DNA of 64,000 bases. It comes from an uncultured Candidatus Saccharibacteria bacterium (lineage in GTDB: Bacteria > Patescibacteriota > Minisyncoccia > Phycocordibacterales > UBA1006). A model generated the notes under the pieces. The model searched no databases. It was given only the letters and a program-made list of their open reading frames with translations, and was not told where the DNA came from. Location: NCBI GenBank assembly GCA_964601935.1, contig CAZROP010000003.1:3366-67365 (forward strand), given 5' to 3'. The translations under genes and the position numbers were made by a program. This document shows, one piece after another, positions 1 to 64,000 of this stretch (position 1 is the first letter of the stretch; every line of letters starts with the position of its first letter).

Positions 1-1830
1 AGGTGGCGCGGTAATGGGTGGAAGACTACAGCAACAGCAGCAAGCCAAACTGTGGAGTTTCGTGCTGACGTGTTGCCTGTGCAGGGGGCTGCAAATCCTA
101 CTGGAACATGGCGACTGGGTGCGAGCATCAATGGGGGCGCATATCTCGATGGTATTATTGGTGTTACTTCGGGTGGAACAGGTAATACGACATCTATAGA
201 TATTGGTAACTTGAACGGTACAGGTGCTAGTGTGCGACTAGGTGGAACATCGGGAAATGTTCAAATGAACGCGGGTTACAACAATACATTCGCTGCTAAT
301 CGACTCACATTCTATAGTGGTGGTAATCAGAGTAGTATCCAAGGGTTTACAGGTGGCACGAATGTGGGTGTCGCAATAGGATATGCCCAGACTGGAACTA
401 ACCCAGGTGGTGCGAACACAACACTTTCAATCTTAGGTGCAAATGCGTTAAATACGGGTAAGGCATTAATGATTGAAAATAGCTCGCTGACTGATATATT
501 TACCGTTTTTAATAACGGTGACATTGATTATGGAGTATCAGGAGGTGGGAGGTATCGCGCTACATCAGGGGCGCACTCTATTGATCGCGGTAGCCTTTCA
601 ATACTTTATGACGGTGTAAACCCATCTTTTTCCCTTACTTCTTTTACTGCAGCACCTGTTGCTGGTACAATTACTGCAGCTTCGAGTAGTCCTGCTTTTG
701 CACCGACTTCAGGAACAGCACTTATGAATCTAGTGAGTTTGGCGCCTGTTATCAACCAAACCGGCGGAGCAAGCGGAATAACACGTGGAGTGTACATCAA
801 CCCAACATTGACCGCTGCTGCAGATTTTCGAGGATTAGAATTAGGTAATGGTCGTATATTACAAACAGACACCTATTCTTCAGGTTCAGGTTCGCTCGCA
901 CGATCTAGTTTGGAAAGTGCAGTGACCTGGAACACATCGGGTGCTCCTACTGCATGGAAATTAAATGTAACAGATACTGCAAGTGATGCAGCATCGCTCC
1001 TATTGGACCTGCAAACAGGTGGTACGAGTAGGTTCAAGGTGGCAAAGACGGGATCTACAACAATCGGTAGTACAGCCGTTGCTGATGGAACAAATTTGTT
1101 GAGATTAGAAGACGCAGACAGTGTGTGTGATTTTACCGCAAATGCCGGATCACCTGCGTGTGGGTCAGACGAGACCCTCAAAAAAGATATAGAGGAGTTG
1201 GAGATAGAAAGTATTTTGGCAAAGGTCTCTGCTCTACGACCGGTATCATTCCAGTGGAAGACAGATGGCGAAAACTCTCCAACGCAATTTGGATTTATTG
1301 CTCAGGAGGTAGGACAGCAGTTCCCTGAATTAGTAACTGAAAACACCTGGATAGATGGCACACAGAGAAAGTTCCTCAACACAGGAGGGTTGATGCCATA
1401 TGTGGTAGGCGCGATAAAACAGCTGGAGGTACGCTTGGCAGTTCTCGAAGAAAAGATAGGAGGTGTATTCGAAACATTATTTGCAAAAAAGGTTGAAACA
1501 GAGGAGCTCTGCGTAAAAGATGCTTCAGGTGCAAAGACCTGTATTACCAAGGCACAGTTGGATGCATTGCTATCGAATGCTGCTAGCGCAGGCTCATCAC
1601 AGACACCACCACCTAATACAGAAGATGATGTGCCGCCGTCAGATAACATACTACCAATAGGCGGTGATACTTCTCCACAAGAAGAGATTATTGTCGATGA
1701 TGAGGGTGGTGTGTCAGAAGAAAACACACCCGAAGAAAGTATCGTAGAAGATATTGTGCCAGAAGAAATTACTAACGAGAATATTCCAGAACAAGAAGTT
1801 AACCATGAAGTAATTGAGCCTACCATATGA
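1..1830 (+). CDS. Partial CDS with the 5' end outside the window. Gly/Thr/Asn-rich fibre-like surface protein with a C-terminal peptidase S74 (phage tail-fibre/endosialidase intramolecular chaperone) domain
   Basis: Frame 1 is open from nt 1; the listed GTG at 52 is internal. The N-terminal ~380 aa are G/T/N-rich beta-helix/fibre-like repeats. The C-terminus (DETLKKDIEELEIE...FQWKTDG...FGFIAQEVGQQFPELV...LMPYVVGAIKQLEVRLAVLEEKI) matches the auto-cleaving chaperone domain of phage tail spikes. Confidence 0.55.
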   Translation, partial: RWRGNGWKTTATAASQTVEFRADVLPVQGAANPTGTWRLGASINGGAYLDGIIGVTSGGTGNTTSIDIGNLNGTGASVRLGGTSGNVQMNAGYNNTFAANRLTFYSGGNQSSIQGFTGGTNVGVAIGYAQTGTNPGGANTTLSILGANALNTGKALMIENSSLTDIFTVFNNGDIDYGVSGGGRYRATSGAHSIDRGSLSILYDGVNPSFSLTSFTAAPVAGTITAASSSPAFAPTSGTALMNLVSLAPVINQTGGASGITRGVYINPTLTAAADFRGLELGNGRILQTDTYSSGSGSLARSSLESAVTWNTSGAPTAWKLNVTDTASDAASLLLDLQTGGTSRFKVAKTGSTTIGSTAVADGTNLLRLEDADSVCDFTANAGSPACGSDETLKKDIEELEIESILAKVSALRPVSFQWKTDGENSPTQFGFIAQEVGQQFPELVTENTWIDGTQRKFLNTGGLMPYVVGAIKQLEVRLAVLEEKIGGVFETLFAKKVETEELCVKDASGAKTCITKAQLDALLSNAASAGSSQTPPPNTEDDVPPSDNILPIGGDTSPQEEIIVDDEGGVSEENTPEESIVEDIVPEEITNENIPEQEVNHEVIEPTI

Positions 1831-3116
1831 TGACCACTCGATCGTATCTATTTTTGATAATATTTTTTCTGGTGAGCATAGGTTCGGTGTTTGCATCTGA
1901 ATCGAATGGTACTATTAATAGTGCTGCTAAATATTCGCGTATTTGTAGAAATGCACCGTGTTCGGTCTATAGTACAGTTAATTGGAAGCCAACAGGTACA
2001 ACGCCTGTAACAATCACGGATTCAGGGATTTCAGGATATGCATGGGGTGATGAGATTGGCTGGATCAATCTGGCGCCAACAGGAGCAGGGGTTACGGTCA
2101 ATCCTAGCACGGGCGCATTATCTGGCTATGCGTATTCTAATGTCAGTGGTTGGATTAATTTCAATCCAACAGATGTCCCGGGTGGAACTGATGTCGGTGT
2201 TTCGATTAACGGCAGTGGCGAGTTTGTGGGATGGGCGTGGGTGTCGAGTGCTCGTGGAGGGTGGATGAAATTTGACTGCACGTTATTGGCTACCTGTGTG
2301 ACTACTGATTGGCGCCCAATACCCAATAGAACAGTTGGCCCGGGCGGCGGTGGTGGAGGAGGGGGCGGCGGGGTAGGTGATGGCGGTACTGTTACTGGAA
2401 TTACTCTATCAGGAAGAGCATTCCCGTTGAGTAAAGTCACTGTGTTAAAGGATGGGCAATTTGCGCTATCTACAATCGCTGGACCTGATGCGCGTTTTGA
2501 AACAACTATTACTGATCTGACGTCGGGAACGTATACGTTTACCTTGTACACAGAGGATTCTGAGGGCAGGAGATCGGGGTCGTTCACTGCTCCGGTGCAG
2601 TTCACCGTTGGAACTGCTGCAAAGATAGGGGGAATATTTTTAGCACCCTCTATCGGAGTAGATAAAAGCGAGGTGAAGTATGGGGATAATATTGCCATAT
2701 TCGGTCAGTCTGTACCTGCTGCAACTGTGACGATATCAGTACATTCGCCAGAGGAAATATTCGTCAACGCTGTTACTGATACAGAGGGTGTATACTTGCA
2801 CGATTTCGACACTACGCAGTTATCATTGGGTGATCACGAAACAAAAGCAAAGGCAAAACAAGATAACCAGATTAGTAATTTCGGAGGATCAGTCGGGTTC
2901 AAGGTGGGTAATCGCAACGTTCCCATTGATGAGGAGGTAGAAGATTGTAAACAGCGAGGTGATGTAAATGGTGATTGTAGGGTCAACCTAGTAGATTTTG
3001 CGATTGCGGCATACTGGTACAAACGGTCAGCGCCACCAAAAGCCCCAGATATTAATGGTGACGGAAAGGTGGATCTGATAGATCTCAGTATCATGGCATT
3101 TAATTGGACAGGATAA
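1827..3116 (+). CDS. Secreted protein with a poly-Gly linker and C-terminal dockerin-like tandem Ca-binding repeats
   Basis: N-terminal signal peptide (MMTTRSYLFLIIFFLVSIGSVFASE). There is a G10 run. The C-terminus DVNGDCRVNLVDFAIAAYWY...DINGDGKVDLIDLSIMAFNW is a dockerin type-I-like duplicated EF-hand-like segment. Confidence 0.5.
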   Translation: MMTTRSYLFLIIFFLVSIGSVFASESNGTINSAAKYSRICRNAPCSVYSTVNWKPTGTTPVTITDSGISGYAWGDEIGWINLAPTGAGVTVNPSTGALSGYAYSNVSGWINFNPTDVPGGTDVGVSINGSGEFVGWAWVSSARGGWMKFDCTLLATCVTTDWRPIPNRTVGPGGGGGGGGGGVGDGGTVTGITLSGRAFPLSKVTVLKDGQFALSTIAGPDARFETTITDLTSGTYTFTLYTEDSEGRRSGSFTAPVQFTVGTAAKIGGIFLAPSIGVDKSEVKYGDNIAIFGQSVPAATVTISVHSPEEIFVNAVTDTEGVYLHDFDTTQLSLGDHETKAKAKQDNQISNFGGSVGFKVGNRNVPIDEEVEDCKQRGDVNGDCRVNLVDFAIAAYWYKRSAPPKAPDINGDGKVDLIDLSIMAFNWTG

Positions 3117-4147
3117 TACATATGAACACAAACTCTCAAGCAACATATCGTCGTAATATCATTTCAAACTGTGTTTCCATAAAGTCCTGCAAAACTCACA
3201 GAGCTCGAACAGTTTCGGACTTTTGGAAATCACAGCTGGAACGTCTCCCCAAAGCAGTTTTGAATTTCCGAAAAATAATCCATGAATTCCATTCTGGTTT
3301 TTCAGCGGTTTTATTTATCTTGGGAATGTTAGCACTGTTCCCTGGTATCGCGTTCGCTGCAGATATATCTATTATTTCTAAGGAATCTGTTGTAGGTATA
3401 GGGGAATTTGTACATGTTCAGGTTAGCATATCGAGCGAGCAAGAGGCAATTAATGCCGTAGAGGGCAGCATTGTATTTCCTGCAGATCTGCTGGAGCTTT
3501 CTCGGATTGAGGATGGGAATTCAACTATTTTGTTCTGGTTAGAGCGGCCGAAAGAACGTATCAAAGGAGAACTATATTTCTCGGGAATTATACCTGGCGG
3601 GTATCAGAAGTCTGATGGCAATGTCTTTCAGTTGGTATTCAAAGTTCGTGGTTCCGGCAAGGTAACAATTCAGGGTAAGGACATGCGAGTACTAAAAAAT
3701 GACGGAGATGGAACACTGGCAACGGTCACAATATCTCCTGCGACTGTTACTACGCAGCTAGCATCAACACATCAGGCGCAGGATAGAGAGTCAGAGGATA
3801 CAGACCCGCCAGAACCATTTACTGTTGAGGTTGTACAGGATACCAATCTGTTTAACAATGCATGGTTTTTGGTTTTTGCGACACAGGACAAAGGGGTAGG
3901 TGTCGATCGATATGAAATATGCGAAGGTAAAACTTGTACCACAGGAGACAGTCCTTATCCTCTTCAAAACCAGAAACTATCTGATACAATTATCGTGAGA
4001 GCAATTGACAAAAACGGAAACGAAAGAATTGCCAAGGTTCCAGGATCGTATACTAGTACACTGATCATTGTACTGGCAGTCGCAATCGTTGTATGTATCA
4101 TAATCTTTTTACGAAATCGAATCTCAAAACTATTATGGAGGCGGTAA
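3104..4147 (+). CDS. Membrane-anchored protein with an N-terminal cohesin-like beta-sandwich domain. The start codon is uncertain
   Basis: The signal-like segment LFILGMLALFPGIAFA is followed by a ~140 aa domain with a cohesin-like pattern (GEFVHVQVSISS...AVEGSIVFPADLLEL...). There is a C-terminal TM helix (LIIVLAVAIVVCIIIF). It is paralogous to the next gene. Confidence 0.4.
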   Translation: MDRIIHMNTNSQATYRRNIISNCVSIKSCKTHRARTVSDFWKSQLERLPKAVLNFRKIIHEFHSGFSAVLFILGMLALFPGIAFAADISIISKESVVGIGEFVHVQVSISSEQEAINAVEGSIVFPADLLELSRIEDGNSTILFWLERPKERIKGELYFSGIIPGGYQKSDGNVFQLVFKVRGSGKVTIQGKDMRVLKNDGDGTLATVTISPATVTTQLASTHQAQDRESEDTDPPEPFTVEVVQDTNLFNNAWFLVFATQDKGVGVDRYEICEGKTCTTGDSPYPLQNQKLSDTIIVRAIDKNGNERIAKVPGSYTSTLIIVLAVAIVVCIIIFLRNRISKLLWRR

Positions 4148-5253
4148 ATCGCAAGCTATGGGTTCTTGCCGTCCTTTTGATCCTGCCTTTTTCTGCAGAC
4201 GCGGCATCTCTGGTGCTCTCGCCACCATCTGATACGTGTACTGTAGGGTCGGATTGTAAAATGGTGGTGCGCGTATCCAGTACTGACTCGGTCAGTGCAG
4301 CAGAGGGTGTTATTTCTTTTCCTTCGGATAAACTAGAGGTTAAAAGCATCTTTAAATCACCATCAGTATTCAATCTATGGATTCAAGAACCTGGGTATTC
4401 TAATTCCAAAGGTACGGTAAATTTCGAAGGCGTAGTTCTGAACCCGGGCTTTACCGGGAATGGAACTATTCTGACTATTGTATTTCGGGCAAAGTCAGCA
4501 GGTACCGCATCATTATCATTTTCTTCGGCACAGGTGCTCGCTAATGATGGGCTCGGAACTAATATACTGAGTTCACGTGGGAAGGGTACGCTTACTCTGG
4601 TGCAGGCGCCTGTAAAAGAGCCTGAACCTGTTGTAAAGCCAGAGCCTATTCCTGTAGCGCCTCCAGTACCAGTACCTGTAGAGATTCCTGAACCCGTTGT
4701 TCCTATTCCAGAAATTCAGGTAATAACACCAGATCTTTCTACTTTGGCTGCAGACAAAGAGATAGATTCTTCTGTTTCCTGGAAGCTGAGCGATAACCTA
4801 GTCCGTATCCTTTCTATTGCCGCACCACTGCTACTTCTATTACTGCTAATCGGAGTACTCACGAGATCTTCTCGCGATAGGAAGCTGAGCGACAAGAAGA
4901 TGCTATTCGAGGCGCGTGTCAAAGCATACTCTGCTATTACAGGGCGTATATTCAATCTATTCTTGGATCCTGATATTACCACGCTATCGGATGGTGCTGT
5001 TATGTGGGCAAAGTTGAATCAGCTGCTGTCAGAGGCGATGTTGGTTGCAAGCCATGCGTTGGCAAATCTACTGGTTGAGTACAAGGTCAAAGTCTTTGAA
5101 TTCCATCAGTCATTGAACAAGAAAAACGAGAGCGAAACGCAGCGGCTGCATGCTGAGCTGGTACGACTGGTTGGCAGAATCCATGCCCAGATGAGAAAGG
5201 AATTGCATGTAGATAATAAATCTGTATTTAATGATGAGGGTAAGATTTCATAG
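4135..5253 (+). CDS. Cohesin-like domain membrane protein, paralogous to the upstream gene, with a Pro-rich linker, a TM helix and a cytoplasmic tail
   Basis: Signal peptide MEAVNRKLWVLAVLLILPFSADA. The cohesin-like block aligns with the upstream gene (VRVSSTDSVSAAEGVISFPSDKLEV / VQVSISSEQEAINAVEGSIVFPADLLEL). The PEPVVKPEPIPVAPPVPVPVEIPEP linker is followed by a TM segment. Confidence 0.45.
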   Translation: MEAVNRKLWVLAVLLILPFSADAASLVLSPPSDTCTVGSDCKMVVRVSSTDSVSAAEGVISFPSDKLEVKSIFKSPSVFNLWIQEPGYSNSKGTVNFEGVVLNPGFTGNGTILTIVFRAKSAGTASLSFSSAQVLANDGLGTNILSSRGKGTLTLVQAPVKEPEPVVKPEPIPVAPPVPVPVEIPEPVVPIPEIQVITPDLSTLAADKEIDSSVSWKLSDNLVRILSIAAPLLLLLLLIGVLTRSSRDRKLSDKKMLFEARVKAYSAITGRIFNLFLDPDITTLSDGAVMWAKLNQLLSEAMLVASHALANLLVEYKVKVFEFHQSLNKKNESETQRLHAELVRLVGRIHAQMRKELHVDNKSVFNDEGKIS

Positions 5254-5320
5254 TCGCAAGCCTCTTTTTAACTCTGAAGAGTGGCTGTGGACAGGGTGTC
5301 TGTAGTAGCGGGACTGATTC

Positions 5321-5329
5321 TGTTATAAT
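5321..5329 (+). promoter_or_regulatory. Candidate extended -10 promoter element (TGnTATAAT) upstream of the SBBP repeat gene
   Basis: TGTTATAAT lies ~55 nt upstream of the ATG at 5384. No clear -35 was found. Confidence 0.25.
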
Positions 5330-5383
5330 GATTATCTATACAGTTCTTGCAGCTTGTTTATTCAGTAATATAACTAATTTATT

Positions 5384-8300
5384 ATGACGACGATGTCCAA
5401 AATCATTCGCTCTTTCTCTATCGGTTTATTGTCAGTACAGATTATAGGGGGGCATAGTGTGTACGCGCTATCTCAACCTATTATTGCTACCCCTGATTTA
5501 TCTGCTCCGATCCGTTCCCATATTGAAAGCGGCAGGGTTGCGCTCCCTTTTATTAAAAATAATGGACAATATTCGATACCTGAAAAGGTAAAATACTATG
5601 TTGATACGTTCGCAGGGACAGTGTTCGTAGAGCGGAACCGCTTGGTCTATTCTTTGCCCGATGTTGGTAATGAATCTAGCCGATATATTATTTCCGAGTC
5701 ATTTGTGGCGCCTGATATCAGGAGGAAAGTGCATCAAGTAGTCCCGTCAGAGACTCAGGTATCTTATTTTTTGGGAAAAGATAAGTCTGGATGGACGAAG
5801 GGTGTTCCTACTGCGCACGAGATCAGTTTGGGTAACGTTTGGAATGGCATAGAAGTATCGCTCAAAGCGTATAATAACACTATCGAGAAGATATTCACTG
5901 TTTTGCCCGAAGGTAGCGTGTCAGACATTAACATGTCGCTAGATGGTGTGACTTCTTCGCGAATTAACGAGTACGGAGAACTGGTATTGGTTACTCCTGA
6001 AGGAGAGCTTGTCATGTCAGCACCTATTGCCTTTCAGAATATTGACGGCAAGAAAGTGTCTCGTAATGTCGTCTATGTTGTATCCAATAATCACTACGGG
6101 TTTTCTGTTCCAGAATACGATCACCGCTATCCATTGGTTATCGATCCATTGATACAGAGTACGTATCTGGGTGGTTCAGGTACTGAAGAAGTCCTCGGGT
6201 CACCGCTATCCATTGATTCTTCCGGTAATGTTTACTTTTTAGGTGTCACGGCATCGAGTAGTTACCCAGGAGTAGCGGGCGGCTATCAGTCGGTAAAATC
6301 TACCGGTAATGATATAGTAATTTCAAAATTGAACAGTAGTCTGACTACCTTGATACAATCTACCTACTTGGGCGGTACAGGTGATGATGTTGCTACGCGC
6401 GGATATGTGGCGTTCGATTCCTCGGGCAATGCATATGTGTTAGGTACTTCGAACTCAACAGATTTTCCAGGAGTAGCGGGCGGCTATCAGTCGGTAAAAT
6501 CTACTGGGTATGACTTTGTTATCTCAAAATTGAATAATAGCCTAACGACACTCATTCAGTCGACATACGTAGGGGGTGTTGGCACAGAAGCTGCCTATGG
6601 AGCAGTATCGTTCGATTCGACAGGTAACTTATTTTTCATGGGAGCCAATAGTGGCGGGGGGTTCCCTGGGACTACAGGAGGATACCAGACCGCTAATGCA
6701 GGTGGCGGAGGAGATCTAGTTATCGTGAAGATGAATAGCGGGCTGACGTCATTAGCACAAGCTACCTATTTAGGTGGTGCTGGGCTCGAGAATGGATTCG
6801 AGCGTGTAGCATTCGACGCAAGTGATAATGTATATGTGACAGGTCATTCAACTGCAGCGGGTTTCCCTGGTACAACCGGAGGTGCTCAGCCTGCATACGC
6901 AGGAGGTGGCAGCGACATTATTGTGGCAAAGCTCAATAACGCATTAACAAGTCTGATACAGTCTACCTATCTAGGTGGAACTGGTGTTGACGCCACCTAC
7001 GGTATGGTAACATTCGATACAGGCGGAAATATCTATATTACAGGTGAAACAACCTCTACTAATTTCCCTGGGACTACAGGAGGATACCAGTCTGCAAAGT
7101 CAGGAAGTGATGATTTCATTATTACAAAATTGAATAATGGATTAACATCAATAATACAATCTACCTATCTGGGCGGTACTGGTAGCGATTGGGCTGATGG
7201 GTCAGTACGCCTGGATTCTACCGGGAATGTATTTATTGGGGGTAAGACGTCATCCTCAGATTTTCCAGGTACTACTGGCGGATATCAGAGTAGTTATGCA
7301 GGAAGTGGAGATCTCGTCATTGCAAAGCTAAATAGCGGATTGACATCGTTAACCCAGGCAACTTATCTAGGGGGAACCGGTCTGGAGGATACTGACGGGA
7401 CTGTATGGTTAGATACCGCAGGAAATGTGTATATTGGTACAGATACTTCATCTACTAACTTCCCAGGTACTACTGGTGGATACCAATCCGCAAATGCGGG
7501 CGGAGTTGACTTTATTATTGCAAAACTTACTAATGACTTGCAGGCAACGAAGGTTGCGAGTGTTGGTTCGTCTGCTGGTAATGGGAGTTATGGGGTAGGG
7601 GCGAGTATACCCATTGCTGTGCAGTTTAATGGTCCTGTAGTCGTAACAGGTACACCACGATTGACGTTAGAAACAGGTGGTACAGATGCAGTAGTTGATT
7701 ATACTTCCGGTTCGGGTACTAGTACTTTGATATTTACCTATACTGTCGGCGCAGGCCATACGAGTGCTGATTTGGATTATGGAGGAACTGGTTCACTAGC
7801 CCTGAATGGGGGAACTATCACTACTGCGGTAGATGGTTTTGCGGCTACGCTGACGTTGCCTACTCCTGGCGCAGCAAATAGTCTGGGTGCGAACAAGGCT
7901 CTCGTGATAGATACGACCGCGCCGAGCGCACCCAATGTATCACTCGTTACACCGGTAACCAGTACCACAGTCATGACTAACCCTGTCTCAGTGGCGGGAT
8001 CGGGCGGGTCTGTAGAGGCTAATAGCACAGTCACTCTTTTAGAAAATGGTGTTCCTGTCTGTACTAGTACGGCAGCTGGCGATGGTTCGTTTAGTTGTCT
8101 GCTCGGACAGGTGGGTGGTGTTCATTCGTACACGATAACAGCAACTGATAGTTCAGGAAATATATCTGTACCATCCGTATATTCATTGATGTATGCACTA
8201 TCTAGCGCTGGTGGATCTAGTGGTGGAGGCGGATACCTGGCTCCTTTCAATGCTATGGCGGCTCCAATAAGGACCGACTCGGTAACTACATCAAAGATTA

Positions 8301-8506
8301 CTGTGAGACAGGTTCAGGAGTGGTTGCGTAAATTAGGCTATACTCAAATTCATATAACAGGAAAGTATAATGTAGCAACAATAAAAGCGCTTCGAGCACT
8401 CAAAAAGCAGTACTCGATACAAACAAAGTATCCAATAAAGAAAATGATAACTGATCCTGTGGTAGTAGCAAAGCTGCAAGACTTAGTACTTCTCGGGGTG
8501 CGCTAG
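5384..8506 (+). CDS. Large secreted beta-propeller (SBBP-type) repeat protein with Ig-like segments and a C-terminal peptidoglycan-binding-like domain
   Basis: There are ~10 tandem ~67-aa repeats (L[TI]QSTYLGG[TS]G.D....FDSSGN.Y..G.T.S.DFPGTTGGYQS....D..I.KLN) typical of Pfam SBBP beta-propeller repeats. The C-terminal VRQVQEWLRKLGYTQIHITGKYNVATIKALRALKKQY resembles PG_binding_1. An N-terminal signal is present. Confidence 0.6.
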   Translation: MTTMSKIIRSFSIGLLSVQIIGGHSVYALSQPIIATPDLSAPIRSHIESGRVALPFIKNNGQYSIPEKVKYYVDTFAGTVFVERNRLVYSLPDVGNESSRYIISESFVAPDIRRKVHQVVPSETQVSYFLGKDKSGWTKGVPTAHEISLGNVWNGIEVSLKAYNNTIEKIFTVLPEGSVSDINMSLDGVTSSRINEYGELVLVTPEGELVMSAPIAFQNIDGKKVSRNVVYVVSNNHYGFSVPEYDHRYPLVIDPLIQSTYLGGSGTEEVLGSPLSIDSSGNVYFLGVTASSSYPGVAGGYQSVKSTGNDIVISKLNSSLTTLIQSTYLGGTGDDVATRGYVAFDSSGNAYVLGTSNSTDFPGVAGGYQSVKSTGYDFVISKLNNSLTTLIQSTYVGGVGTEAAYGAVSFDSTGNLFFMGANSGGGFPGTTGGYQTANAGGGGDLVIVKMNSGLTSLAQATYLGGAGLENGFERVAFDASDNVYVTGHSTAAGFPGTTGGAQPAYAGGGSDIIVAKLNNALTSLIQSTYLGGTGVDATYGMVTFDTGGNIYITGETTSTNFPGTTGGYQSAKSGSDDFIITKLNNGLTSIIQSTYLGGTGSDWADGSVRLDSTGNVFIGGKTSSSDFPGTTGGYQSSYAGSGDLVIAKLNSGLTSLTQATYLGGTGLEDTDGTVWLDTAGNVYIGTDTSSTNFPGTTGGYQSANAGGVDFIIAKLTNDLQATKVASVGSSAGNGSYGVGASIPIAVQFNGPVVVTGTPRLTLETGGTDAVVDYTSGSGTSTLIFTYTVGAGHTSADLDYGGTGSLALNGGTITTAVDGFAATLTLPTPGAANSLGANKALVIDTTAPSAPNVSLVTPVTSTTVMTNPVSVAGSGGSVEANSTVTLLENGVPVCTSTAAGDGSFSCLLGQVGGVHSYTITATDSSGNISVPSVYSLMYALSSAGGSSGGGGYLAPFNAMAAPIRTDSVTTSKITVRQVQEWLRKLGYTQIHITGKYNVATIKALRALKKQYSIQTKYPIKKMITDPVVVAKLQDLVLLGVR

Positions 8507-8547
8507 TCCAGTAAATCGTACATTCGAATAGTCTGTTGCTAATTTAT

Positions 8548-8580
8548 AAAAACTTGCCGCTACTATGCGGCAAGTTTTTG
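8548..8580. terminator. Bidirectional rho-independent terminator between the convergent SBBP gene and pyk
   Basis: AAAAACTTGCCGC-tactat-GCGGCAAGTTTTT is a perfect 13-nt stem with A/T runs on both sides. Confidence 0.6.
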
Positions 8581-8598
8581 ATCGTATATGTTTTCTAG

Positions 8599-10035
8599 TT
8601 ATAGAATAGTATGAACTATGATACTGTTTGTACTACCTGGTTCGCCCATGGGGAATCCTGCAGATACTATTACTTTCTCACCTTTCTTCATGTTGAATCG
8701 GTCACGAAGAATACTATTAAGCTCCTGTTCAACAATAGTGAATTGGGGTTCAGAGAATGCATGCATAACTGATCGTATTCCATACGATAATGTGAGTTGA
8801 TTTGCAACAGACTCATGCGGGGAAATCGCTATAATGCGTAGATCAGGGCGGAATCGTGCCAGTGTGCGTGGTGTGCCGCCTGTTTCTGTCAGGCACACCA
8901 ATGCCTGCGCCTCGATTGATTCGGCTAGGTGGATGATTGCTTCGGAGATTGCCTGGGTCTGTGTTTCAGAAATATCCACGATATGAGCAGTATTCATAGG
9001 CTCTATATCACGGGCAACGCGTGACATTACTGCAATGGATTCAACAGGGAATTTCCCTATAGAAGATTCGCCTGAAAGCATCACAGCGTCAGTACCATCG
9101 AGGATCGCGTTAGCTATATCGGACACCTCTGCACGCGTAGGAACAGGGGATTGCTCCATACTGTCGAGCATCTGTGTGGCGGTAATGACCGGCTTGCCGT
9201 AATTGCGGGCGATTTCAATCATGCGTTTCTGCTGGAGGGGGACATGTTCTGCACCGATTTCTACCGCCAAATCTCCACGTGCTACCATAATACCATCAGT
9301 CGCTGTTATGATTTCTTCCAGTTGCTCGATTGCTTCTTGAGTTTCTATCTTCGCAATGATGAGTGCTTGTGATCCAGCTTTCTTTAATATTTTTCGTAAA
9401 TCATCCACGTCTTTTGCGGTACGTACAAATGATAATGCTATAAAGTCTGCATTCTGTTGTATTGCGAACTTTACATCCTTTTTATCCTTGTCAGTCAGCG
9501 CAGGAATGGATAGATATGCTCCGGGAATATTCAACCCTTTTTTACTGCCCAACATTCCGCCTGTAATGACCTTGCATACAATTTCATCTTTGCTGTTGGT
9601 GGACAGTATCTCGAGCTTCTTTTTGCCGTCTTCTATCAGAATATGTCCGCCTTTTTTGACTTCGGCAGGCAGTGCTGCATAGTTGATACTAATACGTGAT
9701 GGGGTGCCAACGCATGGTTCTGTGGTGAGAGTTACCTTTGCGCCTTGCTTTAGCTCTATTGATCCGTTCGCTACCTCTCCTATACGGATTTTGGGACCAG
9801 CCAGATCTACCAAAATACCAACACGTTTGCGTACACTGGTCATTACTTCCCGCACTGTTACGATGCGTTCCGTATGTTCGTCATGGCTGCCATGAGACAT
9901 GTTGCAGCGCACCACATTCAGCCCAGACAGGATCATTTGTTTTAGTGTTGCTGGGTCAGACGATGCCGGTCCCAGTGTTGCGACTATTTTGGTTCTTTTA
10001 AGGCGTAGGTTTTCGGTTGCAGGGTGTAGTGACAT
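8599..10035 (-). CDS. pyk: Pyruvate kinase
   Basis: The sequence KTKIVATLGPAS...NVVRCNMSHGSHDEH...MVARGDLAVEIG carries the canonical PK motifs. I chose the MSLHP start because the longer N-terminus (to 10068) overlaps a terminator hairpin. Confidence 0.85.
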   Translation of the reverse strand: MSLHPATENLRLKRTKIVATLGPASSDPATLKQMILSGLNVVRCNMSHGSHDEHTERIVTVREVMTSVRKRVGILVDLAGPKIRIGEVANGSIELKQGAKVTLTTEPCVGTPSRISINYAALPAEVKKGGHILIEDGKKKLEILSTNSKDEIVCKVITGGMLGSKKGLNIPGAYLSIPALTDKDKKDVKFAIQQNADFIALSFVRTAKDVDDLRKILKKAGSQALIIAKIETQEAIEQLEEIITATDGIMVARGDLAVEIGAEHVPLQQKRMIEIARNYGKPVITATQMLDSMEQSPVPTRAEVSDIANAILDGTDAVMLSGESSIGKFPVESIAVMSRVARDIEPMNTAHIVDISETQTQAISEAIIHLAESIEAQALVCLTETGGTPRTLARFRPDLRIIAISPHESVANQLTLSYGIRSVMHAFSEPQFTIVEQELNSILRDRFNMKKGEKVIVSAGFPMGEPGSTNSIIVHTIL

Positions 10036-10057
10036 AGGGCTGTATTTTAGCATAGAT

Positions 10058-10110
10058 TTCTGTAACAAAAATAGCGGTATCTTTATATTTTATATAAAGA
10101 TACCGCTATT
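10058..10110 (-). terminator. Rho-independent terminator (minus strand) downstream of the 10160-10579 gene
   Basis: A perfect 19-nt inverted repeat AATAGCGGTATCTTTATAT/ATATAAAGATACCGCTATT is followed on the minus strand by TTTTTGTT. Confidence 0.5.
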
Positions 10111-10159
10111 GAAGACCAATACGAATATTTACTTAACCCTTACTTCTCTAATACCATGA

Positions 10160-10579
10160 CTACACCGAGCGCTGCCACGCTCGGTAGTCCCGCACGATTG
10201 CCCAGATAAAGGCGACGATAACACATATTACGGTAACTGGCGCTATAAGAGTCAAATAATAATGCCCATACACACCAATAAACCTATAAAATGGGTTGTC
10301 CACGAGTTCCGTGTAGTCGTTCGTTGGAAAGCACCATCGGGATTTTCCAATCAGTGCCCCAACCAGACTAAATGTTCCTAAAATACTCATACACCAGGGC
10401 GTGGAGCGCTGTCCCTTATGGGTGTGTCGCCACCACGCGACCCCTGTGACTGTAATCGAAGTGATTAAGCCGATAGTAATCCACCCAGGGTTGTCCCAGA
10501 GGTAATAACATGCAAATCCAGCCATGAGGCCAAGGCCGCCTAATGTGGTCACCAAGATGAACAGTATTTTCACTTTCAT
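10160..10579 (-). CDS. Hypothetical integral membrane protein (4 predicted TM helices)
   Basis: ORF of 139 aa with multiple hydrophobic helices and no recognisable motif. Confidence 0.45.
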   Translation of the reverse strand: MKVKILFILVTTLGGLGLMAGFACYYLWDNPGWITIGLITSITVTGVAWWRHTHKGQRSTPWCMSILGTFSLVGALIGKSRWCFPTNDYTELVDNPFYRFIGVYGHYYLTLIAPVTVICVIVAFIWAIVRDYRAWQRSV

Positions 10580-10695
10580 TGTCCTAATTTGTTTGATTTA
10601 ATATATAAAAGCATATAGAGATAGTATTGTCAATTCTCTGGGAAGATCGATGTAATTTGTCCCCAGAACAGGACTGTAAACATAGTTTCATAGGT

Positions 10696-10723
10696 TTGAC
10701 AAGTGTGGATATTCTGGTAGGAT
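10696..10723 (+). promoter_or_regulatory. Candidate sigma70-type promoter for infA
   Basis: TTGACA, then a 16-nt spacer, then TAGGAT, about 20 nt before the infA ATG. Confidence 0.3.
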
Positions 10724-10741
10724 GGGTGTTGACTTTAGTTC

Positions 10742-11008
10742 ATGAGTAACAACGTAGACGCACAGAAAGAGGGCACTATAAAGGGGGTTGTCGTGGAGGC
10801 TCTGCCGAACACGACTTTTCGCGTTGAATGTACCAATGATGCTGGTGGAACACAGGAAGTCATTGCCTATTTGGCTGGCAAAATGCGTTTGCACCGTATC
10901 AAGGTCGTCTGTGGCGATTCTGTTGATGTGCTTCTCGATGGCTACTCTACGAATAAGGGTCGGATTACGAGAAGACACGATATACCTAAACACACTCCGC
11001 AGTCATAA
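10742..11008 (+). CDS. infA: Translation initiation factor IF-1
   Basis: The sequence KEGTIKGVVVEALPNTTFRVECTNDAG...GKMRLHRIKVVCGDSVDV is close to the canonical IF-1 S1-like OB fold sequence. Confidence 0.9.
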   Translation: MSNNVDAQKEGTIKGVVVEALPNTTFRVECTNDAGGTQEVIAYLAGKMRLHRIKVVCGDSVDVLLDGYSTNKGRITRRHDIPKHTPQS

Positions 11009-11078
11009 GACATTCGCGGATGATGTGATTTTTTGTATCGTGGTAACCTTTGCCTAATGGCAGTTAATATTCATTTCT

Positions 11079-11201
11079 ATGAAAGTAGTAGCATCCATTG
11101 CAAAGAGGAATCTCAAAACGGGGGACAAAATAGTCCGTCGTAATGGTCGATTGTATCGCATTAATAAAACTAATCCCCGCCGGAAGGCTCGACAAGGTTA
11201 G
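11079..11201 (+). CDS. rpmJ: 50S ribosomal protein L36, a cysteine-less (non-zinc) form. It is absent from the ORF track because it is shorter than 60 aa
   Basis: The 40-aa translation is MKVVASIAKRNLKTGDKIVRRNGRLYRINKTNPRRKARQG. This matches the L36 pattern MKV..S.K......K...R.G......NP.HKQRQG and sits at the conserved position between infA and rpsM. Confidence 0.75.
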   Translation: MKVVASIAKRNLKTGDKIVRRNGRLYRINKTNPRRKARQG

Positions 11202-11378
11202 TCAGGATTCCTTATTTGACGATCTCCTTGTCAAAATCTCCGTTTTTTACTCACCGCATAGGTAATACGGCTCGTAAAAATACTCGATTTTGACTTCGGA
11301 TCTCATTCAAATATGAAATCCCTCACTTAGAGAACAGGGTTTCATTACTTTGCTCTCACCTTGATAATCATAATATAT

Positions 11379-11759
11379 ATGCGTATTTCAAGCATAAATA
11401 TCCCTGATAACAAACATCTTTCGGTTGCGCTTACTGCAGTGTATGGTGTCGGTCGAGCTCGTGCTGCAAAGGTTTTGACTCAATTGAACATTGATCCGAC
11501 CCGAACAGCCGCAACCCTTTCGACCGAGGAAGAAGCGAACATTCGAAATCTCCTCGAAGCATACACATTAGAAGGCAACCTTCGTCGCGAAAAAGCTCAG
11601 CATATAAAGCGACTGAAGGATATTGACAGTTATCGTGGAGGACGTCACTCACGAAGCCTCCCTGTCCGTGGTCAGAGGACAAAGACCAATTCCCGTACCG
11701 TCCGTGGTAACAAGCGTACTACGATGGGTTCTGGAAAGCTAAAGGTTTCAAAGACATAG
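11379..11759 (+). CDS. rpsM: 30S ribosomal protein S13
   Basis: MRISSINIPDNKHLSVALTAVYGVGRARA... matches the S13 N-terminus (ARIAGINIP..KH..IALT.IYGVG). Confidence 0.9.
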   Translation: MRISSINIPDNKHLSVALTAVYGVGRARAAKVLTQLNIDPTRTAATLSTEEEANIRNLLEAYTLEGNLRREKAQHIKRLKDIDSYRGGRHSRSLPVRGQRTKTNSRTVRGNKRTTMGSGKLKVSKT

Positions 11760-11760
11760 T

Positions 11761-12195
11761 ATGGGAAAGAAAAAAGTCATTCGCCAACAGGGTCAGCGTG
11801 CTGACAAGAGCCTCGTTGCTCGTCAGTTGGCCCGAGTTAGCAAGAAAAAGCTCGCTAGTGGTGTGTTGAATATCTTTTCAACATACAATAACACTATCGT
11901 TACATTAACAGATTTGAATGGTAATACCGTTATTTCGTCATCCGCAGGTGCGCTAGGATTCAATGGAGCTAAAAAGTCCACACCCTACGCAGCTAACAAG
12001 GTAGGTGAAGTAATTGGTGAAAAGGCAGCTCAGGTGGGTGTCAAAGAGGTGTCAGTTGTTGTCCGTGGTGTTGGTTCAGGGCGCGAATCTGCGATTCGTG
12101 GCGTTCTGTCACATGGGGTTACAATAACAAAAATTGTAGACCAAACACCTGTTCCATTCAATGGACCTCGTCCGAAAAAAGCACGTCGAATCTAA
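11761..12195 (+). CDS. rpsK: 30S ribosomal protein S11
   Basis: The S11 signature ...NIFSTYNNTIVTLTD...GSGRESAIRGV...PFNGPRPKKARRI is present. Confidence 0.9.
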   Translation: MGKKKVIRQQGQRADKSLVARQLARVSKKKLASGVLNIFSTYNNTIVTLTDLNGNTVISSSAGALGFNGAKKSTPYAANKVGEVIGEKAAQVGVKEVSVVVRGVGSGRESAIRGVLSHGVTITKIVDQTPVPFNGPRPKKARRI

Positions 12196-12214
12196 TCCGT
12201 CATCGTATTTACAT

Positions 12215-12808
12215 ATGCACTCATTCAAAAAGTTCAAAGTGGCACGACGACTAGGCGTTGCACTCTTTGACAAATGTCAAACAGGAAAATTTGTTATCCA
12301 GCGTGCGCGAGTAGTGGGAAAGAAGGGCCCCAAAAAGGCCAGCGATTACTCACTCCAGTTAACTGAAAAACAAAAGGTTCGTTATTACTACAATGTTGCA
12401 GAAAAGCAGTTCAAAAACTACGTTCTCAAAGCTGCAAAAACAGCAGCTCCGGCACGGTCATTGTTTGAACTACTCGAGAATCGTCTGGACAATGTGGTAT
12501 ATCGACTGGGGTTTGCGGCATCTCGTCAGGCATCTCGTCAGATAGTGTCGCATGGTCATATGTCGGTCAATGGCCGCCGTGTTGACATCCCGTCATTCCA
12601 GGTTGGTCCTAATGATGTTATCACATTCCGTGATGGGTCCCGCGACAGTCGTATGTTCGAGCTCTCCAAAGAGCGCGCAGCAAAACATTCTGTTCCAGGC
12701 TGGCTATCACTGGATGCCCCTCATATGTCCGCAAAGGTTTCCGGTACTCCGTCTGACCCTGATCCAATTCTGAACTTTTCTTCCGTTATCGAGTTCTACA
12801 GTCGATAG
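12215..12808 (+). CDS. rpsD: 30S ribosomal protein S4
   Basis: The sequence SDYSLQLTEKQKVRYYYNVAEKQFKNY...LENRLDNVVYRLGFAASRQASRQIVSHGH..VNGRRVDIPSFQV matches S4. The start is placed at the MHSFKKFK methionine. Confidence 0.85.
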   Translation: MHSFKKFKVARRLGVALFDKCQTGKFVIQRARVVGKKGPKKASDYSLQLTEKQKVRYYYNVAEKQFKNYVLKAAKTAAPARSLFELLENRLDNVVYRLGFAASRQASRQIVSHGHMSVNGRRVDIPSFQVGPNDVITFRDGSRDSRMFELSKERAAKHSVPGWLSLDAPHMSAKVSGTPSDPDPILNFSSVIEFYSR

Positions 12809-12925
12809 TAACACCTAGTTGATATTCATCATTACGAACAATGAGGATTGGATACCATCGAATCCTCAGAAAGTCGTATCAAAGTGGAATACACTTTATC
12901 AGTACACATAACAATCATCTCATCT

Positions 12926-13903
12926 ATGTTTACACTCTCACGTACTATCGGATTGCCTGCGGAATTATCGATTCTTTCATCGGAAGGCAATACTGCTACA
13001 TTTGAAATCAAAGGTTTATATCCTGGATATGGTCATACTATGGGCAATGCACTGCGCCGTATTATTTTATCGTCATTATCTGGTGTGGCTGCGGTGTCAG
13101 TCAAAATTACAGGTATTGACCACGAGTTTTCTGCTATCGAAGGAATCCGTGAGGACGCACTGCGTATAGCACTCAACTTGCAGCAGGTACGCGCACGCAT
13201 CGTGAGCGGATCAGAATACAAAACTTCTATAAAGGTCACTGGTCCTGCAGTAATTACTGCAGCAGATATACAGACTGATGCTAACATAGAAATTGCGAAC
13301 CCAGATCAATATATCTGTGAGATTACGAAAAAAGGTTTTACATTTGAAGCAGAAGTAGTATTTGCCACCGGAATAGGGTTTGTTCCCAAGAATCAGTTCC
13401 ACAAGGAGCGCGTATCAGCAGGAACTATTCTGATCGATGCAGTGTTCACTCCGATACGACGTGTGTCATATGATGTAGAAAACATGCGTGTTGGTGATCG
13501 TACTGATTACAACAAAGTAGTGTTGAATATTGAAACTGATGGAACACTGACTCCAAAAGAGGCTCTCGATAATGCATTACGTATTTTGTTGGTACAGACT
13601 CAGTCATTATTGTCGTTATCTGACATGGATGTACAGAAACTGTATTCATCAACTCACGTATCGCCTGCAGAGGCTTTGCCAGAATCAGAGGTTGATACTA
13701 CTGATACACTGAAAACTCGTATTGAAACTCTCAACTTTACTTCCCGTACATTGAACGCATTATCTGACGCCAACATTCGTACCGTGGGTGGTTTGGTACG
13801 CAAGACAGAGTCAGATATTCTAGCACTCGATGGTATCGGTCCAAAGGGAGTCGAAGAAATAAAATCAGTGTTAGTTGACATGGGTCTGGGATTGAAAGAT
13901 TAA
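12926..13903 (+). CDS. rpoA: DNA-directed RNA polymerase alpha subunit
   Basis: GYGHTMGNALRRIILSSLSG plus the N-terminal dimerisation and C-terminal domain pattern. The start is at MFTLSRTIG. Confidence 0.9.
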   Translation: MFTLSRTIGLPAELSILSSEGNTATFEIKGLYPGYGHTMGNALRRIILSSLSGVAAVSVKITGIDHEFSAIEGIREDALRIALNLQQVRARIVSGSEYKTSIKVTGPAVITAADIQTDANIEIANPDQYICEITKKGFTFEAEVVFATGIGFVPKNQFHKERVSAGTILIDAVFTPIRRVSYDVENMRVGDRTDYNKVVLNIETDGTLTPKEALDNALRILLVQTQSLLSLSDMDVQKLYSSTHVSPAEALPESEVDTTDTLKTRIETLNFTSRTLNALSDANIRTVGGLVRKTESDILALDGIGPKGVEEIKSVLVDMGLGLKD

Positions 13904-13918
13904 TTAATATATAAGTTT

Positions 13919-14275
13919 ATGCGTCATCACAATAAAAACAGAACACTCGGACGTGATACGGATCAGCGGTTGGCATTACTGCGATCGCTCTCCGTTGCAC
14001 TGATTGAACGAGGCGCAATTATAACCACAACAGCAAAGGCAAAAGAACTCCGTCCTTTTATCGAGCGTTTGGTTACTCTTGCAAAAACTGATACTGTGGC
14101 TGCACGTCGACTCGTTTCTTCTCGTATGGGGGGAAATGACGCAGCTGTTGCAACATTGTTTGCGCGTATTGCACCCATGTTTGTTGATCGGGCAGGGGGA
14201 TATACGCGGATTACAAAGATTGGTCACCGCGAAGGAGATGCTGCACACATGTCACAGATTGAATTCGTAAAATAG
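13919..14275 (+). CDS. rplQ: 50S ribosomal protein L17
   Basis: MRHHNKNRTLGRDTDQRLALLRSLSVALIERG... matches the L17 consensus (MRH.....LGR...HR.A...N). Confidence 0.9.
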   Translation: MRHHNKNRTLGRDTDQRLALLRSLSVALIERGAIITTTAKAKELRPFIERLVTLAKTDTVAARRLVSSRMGGNDAAVATLFARIAPMFVDRAGGYTRITKIGHREGDAAHMSQIEFVK

Positions 14276-14276
14276 T

Positions 14277-14621
14277 ATGAAAAAAATAGTTACATTTGAT
14301 GCTACTGGTAAGAAATTGGGACGTTTGGCGACTGAAATTGCTATGGCTCTTCAGGGTAAAAACGATCCGTCTTACGAGCGGCACATTTTGGAAAATATCG
14401 AGGTAATAGTACAGAACGCTAGCAAGTTGGATCTTGCAGATCGCATGGATCGTGAGTACAAGTCGTATTCAGGTTACCCAGGTGGTTTGCGTCTGGAAAA
14501 AGCAGGTCGTCTACAGGAGCGTAAAGGAACTGCTGCACTGATAAAGCATGCAGTTTCAGGAATGCTCCCAAAGAACACTCATCGTAGTCGATTATTATTG
14601 GCAATTACAGTTGAAGAATAG
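14277..14621 (+). CDS. rplM: 50S ribosomal protein L13 (short form)
   Basis: The sequence DATGKKLGRLATEIAMALQGK...AVSGMLPKN matches the L13 pattern. Confidence 0.85.
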   Translation: MKKIVTFDATGKKLGRLATEIAMALQGKNDPSYERHILENIEVIVQNASKLDLADRMDREYKSYSGYPGGLRLEKAGRLQERKGTAALIKHAVSGMLPKNTHRSRLLLAITVEE

Positions 14622-14622
14622 T

Positions 14623-15102
14623 ATGGATGAAATAATCGAACCAACTTCTACGGTAGTAGCAGAAAATCCTCATACGTTTTCTTTTGTTGACGCAAAAGAA
14701 AACATGGCAGGCAAAACATTCCGTGAGGTAATCGGCCGTCGCAAAACAGCGACAGCACGTGTCCGCGTTATGTTGGATAAGAAACTATCAGTACTCGTTA
14801 ACGGTAAAGACGTTGCAGAGTATTTCCCAGTGCCTCTCTACAAAACGGCAGCACTGTCCCCGTTGGTATCACTAGATATCAAAGAGGGAATTACGTTGTC
14901 AGTTGTTGTCAATGGCGGTGGTCAGAGTTCCCAGGCAGAAGCGGTGCGTCACGGCATTGCTCGCGCATTGGTGTTCTTGGATCCTGCGATGCGAACAGTT
15001 CTGAAGCGTGCTGGTTATCTCAAGCGCGACCCTCGCAAGAAGGAGCGAAAGAAGCCGGGACTCAAAAAGGCTCGAAAGGCAGCACAGTGGAGCAAGCGCT
15101 AG
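14623..15102 (+). CDS. rpsI: 30S ribosomal protein S9
   Basis: GRRKTATARVRV...GGGQSSQAEAVRHGIARAL...LKRDPRKKERKKPGLKKARKAAQWSKR carries S9 signatures. The ATG is 2 nt after the rplM stop. Confidence 0.85.
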   Translation: MDEIIEPTSTVVAENPHTFSFVDAKENMAGKTFREVIGRRKTATARVRVMLDKKLSVLVNGKDVAEYFPVPLYKTAALSPLVSLDIKEGITLSVVVNGGGQSSQAEAVRHGIARALVFLDPAMRTVLKRAGYLKRDPRKKERKKPGLKKARKAAQWSKR

Positions 15103-15419
15103 TTTGCGGAACTGTGGTGAAGGGGTCGGGAAACGGAAGCTTCCCGCACAGGAGAGCAGCGAACAGCGTTGAGAACCATCGGTTCTCAAAAGAGTGCGCA
15201 GCACTCTGCAGTGGAGCAAGCGCTAGTTACAGCCTCATCCTTGTGCCACAAGAATCCTGCAGCTCACAGAAATGTATATGCTGCAAGATTCGGGTGGCAC
15301 TGGGATAGTGCACAAAATTCGGGTATATAATTTCTTGTGTGGTCTATCATGATTGTGTTACGACGACTGCAGACAGGAACCTTTATTGGATTATTAATCA
15401 ATCGTAAGGTTTACAACAT

Positions 15420-18400
15420 ATGTCACACAAACACACAGTTCTTCCTCAGAAAAGGTTCGGGAAGTTCCAGGAGTCACGCATTGCAGTGCCTGATTTGTTG
15501 GAGCATCAAACCGCATCGTATATCGATTTCATTCAGAATCGTTTACCGGTAATCATTCAAGAGTTTTCTCCTATTGAAGATTATTCAAAAAAGAAGTTCA
15601 CACTATCTTTCGTTAATTTCGAAGTTATTCCGCCTAGTGTAGATGAATACTATGCACGTGAAATGAAAAAGAGTTACGAGGCAGAACTTCGTTTGCGAGT
15701 AAAGCTTCTCAATAAAGCGACAGGAGAAACAATAGAGCAGGACATTAGTCTTAGTGAGATTCCTTGGATGACACCACATGGTACCTTTATCTTTAGTGGG
15801 GTGGAACGAGTTATTGTCCCTCAGTTATCACGTAGTTACGGTATTTTTATCCATAATTCAGAAACTCGAAAGGGATTATTTTTTGGTGCAAAGGTTATTC
15901 CTGCGCGAGGAATGTGGATACAGATGGACATCGAACATGACGGTGTGTTGTGGGCGCGTGTAGACGGAGGAAAGAAATTCCCAATATCATATTTCCTCAA
16001 GGTGTTAGGCATGGACTCAAATGATGCTATATTAAAGGCGTCAGATGATTCAATGTATCAGGCATTGATGAAGACAACTTTGGCACAAGATACTACGAAA
16101 AACACTGCAGACGTATATAGTGAGCTGTATACCAAACTCCGTGATGGAGAATATGCTGCTGCTGATAATGCAAAATCATATATCGATGACGCATTGTCTG
16201 CGGGGCGGTATAATTTTTCTCGTGTAGGGCGATTCCAGGTGAACAAGCGTTTTGGCCACCCGACAGATGAAAAGAGTGTCGCAAACATGCAGCTAACAGC
16301 ACAGGATTTGGTGGACACCATTGTGGAATTATCACATCGTCAATCAGATCCAGATGCCGTGCCCGATGATATCGATCACTTGGCTATGCGTCGTGTGCGA
16401 TTCGTAGGCGAAATGTTGGAACAGCAAATCCGTCGTGGTATGTTGCAGGTACGTCGTAATACACAGGACAAAATGTCTACCGTTGATTCTGATCGTGTAC
16501 TACCTATTCAGATTTTGAACCAGAGACCTCTACAGGCGCGCATTCGTGAATTCTTTGCGACCAATCAGTTGTCCCAGTTCATGGAGCAGGAAAATATCTT
16601 GAATGAAATAGAGCACACCCGTACAATTTCTGCACTCGGTCCCGGAGGTCTCACTCGTGAGCGTGCAGGGTTCGAGGTTCGCGACATTCACCCGTCACAG
16701 TATGGGCGTGTTTGTCCTATACAGACACCAGAAGGTCCTAATATTGGTTTGATTTTACGCTTGTCTATTTACGCTCGTATTAATCACCTGGGTATTATAG
16801 AAACGCCTTATATGAAGGTGGAAAAAGGAAAGCTCACAGGCGAGGTGGTATACCTGAATGCATTCGAAGAAGAGCAATACAATATAGCGCACTTTGGGGT
16901 ATCAGTAGACAAGGATGACAAAATTATCCCAGTGAACGTAGAAGTTCGCCATCAGGGAGAACCTCGTATCGTACCGAAGGCCCAGGTTCAGTTGATTGAT
17001 ATTTCAGCTAATCAGATGTTGTCAGTTGCAGCTGCTCTTATCCCATTCCTCGACATGGATGATGCGAAACGAACACTCATGGGTGCGAACATGCAAAAGC
17101 AGGCTTCGCCATTGGTGAATCCTGATGTACCACTCGTTGCGACAGGTATGGAGTCCGATGCAGCTCTGCATACAGGGCGATTGATTGTTGCTCGTGAGGC
17201 TGGAAAGGTATCATATGTCGATGCAAAGAAAATCATAGTAGAGCACAAAAAAGGCGAGACAACATATAATTTTATTACCTATGCTCGAACAAACGACAGT
17301 TCAATATTCCATCACACACCAACCGTACAAAAAGGCGATTCTGTAGCAGTCGGCGATGTGCTAGCAGATGGATCGTCATCTCGTGGAGGGCAGTTGGCGT
17401 TGGGGCAGAACGTGCGCATGGCATTCATGCTGTGGCGTGGTCACAACTATGAGGATGCGATTATTATCTCGGAGCGTCTATTGCGTAATAACAAATTTGC
17501 AAGTATCCGTATCGAAGAATACGAATGTATTGTGCGTGATACAAAACTTGGTCCTGAGCAGCTCACATCTGACATTCCTAATGTATCTGAAGCAAAGCTT
17601 CGCTACCTGGATGAAGACGGTATTATCCGTGTTGGATCAGAGGTATTCGAGAATGATATTCTCGTGGGTAAAATTACTCCAAAAGGAGAAACAGAATTGT
17701 CACCCGAAGAGCGTTTGCTACGATCACTGTTCGGTGACAAAGCACGAGAAATCAAGGATACTTCATTGCGCCTAGACTATGGAAAGCGTGGACGTGTTAT
17801 TGGTGTAAAGGTATTCTCTCGTGAGAAGGGAGATGACTTGGAAAACGGAATACTAAAGAAGGTTTATGTTGAGGTTGCGACCATGCGCCATGTCCAGGCT
17901 GGAGACAAATTGGCTGGACGTCACGGAAACAAGGGTGTGGTATCGATTGTATTACCAGAGGCAGACATGCCCTATACAGCAGATGGAGAGCCTGTCGACA
18001 TCGTGCTCACACCTATGGGTGTGCCAGGACGTATGAACTTGGGTCAGGTTATGGAAATGCACTTGGGGTTGGCGGCGAATACGCTCGGGTATCAGGCGGT
18101 AATACCAGCATTCTGTGGAGCAACCGAAGAAGAGGTCAAGTCAGAGTTAGTGCGTGCTGGATTCGATGAATCAGGTACTGTCGAGGTGTACGATGGCCGT
18201 ACGGGAGAGAAATTCGATCAAAAAGTTGCTGTCGGATACATGCATATCTTGAAACTTCATCACATGGTTGATGATAAAATGCACGCGCGTTCAATAGGTC
18301 CCTACAGTTTGATTACTCAGCAGCCATTGGGAGGAAAGTCTCAGTCAGGAGGTCAGCGATTCGGAGAAATGGAGGTGTGGGGATTGGAGGGGTATGGTGC

Positions 18401-18701
18401 AGCATATACGTTGCGCGAAATGTTGACTATAAAATCGGATGACATTCAGGGGCGTACCGATGCGTTCGAGGCCATCATTCGCGGAGGTGAAATTACCCAA
18501 TCCTATGTACCAGCTTCATTCAAGGTTCTGTTATCCTATCTACGAGGATTGTCATTCAATGTAGATCTAGGACGCGAAGACGTGATGGTGGATGGGCGTG
18601 GTGGTCAGTCGATAGTAATAGAAGACGAAATACTGGTTGAAGATATTCCAGACCCTGCCGTAGCTCCAGAATTACCAGCTGATACGTCGTTGATTGTTTA
18701 A
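15420..18701 (+). CDS. rpoB: DNA-directed RNA polymerase beta subunit
   Basis: RFGKF...PDLLEHQTASY..., the Rif region GPGGLTRERAGFEVRDIHPSQYGRVCPIQTPEGPNIGL, and GRHGNKGVVS with the C-terminal motifs. Confidence 0.95.
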   Translation: MSHKHTVLPQKRFGKFQESRIAVPDLLEHQTASYIDFIQNRLPVIIQEFSPIEDYSKKKFTLSFVNFEVIPPSVDEYYAREMKKSYEAELRLRVKLLNKATGETIEQDISLSEIPWMTPHGTFIFSGVERVIVPQLSRSYGIFIHNSETRKGLFFGAKVIPARGMWIQMDIEHDGVLWARVDGGKKFPISYFLKVLGMDSNDAILKASDDSMYQALMKTTLAQDTTKNTADVYSELYTKLRDGEYAAADNAKSYIDDALSAGRYNFSRVGRFQVNKRFGHPTDEKSVANMQLTAQDLVDTIVELSHRQSDPDAVPDDIDHLAMRRVRFVGEMLEQQIRRGMLQVRRNTQDKMSTVDSDRVLPIQILNQRPLQARIREFFATNQLSQFMEQENILNEIEHTRTISALGPGGLTRERAGFEVRDIHPSQYGRVCPIQTPEGPNIGLILRLSIYARINHLGIIETPYMKVEKGKLTGEVVYLNAFEEEQYNIAHFGVSVDKDDKIIPVNVEVRHQGEPRIVPKAQVQLIDISANQMLSVAAALIPFLDMDDAKRTLMGANMQKQASPLVNPDVPLVATGMESDAALHTGRLIVAREAGKVSYVDAKKIIVEHKKGETTYNFITYARTNDSSIFHHTPTVQKGDSVAVGDVLADGSSSRGGQLALGQNVRMAFMLWRGHNYEDAIIISERLLRNNKFASIRIEEYECIVRDTKLGPEQLTSDIPNVSEAKLRYLDEDGIIRVGSEVFENDILVGKITPKGETELSPEERLLRSLFGDKAREIKDTSLRLDYGKRGRVIGVKVFSREKGDDLENGILKKVYVEVATMRHVQAGDKLAGRHGNKGVVSIVLPEADMPYTADGEPVDIVLTPMGVPGRMNLGQVMEMHLGLAANTLGYQAVIPAFCGATEEEVKSELVRAGFDESGTVEVYDGRTGEKFDQKVAVGYMHILKLHHMVDDKMHARSIGPYSLITQQPLGGKSQSGGQRFGEMEVWGLEGYGAAYTLREMLTIKSDDIQGRTDAFEAIIRGGEITQSYVPASFKVLLSYLRGLSFNVDLGREDVMVDGRGGQSIVIEDEILVEDIPDPAVAPELPADTSLIV

Positions 18702-18719
18702 TTGCTAACAAAGTACTCT

Positions 18720-21700
18720 ATGAAAAATACTTCACAACAAATGTTTGAATCAATGGCAATTCGTCTGGCGTCACCAGAACAGATCAAATCTTGGTCATTT
18801 GGTGAGATTCTCCGACCAGAAACAATCAACTACCGTACCGGACGTTCCGAACGTGGTGGCCTGTTCGATGAGCGTGTATTCGGACCAGAAAAAGATTACC
18901 AGTGTTACTGTGGTAAGTATCGCGGTATTCGTTATAAGGGTATCGTATGTGAAAAATGTGGTGTCGAATTGACTCGTAGTGTAGTTCGCCGCGAGCGCAT
19001 GGGTCATATAGAGTTAGCAGAACCAGTTGCACATATTTGGTTCTCTCGTGGATTACCTTCACGTATGGCGTTGATACTCGACCTGCCGTTGTCTGAACTA
19101 GAAAAGGTAATTTACTTTGCTGGCTACATTGTTATTGCGACTCATGAAGACGAGCGCGAAAAGATAGTTCGTGATTTGGATCGTGAGTTCAAAAATCGTA
19201 TGTCCCAGTTGACTGACGAGACAGAAAAGCAAAAGATGCAGGACAAGTATGTCGCAACAAAGCAGGAGATAGGATCGCTCATTCCTAATCGTGTATTGTC
19301 AGAGTCAGAGTTTTATACATTCTCTCTGAAATACAGTACCTTATTTGAAGCGGGAATTGGAGCAGGTGCGTTGTATAAAATATTCCAAAAAATAGATCTG
19401 CCTGTTCTAGAGCAGAAATTGGAAAAGAGTTTGGAAAAGGCATCGGCTCTTGCTCGTGAAAAGCTACAGAAGCGTCTGTCATTAGTGCGTCAGTTGATAC
19501 GTGCGGATATTCGACCTGAATGGATGTTCTTGCGTGCTATTCCGGTAATTCCGCCAGCACTGCGTCCAATGGTTGCACTGGAAGGAGGGCGTTACGCAAC
19601 GAGTGATATCAACGATCTCTATCGACGTGTTATCAATCGCAACAATCGTTTGAAAAAGTTGATAGAAATCGGTGCACCTGATGTAATTCTCCGTAATGAA
19701 AAGCGTATTTTGCAGGAGGCGGTAGATGCTCTTCTCGATAACTCTATGAAGAAGGGATCAGGAGGTGCTATGTCAGTAGGCCAAACTCGCCAGCTGAAAT
19801 CTCTTGCAGACAACCTAAAGGGAAAGCAGGGGTTATTGCGTCAGAATCTTCTCGGAAAGCGTGTAGATTATTCAGGGCGTTCTGTTATTGTGGTAGGTCC
19901 TAATCTGGCATTGGATGAATGTGGTTTGCCGAAATATATGGCATTGGAACTATTCCGTCCATTCGTAATCGGTCAGCTGATGCAGCGTGAATTAGCTTTC
20001 AATGTTCGTGGTGCTAATCGCATGATAGAAGAAGGTGCGCACGAAGTATGGGAGATTCTCGATCAGGTAATCGAAGGAAAATATGTATTACTGAACCGTG
20101 CTCCGACACTGCACCGTTTGTCTATTCAGGCATTCAAACCAATACTAATCGAAGGAAAGGCTATTCAGATTCACCCATTCGTGTGTTCATCTTTCAACGC
20201 TGACTTTGACGGAGACCAGATGGCGGTACATGTTCCATTATCTCGCGAGGCACAGCGTGAAGCGCGTGATTTGATCGCAGCCCCTAATAATCTTCTCAAG
20301 CCTCAGACAGGAACACCAATTATGTCGCCAGGACATGACGTGGTGCTGGGTGTGTATTGGATGACTACAGAAAAATCAGAAGCACTCGGCCAGGGTAATA
20401 CCTACGCGTCAATCGAGACGATGTTGCATGCGCGAGAGTTCGGTCACTTGGATTACCGTGCATTGATCAAGATGCCAATACCGACCACTGATAAGTTCGC
20501 TCATATCGATCCATCTAGTGGATATATGGAAACGACTCTCGGGCGATTGCTATTTAACGAAGTGTTGCCGGATGACTACCCATACATCAATCATATTATT
20601 GCAAAGAAAGATTTGGAGAAGCTTGTACAGGATTTGATCGAGCGCTATGGTTTCCAAATTTCTGCACGAGTATTAGATAGTATCAAAGACTTTGGCTTCA
20701 AATACAGTACATACTCTGGTACTACATTCAGTATGGACGAGGTCACTGTGCCTAGCGAGAAAAAAGAAATCATCGCTAATGCCGACAAAGAAATCATCGA
20801 GATAACGGGGCAGTTCGGTGATGGTCTTATCACTATAAACGAGCGACACAAAATGACTATTGATGTTTGGAATCGTGCTACAAAATTGGTTGGAAATGCT
20901 CTGGAGGCGCATCTTTCAGAACATCCATCGATTCACGATATGATCAGATCCGGCGCTCGTGGTAGTACTTCACAGCTGAACCAGGCTGCCGGAATGAAGG
21001 GTGTTATTCAGAACATTACGGGAGAAACATTGTCATTCCCAATCAAGTCTTGTTATAAGGAAGGATTTTCTCCTCTCGAGTACTTTATCAACGCAACTAC
21101 GGCGCGAAAGGGGCTTGCCGATACTGCATTGAACACTGCAAAGGCTGGGTACCTGACACGAAAGCTGCATGATGTAGCTCAGGATGTAGTGGTTACCGAG
21201 AGTGACTGTACTACCAAAAAAGGTATTATAGTTCGACAGGAAAATATAGACGGAATAGAGCACACGTTGTTCGAAGGCACATTCGGCCGCGTATTAGGAG
21301 CGGATGTAAAGGACTCTTCGGGTACAGTTGTATTCAAGCGCGGAACCCTGGTCACGCGACCGATAGCACATGAGATACAGAATCTTGCACCAGAATCTGT
21401 CCTAGTACGTAGTCCTCTCACCTGTGAATCACATAGTGGTGTCTGTGTGCAGTGTTATGGATTGGATCTCGGTCGTAACAAGCTGGTATTGTTAGGGGAA
21501 TCAGCAGGTACTGTGGCGGCACAGTCAATTGGAGAGCCAGGAACTCAGCTGACGTTGCGTACTACACACTCTGGTGGTGTTGCAGGTAGTGATATTACCA
21601 AGGGTCTCCCACGTGTAGAGGAACTATTCGAGCGTCGCGAACCAAAGGCATTGGCATTGATAGCAAAGCATGAAGGTATCGTGTCAGCAATCGAAGATCG

Positions 21701-22382
21701 TGATGGTGTAATGACTATTATAGTCACGCGCGAAACATCAGGACGCGCAACCAAAGGATCGCAGGATGATAAATATGTTGTATCATTCCGACGAACTATC
21801 ACGGTTGTAGTGGGTCAGCGCGTAATGGCAGGTGACGCATTGACAGACGGTTCACGTAGTCCGAGCGATATCTATGCAGCGGCGGGTCAGGAGGTAGCAC
21901 AGAACTATCTGATTTCCGAGGTAGCACAGGTGTACGACATGCAGTCTGCGTCAGTTGCTCGCAAGCACTTGGAAATTATTGTTCGTCAGATGTTTGCGCG
22001 TTGTCGTGTCACCAATTCTGGAGACACTACTCTGGTGCCAGGACAGATATATAACTACTCAGAAATCGAAGAAGAGAACGGACGTGTGCGTGATGTGAAT
22101 GGTATCGAGGCGGTATTCGAACGATTGCTGCTCGGTATTGCAGAAGCTGCATCACGTAACCCCTCATGGCTATCATCAGCATCATTCCAGTATACCCAGC
22201 GTACACTGACAGATGCTGCAGCTCGCGGAGCAGTTGATCCATTGCAAGGATTGAAGGAAAACATTATTGCAGGAAACCTTATTCCAGCAGGAACAGGTAT
22301 CAATAATGAATACATAGACATGTCGGACATTATCGAAATGAGAGCACAGGCACGCAACGTCGAAGTAGTAGAAACCGAATAG
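18720..22382 (+). CDS. rpoC: DNA-directed RNA polymerase beta' subunit
   Basis: The zinc motif CYCGKYRGIRYKGIVCEKCGVE, the catalytic NADFDGDQMAVHVP, and the trigger loop / C-terminal zinc motif CESHSGVCVQCYG are present. Confidence 0.95.
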   Translation: MKNTSQQMFESMAIRLASPEQIKSWSFGEILRPETINYRTGRSERGGLFDERVFGPEKDYQCYCGKYRGIRYKGIVCEKCGVELTRSVVRRERMGHIELAEPVAHIWFSRGLPSRMALILDLPLSELEKVIYFAGYIVIATHEDEREKIVRDLDREFKNRMSQLTDETEKQKMQDKYVATKQEIGSLIPNRVLSESEFYTFSLKYSTLFEAGIGAGALYKIFQKIDLPVLEQKLEKSLEKASALAREKLQKRLSLVRQLIRADIRPEWMFLRAIPVIPPALRPMVALEGGRYATSDINDLYRRVINRNNRLKKLIEIGAPDVILRNEKRILQEAVDALLDNSMKKGSGGAMSVGQTRQLKSLADNLKGKQGLLRQNLLGKRVDYSGRSVIVVGPNLALDECGLPKYMALELFRPFVIGQLMQRELAFNVRGANRMIEEGAHEVWEILDQVIEGKYVLLNRAPTLHRLSIQAFKPILIEGKAIQIHPFVCSSFNADFDGDQMAVHVPLSREAQREARDLIAAPNNLLKPQTGTPIMSPGHDVVLGVYWMTTEKSEALGQGNTYASIETMLHAREFGHLDYRALIKMPIPTTDKFAHIDPSSGYMETTLGRLLFNEVLPDDYPYINHIIAKKDLEKLVQDLIERYGFQISARVLDSIKDFGFKYSTYSGTTFSMDEVTVPSEKKEIIANADKEIIEITGQFGDGLITINERHKMTIDVWNRATKLVGNALEAHLSEHPSIHDMIRSGARGSTSQLNQAAGMKGVIQNITGETLSFPIKSCYKEGFSPLEYFINATTARKGLADTALNTAKAGYLTRKLHDVAQDVVVTESDCTTKKGIIVRQENIDGIEHTLFEGTFGRVLGADVKDSSGTVVFKRGTLVTRPIAHEIQNLAPESVLVRSPLTCESHSGVCVQCYGLDLGRNKLVLLGESAGTVAAQSIGEPGTQLTLRTTHSGGVAGSDITKGLPRVEELFERREPKALALIAKHEGIVSAIEDRDGVMTIIVTRETSGRATKGSQDDKYVVSFRRTITVVVGQRVMAGDALTDGSRSPSDIYAAAGQEVAQNYLISEVAQVYDMQSASVARKHLEIIVRQMFARCRVTNSGDTTLVPGQIYNYSEIEEENGRVRDVNGIEAVFERLLLGIAEAASRNPSWLSSASFQYTQRTLTDAAARGAVDPLQGLKENIIAGNLIPAGTGINNEYIDMSDIIEMRAQARNVEVVETE

Positions 22383-22389
22383 TCCGAGT

Positions 22390-24162
22390 ATGGATCAGAT
22401 TCTCGACACAGGACGTGGCAGGGAAGTAGTTGATTCAATCAAAGAACGGATATCCATTGCTGACATCATTTCTCGTTATATACAGCTAACTCCGGGTGGA
22501 AAGAATCTCAAGGGATGCTGTCCGCTGCACGGAGAAAAAACTCCTTCATTCTATGTTTCTCCTGCAGAGGGATACTGGAAATGTTTCGGGTGTGGCAAGG
22601 GCGGTGATGTCATCACATTTATCCAAGAAATAGAAAAAGTTTCATTTCGTGAGGCATTAATCTACCTAGGTGAAATAGCAGGCATTGATGTGCATCGGTC
22701 AAAATCTGATTCATTAAATACCGCAGGTGAAATTGATTCAGTACTATTTTCACTACTAGGTCGTGCCAAGCAGTTGTACATGCAGCAGTTGGCACACAAC
22801 CCTGAGGTAACTGAATATTTGGTGTCCCGAGGTGTGAGTCAGCAGATGATAGAAAAGTTCCAGATAGGATACGCTCCCGATGAATGGCAGACTTTGTACA
22901 ATGCTGTCCGAAGCGATGCATCAGCGGAAGCAATCATCGCTTCGGGACTCGGTATTCAGGGTAAAAAAGGAATATATGACAGATTCCGTAGCCGCATCAT
23001 GTTTCCTACACACGATATTCGTGATCGAGTGGTCACCTTTTCTGGGAGAATCTGGTCGGCTACAGGAAACTACACGACCGAACGCCCTGACGCTGGCAAA
23101 TATGTAAATGGTCCAGAATCCCCGGTGTATCACAAATCCCGTGTGTTGTATGGAATCAATCTGGCACGAGTTGCTGCAACACAGAAAAAGCGACTCATCC
23201 TCGTAGAGGGTCACCTGGACTGCATTCTATCACACCAGGTAGGTCTAGAAGAAACAGTGGCCGTCGGGGGCACTGCTCTGACCGAGGACCATGTAAAGGT
23301 GATTCAGCGCTACTGCAACAATGTAGTCCTCGCATTCGATGGAGATAGTGCAGGGCAAAAGGCGATACTCCGCTCGCTGCCAGTGCTGTACGAGCATGAC
23401 ATTACGGTAACTGTCGCACGGTTCCCGGCAGGAACAGATCCGGCCGACATGGCACAGAATAACTCTGCGAACTATCGAAATGCCATTGATTCTGCAACTG
23501 ATTATGTTACGCATCGTATGATGTTGCTGCAGTCAGAGGGCATGCCGCTGGCAGACATCGACAGGATATTACGCCAGGAAATCTATCCACTCCTGGCACT
23601 GATAAAAAATCCACTTCTACTGGATACCGCCATCGGTACCATCGCGCGAGCGACAGGTACATCCAGTGATAGCATTATTCGTGAACATATCCATCGTGAA
23701 CGCAAACGCACCGAGAGCAATGTCGGTGAAAAGAGACCTGTTGTATCAGGTGCAAAGAGTGAGTCAGTGATGACTATCCGAGACATGGCTCTGCGTATAG
23801 TGGTAGTCTGGCAGGAATTACAGCAGGATGTTGGCTTTGCTCCGGATAATCTGATACAGTATCTACAGAACTCTACAGGCATGGATATTGGTTCAGAAAT
23901 AGATTTGGCACAGCGGTACACTATCGCCGAGACAGAGTACCATCTGAAATTTCAATGGCTCTACGGCGGTCAGAAACCTCAGGATATTATGCCTGTGATA
24001 CTAAAACAATTTGTCGATATGTATATACGTGACACCATGCAGCGATATAGTAGTGCGCTCCATCAAGTTGTCGATGATACTGAAAGAACATCATTGGAAA
24101 ACAGCATAGTTGCATTATTAGAACATAAACGCTACAGCGAAACACATACATATGGCTCCTAA
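22390..24162 (+). CDS. dnaG: DNA primase
   Basis: The CHC2 zinc finger [31 protein letters not shown] and the Toprim motifs (EGHLDCI, DGDSAG) are present. Confidence 0.9.
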
Positions 24163-25516
24163 CAAAAAAACTACAAAACCTCTACCAGCACCATCACGCA
24201 AGCCTGCGGCAAAGAAGCCTGCAGCAAAAGTAAAAATACCTGCAAAGAAACTAGTAAAACCTGCAGCGAAAAAAGTACCAGCTCCTGCAAAAGTTATAAA
24301 AAAACCTGTCTTTGCAAAACCTGTAGTTGCTGCTAAAAAAGTAATCAAAAAAGACATTCCGAGTGTGACCAGTGTTGTCCAGTCAAAGGGTATACATGTA
24401 CCGCTGGATCCAAATCTGATGTCACACATGTCCAGTGATGAGCGTGTACGGGTTTTGTTAGAAAAAGGAAAGAAACGCAGATTCGTCACCTACGAAGAAA
24501 TACTGCGGTATTTTCCTGATGCAGAGCATGATATCGAATTACTGGACACTCTCTATCAAAAGATCGAAGATGCGGGGATCGTGGTATCAGAGGGTGCTGA
24601 TTTGTTAGGAGACACTATAGAGATCAAAAAATCAGGTCAGGGCGGAGGATTGCTGGACAGTGGTGCCTTCTCTAATACACAGACATCGTACGACCCAGTG
24701 CAAATGTATTTGCGCGATATCGGAAAGTATCGCCTGATCAAGGCGTCCGAAGAGCGCGAATTGGCACAGCGTATTGCAATTGGGGATGTCGAGGCAAAGC
24801 AGGTCCTCGCAAATGCTAACCTGCGTCTCGTAGTATCGATTGCAAAGAAATATGCCAATCGCAGTCCTGATTTAACACTGCTGGATTTGATTCAGGAAGG
24901 TAATATCGGATTGTTCAAAGCCGTAGAAAAATTCGACTGGTCAAAGGGCTTCAAGTTCTCTACCTATGCAACCTGGTGGATACGCCAGTCTATTACGCGT
25001 GCATTGGCAGACCAGTCGCGTACTATTCGTATTCCTGTGCACATGGTAGAAACGATTTCTAAATACCGACAGGTGTCGCGCAAACTCCAGCAGGATCTGG
25101 GACGCCGTGCACTGGCAGAAGAAATCGCATCTGAAATGGATTTGGAGGTAGAGAAAATCCACATGATCGAGCATATTACTCAGTCTACACTGTCTTTGGA
25201 AGAACCTATTCCAGGGGGAGACGAAGAAAAATCATCACGCGGAGAATTCATTGCCGACGAAACAGTGCCACGCCCCGATGCAGAAGTGTCAAAGAAATTA
25301 CTATTCGAGCATATTCATGAAATACTCGGAGACCTCTCAGAAAAAGAGCGCAAGATAATAGAAATGCGCTACGGTATCACAGACGGTATATCATATACCC
25401 TGGAGCAGGTTGGTCGTCAGTTTGGTGTGACCCGTGAACGTATTCGTCAGATCGAATCAAAGGTGCACGATCGTATGCGATCGAGCGATAGAATACGAAA
25501 GCTCATGGACTACTAG
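24152..25516 (+). CDS. rpoD: RNA polymerase primary sigma factor (sigma-70 family) with a Lys/Ala/Pro-rich N-terminal extension
   Basis: Region 2 ([38 protein letters not shown]), region 3 and region 4 ([22 protein letters not shown]) are present. The N-terminal ~60 aa are [11 protein letters not shown]-type repeats. The dnaG-rpoD arrangement is conserved. Confidence 0.9.
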
Positions 25517-25593
25517 TAGTCTCAGACCCACCAGGGAGAGGACAGTCCCTAGAAATAGACATCCCCGAAATATTTGGTAATATACTAATATAT

Positions 25594-25671
25594 ATGAATA
25601 AACCAAAGAAAATCGCTCAGCGCAAGAAAGACAAGAAATCCGGAAAAACTATCTCATTGCGTCATAGATAA
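25594..25671 (+). CDS. Candidate small ORF encoding a 25-aa highly basic peptide (MNKPKKIAQRKKDKKSGKTISLRHR)
   Basis: ATG..TAA ORF located between the rpoD stop and a strong terminator hairpin. It is too short for the ORF track and I found no homology basis for it. Confidence 0.15.
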   Translation: MNKPKKIAQRKKDKKSGKTISLRHR

Positions 25672-25674
25672 TGA

Positions 25675-25710
25675 AAATAACACCTGCTCATGCAGGTGTT
25701 ATTTTGTTTG
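25675..25710 (+). terminator. Rho-independent terminator after rpoD and the small ORF
   Basis: AAATAACACCTGC-tcat-GCAGGTGTTATTT is a 13-nt perfect stem followed by TGTTTG. It overlaps the annotated N-terminus of the 25690 ORF. Confidence 0.6.
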
Positions 25711-25743
25711 AATCTTTACCTGTTTGTGCTAGTATATCTGTCT

Positions 25744-26358
25744 ATGTTACATGAAGAAGAAAAAATACAAATAGTAGAGCCAGATACAGGCGAGCCTACG
25801 GGTGAATTAGTATATAGGTCAGAAATATTTTCGCGCCAGCTCTGGTGTCGTACTACCAATGTGTTCATTCTAAATGACGAAGGTCAGATACTTTGTCATA
25901 AACGTTCGCATAAAAAAGAACGTTATCCAGGAGTATGGTGTACGCATTTTGGCGGTCACGTTACCGAGGGTGAGAGTTTCCGTATCAACGCAATAAAGGA
26001 AATGGAAGAAGAGGTCGGTATGCATGTTCAGGCATTTCAAATGATTCCTTGGCGCACCAGCAAAAAAGAACACTCTCGCATCTGGGTGCGTGACTTCCTA
26101 ACTGTATACAATGGTTCATTGGATGCGCTGAGATTGCAGGATGGGGAGATTGACGAGGTTGCTTGGTTTTCTGCGAGCGAGATCTTACAGAAACTAACCA
26201 TGGATGACCCTGATTGGCAGGACGAGTTAGTAGGATTCCATGATTTTCGCGAGGACTACCAGTGTTTGCGTGCTGCACTGACGGCTTGTCTGGATATTGG
26301 AATATTCGGTGGTCCGTTCATGACGCTCAAGAATTGGCACCCAAACGAGGTTGTATAG
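25744..26358 (+). CDS. NUDIX hydrolase
   Basis: The Nudix box GGHVTEGESFRINAIKEMEEEVGM (GX5EX7[RK]EUXEEXGU) is present. The start is moved to the MLHEEE methionine because the upstream ATG lies inside the terminator stem. Confidence 0.7.
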   Translation: MLHEEEKIQIVEPDTGEPTGELVYRSEIFSRQLWCRTTNVFILNDEGQILCHKRSHKKERYPGVWCTHFGGHVTEGESFRINAIKEMEEEVGMHVQAFQMIPWRTSKKEHSRIWVRDFLTVYNGSLDALRLQDGEIDEVAWFSASEILQKLTMDDPDWQDELVGFHDFREDYQCLRAALTACLDIGIFGGPFMTLKNWHPNEVV

Positions 26359-26378
26359 GAGAGTTTTATGAGAAAATA

Positions 26379-26404
26379 AAAGGCCGCCCAGATGGGCGGC
26401 CTTT
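26379..26404. terminator. Bidirectional terminator between the convergent Nudix gene and a membrane-protein gene
   Basis: AAAGGCCGCCC-agat-GGGCGGCCTTT is an 11-nt GC-rich perfect stem with A/T-rich flanks. Confidence 0.55.
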
Positions 26405-26414
26405 ATTACTCTTG

Positions 26415-27083
26415 CTACTCTTTCTTGGTCGCTATCTCTACCTGTGGATGCTCTCGAAATGCATACCATGATGTCGCGATATAGAACATATGGTGTACAG
26501 CGATAGACAACAGCCAGCCATTAGGCGGCATCAGCAGTATCAGTGCCCCGAACAAAAATCCACCCACCAGAGAAAACGCGATAAAATATAACGACCAGAA
26601 TCGCGGCAGTATACCGACGAGCGGGAAGTGAATCAACAGGAATACTGTTGTAAACAGGTCTAACGCATGGGATGGACTGGATGAAATTTCCAGCGCTATT
26701 GATGCCAGCACCAGCATACACGATTGTTGGAAAAATAGCTCAGCCACTTTTGATAAGGTGTGATTCACACCACCCATTACGCCTGTTCCGCCGCCTCGCA
26801 GTTCCTTTCTATGGTCAACAATTGAATAGACAACCAATGCCAGTGCAACTATGCTGTACAGGGTATACGCCTGCAACGAGGTAAATGACAGTGATGCAAT
26901 CAGGGGTGCGGTATCAGGAATCAGGCTCAGCACCAAAAAAGCAAACCCTGCATACACAGGGGCTACGATATATGATTGTGCATATGACAGTCCATAGTAC
27001 TTGCGAGCGAGCCAGAACCAGCCCATTCCTAAGAACCATATACACAGCCATACTGCTATGATTATCGTACTATCCAGGCTCAT
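26415..27083 (-). CDS. Polytopic membrane protein, possibly a CPBP-family intramembrane protease
   Basis: There are 6-7 hydrophobic helices. Weak CPBP-like motifs are KELRGGG, FxxxH (TTVFLLIHF) and HH (AVHHMF). The start is set at MSLDS because the longer ORF N-terminus is the translation of the tRNA gene. Confidence 0.4.
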   Translation of the reverse strand: MSLDSTIIIAVWLCIWFLGMGWFWLARKYYGLSYAQSYIVAPVYAGFAFLVLSLIPDTAPLIASLSFTSLQAYTLYSIVALALVVYSIVDHRKELRGGGTGVMGGVNHTLSKVAELFFQQSCMLVLASIALEISSSPSHALDLFTTVFLLIHFPLVGILPRFWSLYFIAFSLVGGFLFGALILLMPPNGWLLSIAVHHMFYIATSWYAFREHPQVEIATKKE

Positions 27084-27158
27084 GGAGCCGGCAGAGGGAC
27101 TCGAACCCACGACCCACGGTTTACAAAACCGTTGCTCTACCAACTGAGCTATGCCGGC
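27083..27158 (-). tRNA. tRNA-Thr (anticodon UGU) with the CCA encoded
   Basis: Cloverleaf: acceptor GCCGGCA/TGCCGGC, D-arm GCTC-AGTTGGTA-GAGC, anticodon stem ACGGT/ACCGT with loop TTTGTAA, and T-loop TTCGAGT. There is one T:T mismatch in the T-stem. The 3' end is TCCA. Confidence 0.75.
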
Positions 27159-27211
27159 GTTACAGAAGTAACTAACGTAGTATACTGAATATTATGATGG
27201 GGTCAACAAAC

Positions 27212-27652
27212 CTAATGTTGGGAATTAATCGGCTGGCTGGGGTAACGCTTTTTCGATAATGTTCTGATCAGTCTCTGTTCGGTGGCGCTGCGGGATTCGC
27301 GTGACTGATCAGCGAGGCGTTCTTTCAGCTGGTCCTCGTGCCGTTCCAGGTATTTGATAATTCCCAGTAGTCGCTTGTGACTGACTCGTAGTAATTTGTA
27401 GATGGTCAGCTTTACATAGCTCAGCAAATTCACTGCCCAGTAACGGAACGAAATATCACGTATCCAGTACAGGATATTGTAGAATCGCTGTTTCCACTTC
27501 TTTAAATTGGGAACATGCCAGGAATACAGTAATTCATTATGGTGTGTTGTATGGATTGCATGGGAATAGGTGCGGATGCTTTTGTACAGCAAAAGCAGGC
27601 AGGCTAGACACAGACCTCCGTAGAATAATAGAAATGAAAGAGATAAATCCAT
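27212..27652 (-). CDS. Hypothetical protein with an N-terminal TM helix and a basic/helical C-terminus
   Basis: ORF immediately downstream of tsf on the same strand. No recognisable motif. Confidence 0.4.
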   Translation of the reverse strand: MDLSLSFLLFYGGLCLACLLLLYKSIRTYSHAIHTTHHNELLYSWHVPNLKKWKQRFYNILYWIRDISFRYWAVNLLSYVKLTIYKLLRVSHKRLLGIIKYLERHEDQLKERLADQSRESRSATEQRLIRTLSKKRYPSQPINSQH

Positions 27653-27672
27653 ACAACACGATAATGATCCGA

Positions 27673-28131
27673 CTATTCCTCCAGTACCGCTATGCGATAC
27701 ATGCGCCCGATTTCGATACGTTCGCCCAGCTTCTGCATGGATTCCTCCAACAGTCCATGAATCGTGATGTCAGGATTCATCAGGAATGATTCTTCCATGA
27801 TAGTATCTGCTGTCGATCCCATTGCGGTGACATGCATCGCGATATGCTTGCCCAATTCGACAAAATCTTCATTCTTTGCAACAAAGTCCGTCTCGCACAA
27901 TAGCTCCAACATGGTGCCCACTGTTTTGTTGCTGTGTACATAGGTGGTGATGGCGCCGGCGCCTAATACTCGGTCTGCCTTTTTCGCGCTCTGTCCTGCT
28001 GAAAACTCGCGCAACACTTCGCGTGCGCGTTCCATGTCGCCGTTCGCTGCCTCGAGGGCTTCTTTACACTTTGCTACTGAAACTCCCGTTTCTTCTCGTA
28101 GCTGTTTTACTAGGTCAATTGAAATTTCCAT
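27673..28131 (-). CDS. tsf: Elongation factor Ts (short form)
   Basis: The N-terminal UBA-like sequence LVKQLREETGVSVAKCKEALEAANGDMERAREVLR and the ...CETDFVAKNEDF motif are present. Confidence 0.85.
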   Translation of the reverse strand: MEISIDLVKQLREETGVSVAKCKEALEAANGDMERAREVLREFSAGQSAKKADRVLGAGAITTYVHSNKTVGTMLELLCETDFVAKNEDFVELGKHIAMHVTAMGSTADTIMEESFLMNPDITIHGLLEESMQKLGERIEIGRMYRIAVLEE

Positions 28132-28364
28132 AGGTGCTCTATAATGGTGGATTATATTTATAACGTACGAATTATACCATGTGTTGGATATTCTTCGACC
28201 TTGCCCGTTTGTTGAAAAAGTGGTTTTGTTTGGTGCCTTGTACGGTACTCAAAATAGAAGAAAAGATATTTCTCATTCCGTAGGAATTTATTACACATTC
28301 AGTTAGCTTACTACGTGCATAGAATCATTTGCAATATTAAGAATTTCAGTTAGAATAATGGTAT

Positions 28365-28955
28365 ATGAAAAAGTATAAGCTCTCTGAAATCGCAGATATC
28401 CGACTAGGTTATGCTTTTCGTAGTGCGGTTGAGCCAGATCCAAATGGGAATTGTGTCGTTATTCAGGCAAATAATGTGCGTTCAGCAATAGAAGTTGACC
28501 ATAATGGCAGCCTCGTGAGGTGTAGCTTGAACCTGGGTGGTAATCCTCCTTATGCCGCACAGGGGGATGTATTTCTTTCATCTCGTGGATTTGGATTAGG
28601 GTCATATAGTTCTGCTGTGTATACTGGCCAGTCAGAAAAAGTCCTAGTGTCTGCTTCATTATTCATTATTCGTTTGACGGACGTCGGCAAGCAACTAGCT
28701 ACTCCTCATTATATCTCTGGTTTCTTCCGTTCTCCTGTAGGACAGAAATTGCTGGTAGATAGATCGTCAGGCTCTCATGTTCAAACGCTATCCCGCACCG
28801 CTCTGGGTGAAATCGAGATCGTACTACCTGATATTGAAAGACAAAATTCGATTATTGATCTGCAAGAATGCGCACGATACAAGCATGAAGGCTATCGCAG
28901 GAAAATACGACTCGAAACAGAAATTATCAATTCATTATTTACTAGTGTAATATGA
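28365..28955 (+). CDS. hsdS: Type I restriction-modification specificity subunit, half-size (single target-recognition domain)
   Basis: KLSEIADIRLGYAF at the N-terminus of the TRD and the conserved distal helix region LPDIERQNSIIDLQE are present. At 196 aa this is half the usual HsdS length. Confidence 0.65.
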   Translation: MKKYKLSEIADIRLGYAFRSAVEPDPNGNCVVIQANNVRSAIEVDHNGSLVRCSLNLGGNPPYAAQGDVFLSSRGFGLGSYSSAVYTGQSEKVLVSASLFIIRLTDVGKQLATPHYISGFFRSPVGQKLLVDRSSGSHVQTLSRTALGEIEIVLPDIERQNSIIDLQECARYKHEGYRRKIRLETEIINSLFTSVI

Positions 28956-29281
28956 GTACTAAAGCAGAAAAAACAATAAGTGAATCAATGAAGGTGGAGG
29001 TTGCCTTTCCTGGGTGCGTTCATGTCGAATTAGTGCAAGCGAACGATTTGAAACATTATGAGATATTTCTGTGGTTAGTTTCGCTGATGGCCTCGATCGC
29101 TTCTGGGTTTTGGGTGTCCTATGTGTGTACAGCGCCTGTTGATAATGCTATTGGTTGGTCCGCTGTTGCATTTACAGTACTAACTCTCGTATTTGGATCG
29201 ATTGCGTATTACTACAGATCTAGGATCAACGATACAAAGATAAAAAAGACATTCTTACTTGAAAGCTTTAATAACAAATAA
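28952..29281 (+). CDS. Small 2-TM membrane protein of unknown function, translationally coupled to the R-M operon
   Basis: An ATGA overlap with the upstream hsdS stop. It has two hydrophobic helices and ends 5 nt before the hsdM start. Confidence 0.4.
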   Translation: MSTKAEKTISESMKVEVAFPGCVHVELVQANDLKHYEIFLWLVSLMASIASGFWVSYVCTAPVDNAIGWSAVAFTVLTLVFGSIAYYYRSRINDTKIKKTFLLESFNNK

Positions 29282-29285
29282 ACAT

Positions 29286-30797
29286 ATGAACAACAAAAAA
29301 TACACACAAGAAGACCTCAACAAAATCCTTTGGGACGCAGCGGATTCTTCTCGTACACAGGTGGATGCCGGAATCTACAAGGACTACGTGCTTGCGATTC
29401 TTTTCTTCAAATACCTGAGCGACCTCTCGAAGAAAAAGCTCAACGAGTACAAGGAGCGTTTCGGGAACGATGAAAAGCGTACCGAAGAAAAAATGAAGCT
29501 CGATCGATTCTATCTTCCTCCGAAGTCGTCATTTGATTACATCTATTCAATCATTGAGCAGGACAATCTTGGTGAGGAAATAAACAAAGCACTTCATCGT
29601 ATTGAGGATGCCAACAAGGAAAAGCTTGACGGTGTATTTTCTGTAGATTTCAACTCAGAATCAACTCTTGGAAAACTTGCGGAACGAAATAAAATGCTTC
29701 GTCATCTTATACAGGACTTCGCAAAGATGGATCTCGCTGATGTGAATGACGACATCATCGGAAATTCGTACATGTACATGATCGAACGCTTTGGAGCCGA
29801 TGCTGGTAAAAAAGCTGGAGAATTTTTCACTGTGCGTAACGTTGCAAAGCTTGTGGCAAAGCTCGCAGAACCAAAGGCCGGTGCTCGTATCTGTGACCCT
29901 TGTGCTGGATCTGGAGGCCTCCTCCTTCTTGCTGGTGAAGAAGTTGAAAAGCAGGGTTCAAAGAACTACGCTCTCTATGGACAAGAATCAACAGGTTCAA
30001 CATATCAACTCGCTCGTATGAACATGTTCCTTCACGGAAAGGACTCAGCACGTATCGAATGGGGCGACACGCTCAATAATCCACTCCTTGTAGAAAATGA
30101 TCAGCTCATGAAGTTCGACACGATCGTTGCGAATCCTCCATTCTCTCTCAAAAAATGGGGTGCCGAGCATGCTGATGCAGATAAGTACAAGCGATTCTGG
30201 CGCGGTACTCCACCAAAGGATAAGGGTGATTTTGCATTCATCGCTCACATGGTTGAAGCAGCAAAGCCAAAGACTGGTCGCATCGCAGTCATTGTTCCGC
30301 ACGGCGTTCTTTTCCGAGGTGGTGCCGAAGGTAAGATTCGCGAACAACTTCTTAAAGAGAACATTGTCGAGGCAGTCATCGGACTTCCTGCAGGACTTTT
30401 CCAGACAACTGGTATTCCCGTAGCTGTCCTTGTAATTGATCGTTCAAGAGAAAAAGGTGGAGCAAATGAAAACAAAAAAGATGTCTTCTTCATCGAAGCG
30501 TCAAAGGAGTTTAAGTCAAACAAAGCTCAGAATATTCTTACCGATGAAAATATCGAGAAGATTTACTCTACGTACAAAACTCGAAAGGACGTAGCGAAGT
30601 TCGCTCGCAAGGTAAGTCTCAAGGAAATCGAGGAGAATGATTTCAATCTCAACATCACTCGTTATGTGGACACATTCACAGAGGAAGCCCCCGTAGATAT
30701 CAAAGCAAACTTGAAGGAGCTTGCTGAGCTTGAGCCACAGCTCGAGAAGCTTGAGAAACAAATGGTCGTATATCTAAAGGAACTAGGAATCAAATAA
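29286..30797 (+). CDS. hsdM: Type I restriction-modification N6-adenine DNA methyltransferase subunit M
   Basis: The HsdM N-terminal domain (LWDAADSSR....YKDYVLAILFFKYLSD), the AdoMet motif I (CDPCAGSGG) and the catalytic NPPF (VANPPFSLKKW) are present. Confidence 0.9.
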   Translation: MNNKKYTQEDLNKILWDAADSSRTQVDAGIYKDYVLAILFFKYLSDLSKKKLNEYKERFGNDEKRTEEKMKLDRFYLPPKSSFDYIYSIIEQDNLGEEINKALHRIEDANKEKLDGVFSVDFNSESTLGKLAERNKMLRHLIQDFAKMDLADVNDDIIGNSYMYMIERFGADAGKKAGEFFTVRNVAKLVAKLAEPKAGARICDPCAGSGGLLLLAGEEVEKQGSKNYALYGQESTGSTYQLARMNMFLHGKDSARIEWGDTLNNPLLVENDQLMKFDTIVANPPFSLKKWGAEHADADKYKRFWRGTPPKDKGDFAFIAHMVEAAKPKTGRIAVIVPHGVLFRGGAEGKIREQLLKENIVEAVIGLPAGLFQTTGIPVAVLVIDRSREKGGANENKKDVFFIEASKEFKSNKAQNILTDENIEKIYSTYKTRKDVAKFARKVSLKEIEENDFNLNITRYVDTFTEEAPVDIKANLKELAELEPQLEKLEKQMVVYLKELGIK

Positions 30798-30801
30798 ATA
30801 T

Positions 30802-31302
30802 ATGGCAGATACAAAAAGACAAGTTTTCTATAGTTTCCACTATAAGCCAGATGCGTGGCGTGTTTCTCAGGTTCGAAATATCGGAACTATTGAGGGTAAC
30901 AAACCTGCTCCAGATAACGATTGGGAAACTGTTACAAAGGGTGGTGATGAGGCTATAAAGAAATGGATCAAAGACCAGATGAAGTATCGATCTTGCACTG
31001 TTGTTCTCGTTGGAAAAGATACTGCCAACCGAAAGTGGATAAACCATGAAATTGTCGAGTCATGGAAGGCTGGTATGGGTGTTGTTGCGATTCATATATA
31101 CGGTTTGAAAAATCACGACGGCTACATCACCACTCAGGGAAGTAATCCATTTGATTACATATCTTACGGAGACAAAAAGCTCTCTTCGATTGCCAAATGC
31201 TATAACCCTGCAGGAACCAATAGCAAAGAAAGATATGACTGGATTTCACGGAACATGTCAGCCATGGTCGAAGAAGCTGTAAAAATCAGAAATAACAATT
31301 AA
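30802..31302 (+). CDS. ThsB-like TIR-domain protein (Thoeris ThsB / DUF1863 TIR-like family)
   Basis: KRQVFYSFHYKPDAWRVSQVRN...CTVVLVGKDTANRKWINHEIVES...VVAIHIYGLKNHDGYITTQGSNPFDYISY aligns with my recollection of B. cereus ThsB (KRVFFSFHYQDVIDFRVNVVRN...VTCVLIGSQTFNRRWVRYEIMKS...IIGIHINAFKDKYGNIKSKGPNPFDYLGY). That includes the putative catalytic Glu in (Y/H)EI. Confidence 0.65.
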   Translation: MADTKRQVFYSFHYKPDAWRVSQVRNIGTIEGNKPAPDNDWETVTKGGDEAIKKWIKDQMKYRSCTVVLVGKDTANRKWINHEIVESWKAGMGVVAIHIYGLKNHDGYITTQGSNPFDYISYGDKKLSSIAKCYNPAGTNSKERYDWISRNMSAMVEEAVKIRNNN

Positions 31303-31307
31303 TATTT

Positions 31308-31712
31308 ATGAGTACAAACGAAAAAAGACTAAAGCATTTGGAACTGATACAAGGAGTGATAACGAGAATGGGTAGTAACCTATTCACTCTTCGTGGGTGG
31401 ATGATAACGCTCGTTGTTGGTCTCTCTGTGGCTTTCTTGGAAGTTGGCCGCAACGAGCTGCAAGTAATATTGGTTCTAGTTATTTTGATATTCTGGGTAC
31501 ATGATGCTTATTTTCTCTCCCTGGAGCGTGGATACCGATGCTTGTACAACAAAGTAAGGAAGTTGGATGAGGATGCTATTGATTTCTCAATGGATATTTC
31601 AGAGTTTGATGTTTTGAAAACAATATCAATTTGGTACTGCATGTGGTCTAAGACATTGTCCTTTTTCTATGTACCGACACTAATATTAATAGCCCTAATA
31701 AGTATATTCTAG
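31308..31712 (+). CDS. Small 3-TM membrane protein. Candidate pore-forming effector (SLATT-like?) of the TIR cassette
   Basis: 134 aa with an amphipathic N-terminal helix, TM1 (LFTLRGWMITLVVGLSVAFL), TM2 (VILVLVILIFWVHDAYFL), a ~45-aa loop and a C-terminal TM (FFYVPTLILIALISIF). It is tightly packed between two TIR genes. The effector role is inference. Confidence 0.45.
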   Translation: MSTNEKRLKHLELIQGVITRMGSNLFTLRGWMITLVVGLSVAFLEVGRNELQVILVLVILIFWVHDAYFLSLERGYRCLYNKVRKLDEDAIDFSMDISEFDVLKTISIWYCMWSKTLSFFYVPTLILIALISIF

Positions 31713-31714
31713 CC

Positions 31715-32401
31715 ATGGATACATCTCGAAAAATATTTGTTTGCTATAAATACAAAGATTGGGGTGTTCAGCCTCTTGTTGAATATACGCCGACAGAGGA
31801 CACAGACTATCTCCACACACCTCGACATTATGTCGATAAAATAATAGAAGTTGTTGGAGCTGATCATATCTATAAAGGAGAGCGAAGTGGTGAAAGTATG
31901 GGAGATTTGGCGGACGACACCATTGACTCAAAGCTCAAAGAGAAAATCTTCGACAGCTCTGTCACTGTCGTGCTGATCTCGCCAAATATGTTTGACAGGT
32001 CAACATTAGAAAAAGATCAGTGGATCCCTAACGAAATTTCCTACTCACTCCGCTATAAAACTAGAGGATATAGAACAAGTAATCCAAATGCGATGCTTGC
32101 AGTAGTTCTGCCTGATAGAAATGGTAGCTATGATTATGCTGTGGTCCATCAAAATTGTGTGACAACATGGCGCACAGATACCTATTTTACTATCCTGAAC
32201 GAAAATATGTTCAATAGAAAAAGCAAGAATCAAAGACCTTGTGGTACATGCGGCAGTCACCACCATTTTGGAGATGATCATTCATATATTCACCCAGTCA
32301 AATGGTCTGACTTCATTTCTAACCACAATATCTATATCGATCATGCTTTATCACTAAGAGAAAACTTGCATCATTTCGATATCACAAAAATGCACGATTA
32401 A
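31715..32401 (+). CDS. Second TIR-like (DUF1863/ThsB-type) domain protein with a Cys/His-rich C-terminal extension
   Basis: KIFVCYKYKD...SSVTVVLISPNMFDRS...QWIPNEISYSL follows the TIR-like signature (F.SY..D....VVLIS.N...S.W...EI.Y.L). The C-terminus is CGTCGSHHHFGDDHSYIHP. Confidence 0.5.
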   Translation: MDTSRKIFVCYKYKDWGVQPLVEYTPTEDTDYLHTPRHYVDKIIEVVGADHIYKGERSGESMGDLADDTIDSKLKEKIFDSSVTVVLISPNMFDRSTLEKDQWIPNEISYSLRYKTRGYRTSNPNAMLAVVLPDRNGSYDYAVVHQNCVTTWRTDTYFTILNENMFNRKSKNQRPCGTCGSHHHFGDDHSYIHPVKWSDFISNHNIYIDHALSLRENLHHFDITKMHD

Positions 32402-32406
32402 TCATT

Positions 32407-34077
32407 ATGAAAAAAAACTCTCAATTAAAACTACATATCTCCCTAAGCAAGGAACACAATAAGTATCAGTCCGACGTGGTCGATGCCTTTAAGGGTGTAG
32501 ATGTTTCCTTTGACGGTGGACTCATGAGGTTTTCTTCTGGTGAGTTGGCTATGCAGATCATGCTGGCTATCGGTACAGGTGTTATATCGAGTGCTATGTG
32601 GGACGTCATTAAAGCTGGAATAAAAAAGCTTTATAAGAAGTTCAATACCTCACGCATCACCCTCAGAGATTCAGATTCGATAATGTATACAATTAAGCCA
32701 GATTTCTCTGTAACTGTTTTAGTTGTTCCAGATAGAGCTAAGGAGTTTGAACATATTAAGACATTTGATGATCTTGTTATTTATTTTCAAAATAACTCCA
32801 ACCCAAAAAATAATACTGGTTGGCAATTAGTGCCAGTAAGCGATGTTTTTACGTTTGTGAAATCTTACGCGTTTTCTAGAGACAACCTAACTAATGGAGT
32901 ATTAACAGAAGAAAAGATTGGCAACATACACTATGGTGATATCCATGCCACATATACATCAGAAAATGTAGATCTATCAAAGATACAAATACCAATTGTA
33001 AAAGAGGCTAGTTTTAATCCTAAAAAAGAAGATCTTCTTAAGGATGGTGACTTGATAATGGCTGATGCTTCTGAGGATTATGATGGTATTGGCGTAACTA
33101 TTTCAGTTCATGGTATCGGCAAAAATAAAGTCGTGGGAGGTCTACATACTTTTGTACTTAGAGATGAAAAAGGTAAGACCAGTGAATACTATCGTCAATA
33201 TATTTTTCTAAATAGAGAGATCAGAAATAAGCTACAAAAAGTAGCCAACGGTGTTTCTGTGTATGGAATCTCAAAAACAGCTCTCTCAAAAATGGAGCTG
33301 CCGCTACCATCTCTGTCGGAACAAAATCGTATTGTCTCAGTCCTTGAAACTTGGGATAAATCAATCGAGAAGCTTGCTCAAAAAATTGAAGCAAAGAAGC
33401 AGGTCAAGAAAGCCCTGATACAGGATTTACTAACCGGCAAGAAACGATTACCGGGATTTAATAAAAATTGGGAAATCACTGAACTTAAAAAGATTGCAGA
33501 AATATTTTCTGGTGGCACCCCTGATACTGGCAATAGGGATTTTTGGGACGGCAATATAAATTGGATAACTCCAACTGAAATTACTAAAACAGGTAAATAT
33601 ATCATTCAGAAGACAGAGAAAAAGATTACAGATTTGGGTCTTAAAAATAGTTCTGCAAAACTACTCCCTAAAAATTCTTTAATTATATGCACCCGTGCGA
33701 CTGTTGGGGAATGTGCGATTTCTACATATCCCATTTCAACCAATCAGGGTTTTAAGAATCTTGTTCCAAAGAGTAATACAAATGTTGAGTACCTTTATTA
33801 TTTTATAAAATCAATTAAAAATAGGCTTATAAAACTAGGATCAGGCAGTACGTTCTTAGAGGTTTCAAAAGGTGATATTGAAAAGCTAAAAATACATTTA
33901 CCGCCTGTAGATGAGCAAGTCGCAATTGCCCAGATACTAGCGACGGCAGACAAAGAAATCACCGAACTCGAAAAGAAACTCTCAATACTCAAAGAACAGA
34001 AACGATACCTCCTCAATAATCTGATCACCGGCACGATCCGCACACCCGAAACATTATCAACCAAACTAACCCAATAA
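32407..34077 (+). CDS. hsdS: Type I restriction-modification specificity subunit, full length with two target-recognition domains
   Basis: The central conserved region LPLPSLSEQNRIVSVLETWDKSIEKL and the distal one LPPVDEQVAIAQILATADKEITELEKKL are present. The two variable TRDs give 556 aa. Confidence 0.85.
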   Translation: MKKNSQLKLHISLSKEHNKYQSDVVDAFKGVDVSFDGGLMRFSSGELAMQIMLAIGTGVISSAMWDVIKAGIKKLYKKFNTSRITLRDSDSIMYTIKPDFSVTVLVVPDRAKEFEHIKTFDDLVIYFQNNSNPKNNTGWQLVPVSDVFTFVKSYAFSRDNLTNGVLTEEKIGNIHYGDIHATYTSENVDLSKIQIPIVKEASFNPKKEDLLKDGDLIMADASEDYDGIGVTISVHGIGKNKVVGGLHTFVLRDEKGKTSEYYRQYIFLNREIRNKLQKVANGVSVYGISKTALSKMELPLPSLSEQNRIVSVLETWDKSIEKLAQKIEAKKQVKKALIQDLLTGKKRLPGFNKNWEITELKKIAEIFSGGTPDTGNRDFWDGNINWITPTEITKTGKYIIQKTEKKITDLGLKNSSAKLLPKNSLIICTRATVGECAISTYPISTNQGFKNLVPKSNTNVEYLYYFIKSIKNRLIKLGSGSTFLEVSKGDIEKLKIHLPPVDEQVAIAQILATADKEITELEKKLSILKEQKRYLLNNLITGTIRTPETLSTKLTQ

Positions 34078-34081
34078 ACAT

Positions 34082-37000
34082 ATGTCACTCACAAACGTAA
34101 ATTTCGATGAAGCCAAGCAGTCACAGCTCCCATTCGTTGAGCTCCTGTTGAACATGGGCTACACATATGTTTCTGTTGCCGAAGCGCTCAGACAGCGAGG
34201 TGATACTTCGAACTTCATCCTTGCTGACATTGCAACAGAAAGGCTCATGGAGATAAACGGTTACGAGGTTGATGGTACCGAATACAAATTCAGCGAGAAG
34301 GATGTACGAGATGCTATCGACGAACTTGAGCACATCCAGTATGAGGGACTTATTGATACCGCTCAGAAAGTTTACAACATAATCATGCCGACAAGCGGAG
34401 GTAAGACGATCAAGGTGAATCACGGGGGCAAGAAGGTATCTAAGAACTTTAAGTTCATCGACTTCGAGAACATCGAGAAGAATGCTTTTCATGTATCTGT
34501 GGAATATGTCGCTAGTGGCAAGCAGAATATTCGTCCTGATATCGTTGTTTTTGTAAACGGTATCCCTTTTGCAGTGATTGAGAATAAGAAATCTAGTGTT
34601 GCCGTAGCTGAGGCACTCAACCAAATGAACCGTAATCAGGGTCCAGAATTCTGTCCGAAGCTTTTTACCTATACTCAGTTACTCGTTGCGACCAATGGCA
34701 AGGAGTTGCAGTATGGGACGACTGGCACACCAAACAAGTTCTATGCAGTTTGGAAAGAGAAAGGCACAGATTTGAAAACACTCAATACTCAGGTGTCTAC
34801 CTTGATCAAAAAGAAAATTGAACCCACCGTATATGCACAGTTGTTGCAAGACCTGAACGGATATACTGATGGCCATAAACAGCGAACAAGTAGGCTTCCG
34901 ACAGAGCAGGATCGAGGAGTATTTTCGTTATTTGAACCAAAACGACTACTGGATCTGACCAAGAACTATATTCTGTTCGACGCAGGTGTAAAGAAACTCT
35001 CACGATACCAGCAGTATTTTGCTATTCACAAGATGCTCAAGCGTGTAGAAGAGGAGGAGATTACTGACCATGGCATTACTCGCCGTAAGGGCGGACTGGT
35101 GTGGCATACTCAAGGATCAGGTAAATCGCTGACTATGGTGATGTTTGTGAAGGCGCTCATTGAAGATCCGCATATCCTCAATCCTCGCGTGATTATTGTC
35201 ACTGATCGTCGGGATTTGGATAAGCAAATCAAAGATACCTTCAAAAACTGCAACCTCAAGAAAGAGGTTGTTCAGGCTACCAGCGGTCAAAACCTCATTG
35301 ATCTCATCAAGGAGAAGGACTTGTCCGTCGTCACTACGCTCGTTCAGAAGTTTGAATCAGCTGCAAAGAAGAGCGTGGGGTTTGTGGATGATGACAAGAA
35401 CATTTTTGTTCTCATTGACGAAGCACACCGAAGTCAGAACGGTATGGCAAACTTCGAGATGAATAGAATCATCCCGAATGCGTGTTACATCGGATTCACA
35501 GGTACTCCACTTATGAAGAAGGACCGAGAGAGTTGGAAGAAGTTCGGTGACTACATCGACAGGTACACGATCGATGACGCCTTGGCTGACAAGATTATTC
35601 TTCCGCTTATTTACGAAGGTCGATATGTCGACTTGATTCAGAATGCTGAACAAATTGATCGTAGGGTTTCCAGAATTACTGATGGCTTGAGTGATAAACA
35701 AAAGAAGGAGTTACAGAAATTTGCCGGGACAAAGCTGATCAAGAGTAACCCGAATAGAATTGCAGAGATTGCGATCGACGTCGAAAATCACTTCGTTCAA
35801 AATTTCCAAGGCACAGGGCTCAAGGCTCAGCTGGTCGCACCTTCAAAGTTCTCTGCTGTATTGTTTCAGAAGTCTTTTGAAGCAAGCGGCAAAGTCCGTA
35901 CTGCGGTAATTATTTCTGATGAACACGAGGATGGCGATGATGAAAACCTCCACAAGAAAGAGGTCGTTGGGTACCTAGAGGGAATTCGCAAGAATCATAG
36001 CAGTGTTGAGAAATACGAAAAAGACGTCGTCGATAGTTTTAAGTATAACGATGATGGTATCGAAATCATTATTGTGGTAGACAAACTACTTACAGGGTTT
36101 GATGCGCCGCGAAATACGGTACTCTACCTCGCGAAGGATTTACGAGATCATAACCTACTCCAGGCTATCGCTCGTGTGAATCGACTGTACGAGAACAAGA
36201 AAGAGAAGCCGAAGACCGCAGGATATATCATGGATTATTCTGAAAATGCAAAGAATATCGATACTGCAATGAAGCTCTTTGGCAACTATGATGAAGGAGA
36301 TGTCAGGGGAACACTTATTGATGTATCTGAGAAGATACAGGAGCTCGAACAGAGTTACTCGCTAGTTCATGATCTATTCAAGGAAATAAAGGGATCGTCT
36401 GACGATGAGGAGTATTTACAATTCCTGGCAGACCAGCCAAAAAGAGAGACATTTTACAAGACCCTTAATGCATTTATAAAGAATTTGAGTGAATGTTTTG
36501 TGCTGCAAGATTTTGTTCATGAGTTCAAGCATCTCGACCTCTATAAGCGTGAGTTAAAGAAGTTTGCTGAATTGCGCAAGTCGGCAAGTCTGCAGTATGC
36601 TGATCGTGTTGATTTACTCGAATACAAGCAGTCACTCATTAATATCCTCGATAGGTATGTGGATGCTCGTGGTGTCGAATTGCTCACAAAACAAGTCAAT
36701 ATTACAGACAGGGCACAGTTTGAGCAAGCGGTAGCTAACCTAGGGTCAGACAAATCAAAAGCGGAAGCAATTGCTGCACAAACCGAAAAAACTATCACAG
36801 AAAAGATGGATAGTGATCCTGAATTTTACGAGAAGTTTTCAAAAAAGATTTCAGAGATTCTGGAGAAAATGCGCCAAGGAAAGCTTGCTGATGTGGAAGC
36901 GCTGAAACAAATGAAGGTGATTAGTAGTGACGTCGTGAATAAAAAAGACGAAAGCCTGCCCGAGAAGATTGAGTCACAGAAGGGGGCAGACGTATTTTAT

Positions 37001-37273
37001 CGTAATATTCGAGCAGGGCTTGATGGACTGAATCTGGACGAGGACACCTATATCTCTATAGTTCTCGATATCTTTTCTATCATCAAGAATGAAGCAATTG
37101 TAGACTGGTACAAGAATGGCGATGTGAAGCGCAAAATACGAAACAGCATCGATGATTATCTGTATGATGTTGTAAGAGGTGAAAAAGCTATTGATATTGA
37201 TAATGATCGTATTAGATCGATTATAGATACTGTATTGCATTTGGCAGAACATAACTTCGAATTGTTCATCTAA
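34082..37273 (+). CDS. hsdR: Type I restriction enzyme R subunit (endonuclease/helicase)
   Basis: The N-terminal PD-(D/E)xK nuclease (RPDIVVFVNGIPFAVIENKK), SF2 helicase motif I (TQGSGKSLTMV), motif II (LIDEAHRSQ), QxxR, and the long C-terminal helical domain are present. Confidence 0.9.
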   Translation: MSLTNVNFDEAKQSQLPFVELLLNMGYTYVSVAEALRQRGDTSNFILADIATERLMEINGYEVDGTEYKFSEKDVRDAIDELEHIQYEGLIDTAQKVYNIIMPTSGGKTIKVNHGGKKVSKNFKFIDFENIEKNAFHVSVEYVASGKQNIRPDIVVFVNGIPFAVIENKKSSVAVAEALNQMNRNQGPEFCPKLFTYTQLLVATNGKELQYGTTGTPNKFYAVWKEKGTDLKTLNTQVSTLIKKKIEPTVYAQLLQDLNGYTDGHKQRTSRLPTEQDRGVFSLFEPKRLLDLTKNYILFDAGVKKLSRYQQYFAIHKMLKRVEEEEITDHGITRRKGGLVWHTQGSGKSLTMVMFVKALIEDPHILNPRVIIVTDRRDLDKQIKDTFKNCNLKKEVVQATSGQNLIDLIKEKDLSVVTTLVQKFESAAKKSVGFVDDDKNIFVLIDEAHRSQNGMANFEMNRIIPNACYIGFTGTPLMKKDRESWKKFGDYIDRYTIDDALADKIILPLIYEGRYVDLIQNAEQIDRRVSRITDGLSDKQKKELQKFAGTKLIKSNPNRIAEIAIDVENHFVQNFQGTGLKAQLVAPSKFSAVLFQKSFEASGKVRTAVIISDEHEDGDDENLHKKEVVGYLEGIRKNHSSVEKYEKDVVDSFKYNDDGIEIIIVVDKLLTGFDAPRNTVLYLAKDLRDHNLLQAIARVNRLYENKKEKPKTAGYIMDYSENAKNIDTAMKLFGNYDEGDVRGTLIDVSEKIQELEQSYSLVHDLFKEIKGSSDDEEYLQFLADQPKRETFYKTLNAFIKNLSECFVLQDFVHEFKHLDLYKRELKKFAELRKSASLQYADRVDLLEYKQSLINILDRYVDARGVELLTKQVNITDRAQFEQAVANLGSDKSKAEAIAAQTEKTITEKMDSDPEFYEKFSKKISEILEKMRQGKLADVEALKQMKVISSDVVNKKDESLPEKIESQKGADVFYRNIRAGLDGLNLDEDTYISIVLDIFSIIKNEAIVDWYKNGDVKRKIRNSIDDYLYDVVRGEKAIDIDNDRIRSIIDTVLHLAEHNFELFI

Positions 37274-37277
37274 CCTT

Positions 37278-37982
37278 ATGAAAGAATTCATATTTGGAAC
37301 GTTTATATATGAATACCAACTTTTAAAACAAGATCGTAAAACGCTCTCCCTCACTGTTACCCCAGACCTACGTATTATCGTTAAGTGTCCACAGGCTGCA
37401 GATGATGACCGTATTGAAGCCTTCTTACAAAAGAAGTGGTTCTGGCTTGAGAAGCAACTTTCGTTCTTTAAAAAGTATCAGCGCAAAATGTATGAAAAAG
37501 AGTATGTGTCCGGAGAAGGTTATTTGTATTTGGGTAGACAGTACAAGCTCATTGTTCGAAGGGCTAAAGAAGATTCCGTCTCTCTCACTCGTGGTCAGTT
37601 AGTTGTTCTTACGACAAAGTTAGTTACCGACGGAAAACACAACAAAAAACTTATTGAGGGTTGGTTTGCTGAGAAAACTAGCATCATATTTCAAGATAGA
37701 TTTACTGAAATGCTCAAACGCTTTGATTTTAAGAGTCTTCCAAGGATGTCCACTCGAGGAATGAAGAAGCGTTGGGGTAGTTTCTTGAACCAAGACAAGA
37801 TATTTCTGAATCCGAAACTAATCCACACCTCAAAGGACTGTATTGATTATGTTATCGTTCATGAACTCTGTCATATGAAGTACAAGAATCACGACAAAAA
37901 GTTCTTTGATTTCCTTGACCAAAAGTTTCCTAAGTGGAAAAAGGTAAAGGAAAAGCTTGAAATCATGGGTTCATACTTTTAG
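37278..37982 (+). CDS. YgjP-like (DUF45 / M48-family) zinc metallohydrolase associated with Type I R-M
   Basis: The HExxH motif (VIVHELCHMKYKNHDKKF) is present. The gene is translationally coupled 4 nt after hsdR. YgjP-like genes are a known accessory of hsdR loci. Confidence 0.7.
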   Translation: MKEFIFGTFIYEYQLLKQDRKTLSLTVTPDLRIIVKCPQAADDDRIEAFLQKKWFWLEKQLSFFKKYQRKMYEKEYVSGEGYLYLGRQYKLIVRRAKEDSVSLTRGQLVVLTTKLVTDGKHNKKLIEGWFAEKTSIIFQDRFTEMLKRFDFKSLPRMSTRGMKKRWGSFLNQDKIFLNPKLIHTSKDCIDYVIVHELCHMKYKNHDKKFFDFLDQKFPKWKKVKEKLEIMGSYF

Positions 37983-38061
37983 TAGATAATATGCTGAAAT
38001 TATTCCATTATTACTTAATATACCGTATACTAAAGAATATAAGCTAATCCACAAAAACGTT

Positions 38062-38463
38062 ATGAAAACAGGATACTTTGGGAATATAGAAGAGCTGACT
38101 ATCGAGAACACCAATTTTCGCCAGGTGCTGTATACCGCACAGCACTGCCAGTTGGTGCTGATGTCATTGTTGCCAGGAGAAGAAATAGGGATGGAAGTTC
38201 ACGAAGAAGGTGACCAGTTTTTCCGATTCGAGGCAGGACAGGGTCGCGTCATTGTTGACGATATGGAATACGATGTCGCAGACGGGGATACGGTTATTGT
38301 GCCCGCAGGTGCACAGCATAATGTAGTGAATACCTCTGATTCTGAATCATTGAAATTGTACACACTGTATACGCCACCACATCATATGGATGGCATAGTG
38401 CGTACAACACGTGTCGATGCAATGGACAACGAGGCAGAATTTGATGGTAGTACGACGGAGTAG
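38062..38463 (+). CDS. Cupin-domain protein
   Basis: Cupin motifs G(X)5HXH-like (GEEIGMEVHEEGDQFF) and the second motif (GDTVIVPAGAQHNVVN) are present. Confidence 0.65.
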   Translation: MKTGYFGNIEELTIENTNFRQVLYTAQHCQLVLMSLLPGEEIGMEVHEEGDQFFRFEAGQGRVIVDDMEYDVADGDTVIVPAGAQHNVVNTSDSESLKLYTLYTPPHHMDGIVRTTRVDAMDNEAEFDGSTTE

Positions 38464-38467
38464 GGGA

Positions 38468-38510
38468 AGAACACAAAAGCTGGTCCCATGGGTACCAGCT
38501 TTTGTGTTCT
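38468..38510. repeat. Perfect 17-bp inverted repeat with a palindromic loop and no U-tract
   Basis: AGAACACAAAAGCTGGT-cccatgggt-ACCAGCTTTTGTGTTCT. It lies immediately after the cupin stop. Confidence 0.45.
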
Positions 38511-38591
38511 GTATAGTATTACTTCAACGCATCCAGCAGAGATGCGACATACTATTGACTGATTATGTGTATGGCAGTAATATAATTATAT

Positions 38592-39089
38592 ATGGACAAG
38601 AAGCTCGAACTCATACGATATATTCTGAGTCGGCTAGACGGCGGCGTTGCCGATTTATGGAAGATTTATAAACTAATGTACTTCATTGATTTTGCGTTTT
38701 ACGCTGAACATAAAAAGTCCTTATCAGGAGCAGAATATTATAACTGGCAGTATGGACCGGTTCCTATGAATCAGCAACAGTACTTGATCGAGAATTTGAT
38801 CGAATCAGGAGAAGGGTTAGGGTTGTGGAGAAAAGTGGATCAGAAGTCAGTTCAGGTAAATAATCCTGTGGTAGATAAGGATGGTTTTAATAGCGAAGAG
38901 GTGGCTGTGATTGACGGCGTCTTGTCAAAGTATGGAGGATTGACCGGTAGAGAATTGGTGACGTTGTCACATGAAGACATACCCTGGAAAATGACAAAAG
39001 AAGGAGAAAAAATAGAATATGACTATGTATTTTGGCGAGAAACAGAACCTGTAGAAATTCAGGACATCACTGATCAAGTTTTGAAATAA
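38592..39089 (+). CDS. Panacea-domain (DUF4065, SocA/PanA-like) putative antitoxin
   Basis: LELIRYILSRL.....DLWKIYKLMYFIDFAFYAEHKKSLSGAEYYNWQYGPVP matches the DUF4065 pattern (K..K.LY.....G.....Y..GP). Confidence 0.6.
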   Translation: MDKKLELIRYILSRLDGGVADLWKIYKLMYFIDFAFYAEHKKSLSGAEYYNWQYGPVPMNQQQYLIENLIESGEGLGLWRKVDQKSVQVNNPVVDKDGFNSEEVAVIDGVLSKYGGLTGRELVTLSHEDIPWKMTKEGEKIEYDYVFWRETEPVEIQDITDQVLK

Positions 39090-39090
39090 T

Positions 39091-39459
39091 ATGTCGTCAG
39101 TCAAAGTTTCGACCAGGTTCGCAAAATCTCTCAAAGAGAATAGTAAACACAAAGGACTGGAAAAGGTGCTGGCTCTAAAACTTAAGGAGTTAGATAAGTA
39201 TTTTGATTTGTCATACAAAGTATTGCACAATGATGCTGATTGGTGTATCAAAAAGCTCGATGCAACAAGTACAATCGGGGCGTATCGAATCATTGCCGCA
39301 CGATCTACTGATGGTAAAAAGGTAGTATATGATTTTTACTTTAAAAACTCAAAACAAGACATGAATAAAGCCGAGTTACAAGAACTGGCTGAATTTATAT
39401 CATCCTGTGACTCCGAAGAGTTCTATGTAAATCTTGATGACTTTGTACTTGATAGTTAA
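39091..39459 (+). CDS. Hypothetical 122-aa protein, translationally coupled to the Panacea-domain gene. Candidate toxin partner
   Basis: It starts 2 nt after the upstream stop. I recognise no domain in it. The assignment rests on gene context alone. Confidence 0.35.
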   Translation: MSSVKVSTRFAKSLKENSKHKGLEKVLALKLKELDKYFDLSYKVLHNDADWCIKKLDATSTIGAYRIIAARSTDGKKVVYDFYFKNSKQDMNKAELQELAEFISSCDSEEFYVNLDDFVLDS

Positions 39460-39460
39460 C

Positions 39461-39492
39461 AAAAACCACCCGAGAGGGTGGTTTTTGGTTTG
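39461..39492. terminator. Bidirectional rho-independent terminator between the island and convergent rpsB
   Basis: AAAAACCACCC-gaga-GGGTGGTTTTT followed by GGTTTGG. The minus-strand reading has a U-tract as well. Confidence 0.6.
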
Positions 39493-39496
39493 GACA

Positions 39497-40174
39497 TTAT
39501 TTCAACGCATCCAATAATGATGTAATGATGTAATGCACAGTTTGTGCATTGGCATCATTCGCCATGACTGGGTAGCCAGTCTGTGATATGTCACAGTCGG
39601 TATTTGCGATTGCAACTACAGGGATTTTCTTTGCATTACACTCTGCAACACAGATGTGTTCGTAGCGTGGATCGATAACGATCACTGCTCCAGGTACTGC
39701 CTCCAGGTGTTCGATTCCACCGAACTTTGATTCCAGATCCTCGATCTCACGATCGATCATCAGTTTTTCCTTTTTGGTTTTGTACGTCAGAGTGCCTGCA
39801 TCGCGGCCTTCTTTCAGCTTCTTCATCTTGTCGATACGGCGGCGGATTTCTGACCAGTTGGTGAGAGTTCCTCCGATCCATCGTTCAGTCACGCATGATA
39901 GGTGGCTGATGCGAGCGAGTCGAGCAACGATATCGCTGGTCTCTGGTTTGGTTCCAACGAGGATGATTGTTTTGCCTGATGCCTTTACCGATGCGAGCAT
40001 GGTTTTTGCATCTACGAGCTGCTTGCTGGTTGATTCCAGGTCGATGATGTCGATGCGGTTTTTCATCCCATAGAGATGAGGGATAACCGATGGGTGACGG
40101 CGTGAGCGCGAGTATCCCATGTGCGCACCGCGTTCGTACAGTGCCGATATTGTTTCCTGATGTGAATTTGACAT
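39497..40174 (-). CDS. rpsB: 30S ribosomal protein S2
   Basis: MSNSHQETISALYERGAHMGYSRSRRHPSVIPHLYGMKNRIDIIDLEST... matches S2 (HFGHQTR.WNPKM..YI.G.RN...IIDL). Confidence 0.9.
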   Translation of the reverse strand: MSNSHQETISALYERGAHMGYSRSRRHPSVIPHLYGMKNRIDIIDLESTSKQLVDAKTMLASVKASGKTIILVGTKPETSDIVARLARISHLSCVTERWIGGTLTNWSEIRRRIDKMKKLKEGRDAGTLTYKTKKEKLMIDREIEDLESKFGGIEHLEAVPGAVIVIDPRYEHICVAECNAKKIPVVAIANTDCDISQTGYPVMANDANAQTVHYIITSLLDALK

Positions 40175-40316
40175 GATTGTATATGTGTATTCTTTGCACA
40201 ATCCCGAATGATAATAGGGTGGGATCGTTATTAGCTACTAGGACAAAGAACTAACCCTCTATACACTACTGAAAAATGATGGTATTGCAAGGGGGCGAGA
40301 GGGGGAGGGTGACCAG

Positions 40317-40356
40317 GAGCCCCGCCCCATTACCATTTGGTAATGGGGCGGGGCTC
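40317..40356 (+). promoter_or_regulatory. GC-rich perfect 19-bp stem-loop in the divergent rpsB/mreB intergenic region (mreB 5' leader)
   Basis: GAGCCCCGCCCCATTACCA-tt-TGGTAATGGGGCGGGGCTC ends 15 nt before the mreB ATG. There is no U-tract on either strand. Confidence 0.4.
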
Positions 40357-40371
40357 TGGTACACTAGATGC

Positions 40372-41404
40372 ATGTTCAACTTCTTCAAACGCTTCACACA
40401 AGACGTTGCCATCGATCTCGGGACTGCAAATACCCTGATTTATATAAAAGGCAAGGGTGTAGTGCTCTATGAGCCATCGGTAGTTACGATCAATCGCAAA
40501 ACCAATGCGATCGTTGCTGTAGGTACCGAGGCAGAACGCATGTATGGGCGTACTCCAGGACATATCGAGGCGGTGCGTCCATTAGTTGATGGCGTGGTTT
40601 CGGATTTCGAAGTTACCGAGGAAATGCTACGGTATTTTCTAGGCCGTGCATTACCAAAGAAATCATTTTTCTCTAGTCCGCGCGTCATAGTCGGTGTACC
40701 GTCAGGCATCACAAATGTGCAGGCACGTTCTGTGATCGACGCGGTCGGACATGCAGGCGCAAAACAGGTGTACCTGATAGAAGAACCTATGGCAGCAGCA
40801 ATCGGGGTGGGGCTGCCCGTGACAGAATCAGTCGGCTCTATGATTGTTGATATTGGTGGTGGCACAACAGATGTTGCTGTTATTTCGCTATCAGGTTCGG
40901 TAGTATCGAAAAGCATCAAGGTCGCAGGAGATCACCTGAACACATCGATTGTTCAGTATATACGTGACGTGTATCAGCTAGCGGTCGGAGACATGACAGC
41001 AGAGGAGGCAAAGATTACGATCGCATCAGCGTTCCATGATGACGAAGAGGCGACATTCCCGGTGCGTGGGCGTGATCTGGCGTCAGGGTTGCCGCGCGAA
41101 TTGATACTGACACGACAGGACGTGGCGCGAGCCATTGATGATTCATTACGCATGATTATTTCTGGAGTAAAAGAAGTGTTAGAGCGTACCCCACCTGAAC
41201 TAGTGTCAGATATTTTGCATCGAGGTATGTATATGGCAGGTGGAGGTTCATTGATACGCCGTTTGGATGAACGTATCGCGCATGAGACAGGGATGAAGGT
41301 GGTCGTAGCAGCAGAGCCATTGTCGGCGGTTGTGCATGGTGCTGGTTTGGTGTTGGAAGACATGGCAAAATATCGTAGTGTATTGCTAGGTGAAGAATTA
41401 CAGT

Positions 41405-41430
<26 letters not shown>
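40372..41430 (+). CDS. mreB: Rod shape-determining actin homologue MreB
   Basis: MFNFFKRFTQDVAIDLGTANTLIYIKGKGVVLYEPSVV...EPMAAAIG...DIGGGTTDVAVIS carries actin-fold phosphate/adenosine motifs. Confidence 0.9.
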
Positions 41431-43239
<1,809 letters not shown>

Positions 43240-43303
43240 TATTGAAGAGAGGTTGCATTGTTTCTGCAGAAATCTTTTGAAAAGTGTACTATACTAGCAG
43301 TGT

Positions 43304-43678
43304 ATGTTGTTCAAAGTATTCGAGCTGTATAACCTGGGTCGTGACTTCAAAAAAGACCCCATAGGAACCGGGGCAGGATTAGGTCGCGAAGTAGTCGCGC
43401 CTATGTTTGTTATCCCTATAGTACTATTAGCAATCGCATCACTGGGCATGATGGCATTGTGGTGGTGGGTTGGTTGGGGTATTTTTATATTTTTTGCAGC
43501 TATTGCCTGGGCGATATTGTTGGCGATACACATCATGTATCTAGGTGTATCGCGCGTGTTTGGTGCTACTGAACAAACCGTAAAGCAACATGTTTCAGAA
43601 TTTCAAAATAGGAAAAGTAGTACCACTTCTTCAGCTGCGCATACAGCTACTATTATTGATGTAGAGGGGAGGGAATAG
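43304..43678 (+). CDS. Hypothetical membrane protein (two TM helices)
   Basis: Hydrophobic segments IPIVLLAIASLGMMALWWWVGWGIFIFFAAIAWAILLAIHIM. Confidence 0.4.
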   Translation: MLFKVFELYNLGRDFKKDPIGTGAGLGREVVAPMFVIPIVLLAIASLGMMALWWWVGWGIFIFFAAIAWAILLAIHIMYLGVSRVFGATEQTVKQHVSEFQNRKSSTTSSAAHTATIIDVEGRE

Positions 43679-43708
43679 GAGGTGATATACAGCCTGTTGG
43701 GTAAGTAA

Positions 43709-43744
43709 AAAGTAGTCTGCGAAAATGATTTCGCAGACTACTTT
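43709..43744. terminator. Bidirectional terminator
   Basis: AAAGTAGTCTGCGAAA-atga-TTTCGCAGACTACTTT is a 16-nt perfect stem with A/T flanks, lying between convergent genes. Confidence 0.55.
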
Positions 43745-43774
43745 GATGGAATGAGGTAAAAGAGTCAGGGGTAC

Positions 43775-44086
43775 TTATTCTTGTACCGGATAAGTTTTGT
43801 TGTACCAAACAGTATCCAGCTCAAAATAGTTCTGGCTGAAGTTTTGTATAAATTGGTATTCTTCGCCGTCCTCAATTTTTTTATCCGTTGGATTGACCCA
43901 GCTTATCCTGATTGTGCAACTCTTGCACTCAAGACGAGCTTGCCCCATACCATTTCTAGGGGTGATGTTATAAATCTTTGTAACTTTGGCGTGCACTACT
44001 CCCTCTGGGAGGGGTTTGGAAGAATCGCAGCCAAAAATAAGGCTCAAGCCTACCAAGGCTAAGACCAAGATGGGTACCTTTTTCAT
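43775..44086 (-). CDS. Putative small lipoprotein
   Basis: A signal peptide with lipobox (LVGLSLIFGC) is present. Confidence 0.45.
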   Translation of the reverse strand: MKKVPILVLALVGLSLIFGCDSSKPLPEGVVHAKVTKIYNITPRNGMGQARLECKSCTIRISWVNPTDKKIEDGEEYQFIQNFSQNYFELDTVWYNKTYPVQE

Positions 44087-44224
44087 CTGTGTATAAGTTT
44101 TGGTAAAGTAATTTCCCTGAGGATACCACAGAGTACCTCGATAATCAACTAGAAAGAGAGTAGTGGCAGGGCTATTCCGAGACTTTGCAATACCTCTGCA
44201 TTAACTACTCGGGGCAGATTAATG

Positions 44225-44680
44225 TTAATCCAGCTGCGTAGGGCACTCCTGCTCAGAGAGGGCAAAGACGGCAGAGGAGTCATAGGTAATATCATTCAGA
44301 TCCGCGAACCGATTATCTGCAACGGTGAGCGGTCCGAATCCACGGATAAATCCTTTGTTAGTCTTTTTGAATGCGATTTGCATAGTAGACTGGACACCCT
44401 CAGAGTTGAATACATATTCGCCTAGCAATACGCCGTTCTGATACGTTCCAGTGAATGGACCGTGAGAGCTGTCCTTTTCAAAATTATCAAACACTAGGGT
44501 TCCTGATACTGCCGCATCATCCTGGGTTTTGACATCCAGACTGTATACATCCTGCGCTAGATTCGCCTGATAACATCCGATAATAGACGCCTCGGCGCTT
44601 GGGTTTCTTTTAATAAAGACAAATATGCCGGCAATGATGACTGCTGCTATGATGAGTATGGTTATAAGTGGATTTTTCAT
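44225..44680 (-). CDS. Hypothetical secreted / membrane-anchored protein
   Basis: N-terminal TM anchor MKNPLITILIIAAVIIAGIFVFI. Confidence 0.4.
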   Translation of the reverse strand: MKNPLITILIIAAVIIAGIFVFIKRNPSAEASIIGCYQANLAQDVYSLDVKTQDDAAVSGTLVFDNFEKDSSHGPFTGTYQNGVLLGEYVFNSEGVQSTMQIAFKKTNKGFIRGFGPLTVADNRFADLNDITYDSSAVFALSEQECPTQLD

Positions 44681-44736
44681 ATACAGTAATTATACCACAG
44701 ATATCTGTAAATAAAGATCTATAGATACATTGTTCA

Positions 44737-45453
44737 TTATTCCTCAGTAAATTGTACGCTTTGTGCCATTGCGTGAAAGTCTTTCAGATGCTGCCGAATG
44801 ATCTGTGCCGTTGCGCCTTGTTCGATATATCGCACGATGTCTCCGTCAAACTTCTGTTCCAACTCTACTAATTCAGGAGAATCAAAGTGCGGAACAAAAC
44901 TAAAGTACGATTGCAGGATATAGGTTCGAGAAACTTGCGGTATGAAAAAGGTGTACTGACTGCGGGCCTCGGTATTCAGCCTGCTCGCAGACGGGTTATA
45001 GGTGCCCCACAGGCCCTGACTGTTCGTGATAGACATCAATCGGAAGGAGGAAAGAGTTTCAGGAACTACTTTCTTTTGCAGTATGTGCAGTAGAAAATCA
45101 TCCCCACATTCATTGGGGTGGTCAGCCTCGAGTCCGTACATGCGTATGCCCATTTGAATAGTGCTGGAGGATTCGGGTAGTACAACTTTCGGAAATGAAT
45201 ACTCCCAGTCAAATACATTCAAGGTATCAGCTGTGCGATAGGTATCCTCCTGTGGACAGGTACTTGGGCCTTTTTGGATATGAACTTCGCCCCAGCTCGC
45301 AGGATAGCGGAATGCAGGACTGTATTCGGAGCTTTTGTAGGAAATATATTCTGTACTAGAGTTACTTCTCAGCTGTTGTGGTACATACACAAATTGCCAG
45401 TAGAGTAGTCCTACTATAATAAAACCTACTATTACGATGCCAAGCTTTTTCAT
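44737..45453 (-). CDS. Hypothetical secreted / membrane-anchored protein
   Basis: N-terminal TM anchor MKKLGIVIVGFIIVGLLYW. Confidence 0.4.
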   Translation of the reverse strand: MKKLGIVIVGFIIVGLLYWQFVYVPQQLRSNSSTEYISYKSSEYSPAFRYPASWGEVHIQKGPSTCPQEDTYRTADTLNVFDWEYSFPKVVLPESSSTIQMGIRMYGLEADHPNECGDDFLLHILQKKVVPETLSSFRLMSITNSQGLWGTYNPSASRLNTEARSQYTFFIPQVSRTYILQSYFSFVPHFDSPELVELEQKFDGDIVRYIEQGATAQIIRQHLKDFHAMAQSVQFTEE

Positions 45454-45480
45454 ATACTTTTATATTGTATCACCGACTAG

Positions 45481-45551
45481 TTGCCCGACAGGGACTCGAA
45501 CCCCAATACTCAGAACCAAAATCTGATGTCCTACCATTAGACGATCGGGCA
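45481..45551 (-). tRNA. tRNA-Gln (anticodon UUG), no encoded CCA
   Basis: Acceptor TGCCCGA/TCGGGCA, D-arm GTCT-AATGGTA-GGAC, anticodon stem TCAGA/TCTGA with loop TTTTGGT, and T-loop TTCGAGT. The length is 71 nt. Confidence 0.7.
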
Positions 45552-45770
45552 AATCGACTACCACCAGAACATACTACCGCGGGGTAGGTCAAAAATCAAT
45601 TCAGCTGGAGGTCTTGACTTATTCTGCTCTCAAGAGTAGTTTATTGCCTAATACGTGAATACTCTAATTTATAGAGGAATGGTTCACACTTCTAGGGCTG
45701 GCTGGCTCAGTATCCCATAAAGTAGGTAGTTGGAGAAGTTTGAATCATTATTTACTTAAATTGATGTGAA

Positions 45771-46112
45771 ATGGAAAAGGTATTATTAGGTTTTTTTGCA
45801 TTGGTTTTATTTTTTTCTGTGCAATTTGCACACTACATTGGCGAGAGCCGTCCTGGTGGCCATATCGATCACGTGCAGGATTGCCATTGTTACGAATGGG
45901 TAGTTCCCGCAGGAGCACGGCCGGACACAGTGGAAGTTGCCTCTGGATACCAACAGGTTATTTATGCAGAAGCTGGTGGCTCTGGGAAAAAGTTCCAAAT
46001 CCCCAGTGCCTGCTCGGGTCGCTGGTTGATATTCAAGCATGACCCAGATGCTATCTTAACTCTAACCGTTTGTGACGGTACGATTAGGGGTATTACTGTC
46101 AAGTCAGAGTGA
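45771..46112 (+). CDS. Hypothetical secreted protein
   Basis: Signal peptide MEKVLLGFFALVLFFSVQFAH. It is followed by a strong terminator. Confidence 0.4.
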   Translation: MEKVLLGFFALVLFFSVQFAHYIGESRPGGHIDHVQDCHCYEWVVPAGARPDTVEVASGYQQVIYAEAGGSGKKFQIPSACSGRWLIFKHDPDAILTLTVCDGTIRGITVKSE

Positions 46113-46132
46113 AACGGTTCGACGTATCCGAG

Positions 46133-46178
46133 AAGGCGAATTTCAAGCAAGATTTGAAATTCGCCTTTTTATTTTTTA
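46133..46178 (+). terminator. Rho-independent terminator
   Basis: AAGGCGAATTTCAA-gcaaga-TTTGAAATTCGCCT followed by TTTTTATTTTTT. Confidence 0.6.
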
Positions 46179-46202
46179 CTATTCACGGTATGATGGGTTT
46201 CT

Positions 46203-47621
46203 ATGGCGTTACAGATTTATGATAGCAAGAGCAAGAAAAAGCACCCATTTGTACCAATTGATGGGAACAAGGTATCCATGTATGTCTGTGGTATTACACC
46301 CCAAAACTCACCCCATTTGGGTCATGCTGTATCGGCAATTCGCATGTCAGTAGTACGTCGGTATCTTCAGTATCGCGGATATAACGTGATCTATGTAGAG
46401 AATATTACGGATATCGATGACAAAATCATTGCACGATCTGTCGAGCTGGGTATCCCTCCGGGCGAAATCGCTGACAAATATTCTGCAGAATATCGCGAAC
46501 AGTTGCAACGTGTCGGCGTTCCTGATCCAGATCACGTACCTCGAGTGAGCGGATATATAGAAAAGATCATTGCTTATGTGCAGGACCTGATCAGTCGCAA
46601 TCATGCATATGTTGTCGGAAATGACGTATATTTCGATATCGCATCATTGAAATCATATGGGGAGTTGTCAGGGCGCAGTCGCGAGTTCGCACAGTCAGGG
46701 CATCGTATAGCAACATCAGAAGGCAAACATGACGAGGCTGATTTCGTATTATGGAAATCTGATACTCAACATGGCTGGGAAAGTCCGTGGGGTGTTGGGC
46801 GACCGGGGTGGCATATCGAATGTTCGGCAATGTCCAGTGATATTCTCGGTCCGCGTGTTGATATCCATGGTGGGGGATTGGATCTATTGTTTCCGCATCA
46901 CGAGAACGAGAATGCTCAGTGTATCGCGCACAACGGACATCAGTTTGTTAATACCTGGATGCATTCGGGGCTATTGAATATCAATGGCACAAAGATGTCA
47001 AAGTCATTAGGAAACTTTATCACACTGTTCGATGCTATTGATATGTATGGTGCAGAGTTGATTAATTTTGTGATACTGCGACACCAGTATAGATCGGCGA
47101 TTGATATGACGGATCGTTTGTTTATGGATAGCTTGAATGCGTTGTTGGTATATGTACGTATGCTGCAGGATAATCCAGGGTGGGAATCAGTGACTGATGA
47201 TGAACTGAACGCTAATGCTACAGTTGCTGATATGAATGCACGTTTTATCGATGCTATGGATGATGATATTCATACTCCGCGTGCATTAGTCGTACTGTCT
47301 CCCTATGCTGAATCCATTCAATCGTTTGATGAATCAGAGCGACCGGTCATAGCTGCAGGGGTCAAAAGGTTGCTGGCGGTACTAGGGTTGTTTGTTGTAT
47401 CTACGGCAGATCAGGCGCTAGAGAGTATGCTGAAGTTTCACCAAAAAGACCGCAATGAAAAAATAACAGTATCAGAAATTGAATCTATCTTGGCACAACG
47501 AGCACAGGCACGTGCAGACAAAAATTACGACGAAAGTGATCGTTTGCGTGAAGTATTGGCAAGTCATGACATTAAATGTATTGATGGAAAAGACAAGTTG
47601 TCCTGGGAGTTTATATTGTAA
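46203..47621 (+). CDS. cysS: Cysteinyl-tRNA synthetase
   Basis: Class I HIGH (PHLGHAVS) and KMSKS (KMSKSLGN) motifs are present. The zinc-binding Cys/His residues are (CGITPQ..., ...GWHIECSAM). Confidence 0.9.
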   Translation: MALQIYDSKSKKKHPFVPIDGNKVSMYVCGITPQNSPHLGHAVSAIRMSVVRRYLQYRGYNVIYVENITDIDDKIIARSVELGIPPGEIADKYSAEYREQLQRVGVPDPDHVPRVSGYIEKIIAYVQDLISRNHAYVVGNDVYFDIASLKSYGELSGRSREFAQSGHRIATSEGKHDEADFVLWKSDTQHGWESPWGVGRPGWHIECSAMSSDILGPRVDIHGGGLDLLFPHHENENAQCIAHNGHQFVNTWMHSGLLNINGTKMSKSLGNFITLFDAIDMYGAELINFVILRHQYRSAIDMTDRLFMDSLNALLVYVRMLQDNPGWESVTDDELNANATVADMNARFIDAMDDDIHTPRALVVLSPYAESIQSFDESERPVIAAGVKRLLAVLGLFVVSTADQALESMLKFHQKDRNEKITVSEIESILAQRAQARADKNYDESDRLREVLASHDIKCIDGKDKLSWEFIL

Positions 47622-47708
47622 TTTGGGCGATATTTCTTAAAACTAGTATAGTAAGACAGGGGGTCGGATGCCTATTAAAATTACTTCACTATGATAGTAT
47701 GATGCTAT

Positions 47709-49403
47709 ATGCAATTGATAGACGACATTAGAGATTTGATATATAGCGCGATAGAGTCAGGGATTATAGATCGCGATGATATAGTAGTAGAACGTCCTGC
47801 AGATAGATCGCATGGGGACTTTGCTACGAATGTTGCGATGGTGTTGGCGAAGCGTCTGGGCAAAAACCCAGTTGTATTTGCTGGTGAATTAGTTGCTACT
47901 CTTCAGGGTAGCGTGCTACCCGAGTGGGTCCGAGATATCTCTGTTGCCGGTCCAGGATTCATCAATATGTCAGTACGACCAGAGTACCTGCGTGAGCTAG
48001 TCCAGAGCATTACGGTTACTGGTTCAGGCTATGGATCTAATACATCACGTTCAGGACAGCTGGTGTTGGTAGAGCATTCCAGCCCTAACCTGTTCAAGCC
48101 TTTTCATATTGGTCACATGATGAATAATGCGATTGGTGAATCAATTGTTCGTCTGGTGCGCGCGTCTGGTGCGCGCGTGATTCCGCTGTCGTATCCGTCT
48201 GATATTTCGTTAGGCATAGCAAAGGCAATACGTGTAGTGATGAACGATGGGGTGGAGGTGTTGGATTCCCTGGCTATACCAGCGCGGCAGGTAGAATATC
48301 TAGGGCAGTGCTACGTGCGAGGGAATAATGAATTCGCTGACAATCCTGCGGTGGTAGCAGAATGTAAAGAAATAGCAAAGAAATTGTATGATGCAGTCCC
48401 TAGTCCAGAATTGACACTGTATCAGCGATGCAAAGAAATCAATATGAATGACTTCAAGAATACGGTGATACGTCTGGGCTCGTGGTTCGAAGGGTTCATC
48501 TATGAAAGCGAGTCAGGTGCAGTAGGTGAGGCAATCGTCCGTTCGCACCCAGAGTTGTTTACAAAAAGTGATGGAGCAATAGTGTACGAGGGCGAACAGG
48601 ATGGATTGCATACACGTGTATTTATTAATAGCGAGGGGTATCCTACCTATGAGGCAAAAGACCTGGGCCTGTTATCGTTAAAGTTCGAGCGATATAATCC
48701 AGACTTATCTATATTTGTCACTGATCACGAGCAGATGAATTACTTCCAGGTGGTGTCTGCTGTAGCTGGAAAGATCAATCCCACATGGCGAGAGCGTACC
48801 GTGCACCGTACACATGGCCGCATGACATTGCGAGGGCAAAAAATGTCATCCCGATTGGGTGGCGTACCTGTTGCAGCAGAAACCCTACAAATGGTTACCG
48901 ATGTGATACGCGAACGTACTCCTGATATTGCAGACAAGGATGCAGAGATTCTTGCTATAGCAGCAATAAAGTTTATGATTTTGCGCTCCAAGGCCGGAAG
49001 TAATATCAATTTCGATCCTGATACCAGTTTGTCGTTGGAGGGAGATACGGGTCCATACCTACAGTACACCGTAGTGCGTGCACGGTCAGTGCTGGCAAAG
49101 ATTCCTGATAATTACATGCCGCGTAATGACGGAGCAGACGACGCAAGGGATATGGAAATAGAAAGGGTGTTACTACATTTCCCTGAGGTGGTCGGGCTGG
49201 CTATCGATGAATGGGCTCCACATCATATCACGACCTATCTACTGGAGTTAGCGCAGACATTCAATAGTTGGTATGGGCGTAATAGAATTATTGATGCGGA
49301 AAATCCGCACGAGTCATACAATATGATGCTAACGCGTGCTGTTGCGATCACTATTGAAAATGGATTGGAGTTGCTAGGTATTAGGGTTCCAGAGAGGATG
49401 TAG
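47709..49403 (+). CDS. argS: Arginyl-tRNA synthetase
   Basis: The HIGH-like PFHIGHMMNNAIGE is present. The overall layout has an N-terminal Arg_tRNA_synt_N and a C-terminal DALR anticodon-binding region. Confidence 0.9.
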   Translation: MQLIDDIRDLIYSAIESGIIDRDDIVVERPADRSHGDFATNVAMVLAKRLGKNPVVFAGELVATLQGSVLPEWVRDISVAGPGFINMSVRPEYLRELVQSITVTGSGYGSNTSRSGQLVLVEHSSPNLFKPFHIGHMMNNAIGESIVRLVRASGARVIPLSYPSDISLGIAKAIRVVMNDGVEVLDSLAIPARQVEYLGQCYVRGNNEFADNPAVVAECKEIAKKLYDAVPSPELTLYQRCKEINMNDFKNTVIRLGSWFEGFIYESESGAVGEAIVRSHPELFTKSDGAIVYEGEQDGLHTRVFINSEGYPTYEAKDLGLLSLKFERYNPDLSIFVTDHEQMNYFQVVSAVAGKINPTWRERTVHRTHGRMTLRGQKMSSRLGGVPVAAETLQMVTDVIRERTPDIADKDAEILAIAAIKFMILRSKAGSNINFDPDTSLSLEGDTGPYLQYTVVRARSVLAKIPDNYMPRNDGADDARDMEIERVLLHFPEVVGLAIDEWAPHHITTYLLELAQTFNSWYGRNRIIDAENPHESYNMMLTRAVAITIENGLELLGIRVPERM

Positions 49404-49451
49404 CTCTAAAATAGAAGATGCCGTACTTTTCAGATTAAAGTACGGCATTCT

Positions 49452-49754
49452 TTAAAAGAGTAAGGCTAATTGAAGTTGAACAGGCTGCTTAATTATTTTT
49501 ATCTTCTTTTGGCGCTGCTCACGTTGTTGTTTCCGTACTCGGTTAAACTGAGCAAGTCCCGCCTCTCCTGCGAAATGGAACCTAATACAGGCAAGCCAGA
49601 TCTCTGTTTTGGTATAGCCTATATCAGCGTTTCGATTCTTTAGATACATTCGACATACCGCACGAATACGCGCATCCAAGTCGTTAGGTCTACTACAACC
49701 AACCTTATGCAATAAATTCTCAGGAACACGGTGGATAACGGTGTTGTTTGCCAT
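49452..49754 (-). CDS. Hypothetical 100-aa basic protein (uncertain)
   Basis: An isolated minus-strand ORF between two plus-strand aaRS genes. No motif recognised. Confidence 0.25.
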   Translation of the reverse strand: MANNTVIHRVPENLLHKVGCSRPNDLDARIRAVCRMYLKNRNADIGYTKTEIWLACIRFHFAGEAGLAQFNRVRKQQREQRQKKIKIIKQPVQLQLALLF

Positions 49755-49881
49755 TGCTAATAGATTTTGTCTATAGTATTACATACTTTGCTTAATTGTC
49801 GAGAATTGTATAGAATGTCACTATCCAGCGATTCCCTGACAAGGAGGAGGATGTTCATCAAATTGAGGGTCAAATAGTGCT

Positions 49882-49902
49882 CCCTCTCCCTCTGGGAGAG
49901 GG
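49882..49902. repeat. GC-rich stem-loop (CTCCCTCTCCC-tct-GGGAGAGGG) inside a G/C-rich intergenic stretch
   Basis: A 9-bp perfect stem followed by CCGGGGTGAGGGGTGG. It overlaps a probably spurious minus ORF (49821-50036). Confidence 0.3.
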
Positions 49903-50048
49903 CCGGGGTGAGGGGTGGCAACACTCCAGCTCAGAATTTTGACCAAAGTAGGGTGGCACCGCGCGTATATTCGCGCCCCTGCAGAATTATTAACCAAAAT
50001 TGTCGTTATTAATCTGTGTGGGTTCTTCTCATTCAATCTATAAATAAT

Positions 50049-51455
50049 ATGCAGCGAACATTAATAGGGTCTCTTTCCGAACACAAAGGGGGTGAGGTGT
50101 TGGTCCAGTCATGGATACATAATTATCGCGATCAGGGGAAAATGGTATTTTTTGATTTGCGGGATCGTAGCGGTATTGTTCAGGCAGTGGTATTGCCAGG
50201 TCACGTACAAATGGAATTGGCAAAATCTATTCGTAATGAATGGGTCGTAGAAATGCATGCTCGTGTGAATGAGCGTCCAGAGAAAAACAGAAAAGAAGGA
50301 GTTGTAAATGGAGATATAGAGTTAGAGATTTTGGGGATTACTATTTTAAACGAGGCAGAGGCTCCTTTGTTCGACATGAATGGTTCTACCATTGGAATTG
50401 ATGAGGAGGTCAGGTTGCGTAATCGGCCTCTGGATCTGCGGTCACCACGTTTGCAACACAATATTCGTATGCGTTCCAAGGTGGCACAGGCGGTCCGTAA
50501 CTATTTGGAAAATGAACATTTTGTAGAGATTGAAACACCGTTATTAACACGTTCTACCCCCGAGGGTGCGCGTGACTATGTAGTGCCGTCGCGAGTCTTC
50601 CCGGGGTCGTTCTATGCGCTGCCGCAGTCACCTCAGCAATACAAGCAATTGTTGATGTCCGCGGGTTTCGAGCGGTATTTTCAGATTGCAAAGTGTTTAC
50701 GTGACGAGGATTCTCGTGGAGATAGGCAGCCAGAGTTTACACAAATAGATATGGAGATGTCATTTGTCGACCGCGAGTCGGTCATGCAGTTAAACGAGGC
50801 ATTACTCATACATATAGTAACAACATTGTATCCTGAAAAGCGTATTCAGCAGATACCCTTTCCTAGAATAAGTTACAAAGATGCAATAGAAAAGTACGGG
50901 AACGATAGACCAGATATTCGCGAGGACAAAGAAGATCCGAACCTTTTGGCTTTTTGCTGGATTGTTGACTTTCCATTCTTTGAAGGAACTGATACATCTG
51001 ATAATCCTGACACTATGGGCGAATGGACGTTTACGCATAATCCGTTTTCTGCACCTATGCCAGAACATGTGGGCAATCTAATGAGCAAGACATCGATAGC
51101 AGACATTATAACGAGTCAGTACGATATTACATTGAACGGCTACGAAATAGGTGGTGGGTCTATTAGAAATCACAAGGCCGAGGCGCTGGAGACTGTGTTC
51201 GAAATTTTGGGATATTCATCTGATGTTATTCAGGCCCAGTTTGGTCATATGTTGCGCGCATTTCGTCAGGGGACGCCTCCACACGGCGGTATTGCATGGG
51301 GCTTTGATCGCCTGATGATGATTTTACAAAATGAACCTAATATTCGCGAGGTTATCGCATTTCCTAAAACGAGAACAGGTCAGGATGTACTGATGGATTC
51401 ACCTTCAGAGATTTCAGTAAAGCAGTTGAATGAATTAAGGATAAAGAATTATTAG
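50049..51455 (+). CDS. aspS: Aspartyl-tRNA synthetase, short form lacking the bacterial GAD insertion domain
   Basis: Class II motifs are FYALPQSPQQYKQLLM, QIAKCLRDEDSRGDRQPEFTQIDMEMSF and GGGSIRNH...PPHGGIAWGFDRL. At 468 aa it is ~120 aa shorter than the typical bacterial AspRS. Confidence 0.85.
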   Translation: MQRTLIGSLSEHKGGEVLVQSWIHNYRDQGKMVFFDLRDRSGIVQAVVLPGHVQMELAKSIRNEWVVEMHARVNERPEKNRKEGVVNGDIELEILGITILNEAEAPLFDMNGSTIGIDEEVRLRNRPLDLRSPRLQHNIRMRSKVAQAVRNYLENEHFVEIETPLLTRSTPEGARDYVVPSRVFPGSFYALPQSPQQYKQLLMSAGFERYFQIAKCLRDEDSRGDRQPEFTQIDMEMSFVDRESVMQLNEALLIHIVTTLYPEKRIQQIPFPRISYKDAIEKYGNDRPDIREDKEDPNLLAFCWIVDFPFFEGTDTSDNPDTMGEWTFTHNPFSAPMPEHVGNLMSKTSIADIITSQYDITLNGYEIGGGSIRNHKAEALETVFEILGYSSDVIQAQFGHMLRAFRQGTPPHGGIAWGFDRLMMILQNEPNIREVIAFPKTRTGQDVLMDSPSEISVKQLNELRIKNY

Positions 51456-51584
51456 CTTGAAACAGCCGCCGGCGAGAGGATGTTGTTACGAAAACAATGT
51501 TTGATCGCCGCCGGCTTTTCAGATACTACAATGTGGACACTGATTCACTCAGAGTTTTTGTGTGGGGTATACTGTATCTATCCT

Positions 51585-52340
51585 ATGTCTGTAGTATATA
51601 CCGTTGGGACATTTCAAGGTCCATTAGAGTTACTTCTATCGTTGATAGAATCTGAAAAACTCCCCATTTCGGAAGTTTCTTTAGTGCGCGTTGCCGAGCA
51701 GTTTTTGCAGTACGTAACAAGCATGTCTCGATTTGATTCAGATCTCGTGTCACGATTCTTGGCGGTTGCTGCCACCTTGGTTGCTCTGAAGGCGCAGTCG
51801 TTGCTACCCATACCTGATCTTTCAGAAGAAATAGAGGCTGACGCAGCTGAATTGGAGTATCGCCTCAGTATGTATGCTGCGCTGCGTTCTGCTGTGCGTG
51901 TGCTGGAAAAACACTCTATGCGCACCCAGCCTCTGTATACTCGTAAACCAGGATGGAAATATACCTATACCTTTGTTCCAGATGCGAGTGTCACAACTGG
52001 CCGTGTGGTTGGTGCGTTGCGCGAAATTTTGGATAGGTCGCGCGAGCATTCCCTAGAAACCACCTCGCCTGAATTAGAAGAGGTCGCACTTCGTCCGGCA
52101 GTATCACTGGAACAGGTCATGCAGTCTATTTCAGACACCATTGCTCGCGGTGAATCATTCTCCTTGACTGGGAACAGTCGGCATGCGAATACTAGTTCAC
52201 GAGTAGATGCGTTGGTATCATTTCTAGCTATACTCGAATTAATACGCAGTGGTATACTCTGTGCGAATCAGGATACGCATAATGCAGACATCGTATGCGC
52301 ACCTGCTGGTGTTCTATCCACAGATTTTAACGCTAGTTAG
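51585..52340 (+). CDS. scpA: Segregation and condensation protein A
   Basis: FQGPLELLLSLIESEKLPISEVSLVRVAEQFLQYV matches the ScpA N-terminus. It is followed by scpB. Confidence 0.8.
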   Translation: MSVVYTVGTFQGPLELLLSLIESEKLPISEVSLVRVAEQFLQYVTSMSRFDSDLVSRFLAVAATLVALKAQSLLPIPDLSEEIEADAAELEYRLSMYAALRSAVRVLEKHSMRTQPLYTRKPGWKYTYTFVPDASVTTGRVVGALREILDRSREHSLETTSPELEEVALRPAVSLEQVMQSISDTIARGESFSLTGNSRHANTSSRVDALVSFLAILELIRSGILCANQDTHNADIVCAPAGVLSTDFNAS

Positions 52341-52360
52341 GCTAACTTTGTTATACTAAA

Positions 52361-52909
52361 TTGACTATGCTTACATCAGAACAGTTGGAGGCTCTATTGT
52401 TTGTCGCGGGGGATGAAGGAGTGTCTGTAGATACTCTTGCAGAAGCATTTGAATTACCTAGCTCTCACATTGAAACCTTGTACACAGAGTTGCGTTCAAT
52501 CTGCGACACATCAGCTCGTCCCTACAGTGCGGTCTTTGTGCGTAATAATATGGCGCTCGTTACCAAGCCGCAGTTTTCTGATATCGTTGCAAAGACGCGC
52601 ACGTATATTGATAAACAACCGCTCACCAAATCCCAAATAGAAATATTGGCAATCTTGTTGTACAAAGGACCTTCTACGAAATCAGAGATCGATGCATATC
52701 GTGGAGTGAATTCGGCGCAGGCCGTGCGTGGATTGATGCTGCGCGGAATGATTGACAAGACGGGGCATGCACAAGGCTCGTCTCTGTATACTACTACGTC
52801 AGACACGTTGCACATGCTGGGTGTGACAGATGTCGCAGAGTTACCCGAGTATGCACCTCTTAAAAGTTCATTAGAAACAGTCGTTTCTTTGGCAGAAAAA
52901 TCAGAATAA
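52361..52909 (+). CDS. scpB: Segregation and condensation protein B
   Basis: The winged-helix pair pattern LEALLFVAGDEGVSVDTLAEAF...SQIEILAILLYKGPSTKSEID is present. Confidence 0.8.
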   Translation: MTMLTSEQLEALLFVAGDEGVSVDTLAEAFELPSSHIETLYTELRSICDTSARPYSAVFVRNNMALVTKPQFSDIVAKTRTYIDKQPLTKSQIEILAILLYKGPSTKSEIDAYRGVNSAQAVRGLMLRGMIDKTGHAQGSSLYTTTSDTLHMLGVTDVAELPEYAPLKSSLETVVSLAEKSE

Positions 52910-52911
52910 TT

Positions 52912-53952
52912 ATGATACCACGAAACTCATTACTGCGTACTTGGCGTGCAACTCGGAGAAAGATAATGGTGCTCATAGTTGGCCTGGTGACGCTGTGTAT
53001 ACTAGTTATTGGGTTATTGGGTTATATTCTCTATACGCGTACTACATCAGATTTGATTCCTCGCAGTACTGAGGCGGTACCGCAGACAGTAGTCTCGGAG
53101 GATGAAAGTACAGAAACCTATGATTTTAGTGTTCTGCAAAAAATGTATACAACACTAGCTGCCGACAAAACATTCATTGGCGACGGCCTATATGTTGTAC
53201 TATGGGACAAGGCTCACCATAAATTCTATGATTTATACGCAAAAAATCCAGATACACCCTATAACGCTGCATCAGTAACGAAATTGATGACCGCATTAAC
53301 GCTAGCAGAACGTGGAGCCTTACCAAATGAATTTATTGCCGATGCGGGTATGGAGGAAATTAATATGCCAGAAGGCGAAGTTTCTGGCGATTTCCGTGGT
53401 CAGACATTTCCACGACAAGACCTGTTGGCAGCTCTCCTGGTCCAGTCCTCCAATCAGGCGGCCTATTCGCTGGTAAAACCCATGGGCATGGACAGTTTTT
53501 TGAGCAGCATGAATAATGTGGCTTATAAACTGGGTATGTCTCGCAGTATTTTACGCGATCCATCGGGGTACGATTTTGGTAGTAAATCTCAGGCGTCCTA
53601 CATGTCTCCTCGTGATGTTGCTCGGGTTGCATTTGAATTAGCTACCAAATATCCTGATATCACCAATCTTTCTACTAACTTCCGCTATGATATTACTAAT
53701 ACCCGTGGTAAGAAATTTACACTGCGCAACACCAATCCCTTGGTAGAAAATAGAGATGATGTGATATTGTCCAAAACAGGGTATACCTATCTGGCAGGCG
53801 GCAATCTGACTATGGTGACTCGACCCAGGGATAATATGATGGTTGCCTTTGTTAGTATGCATTCCACCAAAGAAGGACGCTTCAAAGATGTTCAGAATAT
53901 GATACAAACTATGGAGACAGCCCTGGAAATGCATGATTTAATAAAAAAATAA
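52912..53952 (+). CDS. D-alanyl-D-alanine carboxypeptidase (peptidase S11, low-molecular-weight PBP)
   Basis: The SxxK (SVTKLM), SxN (SSNQAA) and KTG (KTGYT) motifs are present, with an N-terminal TM anchor. Confidence 0.8.
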   Translation: MIPRNSLLRTWRATRRKIMVLIVGLVTLCILVIGLLGYILYTRTTSDLIPRSTEAVPQTVVSEDESTETYDFSVLQKMYTTLAADKTFIGDGLYVVLWDKAHHKFYDLYAKNPDTPYNAASVTKLMTALTLAERGALPNEFIADAGMEEINMPEGEVSGDFRGQTFPRQDLLAALLVQSSNQAAYSLVKPMGMDSFLSSMNNVAYKLGMSRSILRDPSGYDFGSKSQASYMSPRDVARVAFELATKYPDITNLSTNFRYDITNTRGKKFTLRNTNPLVENRDDVILSKTGYTYLAGGNLTMVTRPRDNMMVAFVSMHSTKEGRFKDVQNMIQTMETALEMHDLIKK

Positions 53953-54030
53953 GACTCTCTCTAGCAGAATATCCTCTGTGAACAACGAACCAGATCTCAA
54001 TTTAATGATATGATATACTAGTCTTCGACT

Positions 54031-55095
54031 ATGTTGTTACCGATTTATCCCAAAATCCTATCAGCTCTGACCCCGGCATTTTTTGCGACTTTGTTCGGGT
54101 TTTTATTTGCTCCGCTGTTATTACGGTTCATGGAGAAATTCCGCATGTGGAAACGTGTTGCTCGTGAAGAAAACAACCCTGATGCAATGTCCGAAGCATT
54201 CGAGCGAGTTCATGACGCCGCAGCGGAAAAACGTACGCCCCGTGTAGGGGGTATCATTATTCTTACTGGACTGGCAATAACTACGCTCTTTTTGGTATTT
54301 ATGCAGACAGTTGCACCCAGTACATTGGCAGGTTCGTTTGACTTTACCAGTCGTAGTCAGACATTGATTCCTATCGCTGTATTCATGGTTATGGGGCTGA
54401 TGGGATTTGGTAGTGATTTACTACAAATCTATGCTCGTGCCAAGGCGTGGACCCAGGGATACCCGCGATTAGTATTTATAGGGCTGATGCTGTCGTTTGT
54501 ATTGTTCGGGTCATACTGGTTCTATGTAAAGCTGGGCGTTGATGCAATACTGGTACCCGCGCTGGGTTGGGTTACATTGGGCTGGTTGTTTGTCCCGGTC
54601 TTTGTCGTTATAGCGTATGCCGTATTTTCTAGTGGTGTCATAGATGGTATTGACGGGCTGGCTGGTGGGGTAATGATGATTATCTACGCTGCCTACGGTA
54701 TTATTGCCTTCAACCAGACCCAGTATGATTTGGCTGCCTATTGTTTTGCAGTTACAGGATCTATCCTGCCGTTTCTCTGGTTTAATATTCCGCCCGCTCG
54801 TATATATATGGGTGAGGTAGGCATGCTGGCACTTACATCATCACTGACGTTTGTCGCCTTTTTAACAGATCAGGTGCTTCTGCTCCCTATTATTGCTTTT
54901 CCTTTGTTTATTTCCGCACTTTCTTCATTTTTGCAGATTATATCAAAGAAATATTTTGGGAAAAAAGTATTTTTAGTCGCGCCTCTGCATCATCATTTTG
55001 AAGCTCTGGGTTGGTCACGGGAGCGTATTGTTATGAAATATTGGGTATGCAGTGTCCTATTCGCATTAGCAGGCGTGGTACTTGCGTTGCTCTAG
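54031..55095 (+). CDS. mraY: Phospho-N-acetylmuramoyl-pentapeptide transferase
   Basis: A polytopic membrane protein with DGIDGLAGG and the HHH motif (APLHHHFE). Confidence 0.9.
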   Translation: MLLPIYPKILSALTPAFFATLFGFLFAPLLLRFMEKFRMWKRVAREENNPDAMSEAFERVHDAAAEKRTPRVGGIIILTGLAITTLFLVFMQTVAPSTLAGSFDFTSRSQTLIPIAVFMVMGLMGFGSDLLQIYARAKAWTQGYPRLVFIGLMLSFVLFGSYWFYVKLGVDAILVPALGWVTLGWLFVPVFVVIAYAVFSSGVIDGIDGLAGGVMMIIYAAYGIIAFNQTQYDLAAYCFAVTGSILPFLWFNIPPARIYMGEVGMLALTSSLTFVAFLTDQVLLLPIIAFPLFISALSSFLQIISKKYFGKKVFLVAPLHHHFEALGWSRERIVMKYWVCSVLFALAGVVLALL

Positions 55096-55098
55096 AGT

Positions 55099-56220
55099 AT
55101 GTCTCGACCTGAATTTACGTTTGATACTACGTTTGTTGTATTAACAGTAGCACTGATCATTATTGGTCTGGCATCATTTTTGTCAGGTGCATTATTTCTC
55201 TTTTCAGAGAACAGCAGTATTTTTTGGAGCACCGTACTGCGTCATGTTGGATTGGGTCTGTTGGGAGGCGTAACAGGGTGGGGGGTATACAAGCTTGCAC
55301 GTGCGAAACAACTCGCTAGAATTGCACCCTATGTTGCTGTGATATCATTTTTGCTAACATGTCTGGTATTTGTGCCTAGTATTGGTACTAATTTGGGCAC
55401 AGTTGCTACACGATGGATATCTATCGGAGGTGTATCCGTACAGCCTGGTGAGTTTTTGAAAATAGGTGCGGTATTAGGTATGGCGTGGTGGTTTTCTACA
55501 CGGAGAGAATTTATCGGTACCATCTGGGGCGGTCTGATTCCTTTCTGGGTTATCACTGGTTTGTGTGGAGCATTACTGCTACTACAACCTGATACAGATG
55601 GATTTGTTGTTATTTTTGGTGCACTTGCAGCATTATATTTCTTTGCACATGCACCGTGGAAACATATCGGCATCAGTTTTTTGGCGGTACTCGTTGTGGC
55701 GGGCGGACTGTTGTATACACGCCCGTACTTGCGCGATCGTCTGAAAACTTTTCAGAATTCAGAACAGGATACTCTAGGTGCCTCGTACCAGGTCCGTCAG
55801 TCACTCATTGCTATTGGATCAGGAGGTATCGTAGGCCGCGGATATGGAAAGGGAATTCACAAATACGAGTATCTACCCGAACCTATGAGTGATGGACTGT
55901 TTGCGGTTGTTGGGGAAGAATTAGGGCTTATTGGTACATCTCTCATTGTTATCCTTTTCTTTCTTTGGTATGTTCGGGCGTTGGTACTGGCAATGCGCTG
56001 TTCTTCCTTCTTTTCGCGCTACGCCATTGTGGGATTCGCGCACATTGTAGTTATTCAAGCATATATCAATATCGCCTCTAATATCGGAATATTCCCATTT
56101 TCAGGTCTACCACTACCATTCATGAGTCAGGGGGGTACAGCGTTATTCGTCATGCTCGTTATTATAGGCTGTATGGCGTCATTAATGAGTACCGGCTATA
56201 CACGTACGCACGTCCAGTGA
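55099..56220 (+). CDS. ftsW: SEDS-family peptidoglycan glycosyltransferase (FtsW/RodA)
   Basis: GIFPFSGLPLPFMSQGGTALF is the SEDS signature. The gene sits between mraY and murG. Confidence 0.85.
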   Translation: MSRPEFTFDTTFVVLTVALIIIGLASFLSGALFLFSENSSIFWSTVLRHVGLGLLGGVTGWGVYKLARAKQLARIAPYVAVISFLLTCLVFVPSIGTNLGTVATRWISIGGVSVQPGEFLKIGAVLGMAWWFSTRREFIGTIWGGLIPFWVITGLCGALLLLQPDTDGFVVIFGALAALYFFAHAPWKHIGISFLAVLVVAGGLLYTRPYLRDRLKTFQNSEQDTLGASYQVRQSLIAIGSGGIVGRGYGKGIHKYEYLPEPMSDGLFAVVGEELGLIGTSLIVILFFLWYVRALVLAMRCSSFFSRYAIVGFAHIVVIQAYINIASNIGIFPFSGLPLPFMSQGGTALFVMLVIIGCMASLMSTGYTRTHVQ

Positions 56221-56234
56221 TATACTAGAACAAT

Positions 56235-57443
56235 ATGAAAATTGTATTAACAGGCGGAGGCACGGGTGGACATTTTTATCCTCTCATAGCAGTTGCAGAA
56301 TCTTTATGGGTTATGGCGGCAGAGGATTCTCTGACGAGCCTCAACCTGTATTATTTTTCTGACAAGGCGTACAACGAATTAGCACTGCGCAATCAGCGTA
56401 TTATTTTCAGATCAATTCCATCTGGCAAGCTGGGTTTGTCATATGGGTTCTTTCAGCGAATCTCTAGCTTGATTGCTGTGATGTATGGTATATGTGTTGC
56501 AGTATGGCGATTGTTCATACTGTATCCTGATGTGATTTTGGCAAAAGGTGGCTATGCGAGTGTGCCAACCGCTGTTGCTGCGTGGATATTAGGTATACCC
56601 GTATTTATTCATGAATCAGATGTAGTCCCAGGTCGAGCTAATATGTTTCTATCTCGTTTCGCTAAAAAAATATTTATTTCCTACAAGGCTGCACAACAAC
56701 ATTTCCCAGTCCATAAAACTATATACATAGGCCAGCCAGTACGTCGCGCGTTACTACACCCTGCGGGAGAAGGTATCGAGGCGTTGTATAAATTAGAAGA
56801 TGATATCCCTGTTCTCTGGATTGTAGGAGGTTCTTTAGGTGCCAAAAAAATCAACGACATAGTTGTCGCAATGTTATCCGACCTGCTCTATCATGTACAG
56901 GTTATTCATCAAACAGGTCCTAAAAATTATGATGAAGTGATCCAGATGTCCGAAAGTGAGTTGCAAGGTCATCCTTATAAATCCCGTTATCACCCCGTTG
57001 CTTATTTGGACGAGTTGTCTACGCGACGCGTTGCTGGAGTTGCGAAAGTAATTATAACGCGTGCAGGTTCAATGTTGTTCGAGATTGCGGCGTGGAAAAT
57101 ACCTGCGATTGTTATACCTAGACCCGTATCTAATGGTGATCACAATCGCAAGAATGCATACGCATATGCCGAATATGGCGGTGCTGTCATTGTCGAAGAA
57201 TCCAATCTGACCCCAGAAATACTGCGTACTGAAATTATGCGCATCATGTCTGATTCTGCTATACAGCGTGATATGTCAGAGCATGCATATCAGTTCGCGA
57301 CACCTCGTGCTGCAAATGAATTAGCTGCATATTTGATAGAAGAATGTTATAAGCATGAAGAAAGAAAGACAGATCCTGAGGTGCCTATTTCGGTGCTTAT
57401 CGAAGAGCAGTTGGAACATCAAGAAAAGTCTAAAAAAGAATAA
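56235..57443 (+). CDS. murG: Undecaprenyldiphospho-muramoylpentapeptide beta-N-acetylglucosaminyltransferase
   Basis: KIVLTGGGTGGHFYPLIAVAESL is the G-loop, and the C-terminal GT-B UDP-GlcNAc binding region is present (ITRAGSMLFE...). Confidence 0.9.
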   Translation: MKIVLTGGGTGGHFYPLIAVAESLWVMAAEDSLTSLNLYYFSDKAYNELALRNQRIIFRSIPSGKLGLSYGFFQRISSLIAVMYGICVAVWRLFILYPDVILAKGGYASVPTAVAAWILGIPVFIHESDVVPGRANMFLSRFAKKIFISYKAAQQHFPVHKTIYIGQPVRRALLHPAGEGIEALYKLEDDIPVLWIVGGSLGAKKINDIVVAMLSDLLYHVQVIHQTGPKNYDEVIQMSESELQGHPYKSRYHPVAYLDELSTRRVAGVAKVIITRAGSMLFEIAAWKIPAIVIPRPVSNGDHNRKNAYAYAEYGGAVIVEESNLTPEILRTEIMRIMSDSAIQRDMSEHAYQFATPRAANELAAYLIEECYKHEERKTDPEVPISVLIEEQLEHQEKSKKE

Positions 57444-57492
57444 CCACTGCAAAACCGCAGCATCCTAGGATGCTGCGGTTTTGCAGTGGTTA
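57441..57492. terminator. Bidirectional terminator with a 25-bp perfect stem that includes both convergent stop codons
   Basis: TAACCACTGCAAAACCGCAGCATCC-ta-GGATGCTGCGGTTTTGCAGTGGTTA. The flanks are T-rich in both directions. Confidence 0.7.
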
Positions 57493-57756
57493 TTCTTCGT
57501 AGCTACCATCGCCGCCGAGCATGTATTCAATCATACTTGCCTCATCATCCAGGGTGCCCTCAGTGAGCTCTTCTTCTCGCTGTGCTTCGAATGATTCAGT
57601 ATCTTCTCCATCGGTTCCTGGAAGTGCACCATCGTCTGTTGGTATGGGTTTCGCGCGTGAGGAGGAGGGTTTTATAGCGGTAGTGTTAACATCAAAATCC
57701 ATCGGGTCACTATTTGTAGGAACATCATCATCTAATAATAAAAAATCATCACTCAT
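57490..57756 (-). CDS. Highly acidic, low-complexity hypothetical protein
   Basis: MSDDFLLLDDDVPTNSDPMDFD...EEELTEGTLDDE. It lies downstream of rbfA on the same strand. Confidence 0.35.
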   Translation of the reverse strand: MSDDFLLLDDDVPTNSDPMDFDVNTTAIKPSSSRAKPIPTDDGALPGTDGEDTESFEAQREEELTEGTLDDEASMIEYMLGGDGSYEE

Positions 57757-57810
57757 ATTGTTTATTAAAACTACACAACTAATTTGTAACAAAACGATTG
57801 TTACATTTTT

Positions 57811-58149
57811 TTAGGTAATGTCAATTGATGTATGGTGGGCAACATCGGGGACAAATATCAAATAGGGCTTTCTTCGGTGGCGGAACTGCTTGCCGATAGT
57901 CTCTGCAATCTCTGCGCCGTGTCGGGTCATGAATGATAAGGCTCCAGTGAGGCCATGTTCAGGAAATACCGATACATAGACACTCACACGTCCGCCGTGT
58001 TCCGATAGTAGGCAATTGGTGATAGTAATGAGTGAGTTTTTGTACGCATTTCGGGATACCCAAGTAGCAATTACACTACGTATTGCTTCCAGATATTCTG
58101 TCTGTATGTGTTGTTTGCGCGGTTCTGGTGTATTCATACTATCCATCAA
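57811..58149 (-). CDS. rbfA: Ribosome-binding factor A
   Basis: Its position immediately downstream of infB (with an overlap), its ~110 aa size and the RbfA-like pattern (..ITITNCLLSEHGGRVSVYVSVF....ALSFMTRHGAEIAETIG...RRKPYLIF) support the call. Confidence 0.65.
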   Translation of the reverse strand: MMDSMNTPEPRKQHIQTEYLEAIRSVIATWVSRNAYKNSLITITNCLLSEHGGRVSVYVSVFPEHGLTGALSFMTRHGAEIAETIGKQFRHRRKPYLIFVPDVAHHTSIDIT

Positions 58150-59653
58150 TTTGGGTTATACATTCTATTAGATCGAATTGGTGCGGTAACTCCCGTAATT
58201 CCACCATCATTCCGCAGTCTGTTCCTTCCTCTACTTTCTGCATTGATGATTTACCTGCTTGCAGCGAAACTATCTTGCCTTTGGATACAATCTCTCGTCC
58301 ACGAACTATTCTAAATGTGTCTTTTAGTTTGAATTCACCGCTGGCGACACGAACGCCTAGTAGTACCTGGTTTTTGTCTTGACTGAATACCTTCAGGACT
58401 TGCCCTGTACCGATAACAGAATCTACTCTTTTCTTGAACTTGCGGTTTTCAGCAATTTCTTCTAACCATTCGCTGATCCTATAAATAATAGAGAAGTGTT
58501 TGATCAGAACCTTTTTTGATTCATCCATGTCTCGTGCGAGATCGTCTGTTGACACATTAAATCCGATAATTAGTGCATCGGGATCCCGTGACACCATGCG
58601 TATATCAGTTTCGCTTATGTTTCCTACGCCCGCATGTACAATTTTGAAGAATACACGGTCAGTTGTATGTTTATGCACCTCTGCTACGACAGCATCGAGA
58701 GATCCGACCACATCACATTTGATAACTACAGGAATTATATTCATCTCATCTGATGGGGGAACTTCGTCAATCCATCGGACAGGTGTTTCGCACTTTGCTG
58801 CTTCTAGTTCCGCGGAGCTTTTGTCAGGATAGCAGGTGAATAGTTCACCTGGTGGGCATTGTTCAGAAAATCCATATAAAGTAACAGGTGATGATACTGT
58901 AGCAGAATCAACAGACTTATTATTAAAATTATAAATAGACCGGCAAGGAACAATACTGCAGCCTGCTACGACAAAGTCTGATTTGCGCAGTACCCCATCT
59001 TTTATCACAACTGTTGCGGCGATTCCGCGCTTGCTGTCGATGTGAGACTCAATAACAAATCCGGATGCAGGCACCTCAGGCGAATATGATAAATCAATAA
59101 ACTCAGAGAGTAGCAGAATGGTTTCTAGTAGCTCTTCTATTCCAGTTCCTGTTTTTGCTGAGATCTTTGTATAGGGTACGTCACCCCCATAGCCCTCCAG
59201 GTATACACCGAGCTCCATCAGTTCTCGAATAGTTTTTTCAGTGTCTGTGCCTGGGCGGTCAATTTTATTAATTGCCACAAGATATGGAACGCGACTGTGT
59301 TGAATAGTATTCCACGCTTCTACCGTTTGTGGTTTGACACCATCGTCTGCCGCAACGATCAATATGGCAATATCAGCAATAGTTGCACTGCGTGATCTGA
59401 TGCTTTGGAATGCGGCATGGCCAGGGGTATCTATAAATGTGATCTTTTTAATCGTACCTTCAGGGGTCTGATGTTCGACCTCATATGCTGTTACGTGCTG
59501 GGTTATGCCGCCCGCCTCTGCATCTACAGTATTGGTATTGCGAATAGTATCGAGCAGTGTCGACTTTCCATGATCTACATGACCCATTATAGCCACGACA
59601 GGAGGTCGGGTAGGTTGACTACTATTCGATGACATAGTAGAACTAGTATACAA
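58139..59653 (-). CDS. infB: Translation initiation factor IF-2, short form lacking the long N-terminal region
   Basis: The G domain is VAIMGHVDHGKSTLLD, DTPGHAAF and NKID. Domains II, C1 and C2 are present. It is only 504 aa. Confidence 0.9.
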   Translation of the reverse strand: MYTSSTMSSNSSQPTRPPVVAIMGHVDHGKSTLLDTIRNTNTVDAEAGGITQHVTAYEVEHQTPEGTIKKITFIDTPGHAAFQSIRSRSATIADIAILIVAADDGVKPQTVEAWNTIQHSRVPYLVAINKIDRPGTDTEKTIRELMELGVYLEGYGGDVPYTKISAKTGTGIEELLETILLLSEFIDLSYSPEVPASGFVIESHIDSKRGIAATVVIKDGVLRKSDFVVAGCSIVPCRSIYNFNNKSVDSATVSSPVTLYGFSEQCPPGELFTCYPDKSSAELEAAKCETPVRWIDEVPPSDEMNIIPVVIKCDVVGSLDAVVAEVHKHTTDRVFFKIVHAGVGNISETDIRMVSRDPDALIIGFNVSTDDLARDMDESKKVLIKHFSIIYRISEWLEEIAENRKFKKRVDSVIGTGQVLKVFSQDKNQVLLGVRVASGEFKLKDTFRIVRGREIVSKGKIVSLQAGKSSMQKVEEGTDCGMMVELRELPHQFDLIECITQIDG

Positions 59654-59686
59654 ATCATACCAATAAAAGCAAGCCTTTGTGGTATA

Positions 59687-60943
59687 GTGTATGTGTTATC
59701 TATGTCGCTGTTTTCCCGTCTCTTTTCAATTCCCTGTGCCTATTTCGATTATGCTGCGACAACGCCAATGGATCGCGGGGTGTTATCTCGTATGAATAGT
59801 GTAGCATGTACACACTACGCCAATCCCGGCAGTTTGCATTCCGCTGCAGCTGGTGCTCGTTCAGTGCTAGAGGCGGGTCGTAAGCGCATGCAGGAGTTAT
59901 TGTGTGCGCAACACCATGCTATTGTATTTACCCGTGGAGGCACCGAAGCATGCAATATCGCTATTCATCAGGTGCTCGGTTCTTTCTCTCTGGAGAATCC
60001 TGGAGTAACACCTCACGTATTGGTATCTCCAGTTGAGCACCCTGCTATACGCGAAACAGTTGCACGCCTCGATCGAGAAGGTCGTATTGTATCAGAATAT
60101 CTACCGACTGACGCTATGGGTCATGTGATTACATCAAGTGTAACAGATCTTGTTCGACCTGAAACAGCGTTGGTTGCAGTACAACTCGTGAATAGTGAGC
60201 TGGGTATTATACAGCCCATAAAAAAGATCTCGCATACACTGCGCTTGATTGCAAAGAATTCCACAACCAAAAACTTCCCACAACTGGTATGTGATGCGGT
60301 ACAGGCAGGCGGTGTTATGGATATTCATGTGCAATCACTGGGTGCACAGTATGTCGCATTATCCGCATCCAAATTTTATGGACCCAAGTCCGGAGGAATT
60401 CTCTGTATTCCGCGAGGAGCTACAGTGGCGCCATCACTCTTATCCGGCGGGGATCAGGAACATCATTTGCGTCCCGGTACCGAGGATGTTATGACAGTCG
60501 CTGGGACAGTCGCCGCGTATGAGTCAGTAGTTGAACATGCTACACCTGATAGAGAGCACCTGCAACAGATAAAATCTTCTATTATTGCTGGTATAGCGCA
60601 AGTGCTGCCTGCTAGTGTATTCACGGTCAATCCCGAGCATACCGCTCCACATATCGTGCATGTATCAGTACCAGGATATGATAGTGAATATGTTGTATTA
60701 TTTTGTGATGCAGTTGGGGTAGAACTGGCTAGTCAGTCTGCATGTTCAGCACGCGAAGGCGGAGTATCTCATGTAATCGATCATCTCTGGAGTATGCGCG
60801 CTAATACTGACCCTCACGAATATGCACATATTCGTATATCGTTTGGACGTCATACAACACAGTCCCATGTCCAGCGGTTAATTAAACGATTGCAGGAGTT
60901 ACAATCTGCAGTATATATACGAAGTGCTGCACCACATATATAA
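59687..60943 (+). CDS. Cysteine desulfurase (class V aminotransferase, IscS/NifS/SufS-like). The exact start is uncertain
   Basis: YFDYAATTPMD... is present. The PLP Lys context is SASKFYGPKSGGIL and the active-site loop is CSAREGG. Confidence 0.8.
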   Translation: MYVLSMSLFSRLFSIPCAYFDYAATTPMDRGVLSRMNSVACTHYANPGSLHSAAAGARSVLEAGRKRMQELLCAQHHAIVFTRGGTEACNIAIHQVLGSFSLENPGVTPHVLVSPVEHPAIRETVARLDREGRIVSEYLPTDAMGHVITSSVTDLVRPETALVAVQLVNSELGIIQPIKKISHTLRLIAKNSTTKNFPQLVCDAVQAGGVMDIHVQSLGAQYVALSASKFYGPKSGGILCIPRGATVAPSLLSGGDQEHHLRPGTEDVMTVAGTVAAYESVVEHATPDREHLQQIKSSIIAGIAQVLPASVFTVNPEHTAPHIVHVSVPGYDSEYVVLFCDAVGVELASQSACSAREGGVSHVIDHLWSMRANTDPHEYAHIRISFGRHTTQSHVQRLIKRLQELQSAVYIRSAAPHI

Positions 60944-60945
60944 TT

Positions 60946-61941
60946 ATGACCTTATTCACTAGACGCTATAAGTTTTTAGGTTGTTTACTGGTATTCTTGC
61001 TACTGGTTGTAGGGTCTTTGCATGGGCTAGCACAAATACAAGAGTCGCCGATATACACCATTGTTGCAGGAGGGGATGTTATGTTAGGTCGCCGTACCTT
61101 GAAATTGATAGAACAACACGATACCAGTTATCCATGGAAGTATGTCGCTCCGGTATTTCGCGCTGCTGATATTGCTTTTATTAATCTAGAAGGAGTTGCG
61201 TCAGAGCGCGGCGCCGCTTTACAGAAACGTTACGCTTTCAGATTTCCTCAGTACACCTTGGCTGGTGCGCGTGATGCAGGTATTGATGTAGTCTCTATAG
61301 CTAATAACCACACCCTCGACTATGGCTATATAGGAATGTGTGATACCTACAAAACCTTGATTGAACAGGAGATGAGTCCTATTGGGGCGGGATGTAATCG
61401 TGCACAGGCAATCGCACCTGTTATACGCGAACTGCCGGATGGAACTCGGGTCGCATTCTTCGCTATATCAGAGTTTTATCAGGGGAATACCGCAACAAAA
61501 TCTTCTCCTGGATTTGCACCCTATTCTCCAAAATGGATTATGTCTGCCGCGCGTGCTTTGAAAAAATCGGGAGATGCAGATATTGTGATTCTCTCTATTC
61601 ATGCAGGAACAGAACATGTCTTTACGCCGAACAAGCGTATGCAGACACTGTATAAATCTATTATTGAAGGTGGAGTGGACGTAGTGCTGGGCCATCACCC
61701 TCATGTGCCGCAGCCAATACAACGCTATGGTGATGGATGGATTGTCTATAGTTTGGGTAATCTGATATTTGATATGCATGATGCAATACCACATACGACC
61801 GACCAAATACTTGCTAAAATCAGTATTCAGAAAGGCAAGGTAACATCAGCAGGACCTATCCCTATTCGTATGACAGAAGATTTCCAGCCCTATTTAGTGG
61901 CTGATGAAGAGCAGGTTTTGGCCGGTGGTTGGGAGCAGTAG
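60946..61941 (+). CDS. CapA-family (poly-gamma-glutamate synthesis / metallophosphoesterase) protein
   Basis: [10 protein letters not shown]...[10 protein letters not shown]...[11 protein letters not shown] matches the PGA_cap pattern. An N-terminal signal/TM is present. Confidence 0.7.
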
Positions 61942-62029
61942 CAGAAGGATGGAAAGTACTCGTAGACACTCATTTCACACATGCGAGATATTTGTATTCC
62001 CAAAAAAACATTGTATACTATCCATGTTA

Positions 62030-64000
62030 TATGAATACTCCTCATTCACTTCCACCTTTTTCACAGTTTACTACCAAGGCAAAGCAGGCGATTCAGCGTG
62101 CTCATGAATTGGCGGTAGAACGCGCCCAATCATATGTCGGCGTAGCCCACTTGGCCGCAGGGATTTTGTTACAGGATGATAATACTGCTATCGATGTTCT
62201 GGAGCATTTGCAGGTAGACCTGGATCAGTTGACCGAGGCAATTATGGACAGTATTGATCCAGGAGATGTTAATCGTGGCGAGGTTACGTCGGGAGCAATT
62301 CAACTGTATCTCACACCAGATTTGTCCAGTGTTCTCGAGGAGTCCGTCAATATTACCCGATCTTTAAAGGACGAATGGTGTTCAGTTGAACATTTATTTC
62401 TAGCTATCCTATCTATTCCGAACGAGCTGTCCGAGACGTTGCAGGCTTTCCATATCTCGCGTGACAAGGTATGGGATGGTATTGTATATGTTCGCAAAAA
62501 TCCATCTCAAAAAACTGATAACAAAAAAGAGCGATCACAGAAAATACTTTCAAAGTTCTCGCGCAATCTGACCGATCTTGCACGTCAGGATAGACTCGAC
62601 CCTGTTATCGGTCGTGATGCAGAGGTTCTCCGCATGGTACAGATACTGTCACGACGCACCAAAAATAATCCAATGTTATTAGGTGAGCCTGGCGTAGGAA
62701 AAACAGCATTAGTAGAGGGGCTCGCTCAGCGTATTGCACGTGGAGATGTCCCTGAATCTCTAACTAACAAACAGGTGATACTACTTGACCTCGGACTGTT
62801 GGTCGCGGGTACCAAATATCGCGGTGAATTCGAAGATCGTTTGAAAAAGGTAGTAAAAGAAGTCGAAGAATCACAAGGATCTATTATTTTATTTGTAGAT
62901 GAAATCCATACACTGATTGGCACAGGAGGTTCAGAAGGTGCCATGGATGCAGCGAATTTACTAAAGCCTGCACTCGCACGCGGAGAATTACGCTTGATTG
63001 GTGCAACAACATTGAACGAATATCAGAAATATTTCGAGCGTGATCCTGCACTGTCTCGACGATTCCAGACTGTTCTGGTAGAAGAGCCAAACGTTGCAGA
63101 TGCAATCGCAATACTGCGTGGATTGAAATACAAGTATGAACTTTTTCATGGGCTACGTATTACTGATGATGCAATTCGTTCTGCAGTAGAATTATCAGTG
63201 CGCTACATTCCGTCCAAGTTTCTTCCTGATAAAGCAATCGATCTCATCGACGAAGCATCGTCACAACTGCGTCTCAGCATAGAAAATATGCCTGAAGAAT
63301 TGGCAGTCTTGCATGCGCGTGTACGTAGATTAGAAATCGAACGTGAAGCATTACGCAGTGATACGGGTTTGACGTCGGCTGCAAAATTGAAATCCATAGA
63401 GGACGATTTATCTGAAGTACAAAAGGTCATGAAGCCCTTGCAGCAGCAGTGGAATTCTCAGAAGAAACTGCTGACTGATATATCTGTTGCAGAAAAGGAA
63501 TTAGATTCTTTGCGTACAGAATCAGAGAATGCAGAATTATCGGGCGACCTGGCGCGCGCTGCAGAGATCCGTTACTCAGAAATCCCTGCACGTCAAACAC
63601 ATGTTGATTCGCTGCACAAGAAAATATCTGCAATACAAAAGAAAAATAGATTGTTACGCCAGGATGTAACCTCAGAAGATATCGCGCAGGTGGTAGCACG
63701 GGCCACGGGCGTACCTGTGACCAGTCTACTGGTAGAGGAGTCAGAAAAACTACGATCCATGGAGTCCGAGCTGCACAAGCGTGTAAAAGGTCAGGATGAG
63801 GCGGTTCGTGTTATCAGTAATGCAATTCGTCGTGCGCGTGTGGGTATTAGCGACCCGAATCGCCCTATAGGATCATTCATATTCTTGGGTCCAACCGGTG
63901 TTGGAAAAACGGAGTTAACAAAAGCTCTGACTCAGTTCATGTTTAATGACGAAAAGGCTCTGATTCGTGTTGATATGTCAGAATTCATGGAGCGTCATTC
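62030..64000 (+). CDS. clpB: ATP-dependent chaperone ClpB, partial (the 3' end lies outside the window). It is absent from the ORF track because no stop falls in the window
   Basis: The Clp N-domain is followed by NBD1 Walker A (GEPGVGKTA), Walker B (ILFVDEIH), a ~130-aa coiled-coil M-domain and then NBD2 Walker A (GPTGVGKTE). Confidence 0.85.

Follow-up and report, generated by a model that had tools for sequence, protein, structure and literature searches.

Little is known of how the ultra-small bacteria of the CPR build and anchor the appendages with which they hold their hosts. The CPR-specific Pam pilus was first described in 2026, with a membrane tether that is a prediction: PamR, an RbmA-like protein with two FnIII domains, was proposed for this role (Troman et al., bioRxiv 10.64898/2026.03.03.709456). 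The same preprint reports that tail-fibre-like genes co-localise with CPR pilus operons, and it does not mention cohesin or dockerin.

Here we analyse a locus in which a phage-type fibre gene (g1) is followed by a dockerin gene (g2) and two cohesin genes (g3 and g4). Our results suggest that g2-g4 are the local copy of a non-cellulosomal cohesin-dockerin envelope module found across Patescibacteria, and that this module may anchor the fibre; we put the probability of this combined reading, mechanism included, at about 0.5.

Five genes and their domains

The locus occupies positions 1..8506 of the window (the whole stretch of DNA analysed, 64 kb) and consists of five ORFs in succession, all on the + strand. 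From g1 to g4 the neighbours overlap or abut: g1 and g2 share an ATGA at 1827-1830, and the overlap of g3 and g4 is 13 nt. A gap of 130 nt separates g4 from g5. The GC content is even throughout the region; pyk, infA and ribosomal protein genes lie downstream, and the remainder of the window is housekeeping. The features are as follows.

1..1830, +, g1, phage-type fibre protein; open at the window start, 5' end cut, 609 aa visible
about 493-1062, +, g1 shaft repeat region, 53-55% identity to the repeats of P0001
1165-1338, +, g1 S74 intramolecular chaperone domain (Pfam Peptidase_S74)
about 1498-1827, +, g1 acidic low-complexity tail
1827..3116, +, g2, secreted adaptor, 429 aa (Pfam Dockerin_1 above cutoff)
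1827-1895, +, g2 signal peptide
1896-2321, +, g2 GWIN domain (family with 3330 representative clusters)
2340-2381, +, g2 Gly run (12 Gly)
2394-2909, +, g2 two Ig domains (weak Pfam Big_6 match)
2949-3113, +, g2 type I dockerin at the extreme C-terminus (Pfam Dockerin_1)
3122..4147, alternative start 3104, +, g3, short cohesin protein (Pfam Cohesin below cutoff, and homology to g4)
about 3299-3361, +, g3 hydrophobic signal/anchor
3395-3727, +, g3 cohesin (Pfam Cohesin, below cutoff)
about 3821-4048, +, g3 Ig-like domain
about 4058-4111, +, g3 C-terminal TM helix (hydrophobic C-terminal helix)
4135..5253, alternative start 4093, +, g4, long-type cohesin protein, shortened in the window (Pfam Cohesin, AF2/Foldseek)
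4135-4203, +, g4 signal peptide
4204-4614, +, g4 cohesin (Pfam, AF2, Foldseek)
about 4627-4734, +, g4 Pro-rich linker
4792-4848, +, g4 TM helix
4849-5250, +, g4 helical cytoplasmic tail, about 130 residues
5384..8506, +, g5, secreted propeller protein, 1040 aa (Pfam DUF7948, SBBP, PG_binding_1)
5549-6151, +, g5 DUF7948 (Pfam E 3.6e-44)
about 6149-7543, +, g5 seven SBBP blades (PF06739; Pfam E 4.5e-21)
between the SBBP blades and PG_binding_1, +, g5 Ig-like region
8303-8422, +, g5 PG_binding_1 (PF01471; Pfam 24 bits, cutoff 23)

The domains named in the first-pass annotation (S74, dockerin, cohesins, SBBP, PG-binding) were all recovered. Residues 389-446 of g1 match Peptidase_S74 (PF13884; E 3.6e-16, 59.6 bits against a Pfam cutoff of 22) over the complete 58-position profile, and the domain opens at residue 389 with SDETLKKDI, containing the cleavage Ser and a Lys at +5. 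PHROG tail-fibre families are also matched by g1 (phrog_5668, E 6.5e-18). In g5, the repeat LIQSTYLGGxG occurs seven times with a spacing of about 66 aa. None of g1-g5 had a match in NCBIfam, including NF058581 and NF058579.

The dockerin of g2 was identified by Pfam at residues 378-423 (Dockerin_1, PF00404; 33.2 bits, cutoff 22.9). An AF2 model of the protein (mean pLDDT 82) places the dockerin helices at 388-396 and 417-428, with pLDDT about 90. Both Ca loops are intact (DVNGDCRVNLVD and DINGDGKVDLID), in a duplicated F-hand with a helix after each loop. In an alignment of 66 loci, Ca positions 1/3/5/9/12 of loop 1 are D/N/D/N/D in 61-66 loci, while loop 2 has D5 and D12 in 66/66 and N3 in 60/66, so that the Ca-binding residues on which the original dockerin call depended are present and conserved. 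The family consensus is GDLNxDxRVNLVDFSIAAYWYKR..PP...DLNGDGKVDLVDFSIMAFYWTG. Over more than 1000 matches the Ig-Ig-dockerin part shows 55-58% identity, and such high conservation could reflect a housekeeping role in the envelope rather than a role as adhesin.

The N-terminal GWIN domain of g2 has aromatic G-W repeats and four invariant cysteines, and structure comparison gave no recognisable fold relative for it. It is the N-terminal module of thousands of secreted proteins, whose C-terminal domains are varied and adhesin-like (VWA, SdrD_B, CarboxypepD_reg and cadherin-like among them).

The Pfam score for Cohesin lies above the cutoff of 24.1 bits in g4 (24.9) and below it in g3 (PF00963; E 0.005, 17.5 bits). 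Residues 20-160 of g4 were modelled by AF2 with pLDDT about 95, and all 50 matches listed by Foldseek against the PDB were cohesins (TM 0.7-0.83 relative to target), the best of those listed being 2xdh (E 2.4e-9, TM 0.77, rmsd 2.7 A). The cohesin fold proposed from the sequence, a jelly-roll beta-sandwich of nine strands, is thus borne out for g4. The g3 protein is homologous to g4 (29% identity, E 7e-16), and its position and architecture match those of the roughly 300-aa cohesin gene of 80 loci. The two had been described as cohesin paralogues with a C-terminal TM helix and a Pro-rich stalk; this description stands, except that the TM helix of g4 is not strictly C-terminal, as about 130 residues lie beyond it.

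The dockerin/cohesin trio across Patescibacteria

Genes in the order dockerin, short cohesin, long cohesin form a syntenic trio throughout the phylum Patescibacteria. The g4 family is widespread in the phylum, and a cohesin relative is encoded in at least 553 of at least 599 pattern matches among GTDB species genomes. An adjacent dockerin gene on the same strand was found in 60 of the 61 evaluable loci, i.e., those in which 1.3 kb or more of sequence precedes the first cohesin gene, and two cohesin ORFs were seen in 72/80 loci. The cohesin domain occurs singly in each cohesin protein, and the dockerin gene singly in each locus.

Since cellulosomes are defined by their cohesin and dockerin modules, the locus could be read as a miniature cellulosome-like system displaying polysaccharide-degrading enzymes. 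We consider this extremely improbable: Pfam and NCBIfam searches with the five proteins revealed neither catalytic domains nor CBMs, the dockerin is joined to Ig domains and to no enzyme, and the numbers of cohesins and dockerin genes given above argue against it. The same numbers bear on the scaffold that the first-pass annotation had proposed, as they leave no cellulosome-like scaffoldin.

In the 80 + 3 related loci, of which L086 is the closest, no g5 homologue accompanies the trio. The five-gene apparatus initially envisaged is therefore reduced to a conserved core, g2-g4, with g1 as a variable partner; g5, a wall-bound propeller protein in its own right, adjoins the conserved module by chance.

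A phage origin also has to be weighed, with the genes as a prophage end or phage remnant in which the tail fibre is followed by phage accessory genes. The PHROG matches of g1 fit this idea, and its best homologue (P0001) is encoded on a phage-like 35-kb contig, which also carries genes for an endolysin (phrog_2649, E 6.5e-45) and for a protein weakly matching the SU10 adaptor; the window, moreover, begins inside g1, leaving the DNA upstream outside view. However, g2-g4 are encoded in chromosomes throughout the phylum. Searches of the 2.9 million viral contigs of IMG/VR with the dockerin and cohesin profiles gave no match, and the PHROG search gave none for g2-g4. The uniform GC content and the pyk, infA and ribosomal protein genes also speak against a prophage, and no capsid, portal, terminase or tail genes were found in the 62 kb downstream, in a window that starts inside g1. 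In related loci the S74 gene has housekeeping genes, and no prophage, upstream: in L004 and L005 its neighbours are gatB, gap and transketolase genes, and in L087 it comes after a DNA ligase gene and a TPR gene. S74 fibres occur commonly on CPR chromosomes; we found 489 S74 homologues, many of them in chromosomal housekeeping contexts in CPR, so that an S74 domain outside a prophage, regarded at first as unusual, is not unusual in this group. With these observations, a phage remnant appears very unlikely.

Fibre and pilin genes beside the trio

Pam pilins (NCBIfam CPR_Pam_pilin_C, E 1e-44) are encoded upstream of the trio in 27-29 of 40 loci, together with an Ig-like protein anchored by a TM helix. 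An S74 protein takes the place of the Pam genes in five loci (the window, and L006, L086, L087 and L088 from four other species), and in the same five the dockerin protein has an extra GWIN domain. In all five GWIN-Ig-dockerin loci the S74 gene precedes the dockerin gene and a pair of cohesin genes follows it; the S74 and g2-like genes of L088 are separated by a TPR gene, and the S74 score there (21.2) is just under the cutoff.

GWIN genes without dockerin come after S74 fibres as well (L004, L005). Among about 25 evaluable closest JGI loci, the GWIN gene follows an S74 protein in 13, a Peptidase_G2 IMC protein in one and a pectate-lyase-like protein in one, and about 16 have a fibre/spike-like or large unannotated gene directly upstream. 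The S74-GWIN pairing is limited to the GWIN subfamily nearest g2, distant GWIN genes (L123-L169) having other neighbours. That the fibre and the cohesin-dockerin genes are functionally linked, as first supposed, gains independent support from the S74 genes upstream in 5/5 GWIN-Ig-dockerin loci, and from the frequent position of the lone GWIN domain immediately behind fibre or spike genes. The fusion of GWIN to dockerin lends support to the initial proposal that dockerin and cohesin may tether the fibre.

Alternatively, the trio may be a general envelope module of which the fibre is only a neighbour. The g2 protein would then be the displayed head, with GWIN binding a wall polymer or a host ligand directly, and g1 would be anchored or released independently. 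The many secreted proteins topped by GWIN are in line with this, as are the numerous distant GWIN genes with no fibre gene nearby, and the aromatic repeats and four cysteines would suit a ligand-binding solenoid. We find this reading doubtful, although it is the most serious of the alternatives: the S74 protein upstream in all five GWIN-dockerin loci and the genes preceding GWIN in about 16 of the about 25 closest loci are hard to explain without a functional link, and the ATGA overlap of g1 and g2 also argues against it.

Phage fibre genes are paired with downstream chaperone genes, and the order of fibre and partner here resembles such pairs. GWIN proteins, with a conserved N-terminal domain and variable C-terminal domains, are also built like gp38-type adhesins. 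On these grounds g2 could be a Tfa/gp38-type assembly or tip-adhesin protein on the distal C-terminal tip of g1, its dockerin serving otherwise, e.g., to join fibre tips to the cohesins of sister cells. This seems unlikely, as g2 shares its operon with the cohesin partners, whose TM helices make tethering in cis simpler, and the GWIN, dockerin and cohesin families are absent from the IMG/VR or PHROGs matches.

Proposed anchoring and comparison with known systems

We thus favour anchoring of the fibre by the dockerin/cohesin trio, which is probably a socket through which surface filaments are fixed in the cell membrane. The g3 and g4 proteins would be held in the cytoplasmic membrane by their TM helices, and the dockerin of g2 would plug into the cohesin of g3 and/or g4. 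The wall would be spanned by the Ig domains and the Pro-rich and Gly-rich linkers, and a surface filament would be held at the N-terminal end of g2. In the window, we infer that this filament is the trimeric phage-derived fibre g1, which would be matured by S74 autoproteolysis, held by the GWIN domain and projected outward as an adhesin that contacts host or prey. Most genomes carry pilin and chaperone genes immediately before the trio, and the filament there would accordingly be the Pam pilus.

More tentatively, the trio might be a universal membrane socket of Patescibacteria, into which interchangeable filaments are plugged non-covalently: Pam pili in most lineages, S74 fibres here and giant LVIVD propeller proteins in others. 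If so, it would fill the anchoring step still lacking from the newly described CPR pilus, and would be central to the machinery of episymbiotic attachment. A phylum-conserved cohesin-dockerin joint, usually beside filament genes, is a concrete candidate for the CPR pilus tether; its modules are small and soluble and their binding is expected to be Ca-dependent, which makes the proposal biochemically testable. Cohesin-dockerin biology would, if this is true, widen from enzyme display to filament anchoring, and the fibre-linked variant in the window is a natural fusion joining the filament and cohesin-dockerin gene sets.

Among known systems, g1 resembles phage tail fibres and tailspikes with a C-terminal intramolecular chaperone (endosialidase/Peptidase_S74 type) in its S74 domain, its Ser/Lys motif and its PHROG matches, and like phage fibres with downstream fibre-partner genes it has a partner gene directly 3'. 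Unlike them, it is located in a bacterial chromosome beside membrane-anchor genes, and its neighbour is a GWIN-Ig-dockerin protein without phage relatives.

With the anchoring of the Clostridium thermocellum cellulosome (type I/II; CipA, OlpA/B/C) the trio would share, by analogy, a high-affinity Ca-dependent plug-and-socket tethering, and the OlpA and OlpC cohesins (3ul4, 4dh2) are among the structural matches of g4. Unlike the cellulosome, the trio has no multi-cohesin scaffoldin, SLH domain, CBM or enzymes, and it is anchored by a TM helix, whereas the cellulosome is anchored by SLH or sortase. Non-cellulosomal pairs, from Archaeoglobus fulgidus (cohesin 2xdh, the best structural match of g4 among those listed) and the Clostridium perfringens toxin complex (cohesins 2vo8 and 2jh2), are also single modules without a cellulosome. 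In contrast to these, the trio is a fixed three-gene operon of one dockerin and two TM-anchored cohesins, conserved over the whole phylum and located beside filament genes without an enzyme.

Finally, the window differs from Pam pilus loci in that HMMs built on two families of related loci (X and Y) detected no Pam pilin or chaperone homologue in its 64 kb. Elsewhere, in the 27-29 of 40 loci mentioned above, Pam-type pilin genes (NF058581) immediately precede the trio, and the TM-anchored Ig-like protein beside it has the same architecture as PamC/PamD of the Pam pilus. PamR is described as RbmA-like, and RbmA (4be5) is likewise among the fold matches of g2.

The five genes and their chromosomal setting

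The first 8506 nt of the window contain five ORFs, all on the + strand. The domains that the first-pass annotation had named in them were all recovered by Pfam, although the cohesin of g3 only weakly (17.5 bits).

Genes of the region, with Pfam matches
1-1830, + strand: g1, fibre protein, open at the 5' window edge (609 residues read in frame 1 from the first base); Peptidase_S74, E 3.6e-16
1827-3116, + strand: g2, GWIN-Ig-Ig-dockerin protein; Dockerin_1, 33.2 bits (cutoff 22.9)
3122-4147, + strand: g3, short cohesin protein, TM-anchored; Cohesin, 17.5 bits, weaker than g4 and below the cutoff of 24.1
4135-5253, + strand: g4, long-type cohesin protein, TM-anchored; Cohesin, 24.9 bits (cutoff 24.1)
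5384-8506, + strand: g5, propeller protein with a peptidoglycan-binding tail; DUF7948, SBBP and PG_binding_1

Genes g1 to g4 abut or overlap, and a 130-nt gap precedes g5. The GC content is even over the five genes, and the remainder of the window is ordinary chromosome (pyruvate kinase, infA, rpsM/K/D, rpoA, rpoB/C, dnaG, rpoD), which also encodes infB, tRNA synthetases and a type I restriction system. Homologues with names came from Patescibacteria/CPR throughout (Nomurabacteria, Paceibacterota, Uhrbacteria, Wildermuthbacteria and others). A promoter and terminator scan gave signal no better than shuffled sequences. The type I restriction-modification system is complete (29259-37273; hsdM 29259-30797, hsdS 32407-34077, hsdR 34082-37273), with two small ORFs between hsdM and hsdS. 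The lowest GC content of the window, 0.36, falls in the 2-kb bin 32001-34000, covering most of hsdS.

A dockerin gene followed by two cohesin genes

The C-terminus of g2 reads DVNGDCRVNLVD ... DINGDGKVDLID, with Asp or Asn at loop positions 1, 3, 5, 9 and 12. The repeats had been called dockerin-like from the sequence, and their Ca-binding residues are indeed present in g2 and conserved over 66 related loci: by column counts, the Ca positions of loop 1 are kept in 61-66 of the 66, and D5 and D12 of loop 2 in all 66. Column counts were used instead of a strict F-hand regular expression, whose 22 matches of 67 are an under-count. The g2 model gives the dockerin helices a pLDDT of about 90. The dockerin sequence is almost invariant across the phylum, and more than 1000 database proteins share 55-58% identity with the Ig-Ig-dockerin part of g2. 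SEML1_0315, an essential dockerin protein of Southlakia, was considered and rejected as a trio member, being a solitary Ig protein of 927 aa whose gene has a hydrolase gene on one side and a tRNA gene on the other; cohesin terms were not found in the searched supplements of the corresponding paper.

Over the cohesin domain g3 and g4 are paralogous (29% identity, E 7e-16). With g4 as query we retrieved a large family of ~580-aa proteins, in which a signal peptide is followed by the cohesin, Big_13-type Ig domains, a TM helix and a charged helical cytoplasmic tail; g4 itself is shorter than most, having a Pro-rich linker in place of the Ig domains. Single-sequence searches of the PDB with g2-g4 gave weak matches or none, and the full-length profile of the cohesin family matched only Ig-type adhesins among PDB sequences. 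For g4, an AF2 model drawing on 35 members of the family reached a pLDDT of about 95 between residues 20 and 160; in a Foldseek comparison of this model with the PDB, the 50 matches listed were all cohesins, which confirms the cohesin fold proposed for g4 earlier. The top match, 2xdh (E 2.4e-9, TM 0.77), is a non-cellulosomal cohesin from Archaeoglobus fulgidus. Cohesin and dockerin modules are known outside cellulosomes, and a cellulosome-like function, which the pairing of the two domains might evoke, is poorly supported here. NCBI labels the CPR relatives as "cohesin domain-containing" and "dockerin type I repeat-containing".

We searched for such trios (genes of the g2, g3 and g4 types) with two conserved cohesin motifs in GTDB contigs, one genome per species. 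At least 599 stretches match, and at least 553 of them encode a cohesin relative. Eighty of these loci were compared with 10-kb flanks, searching six-frame ORFs with pieces of g1-g5. Two cohesin ORFs were found in 72 of the 80, a g3-like one of ~300 aa and then a long g4-like one. The Ig-Ig-dockerin gene lies directly upstream on the same strand in 60 of the 61 loci whose upstream DNA spans at least 1.3 kb, with gaps of -70 to +466 nt between dockerin and cohesin genes. A search of 2.9 million IMG/VR contigs with the dockerin and cohesin profiles yielded no relative, and g2-g4 matched none of the PHROG families. Because the synteny is phylum-wide and relatives are absent from both viral collections, the sequence comparisons identify the trio as a conserved cellular three-gene module, neither a phage cassette nor a one-off.

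One full dockerin/cohesin/cohesin trio belongs to Ca. Microsyncoccus archaeolyticus PMX.50 (L038, 8934-12543), where the genes upstream of it encode a 488-aa protein and a TM-anchored Ig-like protein. The organism is an enrichment-cultured Patescibacterium for which parasitism on methanogenic archaea has been proposed, and it may offer an experimental system.

The propeller gene g5 has no homologue beside the trio in any related locus; this includes L086, the nearest one, where g2 shares 70% identity with that of the window. We consider g5 a separate wall-binding propeller protein. The attachment apparatus of five genes suggested by the first-pass annotation is retained in part: g2-g4 form a conserved unit, with an S74 gene upstream in the variant described below, and g5 drops out.

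The fibre gene and the GWIN domain

The S74 domain of g1 starts SDETLKKDI, matching the Ser/Lys arrangement at the domain start that is typical of self-cleaving chaperone domains (endosialidase-type fibres). The shaft repeat of g1 is shared, at 53-55% identity, with the tail fibre P0001, in which no S74 domain was detected. P0001 is encoded on a phage-like 35-kb contig (JGI Ga0163148_10001144) that also gives a weak match to the SU10 adaptor; downstream of the fibre gene come two small genes and then a VanY/PG-binding endolysin gene, and the contig probably represents a phage of a CPR host. Homologues of g1 number 489, mostly unnamed CPR proteins, and a g1 scan of GTDB contigs found no relative. 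Given the repeat shared with a phage-like fibre and the mostly CPR homologues, g1 is phage-derived in ancestry but belongs to a class common in CPR chromosomes, and in CPR an S74 domain outside a prophage is not the rarity it had been taken for. A prophage origin of the genes is poorly supported, as the dockerin and cohesin profiles lack IMG/VR relatives.

The common Ig-dockerin protein has no counterpart to the N-terminal 145 residues of g2. We named this N-terminal domain GWIN after its repeated motif G-(Y/W)-A-W-x-x-x-x-G-W-I-N-F; it has four invariant cysteines. The family comprises 3330 clusters at E <= 1e-3 among 1.84 billion representatives, nearly always straight after the signal peptide, and is fused to VWA, SdrD_B, CarboxypepD_reg, Big and cadherin-like domains. 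No Pfam or NCBIfam model covers it, its profile matched nothing among PDB sequences at E <= 10, and Foldseek matches of the g2 model in the PDB and BFVD were dominated by tandem Ig domains, with no GWIN relative.

GWIN and Ig-Ig-dockerin are combined in only about 14 database proteins, and none of 80 JGI GWIN loci has a dockerin. All five GWIN-dockerin loci inspected have an S74-domain protein upstream and two cohesin genes downstream.

S74 protein upstream of the GWIN-dockerin gene
Window: Pfam E 3.6e-16
L006: 1707-aa protein
L086: E 9e-18
L087: 2241-aa protein, E 8e-7
L088: 21.2 bits, just below cutoff; a TPR gene intervenes

In L087, genes for a DNA ligase and a TPR protein precede the fibre gene. 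Independently of these, dockerin-less GWIN genes come after S74 fibre genes in L004 and L005, both of them chromosomal, with gatB, gap and transketolase genes on their flanks. In the ~25 evaluable JGI loci most similar to g2, the immediate upstream neighbour of the GWIN gene codes for an S74 protein 13 times, for a Peptidase_G2 IMC protein once and for a pectate-lyase-like beta-helix protein once. More distant JGI GWIN genes are without such a neighbour; the S74-GWIN pairing is thus real, yet confined to one GWIN subfamily. The main rival reading takes GWIN itself as a ligand-binding head and the fibre as a mere neighbour. The g2 chimera works like a Rosetta-stone fusion, and because it joins a fibre-associated domain to anchor-associated ones, we rate the proposed tethering of the fibre via g2, as first suggested, as the best explanation.

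Two further features were seen near GWIN genes. In L119 (JGI Ga0268278_1000065, 5760-10328) the GWIN gene is immediately preceded by a diversity-generating retroelement (variable repeat 5760-5898, template repeat 6120-6258, reverse transcriptase gene 6670-7827, GWIN gene 7806-10328), and 23 of the 26 mismatches between the repeats are at template adenines. In some ten JGI loci (L131, L132, L134-L137, L139, L141, L142, L145) with GWIN genes of the more distant kind, a conserved 59-aa ORF sits directly before the GWIN gene, at a distance of about 100 nt.

The trio as a candidate anchor and its upstream partners

The simplest reading of the trio is a membrane socket: g3 and g4 would expose their cohesins on the outer side of the membrane, the dockerin of g2 would plug into them, and the N-terminal end of g2 would hold a filament. 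All physical contacts in this scheme are inferred, as are the fibre orientation, a role in host attachment, the choice of cohesin by the dockerin and the reason for having two.

Clustering of flanking ORFs revealed two more conserved same-strand families upstream of the trio in about 40 loci. The first corresponds to the Pam pilin C-terminal domain (NCBIfam NF058581, E 1e-44); the second comprises Ig-like proteins of ~315 aa that carry a TM helix at the C-terminus and have no match among PDB sequences and only weak WxLIP_PGBD matches. Using profile HMMs, we found Pam-type genes in 27-29 of 40 loci with more than 3.5 kb upstream, and no homologue of Pam pilin or chaperone in the window. Seven other loci have a giant protein and a ~140-aa protein upstream of the trio, which suggests interchangeable cargo. 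These giants, about 1900-2600 aa long, take the place of the Pam genes in a minority of loci (L016:1179-7064, with 12 LVIVD repeats; also L013, L064, L072 and L073). For the large upstream proteins of variant loci Pfam was mostly uninformative, with the exceptions of LVIVD (L016) and DUF7483 (L039). Four large proteins upstream of trios (L015:3036-5882, L069:3151-5550, L038:6705-8171, L045:5093-7201) carry, after an N-terminal TM segment, the motif GWPQ(I/V)WQNPPFPPE(I/V)QK, which may be a processing or sorting signal; the L015 protein also has a Pam-pilin C-terminal domain.

The literature searched contained no description of a three-gene cohesin-dockerin operon in CPR, of its position beside Pam pilus genes or of the S74/GWIN variant. 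The trio is a directly testable candidate for the anchoring of CPR surface filaments. The gene content upstream of it in other loci matches the pam operon of Ca. Mycosynbacter amalyticus, whose PamA and PamB pili have been solved by cryo-EM (Troman et al., bioRxiv 10.64898/2026.03.03.709456). That preprint makes no mention of cohesin or dockerin; it describes PamC and PamD as TM-anchored PapD-like chaperones and a tail-fibre-like gene co-localised with the operon, and proposes PamR, an RbmA-like two-FnIII protein, as the membrane tether.

Follow-up and report, generated by a model that had tools for sequence, protein, structure and literature searches.

Which DNA has come to lie between rpsB and tsf in an uncultured CPR (Patescibacteria) bacterium, and did it arrive in one piece? 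The locus indicates that one of the most conserved bacterial gene pairs can be split. In the window (the whole stretch of 64,000 nt analysed here, to which all positions refer), both genes are on the minus strand, tsf at 27673-28131 and rpsB at 39497-40174, and 11,365 bp lie between them, just as the initial annotation had described. That annotation counted eleven plus-strand genes in between; the strand and all gene identities were right, but the interval 28132-39496 contains 12 ORFs, all of them on the plus strand.

The rpsB-tsf locus and its relatives

The elements bordering the interval are the following.

27673-28131, minus strand: tsf, intact, coding for a short EF-Ts of 152 aa (TIGR00116, 113.9 bits for a cut-off of 104)
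28132-28233, minus strand: predicted native tsf promoter/leader block, TTTTTCAAC..GGCAAG..TGGTATAAT..ATAATCCACCATTATAG..ATG, from the alignment with L097 and L093
39461-39488: present-day rpsB terminator hairpin (MFE -18.9 kcal/mol, rpsB strand)
39497-40174, minus strand: rpsB, ribosomal protein S2 (Pfam Ribosomal_S2, E 4.6e-61)

The two genes had been said to be normally adjacent, and a synteny check agreed. In about 70 fetched loci, close relatives included, rpsB was found directly upstream of tsf on the same strand, with gaps of 16 to 632 bp, the count being restricted to loci with enough sequence upstream of tsf. Exceptions were L009/L093, with a 12.4 kb gap, and L103, where rpsB is followed by a convergent AsnRS-like gene. 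The window itself lacks an rpsB-tsf operon in the sense of tsf lying immediately downstream on the same strand. Close relatives with an intact site are L097, L094 (92 bp) and L011/L012. L097, whose Ts is 78% identical, represents the empty site, with a 177-bp spacer containing a terminator and a promoter; upstream of tsf, homology to this genome stops at about 28233. A hairpin of the same type as the rpsB terminator is present 3' of rpsB in L009, L097, L094, L010 and L103. Gene order on either flank is shared with relatives (tgt, a hypothetical gene and mreB at the rpsB end; an ORF and tRNA-Thr together with tsf at the other), and 152 aa is the normal length of the short CPR form of EF-Ts (homologues of 150-156 aa). 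The view that rpsB and tsf were ancestrally adjacent and are now separated by foreign DNA is supported, as is the assignment of the majority of this DNA to defence.

A Type I restriction-modification operon

Most of the interval is taken up by a Type I restriction-modification (RM) module, listed here without the cassette that it carries between hsdM and hsdS.

28234-28364, plus strand: spacer that has no counterpart in relatives and forms the left end of the RM module; predicted promoter-like site at 28328-28356
28365-28955, plus strand: half-size HsdS with a single target-recognition domain (TRD) (Pfam Methylase_S, PADLOC Specificity_I, E 1e-15)
28952-29281, plus strand: 109-aa protein with two hydrophobic segments (two-TM), no family match
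29286-30797, plus strand: hsdM, Type I methyltransferase (TIGR00497, 268 bits)
32407-34077, plus strand: hsdS, complete specificity subunit with two TRDs and an N-terminal extension of ~140 aa (Pfam Methylase_S 1e-44, in two stretches)
34082-37273, plus strand: hsdR, Type I restriction/translocase subunit (TIGR00348, 479 bits)
37278-37982, plus strand: YgjP-like metallopeptidase, closing the RM module (Pfam YgjP-like 2e-51)

No more than 5 nt separate neighbouring genes in the series of nine that runs from the half-hsdS to ygjP, and full-length HsdM, HsdS and HsdR, which define a Type I RM system, are all encoded. A YgjP fossil suspected in the spacer 28234-28364 was not supported.

The HsdM protein is 96-97% identical (87-88% at the nucleotide level) to that of L101 and L102, HsdR is 89% identical to that of L102 end to end over 1063 aa, and YgjP is 86% identical to the product of the gene after hsdR in L102. 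DNA homology of the module to other genomes stops at 37960. L102 has the same operon architecture in another genomic context, where it adjoins a serine recombinase. A half-S gene directly precedes hsdM in L101 and L102 too, with 32-35% identity; the 109-aa two-TM protein is absent from both, and the C-terminal half of HsdS (residues 287-556) is 53% identical to L102 HsdS. The slot between hsdM and hsdS is occupied by a UvrD-like helicase in L102 and by a DUF2130 gene in L101. More broadly, more than 100 protein clusters (Nomurabacteria, Parcubacteria, Minisyncoccus) have representatives that share 85-97% identity with this HsdM, whereas ribosomal protein S2 reaches at most 86% identity outside its own genome, 82% in the best case among deposited genome assemblies (P0007, contig of 1.3 kb) and 46-49% for named Nomurabacteria. 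This discrepancy clearly points to horizontal transfer of the RM operon (~28234-38024, ~9.8 kb) from other CPR bacteria. As the HsdM, HsdR and YgjP identities are found in distant CPR MAGs with other genes in the slot, separate histories for the RM backbone on one hand, and for its AT-rich cargo and specificity parts on the other, are supported as well.

A TIR cassette embedded between hsdM and hsdS

In the window, the slot contains three genes.

30802-31302, plus strand: TIR protein 1, ThsB-like / PDC-M50B (Pfam ThsB_TIR 3e-26)
31308-31712, plus strand: PDC-M50A, small multi-pass membrane protein (PADLOC PDC-M50A 2e-38)
31715-32401, plus strand: TIR protein 2, ThsB-like (PADLOC ThsB PDLC00428 2e-68)

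TIR protein 1 matched the PADLOC models for both ThsB (1.5e-66) and PDC-M50B (1e-62), and shares 66% identity with a TIR protein encoded on Desulforapulum pHRM2a. PDC-M50A is found paired with TIR genes on plasmids, and TIR protein 2 is 46% identical to the product of the TIR gene after M50A in Vibrio chagasii p1. The phage defence candidate (PDC) systems were defined on the basis of genes found inside RM, BREX and DISARM loci (Payne et al. 2024). Here PDC-M50A and PDC-M50B are encoded side by side, and the cassette is embedded in an RM locus, where hsdM and hsdS enclose it at intergenic distances of 2-5 nt. To judge from its genes, the cassette belongs to a known class of embedded cargo, the concept of defence genes embedded in Type I RM operons having been put forward before (PMC11411939; bioRxiv 10.1101/2024.01.29.577857).

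As in the described cases (PrrC, TgvAB of V. cholerae VPI-2, the 'guilt-by-embedding' PDCs of Payne et al. 2024), a small cassette is placed among RM genes at distances of only a few bases, and near-identical backbones carry different cargo in the same slot. Unlike these cases, the cassette has a third gene, for a second ThsB-like TIR protein, the host is a CPR bacterium, and the operon starts with a half-hsdS and ends with a YgjP peptidase. The two TIR proteins match ThsB-type models strongly, as in Thoeris (ThsA/ThsB), but no match to a ThsA effector (SIR2/SLOG or Macro-TM) was obtained among the island proteins scanned against PADLOC or Pfam, and the partner is instead the small membrane protein PDC-M50A. 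The cassette should not be classed as Thoeris.

The Panacea pair and a fossil rpsB end

Next to rpsB, the interval contains a gene pair preceded by what appears to be a remnant of rpsB itself.

38468-38510: perfect-stem hairpin (inverted repeat), predicted terminator of the cupin gene and fossil rpsB terminator
38517-38547, minus strand: fossil rpsB 3' end, ..SLLDALK then stop, in direct repeat with 39496-39522
38592-39089, plus strand: Panacea (SocA-like) domain protein, putative antitoxin (Pfam SocA_Panacea PF13274, 4e-20)
39091-39459, plus strand: 122-aa partner of the Panacea gene, putative toxin, at one-base spacing

The hairpin has 20-nt arms that are 95% complementary, and an MFE of about -29 to -30 kcal/mol on either strand. 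Fossil and live rpsB ends are identical at 22 of 27 positions, with frame and stop kept, and the fossil is 87% identical to the rpsB end of L103 (E 1.8e-4). This 27-nt repeat flanks the Panacea pair only, not the whole block. Given the fossil end and terminator at 38468-38547, the Panacea pair (38592-39459) is, to all appearances, a separate insertion at the rpsB 3' end. Alternatively, an import by recombination from a relative explains the layout of the pair and the rpsB end equally well.

In its imperfect direct repeat, and in having the live end with a new terminator on one side and the displaced old ones on the other, the element resembles islands that insert at the 3' ends of conserved genes and restore them. 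It differs from them in lacking an integrase, in its size of only ~1 kb, and in its target, which is a gene for a ribosomal protein and not for a tRNA or tmRNA. The Panacea-domain protein scores above the gathering threshold of PF13274, as a Panacea-domain antitoxin should, and lies one base from a small unannotated partner, as in PanA/Panacea (SocA-like) toxin-antitoxin pairs. Unlike in those pairs, the partner has no recognisable toxin domain (no match in Pfam, NCBIfam or PADLOC, and a chance-level PHROG match, E 0.004), and the score of the Panacea protein with the SocA equivalog NF047745, 37 bits, is far below the cut-off of 190.

The cupin gene and the composition of the block

Between the RM operon and the fossil rpsB end lies one more gene.

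38062-38463, plus strand: Cupin_2 protein, of host-like composition

The cupin is 68% identical (71% at the nucleotide level) to a cupin that the sister lineage L009/L093 encodes, in the same orientation, in its own rpsB-tsf gap. Otherwise the 12.4 kb gap of L009/L093 contains 18 ordinary genes of host-like GC, and the two gaps have nothing else in common. Members of the cupin family are frequent on plasmids, with up to 58.5% identity, and also occur in some phages.

The GC content of the island is 40.5%, compared to 45.6 +/- 2.0% for host genes. By gene it is 43.8% for HsdM, 42.6% for HsdR, 38-40% for the TIR cassette, 36.5% for HsdS, 37.6% for YgjP, 39.8% for the Panacea gene and 36.3% for the gene of the 122-aa partner. 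With 46.8% GC and the best codon fit within the block, the cupin gene is the one exception to a composition that is off that of the host, as in genomic islands. CTC makes up 33-36% of Leu codons in hsdM and hsdR for 13% in the host, and AAG is enriched in both genes; only hsdM is rich in TTC. The mosaic composition initially reported was thus seen again, including the excess of CTC and AAG in the two genes, but not that of TTC in hsdR. The stepwise horizontal acquisition deduced from it also holds as far as different histories are concerned, given the HsdM, HsdR and YgjP identities and the swapped slot cargo, but not for a single ~11.4 kb island.

One insertion or several

Two short sequences at the edges of the interval had been proposed as traces of its insertion.

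28220-28233: left copy of the edge motif, GTGGTTTTGTTTGG, read directly
39478-39493: right copy, overlapping the present rpsB terminator hairpin

The motif GTGGTTTT(T)G(G)TTTGG does occur at both edges. The alignment score of the two copies was reached by 13 of 2000 dinucleotide shuffles, which is modestly above chance. A search for an integrase or recombinase among the 12 island ORFs and the neighbours within +/-15 kb, as suggested in the initial annotation, yielded none, and neither a transposase nor a clear att site was found, nor an att remnant within +/-15 kb; the neighbours over this distance are rpoB, rpoC, dnaG, rpoD, NUDIX, mreB, tgt and aaRS genes.

A metagenome mis-assembly joining unrelated contigs at the rpsB or tsf ends is hardly conceivable. 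The source is a MAG, and repeats or terminator hairpins can give chimeric joins; however, two independent Logan assemblies, from two runs, match the window at 100% across 27123-38131 and 27131-29594, which reproduces the tsf-side junction and the whole RM block, and the 13.2 kb Logan contig reaches, and also carries, the same rpsB. The junctions of the block are not assembly artefacts. A genuine single event, in which one ~11.4 kb defence island landed between rpsB and tsf and duplicated ~14-16 nt of target, would account for a motif at both edges that few shuffles equal, and for the left copy lying exactly where homology to the intact-site relative stops; a similar weak repeat is moreover seen around the L009/L093 gap (70 of 2000 shuffles). 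Yet a related A-rich tract is present at the position of the left copy in that same intact-site relative, and the geometry does not fit, a full hairpin on the rpsB side facing a lone arm-like copy on the tsf side. The block is heterogeneous inside: the homology of the RM module to other genomes ends at 37960, the fossil rpsB end at 38517-38547 records a separate insertion, and a host-like cupin lies between them that is also found in the gap of the sister lineage. The edge motif copies flank a composite of at least three parts (RM operon, cupin, Panacea pair) acquired separately, and can therefore not have arisen as the duplicated target of one 11.4 kb insertion. We consider the single event very improbable, and the claim of one inserted island largely refuted by its internal structure.

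The cupin being host-like and also present in the sister-lineage gap, the break of the operon was not simply the arrival of the defence island, and the cupin is probably, or at least possibly, older than the defence genes. It may be, alternatively, that the lineages of the window and of L009/L103 split rpsB and tsf independently, at a recurrent hot spot, the cupin having been acquired separately and being foreign in the window. Nucleotide identity of tsf is 73-75% in all pairs of the window, L009/L103 and L097, and at the rpsB 3' end L097 is slightly closer to L009. These distances do not sort the three, nor place the intact-site L097 outside a group of the window and L009, so that the split could have arisen twice; the frequency of cupin homologues on plasmids and the lack of any other shared gene go in the same direction. 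Against it, both lineages have the cupin at the same place and in the same direction, its 71% nucleotide identity is inside the 68-76% range of the flanking core genes, and in either genome it resembles the host in GC and codon fit. We regard two independent splits as unlikely, though less so than a single insertion.

A proposed history of the interval

The reading that we prefer, and find likely, is that in this lineage the spacer between rpsB and tsf is variable and tolerates insertions, and that it was filled on three or more separate occasions. Where close relatives have kept the intact site, rpsB appears to end in a hairpin terminator of its own, and tsf to be preceded by its own conserved promoter-like block, TGGTATAAT. 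Both would thus be separate transcription units already, which may be why the pair could be split, and insertions between them should not break expression. The oldest layer would be the host-like cupin gene, convergent to rpsB and maybe common to the sister lineage L009/L103. The 9.8 kb Type I RM operon, in the order half-hsdS, TM protein, hsdM, cargo slot, hsdS, hsdR and ygjP, came in by horizontal transfer and now lies between the cupin and the predicted tsf promoter; its slot is occupied here by TIR, membrane-protein and TIR genes of PDC-M50 type, and by other, unrelated genes in the near-identical operons of other genomes. The Panacea pair, of ~1 kb, most likely entered about 30 nt before the rpsB end, bringing a replacement 3' end and terminator and displacing the old ones to the cupin side. 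The RM operon and the pair may have arrived in either order.

The fossil rpsB end, and the fact that sister lineages carry different cargo, suggest a bolder idea, which we hold as tentative and rather doubtful: the rpsB 3' end and the spacer would be a lineage-specific hot spot reused by integrase-less cassettes. Separately, and with the same doubt, a Type I RM carrier with an exchangeable hsdM-hsdS slot would circulate across deeply divergent CPR classes. If true, an operon at 85-97% protein identity implies an unrecognised exchange vehicle among these reduced episymbiont genomes, for which a phage, an ICE or a serine-recombinase element are candidates.

To our knowledge, CPR/Patescibacteria are largely devoid of CRISPR, so that RM systems may be a main line of defence for them. 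The locus offers a concrete, datable case of recent horizontal transfer between distant lineages of this group, and an RM operon acting as a carrier with a swappable slot, which provides a natural context for the candidate PDC-M50 TIR/membrane-protein system. It involves no new principle, the defence-island and 'embedded defence' patterns being known, but found here at an unusual site and in an unusual host. By analogy with characterised families, HsdM2S would methylate self DNA and HsdR2M2S cut unmethylated invading DNA, and the half-S together with the full S may confer two specificities. The co-transcribed TIR cassette is probably a second-line abortive-infection module acting by NAD+-derived signalling or depletion, with its membrane protein as a possible effector, and the Panacea pair would be a toxin-antitoxin-like module.

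The rpsB-tsf interval in the window

rpsB and tsf lie 11,365 bp apart on the minus strand of the window, and the interval between them (28132-39496) holds 12 ORFs, all on the plus strand. The initial annotation had named these genes correctly throughout, and only its count of eleven was wrong. The functions and mechanisms given for the interval are predictions from family membership.

Features of the interval and its borders
27673-28131, minus strand: tsf, 152 aa, reaches the TIGR00116 equivalog cut-off
28365-28955, plus strand: half HsdS
between half HsdS and HsdM, plus strand: 109-aa protein with two hydrophobic segments
29286-30797, plus strand: HsdM
30802-31302, plus strand: TIR protein, ThsB-like (TIR1)
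31308-31712, plus strand: small membrane protein, match to PADLOC PDC-M50A
31715-32401, plus strand: second TIR protein, ThsB-like
32407-34077, plus strand: HsdS
34082-37273, plus strand: HsdR
37278-37982, plus strand: YgjP-like peptidase
38062-38463, plus strand: Cupin_2 protein
38468-38510: strong hairpin between the cupin and Panacea genes, about -30 kcal/mol
38517-38547, minus strand: fossil rpsB 3′ end, 31 nt, adjoining the hairpin, encodes ..SLLDALK, then stop
38592-39089, plus strand: Panacea/SocA-like protein
39091-39459, plus strand: 122-aa protein without family match
39461-39488: predicted terminator hairpin of rpsB
39497-40174, minus strand: rpsB, Pfam Ribosomal_S2, E 5e-61

The host is an uncultured CPR/Patescibacteria bacterium, whose best S2 match among GTDB species representatives reaches 47% identity only. 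Core housekeeping genes make up both flanks. Beyond tsf these are rpoB, rpoC, dnaG, rpoD, a NUDIX gene, tRNA-Thr and a 146-aa ORF, and beyond rpsB they are mreB, a hypothetical gene, tgt, CysRS, ArgRS and a class II aaRS; no integrase or transposase was found among these surrounding genes. The window is reproduced at 100% identity by two independent Logan assemblies, over 27123-38131 and 27131-29594, and the longer of these contigs extends to rpsB, so that the arrangement is no assembly artefact. The pair is genuinely split, by DNA that is mostly foreign and defence-related. EF-Ts covers only positions 1-76 of the 204-position Pfam EF_TS model, and 152 aa is the usual short CPR form (hundreds of CPR homologues have 150-156 aa); it was therefore not truncated by the island. 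The rpsB product has 225 aa as called in the window, versus 207 aa in the protein collection.

A tRNA-Thr(TGT) gene (27083-27158) closely follows tsf and the 146-aa ORF, lies away from the island boundary and occupies the same place in the sister contig described below. The mechanical ORF 26415-27143 overlaps it, and its true start is probably later. An apparent strain variant (locus L002), in which other small ORFs are called after half-hsdS, was discarded: its DNA is 100% identical to the window, and the gene calls alone differ.

The intact site in relatives

Six genome loci and 80 metagenome loci, fetched via rpsB or tsf, were surveyed for gene order. Wherever enough sequence was available upstream of tsf, rpsB immediately precedes it in the same orientation, 16-632 bp away; adjacency is the norm in this lineage. 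The nearer CPR genomes also keep the upstream order tgt / hypothetical / mreB / rpsB. Closer relatives, located by protein searches, have the pair adjacent as well: L011/L012 (S2 67%, Ts 65% identity to the window), L094 (S2 77%, Ts 74%, gap 92 bp) and L097 (Ts 78%), in which the site is intact with a 177 bp spacer. No RM, TIR or Panacea genes were present near rpsB or tsf in the ~90 other rpsB/tsf loci fetched, and a literature search returned nothing relevant on an rpsB-tsf hot spot.

The L097 spacer begins with a hairpin terminator after rpsB (CAAATCAAAAACCACC..GGTGGTTTTTGATTTG) and continues with a promoter-like block before tsf (GGCAAG..TGGTATAAT..AATAATCCACCATTATAG..ATG). This type of terminator also follows rpsB in the window and in loci L009, L010, L094 and L103, and the block, of ~100 nt, is also found 5′ of tsf in the window and in L093. 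As rpsB has its own terminator and tsf its own promoter-like block, the two genes look like separate transcription units already in this clade, a plausible reason why insertions were tolerated. Judged against L097, native DNA of the window extends from tsf to ~28233 and from rpsB to ~39460.

Three lineages share a strictly conserved element, ATAATCCACCA(T/C)TATAG, immediately before the tsf start codon (window 28132-28160; L093 9975-10000; L097 405-429). It occupies the expected Shine-Dalgarno position of tsf, and may be a leader or regulatory element. In L011, an IS200/IS605-type Y1 transposase gene (12102-12530) lies ~1 kb downstream of tsf.

A transferred RM operon with a cargo slot

The nine genes from half-hsdS to ygjP are spaced by 5 nt or less, and read as one operon. 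Over 100 cluster representatives match HsdM at 85-97% identity, and their named sources are Nomurabacteria, Parcubacteria and Minisyncoccus archaeiphilus. By contrast, no S2 outside the window genome exceeds 86%; among deposited genome assemblies the best, P0007 (contig of 1.3 kb), reaches 82%, and S2 of named Nomurabacteria are 46-49% identical. This disparity marks the RM operon, which has a cargo slot, as a recent horizontal acquisition. Two other contexts of the operon were read. In the Nomurabacteria MAG L102, the operon runs half-S-like ORF, HsdM (96%), UvrD-like helicase, 155-aa protein, HsdS, HsdR (89%) and YgjP (86%), and has as neighbours a large serine recombinase and the genes for enolase and pyruvate kinase; in L101, a half-S-like ORF and HsdM (97%) are followed by a DUF2130 protein. 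DNA identity is 87-88% over hsdM (29284-30800) and 80% from the end of hsdS through ygjP (33947-37960). From these gene orders and identity limits, the transferred module runs from half-hsdS to ygjP, at roughly 28234-38024. Its exchangeable parts are the slot between hsdM and hsdS and the target-recognition domains.

The initial annotation had read the composition as mosaic, with C-ending codons in hsdM and hsdR and an AT-rich TIR cassette and hsdS. The codon claim was partly right: CTC makes up 33-36% of Leu codons in hsdM and hsdR versus 13% in the host, AAG makes up 61-67% of Lys codons in the same two genes, and TTC only 15% of Phe codons in hsdS. Separate histories of the RM backbone and the AT-rich parts are supported by the differing slot genes of L101 and L102; the swapping need not have occurred in the window genome.

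The serine recombinase next to the L102 operon and a nearby ParB-N6_N4 methyltransferase gene (8019-9344 and 20224-21512) are possible parts of a mobile vehicle. HsdS in the window carries an N-terminal extension of ~140 aa (32407-32820) before the point at which the first recognition domain normally begins; this extension has a hydrophobic segment, does not match Methylase_S and is missing from the L102 homologue (403 aa). A suspected YgjP 3′ fossil at 28258-28344 was rejected, its DNA alignment score being reached by 11/500 shuffles and its protein score of 27 lying within the null (26 +/- 3.7).

The TIR cassette

TIR1 matches PADLOC PDC-M50B (E 1e-62) and ThsB (1.5e-66), the membrane protein PDC-M50A (E 2e-38), and the second TIR protein ThsB (E 2e-68). 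PDC systems were defined from genes embedded in RM, BREX and DISARM loci (Payne et al. 2024), and experiments on TgvAB have established embedded defence inside Type I RM operons. Such embedding is treated in PMC11411939 and bioRxiv 10.1101/2024.01.29.577857. A literature search for ‘PDC-M50’ by that name gave nothing relevant. Despite the ThsB-like proteins, no ThsA-type effector is present among the island proteins scanned against PADLOC or Pfam, and for this reason the cassette is not Thoeris. Pairs of M50A and TIR genes are found on plasmids: the TIR protein of Desulforapulum pHRM2a is 66% identical to TIR1, and Vibrio chagasii p1 has a similar pair. On pHRM2a, which is mobilizable, the PDC-M50A-like and TIR genes (L099, 7572-8480) lie ~1.5 kb downstream of the lincosamide resistance gene lnu(F).

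A possibly older cupin and a sister lineage

The closest long relative is JGI contig Ga0558126_16097 (loci L009 and L093; S2 86%, Ts 81%), in which rpsB and tsf are collinear and 12.4 kb apart. Both flanks of this gap are syntenic with the window, including tRNA-Thr downstream of tsf, and in GC the gap matches the remainder of the contig (44.6% vs 44.7%). Its 19 genes include an AsnRS-like synthetase, a metallophosphoesterase, a GDSL lipase, a GT2 glycosyltransferase, SnoaL, cupin, TspO, DUF2177, ClpS, a glucosaminidase, MgtC and an MFS transporter. A second lineage, L103, with S2 95% identical to that of L009, shares the rpsB / convergent AsnRS-like junction.

The cupin is the only gap gene common to the window and the sister contig (68% aa and 71% nt identity, the latter inside the 68-76% nt span of the flanking core genes). 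It is also the sole island gene of host-like composition, with a GC of 46.8% and the best codon fit (host genes 45.6 +/- 2.0%, whole block 40.5%). Its shared position and orientation, and its composition, suggest that it belongs to an older layer, preceding the defence genes. Alternatively, the two lineages could have split rpsB-tsf independently, since the cupin family is common on plasmids (identity up to 58.5%) and L097 is about as distant from the window and from L009/L103 as these are from each other: every pair has a tsf identity of 73-75% nt, and over the final 252 nt of rpsB identity is 82% between L097 and L009 versus 79% between the window and L009. With such near-equidistance, S2 and EF-Ts identities do not resolve the order of events.

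The cupin family is unusually conserved across phyla: a Hymenobacter plasmid carries a member with 58.5% identity, and Bacillus and Listeria phages carry members with 40%. The L093 cupin has 15 extra N-terminal residues, and DNA similarity reaches 38025, upstream of the ATG in the window.

A fossil rpsB end and the origin of the interval

Beside the cupin, the 31-nt segment forms a direct repeat with the live rpsB end (39496-39522; 22/27), its reading frame and stop codon kept. It is the only extra rpsB-end copy within the 64 kb window, and the L103 rpsB end independently matches it (87% identity, E 1.8e-4); no such fossil was found in the sister contig. In type, the fossil terminator is like that of L010 and the live one like that of L097. 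Since this end and terminator lie there, rpsB once ended beside the cupin, and the Panacea pair is a separate insertion: the ~1 kb cassette of the Panacea and 122-aa genes arrived later, with a replacement rpsB end and terminator. Such an arrangement is the signature of integration into a gene 3′ end, or of import from a relative. The cassette has no integrase, and neither Panacea nor its partner has relatives in viral contigs.

The insertion of a single ~11.4 kb island, as initially proposed, does not agree with a host-like cupin, an RM module and a separately inserted Panacea pair. We conclude that the interval is a composite built up in several steps within a variable, lineage-specific spacer. 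Defence islands, horizontal RM transfer and embedded cargo are already known in kind; the unusual site, the fossil rpsB end and the wide spread of a single RM carrier operon across distant CPR lineages are of moderate interest.

The proposal of a duplicated insertion site rested on a short motif, of which both copies were indeed located, at 28220-28233 and 39478-39493. Their alignment score was reached by 13/2000 dinucleotide shuffles, and that of the analogous repeat in L009/L093 by 70/2000. Besides these weak statistics, the composite interior stands against a target-site duplication of one island, as the copies flank a block of separately acquired pieces, and so does the geometry, with a complete hairpin on the rpsB side versus a lone arm-like copy on the tsf side. 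The intact-site relative L097, moreover, has a related A-rich tract at the position of the left copy.

What the first reader, a model, noticed from the sequence alone, without database searches (positions are those of the whole stretch)
28365..37982. Type I R-M operon with two specificity genes (half-size S upstream, full-size S downstream) plus an embedded small TM protein
A single hsdM/hsdR pair is accompanied by a 196-aa single-TRD HsdS and a 556-aa two-TRD HsdS. The two could assemble alternative methyltransferase/restriction complexes with different specificities.

The half-S gene overlaps a 109-aa 2-TM ORF by ATGA coupling. That ORF has no known role in R-M. The YgjP-like peptidase at the 3' end is the usual hsdR companion.
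Basis: partly seen in the sequence, partly recalled or inferred. Interest (0 to 1): 0.5.

Follow-up and report, generated by a model that had tools for sequence, protein, structure and literature searches.

The report
Type I restriction operon, extra short S
This is a nine-gene Type I restriction-modification operon from a widespread clade that always carries a conserved half-size "S" gene in front of the methylase gene and a slot for extra anti-phage genes. The half-size S is a working gene, but it is probably a helper subunit, not a second DNA specificity.

Summary
The description is incomplete in two ways.

- Three further genes (TIR, membrane protein, TIR; PADLOC candidate PDC-M50) lie between hsdM and hsdS.
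- The 556-aa "S" is a 130-aa extra domain fused to a normal ~420-aa two-TRD S.

The 196-aa half-S is not a pseudogene:
- It belongs to a large family of ~190-aa proteins (1478 hits).
- It folds as one TRD plus one 39-residue helix (pLDDT 94).
- The family is under purifying selection (dN/dS 0.09-0.19).

All 75 loci found through HsdM similarity carry a half-S directly upstream of hsdM, mostly translationally coupled. Complete loci read: half-S, hsdM, variable defence cargo, long hsdS, hsdR, ygjP.

Long-S TRDs are shuffled mosaics. The half-S is never shuffled and co-diverges with HsdM. In the only experimentally studied system with this layout (staphylococcal hsdRSMS), the short S added no palindromic motif and was needed for proper methylation.

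I therefore favour an accessory-subunit role (about 0.45) over an independent second specificity (about 0.3). No shuffling cassettes exist. The 109-aa membrane ORF is a real, highly conserved but optional gene of unknown role.

The parts
28329..28356 (+). Promoter-like site TTGCAA-N16-TAGAAT, ending 8 nt before the half-S ATG (leaderless-type arrangement)
   Evidence: The consensus scan lists it, but the scan as a whole is not above chance. Support comes from conservation: nearly all related loci have -35, ~17 nt, (tg)CAGTAnnnT, 6-8 nt, then the half-S ATG. Function is inferred.
28365..28955 (+). Half-size S (196 aa): one TRD plus one C-terminal coiled-coil helix (aa 157-195)
   Evidence: Pfam and PADLOC hits. 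Family of ~190-aa proteins, 1478 hits. Family invariants G15 F18 R19 Q34 Q127 Q160 are kept. AF2 pLDDT 94.4. Best fold match is the Esub1 half-S homodimer, TM 0.71-0.75.
28952..29281 (+). 109-aa two-TM protein, ATGA-coupled to the half-S; stop lies 4 nt before the hsdM ATG
   Evidence: Sequence. At least 50 homologous clusters at 56-72% identity; mean column identity 76%. Lies between half-S and hsdM in every context examined. TM segments from the hydropathy scan.
29286..30797 (+). hsdM (503 aa), HsdM_N + N6_Mtase
   Evidence: Pfam 4.5e-100. 65-97% identical to 75 loci. Nearest solved relatives: PacII M, 3LKD, EcoR124I M.
30802..31302 (+). Cargo gene 1: ThsB-type TIR protein (166 aa) = PDC-M50B
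   Evidence: Pfam ThsB_TIR 3e-26. PADLOC ThsB 1.5e-66 and PDC-M50B 1e-62. PDB 8WCF 2.5e-35 and ThsB1 3e-20.
31308..31712 (+). Cargo gene 2: 134-aa membrane protein = PDC-M50A (about three hydrophobic segments)
   Evidence: PADLOC PDC-M50A 2e-38. Hydropathy scan. Unrelated to the 109-aa ORF.
31715..32401 (+). Cargo gene 3: second ThsB-type TIR protein (228 aa)
   Evidence: PADLOC ThsB model PDLC00428 2e-68. PDB 9VYL 'TIR1' 4e-53.
32407..32796 (+). N-terminal ~130-aa extra domain fused in frame to hsdS
   Evidence: No family hit. Stand-alone 130-aa homologues P0201 and P0202. In L094 the stand-alone gene overlaps the hsdS start. Also fused in L066 and L067. AF2 pLDDT 80.8, alpha/beta fold, no confident structural relative.
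32797..34077 (+). hsdS proper: TRD1 (~aa 137-295), CR1 (~296-348), TRD2 (~352-495), CR2 (~496-546)
   Evidence: Two Methylase_S stretches. 1YF2 at 5e-71. Conservation profile shows variable TRDs and conserved CRs. TRD1 is 86-87% identical to L013/L014; TRD2 is 82% identical to L040.
34082..37273 (+). hsdR (1063 aa): HSDR_N nuclease, SF2 motor, C-terminal domain
   Evidence: Pfam. PADLOC REase_I 3e-150. EcoR124I HsdR 2e-41.
37278..37982 (+). YgjP-like (DUF45/SprT-type) zinc metallopeptidase, 234 aa, with an HELCH motif
   Evidence: Pfam 1.9e-51. Follows hsdR in every complete related locus annotated. Annotated as SprT family in M. rosea pGW6_2.

Best explanation
The region is one tightly packed nine-gene operon. 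Gaps between genes are at most 5 nt, and one pair overlaps by 4 nt. It belongs to a widespread, horizontally mobile, Type IC-like R-M clade with a fixed layout:

promoter, short S, (optional 109-aa membrane protein), hsdM, variable anti-phage cargo, long two-TRD hsdS, hsdR, ygjP.

**Shown**
- DNA specificity that diversifies by TRD swapping resides in the long S.
- The short S is a separate, conserved, non-shuffling gene that co-diverges with hsdM and is almost always translationally coupled to it.

**Inferred, by analogy with the staphylococcal hsdS_short**
- The short S is an accessory partner of HsdM. It may act as an assembly or stabilising subunit, or as a holdase made together with HsdM while the long S is translated 1-4 kb further downstream.
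- It is needed for efficient, faithful methylation and restriction at the long-S site. It does not add a second, palindromic specificity.

**Cargo in this locus**
- TIR, membrane protein, TIR. This is the PADLOC candidate PDC-M50 plus an extra ThsB-like TIR. It is most likely a back-up abortive-infection-type module (inferred).
- The 130-aa domain fused to HsdS and the 109-aa membrane protein are additional accessory parts of unknown role.
For: **Anatomy:**

**Clade-wide layout**
- All 75 HsdM-sampled loci have a half-S directly upstream of hsdM.
- The stop-to-start gap is at most 10 nt in 54 of 60 loci, median 4 nt.
- 48 of 49 complete loci have cargo between hsdM and hsdS.
- The same layout holds for distant family members and on Methylocystis rosea plasmid pGW6_2.

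**Evolutionary contrast, mean pairwise identity**

| Component | Identity | Spearman vs HsdM |
|---|---|---|
| HsdM | 80.5% | - |
| Long-S conserved regions | 59-62% | 0.37-0.44 |
| Long-S TRDs | 19% | 0.06-0.11 |
| Half-S TRD | 42% (never below 21%) | 0.66 |
| Half-S helix | 35% | 0.47 |

- At HsdM identity of 95% or more, the half-S is usually 75-90% identical.
- dN/dS is 0.09-0.19 for the half-S and 0.01-0.08 for HsdM and HsdR.
- The half-S type of TRD almost never occurs inside two-TRD proteins: 2 of the 150 best hits.

**Experiment in a system with the same layout (PMC10030836)**
- hsdS_short + M + S_long gave one asymmetric motif at 93-98% methylation.
- Without hsdS_short, methylation fell to 19-49% and was aberrant.
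- No palindromic motif appeared.
- The staphylococcal short S scores better against the half-S profile (39 bits; hhalign probability 96.7%) than ordinary TRDs do (11-25 bits).
Against: - Homology to the staphylococcal short S is remote: 17% identity for the short S and 36% for HsdM. The functional transfer is therefore an analogy.
- That study did not measure HsdM protein. Loss of translational coupling could explain part of its phenotype, as its authors caution.
- The half-S has everything a homodimeric specificity subunit needs: a complete TRD and a helix colinear with, and as long as, a long-S conserved region.
- Type IC-like enzymes are exactly the family in which half-S dimers work (PMC3874165).
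- In this window the half-S is an outlier. It is 35% identical to the half-S of loci whose HsdM is 96% identical. Nucleotide homology to those loci starts 2 nt before the hsdM ATG. That looks like allele swapping of a specificity module.
- No structural rationale is known for how a half-S would assist an M2S1 complex.
Confidence: 0.45

Rival explanations
1. First reader's reading. The half-S homodimerises through its C-terminal helix, binds two HsdM (and HsdR), and forms a second methyltransferase/restriction complex with a palindromic bipartite target. One hsdM/hsdR pair would then serve two specificities.
For: - The protein is a complete TRD plus a 39-residue helix. Its best fold match is the crystallographic half-S homodimer Esub1.
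- The helix aligns without gaps to the central conserved region of the long S and ends at the equivalent point.
- The gene is translationally coupled to hsdM.
- HsdM and HsdR are EcoR124I-like.
- Precedents: truncated EcoR124I and EcoDXXI S, natural NgoAV, M.AhdI 2M+2S (PMC3874165); CC398-1 half-S (PMC6158711); a lactococcal single-TRD S that added TTAA N5 TTAA methylation and phage resistance (PMC12418389).
- The half-S evolves 3-5 times faster than HsdM. Its most variable segment is aa 36-66.
- The 5' module appears to have been swapped in this window.
Against: - There is no TRD shuffling and no diversifying selection; dN/dS is 0.1-0.2.
- The half-S is never found as the only S in 49 complete loci.
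- Its helix is only 27% identical to the cognate conserved region and is far less conserved than the regions that must fit the highly conserved HsdM.
- The staphylococcal short S produced no palindromic motif (PMC10030836).
- Esub1 did not detectably bind HsdM (PMC11754733).
Confidence: 0.3
2. The half-S is a DNA-binding controller of the operon. As the first, leaderless gene it would bind as a dimer to conserved boxes in its own promoter and time or limit expression, like C proteins of Type II systems or RptR of Type I islands.
For: - It is the first gene, with the -10 element 6-8 nt from its ATG in nearly all loci.
- A 'CAGTA' box sits at the -10 in 43 of 76 loci. A second box lies near -63 in 20 of 76 loci; shuffles give 5.6 on average and at most 14.
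- The window, which has a divergent half-S, has its own variant of the box, TTCAGTTAG, at both positions.
- The authors of the Esub1 structure proposed a transcription-factor role for that half-S homodimer (PMC11754733).
- RptR shows that first-gene repressors of Type I islands exist (PMC12255303).
- Expression of the staphylococcal short S alone was toxic (PMC10030836).
Against: - No consistent bipartite palindrome with fixed spacing exists at the boxes (inspection).
- Repeated k-mers between the proximal and distal regions are not enriched overall.
- The proximal box is confounded with the -10 element.
- According to the Type I review, S subunits do not bind DNA without M (PMC3874165).
- Tight coupling to hsdM fits a stoichiometric partner better than a regulator.
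Confidence: 0.1
3. The half-S gene in this window is a decaying remnant of a truncated hsdS, or a silent cassette for hsdS phase variation.
For: - The window copy is unusually divergent from those of its nearest HsdM relatives.
- Its Pfam score is low, 25.7 bits.
Against: - The ORF is intact and full length, and identical in two samples.
- It keeps all six family-invariant residues.
- The model is confident.
- The family is under purifying selection.
- There are no repeats shared with hsdS, no inverted repeats and no recombinase; both S genes are on the same strand.
Confidence: 0.03

Closest known systems
Staphylococcal plasmid/SCC 'hsdRSMS' Type I variant (hsdS_short + hsdS_long; Schiffer et al. 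2023, PMC10030836)
   Same: - A ~191-aa single-TRD-like S lies immediately upstream of hsdM, with a ~400-aa variable two-TRD S downstream.
- The short S is conserved, never occurs as part of a long S, and does not recombine with it.
- HsdM and HsdR are nearest to Type IC.
- The system sits on mobile DNA.
   Different: - Sequence relationship is remote: hhalign 96.7% probability at 17% identity for the short S; HsdM 36% identical.
- In staphylococci hsdR is upstream, hsdM overlaps hsdS_long, there is no embedded cargo and no YgjP.
- In the clade found here, cargo separates hsdM from hsdS, and hsdR-ygjP follow.
Homodimeric half-S subunits: EcoR124I(delta50), EcoDXXI deltaC/deltaN, NgoAV, M.AhdI S ('Type 1 1/2') (PMC3874165); CC398-1 half-S (PMC6158711)
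   Same: One TRD plus one dimerisation helix, ending where a central conserved region ends. The enzyme background is Type IC-like.
   Different: - Those are truncations of, or replacements for, the only S subunit and define the specificity alone.
- Here the half-S is an independent conserved family that always coexists with a complete long S. Its helix is not a copy of the long-S conserved regions (27% identity).
Esub1 of Streptococcus pyogenes (PDB 8VSQ/8VSR; PMC11754733)
   Same: Best sequence match (E 2e-3) and best fold match (TM 0.71-0.75) among solved structures. It is a 198-aa half-S that crystallises as a homodimer mimicking a full S.
   Different: Esub1 is encoded away from any hsd genes, did not detectably bind HsdM, and is bound by the phage protein paratox. 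Here the gene is coupled to hsdM.
Defence genes embedded in Type I R-M operons (PrrC; 'guilt-by-embedding' candidates, Payne et al. bioRxiv 10.1101/2024.01.29.577857), including PADLOC PDC-M50
   Same: - Co-oriented anti-phage genes nested between hsd genes.
- The TIR (166 aa) and membrane (134 aa) proteins match PDC-M50B and PDC-M50A at 1e-62 and 2e-38.
   Different: - This locus has an additional 228-aa ThsB-like TIR and a further 130-aa domain fused to HsdS.
- In this clade the cargo slot is essentially obligatory (48 of 49 loci) and sits specifically between hsdM and hsdS.
Thoeris (ThsA/ThsB)
   Same: Two ThsB-type TIR proteins. Both carry a W-I-x-x-E-I motif (TIR166 WINHEI, TIR228 WIPNEI). 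From my own knowledge, this is where the catalytic glutamate of ThsB lies.
   Different: There is no ThsA (SIR2 or Macro) effector. The only candidate effector is a small membrane protein.

Membership tests
Type I restriction-modification system | HsdM: HsdM_N domain plus gamma-class N6-adenine methyltransferase domain with the NPPF motif | tested here: met
   Pfam N6_Mtase 4.5e-100 and HsdM_N 4e-20. 'ANPPFS' is present in the translation.
Type I restriction-modification system | HsdR: N-terminal nuclease domain plus SF2 ATPase motor | tested here: met
   Pfam HSDR_N 2e-34, SWI2_SNF2 8e-78, ResIII 5e-24. EcoR124I HsdR 2e-41.
Type I restriction-modification system | HsdS with two variable TRDs separated by two conserved coiled-coil regions | tested here: met
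   Two Methylase_S stretches. 1YF2 5e-71. Variable TRDs and conserved CRs across 49 loci.
Type I restriction-modification system | ATP-dependent translocation, distant cleavage, bipartite m6A target | not testable with these tools
   Requires biochemistry or a methylome.
Type IC family (EcoR124I-like) | HsdM and HsdR closest to the IC prototypes; subunit complementation | tested here: inconclusive
   Among solved structures the EcoR124I subunits are the closest of the classical family prototypes (HsdM 8e-68, HsdR 2e-41, against EcoKI HsdM 1e-19). Complementation is not testable.
Homodimeric half-S specificity subunit (EcoDXXI deltaC / NgoAV / M.AhdI S type) | Single TRD followed by one dimerisation helix of conserved-region length | tested here: met
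   AF2 model has a TRD plus helix 157-195. Gap-free alignment to long-S residues 280-342. Fold matches.
Homodimeric half-S specificity subunit (EcoDXXI deltaC / NgoAV / M.AhdI S type) | It is the system's sole specificity determinant, either a truncation of the S gene or the only S gene | tested here: not met
   A complete long S coexists with it in every complete locus annotated. The half-S is an independent family of ~190-aa proteins: 146 of the 150 best hits are 140-250 aa.
Homodimeric half-S specificity subunit (EcoDXXI deltaC / NgoAV / M.AhdI S type) | Methylation of a palindromic bipartite motif | not testable with these tools
   No methylome is available for this organism or for the carriers identified.
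hsdS_short of the staphylococcal hsdRSMS variant | ~190-aa single-TRD-like gene immediately upstream of hsdM, with a long S downstream | tested here: met
   75 of 75 loci. In the window, half-S at 28365-28955, hsdM at 29286.
hsdS_short of the staphylococcal hsdRSMS variant | Conserved along its whole length and not exchanged with long-S TRDs, while the long-S TRDs vary | tested here: met
   Caveat: the window's own copy is a divergent allele (35% identity where HsdM is 96% identical).
hsdS_short of the staphylococcal hsdRSMS variant | Specific sequence homology to the staphylococcal short S | tested here: inconclusive
   hhalign probability 96.7%, E 4.5e-10, 17% identity. Profile score 39 bits against 11-25 bits for ordinary TRDs.
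hsdS_short of the staphylococcal hsdRSMS variant | Required for full, correct methylation at the long-S motif; adds no motif of its own | not testable with these tools
   Known only for S. xylosus constructs in E. coli (PMC10030836).
Phase-variable hsdS shufflon | Inverted repeats shared by hsdS copies, plus a nearby recombinase | tested here: not met
   The longest repeats in 28000-38200 are 20-30 nt at 70-88% identity. None links the two S genes. Both S genes are on the same strand and there is no recombinase.
PADLOC candidate system PDC-M50 | PDC-M50A (small membrane protein) next to PDC-M50B (TIR-like) | tested here: met
   2e-38 and 1e-62. The two genes are adjacent (31308-31712 and 30802-31302).
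Thoeris | ThsB TIR together with a ThsA effector (SIR2 or Macro domain) | tested here: not met
   Two ThsB-type TIRs are present. No ThsA-like protein was found among the nine operon genes or the three downstream genes.
YgjP-like (DUF45) metallopeptidase | YgjP domain with an HExxH zinc site | tested here: met
   Pfam 1.9e-51. 'HELCH' is present in the translation.

The most novel reading that the evidence does not exclude
The short S is a constitutive fourth subunit that defines a distinct, very widespread Type I family (short S, M, long S, R, with YgjP). It is made together with HsdM from a leaderless mRNA. It either holds and loads HsdM onto the long S or also reads conserved boxes in its own promoter. 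This is what allows the family to carry an almost obligatory defence-cargo slot between hsdM and hsdS. The 109-aa membrane protein and the 130-aa domain fused to HsdS would be further, so far unrecognised, accessory partners of the complex.
Probability: 0.3. Interest if true: 0.7.

Novelty: new variant of a known kind. Interest (0 to 1): 0.48.

Why it matters
**Annotation and methylome assignment**
- Type I enzymes are taught as R2M2S1 machines with one S gene. Here a second, half-size S gene is a fixed feature of a large clade. It is common in Patescibacteria and also occurs on plasmids of cultured Alpha- and Gammaproteobacteria.
- Databases call the gene simply "restriction endonuclease subunit S". 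Its role has been probed experimentally only once, in a remote staphylococcal relative.
- If it is an accessory subunit, methylome-to-gene assignments and motif predictions should not count it as a second specificity. Heterologous reconstitution of these systems should include it.
- If instead it is a second specificity, one M/R pair serves two targets in thousands of genomes.

**Defence-gene discovery**
- The clade has an almost obligatory cargo slot holding Shedu, CBASS, PARIS-like, TIR, Bro-N and other genes. This makes it a rich hunting ground for defence genes in uncultured bacteria.

**Testability**
- Cultured carriers (Methylocystis rosea GW6, Gluconobacter oxydans 621H, Minisyncoccus archaeiphilus) make the question directly testable.

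Tried and rejected
- **Word-indexed protein search with the half-S** found only itself. The exhaustive HMMER search was needed.
- **The search for related loci with half-S alignments** failed twice because no sufficiently conserved 7-10-column stretch exists. I sampled loci through HsdM instead.
- **Shufflon or cassette idea** rejected: no meaningful repeats.
- **Pseudogene idea** rejected.
- **Homology between the 109-aa ORF and the 134-aa PDC-M50A membrane protein** rejected (BLASTP E 0.13).
- **A 20-nt direct repeat at the two gene starts** (family D19) is just similar N-terminal codons.
- **Fixed-spacing palindromic operator upstream of the half-S:** none was consistent. Proximal/distal k-mer repeats are not enriched over shuffles.
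- **Membrane anchor idea for the HsdS N-terminal extension** not supported: hydropathy maximum 1.52, and the AF2 model is a soluble alpha/beta domain. Foldseek gave only weak tautomerase/MIF-like hits (TM at most 0.43), so I do not assign a fold.
- **Literature on PDB entries 9VYL and 8WCF, and on TIR1/TIR2 systems,** gave nothing usable.
- **Published methylome for Minisyncoccus or other carriers:** none found.
- **Staphylococcal accessions** had to be tried in RefSeq form.
- **Host identity** was not verified directly. Patescibacteria is inferred from the closest loci.

Full report
**1. What is in the sequence**

Between 28365 and 37982 there are nine co-oriented ORFs on the + strand. Gaps between them are at most 5 nt, and one pair overlaps by 4 nt.

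| Gene | Coordinates | Size | Key evidence |
|---|---|---|---|
| Half-size S | 28365-28955 | 196 aa | Pfam Methylase_S, one stretch; PADLOC Specificity_I 1e-15 |
| Membrane ORF | 28952-29281 | 109 aa | ATGA overlap confirmed; two hydrophobic segments |
| hsdM | 29286-30797 | 503 aa | Likely ATG at 29286; the ORF lister's TTG at 29259 is probably not the start |
| ThsB-type TIR | 30802-31302 | 166 aa | PADLOC ThsB 1.5e-66, PDC-M50B 1e-62 |
| Membrane protein | 31308-31712 | 134 aa | PDC-M50A 2e-38 |
| Second ThsB-type TIR | 31715-32401 | 228 aa | PADLOC ThsB model 2e-68 |
| S ORF | 32407-34077 | 556 aa | Two Methylase_S stretches |
| hsdR | 34082-37273 | 1063 aa | Pfam and PADLOC |
| YgjP-like peptidase | 37278-37982 | 234 aa | Pfam 1.9e-51 |

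The same string of genes is present in two independent samples.
- the three genes between hsdM and hsdS were not mentioned;
- only residues ~136-556 of the 556-aa protein are HsdS.

**2. The 556-aa S is a fusion**

- Residues 1-130 have no family match.
- Homologues exist as stand-alone 130-aa proteins (P0201 and P0202, 52% and 45% identity).
- On contig L094 the stand-alone gene overlaps the start of a downstream ORF whose N-terminus looks like an HsdS start, although it gave no significant match.
- In two divergent loci (L066, L067) the domain is fused to HsdS as it is here.
- The AF2 model (pLDDT 80.8) is a soluble alpha/beta domain with only weak, non-significant tautomerase/MIF-like matches. 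Hydropathy does not support a membrane helix.
- Its role is unknown. The repeated fusion suggests that it works with HsdS (inference).

**3. The half-S is a real, conserved gene**

- An exhaustive HMMER search found 1478 relatives (218 below 1e-10). Of the 150 best, 146 are 140-250 aa (nearly all 185-212 aa) and nearly all of them match over essentially the whole query; only two are two-TRD proteins, and those match only the generic core.
- The window protein keeps all six residues that are invariant in a 40-sequence alignment.
- AF2 gives pLDDT 94.4. The model is a globular TRD followed by a single helix, residues 157-195.
- Foldseek's best hits are the Esub1 half-S homodimer (TM 0.71-0.75), followed by S subunits of BsaXI, PacII, M. 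jannaschii and EcoKI.
- The helix aligns without gaps to the central conserved region of the long S (27% identity over 63 residues) and ends at the equivalent point.
- In close pairs of related loci, dN/dS of the half-S is 0.09-0.19, against 0.01-0.08 for HsdM and HsdR.

**4. The two-S layout is the hallmark of a whole clade**

The closest half-S relatives sit in operons reading half-S, hsdM, cargo, long hsdS, hsdR, ygjP.

To avoid circularity I sampled by HsdM instead. A profile of four HsdM proteins retrieved 75 loci from species-representative genomes, with HsdM 65-97% identical.
- Most are Patescibacteria (Nomura-, Pacei-, Sacchari-, Moranbacteria and others).
- Also present: Nitrosomonas, Nitrotoga, Omnitrophota, Melainabacteria, gammaproteobacterial MAGs, and the cultured Minisyncoccus archaeiphilus.

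Annotating all ORFs with profiles of the window proteins gave these results:
- A half-S homologue lies immediately upstream of hsdM in all 75 loci.
- The stop-to-start distance is at most 10 nt in 54 of 60 measurable loci (median 4 nt, five overlaps).
- Of 49 non-redundant complete loci, 48 have 0.7-3.8 kb of co-oriented cargo between hsdM and the long hsdS. Eighteen have more cargo between hsdS and hsdR.
- All 49 have hsdR and, on the annotation, a YgjP homologue after it.

Distant family members (E ~1e-12) show the same linkage. So does plasmid pGW6_2 of Methylocystis rosea, where HsdM is 57% identical and PGAP annotates two "restriction endonuclease subunit S" genes. Thirty-six PLSDB plasmids of cultured bacteria carry relatives.

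**5. How the two S genes evolve**

Mean pairwise identity across the 49 loci:

| Component | Mean identity | Spearman vs HsdM |
|---|---|---|
| HsdM | 80.5% | - |
| HsdR | 70% | 0.84 |
| Long-S conserved regions | 62% and 59% | 0.37 and 0.44 |
| Long-S TRDs | 19% (median ~17%, occasional jumps to 60-93%) | 0.06-0.11 |
| Half-S TRD | 42% (minimum 21%) | 0.66 |
| Half-S helix | 35% | 0.47 |

- The long-S pattern is the classical TRD-swapping signature.
- When HsdM is at least 95% identical, the half-S is usually 75-90% identical. The half-S therefore behaves like a fast-evolving but vertically inherited partner of HsdM, not like a swappable specificity cassette.
- Its helix is much less constrained than the long-S regions that must fit the highly conserved HsdM.
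- **Exception in this window:** HsdM is 96% identical to L012 and L013, but the half-S is only 35% identical. Nucleotide homology to the closest loci begins 2 nt before the hsdM ATG (29284). It stops at the hsdM stop and resumes in the hsdS conserved regions and from 33947 through hsdR-ygjP.
- Promoter + half-S + 109-aa ORF, the cargo and the TRDs are thus replaceable modules on a conserved backbone. I could not resolve whether the 5' module was swapped or simply diverged fast.

**6. Experimental precedent**

The literature search found one directly relevant study. Staphylococcal plasmids and SCC elements carry hsdR, hsdS_short (191 aa), hsdM, hsdS_long (PMC10030836).
- The short S is conserved, never part of a long S, and detected in proteomic data.
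- In E. coli, hsdS_short + M + S_long methylated a single asymmetric motif (TCA N6 CTC or ACAY N5 GGT) at 93-98%.
- Without hsdS_short, only weak, aberrant motifs appeared (19-49%).
- No palindromic motif was seen.
- The N-terminal half of S_long alone gave nothing.
- hsdS_short expressed alone was toxic.
- The authors concluded that it is unlikely to recognise the target and may stabilise the complex. They caution that protein levels were not measured.

I retrieved the S. equorum copy (L100).
- Its short S matches the half-S profile at hhalign probability 96.7% but only 17% identity.
- It scores 39 bits, against 11-25 bits for ordinary TRDs.
- Its HsdM is 36% identical to the window's.
- Both systems are nearest to Type IC (PMC10030836).

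The relationship is therefore remote, although the architecture is the same.

On the other side, half-S dimers of Type IC enzymes do make functional palindrome-specific enzymes:
- EcoR124I, EcoDXXI, NgoAV and M.AhdI (PMC3874165);
- CC398-1 (PMC6158711);
- a lactococcal single-TRD S that added a motif and phage resistance (PMC12418389).

**7. Interpretation**

- **Best explanation (about 0.45).** The short S is an accessory partner of HsdM. It is required for efficient and faithful function at the long-S site and does not provide an independent specificity.
  - Shown: its conservation, its linkage and translational coupling to hsdM, its non-mosaic evolution, and its constant coexistence with a long S.
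  - Inferred by analogy: the functional role.
- **Main rival (about 0.3).**
- **Regulator model (about 0.1).** It has some circumstantial support.
  - Nearly all loci have -35, ~17 nt, (tg)CAGTAnnnT, 6-8 nt, then the half-S ATG. This implies a leaderless transcript.
  - A second CAGTA box lies near -63 in 20 of 76 loci, against 5.6 expected from shuffles.
  - The window has its own variant, TTCAGTTAG, at 28298-28306 and 28345-28353.
  - Against it: no fixed-spacing palindrome exists, there is no overall repeat enrichment, and the proximal box is confounded with the -10 element.
- **Pseudogene or shufflon readings** are essentially excluded.

**8. The 109-aa ORF**

- It is a genuine gene. At least 50 clusters share 56-72% identity, and mean column identity is 76%.
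- The N-terminal ~35 residues are almost invariant (ESMKVEVAFPECVHIELVQANDLKHYEIFLWL) and are followed by two membrane segments.
- In every context examined it lies between the half-S and hsdM.
- It is present in only 3 of the 75 HsdM-sampled loci (in addition to this window), and its presence does not depend on the cargo type.
- It is unrelated to the PDC-M50A membrane protein.
- Its function is unknown.

**9. The cargo**

- The TIR (166 aa) and membrane (134 aa) pair is the PADLOC candidate PDC-M50. PADLOC's PDC (phage defence candidate) models come from the "guilt-by-embedding" approach, which screened genes embedded in Type I R-M, BREX and DISARM systems (bioRxiv 10.1101/2024.01.29.577857).
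- The extra 228-aa TIR matches PDB 9VYL "TIR1" (4e-53). TIR166 matches 8WCF and ThsB1.
- There is no ThsA, so this is not Thoeris in the strict sense.
- A census of 122 cargo ORFs from the 49 loci found:

| Cargo family | ORFs |
|---|---|
| Bro-N | 17 |
| ThsB TIR | 8 |
| AAA_15/AAA_21, PARIS-like AriAB fusions | 8 |
| Shedu SduA | 6 |
| SMODS/CBASS | 5 |
| KilA-N | 5 |
| DUF4145 | 4 |
| RhuM | 3 |
| NYN | 3 |

- A back-up role when the R-M enzyme is inhibited (PrrC-like logic) is plausible but inferred.

**10. Setting**

- The ~11.4-kb island also contains a cupin gene and a SocA/Panacea pair. It separates tsf (27673-28131) from rpsB (39497-40201), two genes that are normally adjacent. That adjacency is general knowledge, not tested here.
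- No integrase is present.
- The host is probably a patescibacterium. This is inferred from the closest loci and was not verified.

**11. Verdict**

The half-S is functional, but an independent second specificity is not the favoured reading.
- The locus is a new variant of a known kind: a Type IC-like R-M operon with a short and a long S gene and embedded defence cargo.
- Its interest lies in the clade-wide, essentially unstudied short S, and in the testable prediction about methylation motifs in cultured carriers.

Noticed in passing
window 27673-28131 (tsf, -) and 39497-40201 (rpsB, -): The ~11.4-kb defence island lies between rpsB and tsf, which are normally adjacent. No integrase is present. 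tRNA-Thr at 27083-27158 lies 1.2 kb beyond tsf.
   Followed up: partly
window 38062-39459: Downstream of YgjP there is a cupin gene (38062-38463), then a SocA/Panacea antitoxin-like gene (38592-39089) abutting an unannotated 122-aa ORF (39091-39459). The last two look like a toxin-antitoxin-like pair.
   Followed up: partly
window 28298-28306 and 28345-28353; related loci L011-L085, upstream of the half-S: A conserved promoter places the -10 element 6-8 nt from the half-S ATG, implying a leaderless mRNA. A 'GTGCAGTA' box sits at the -10 and, in about a quarter of loci, again near -63. The window has its own 9-nt repeat, TTCAGTTAG, at both positions.
   Followed up: partly
window 32407-32796; L094 599-991; L066; L067: The 130-aa N-terminal domain of the 'HsdS' ORF is a stand-alone gene in some contigs and is fused to HsdS in three divergent loci. 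It has no family or confident fold assignment.
   Followed up: yes
loci L003-L085, between hsdM and hsdS: 48 of 49 complete loci have a cargo slot between hsdM and hsdS. It holds Shedu, CBASS, PARIS-like AriAB fusions (~604 aa), Bro-N/PDC-S13, KilA-N, RhuM, NYN and TIR sets. PARIS is known to be triggered by the anti-restriction protein Ocr.
   Followed up: partly
L012 9432-9917: In this locus the half-S is only 161 aa, lacks the C-terminal helix, and is followed by an 83-nt gap before hsdM. It may be a decayed copy or an assembly error.
   Followed up: no
L066 (CAZCGN010000008.1): A full operon of this clade, with the fused HsdS N-domain, sits on a contig binned as a Methanosarcinales archaeon. 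This is either inter-domain transfer or a binning error.
   Followed up: no
L096 5377-5547: A different 56-aa ORF occupies the position between half-S and hsdM in a distant member. This junction may be a second small insertion slot.
   Followed up: no
window 26415-27143 (-): The 242-aa ORF listed here runs across tRNA-Thr (27083-27158). Its N-terminus is probably spurious; the real membrane-protein gene likely starts downstream.
   Followed up: no
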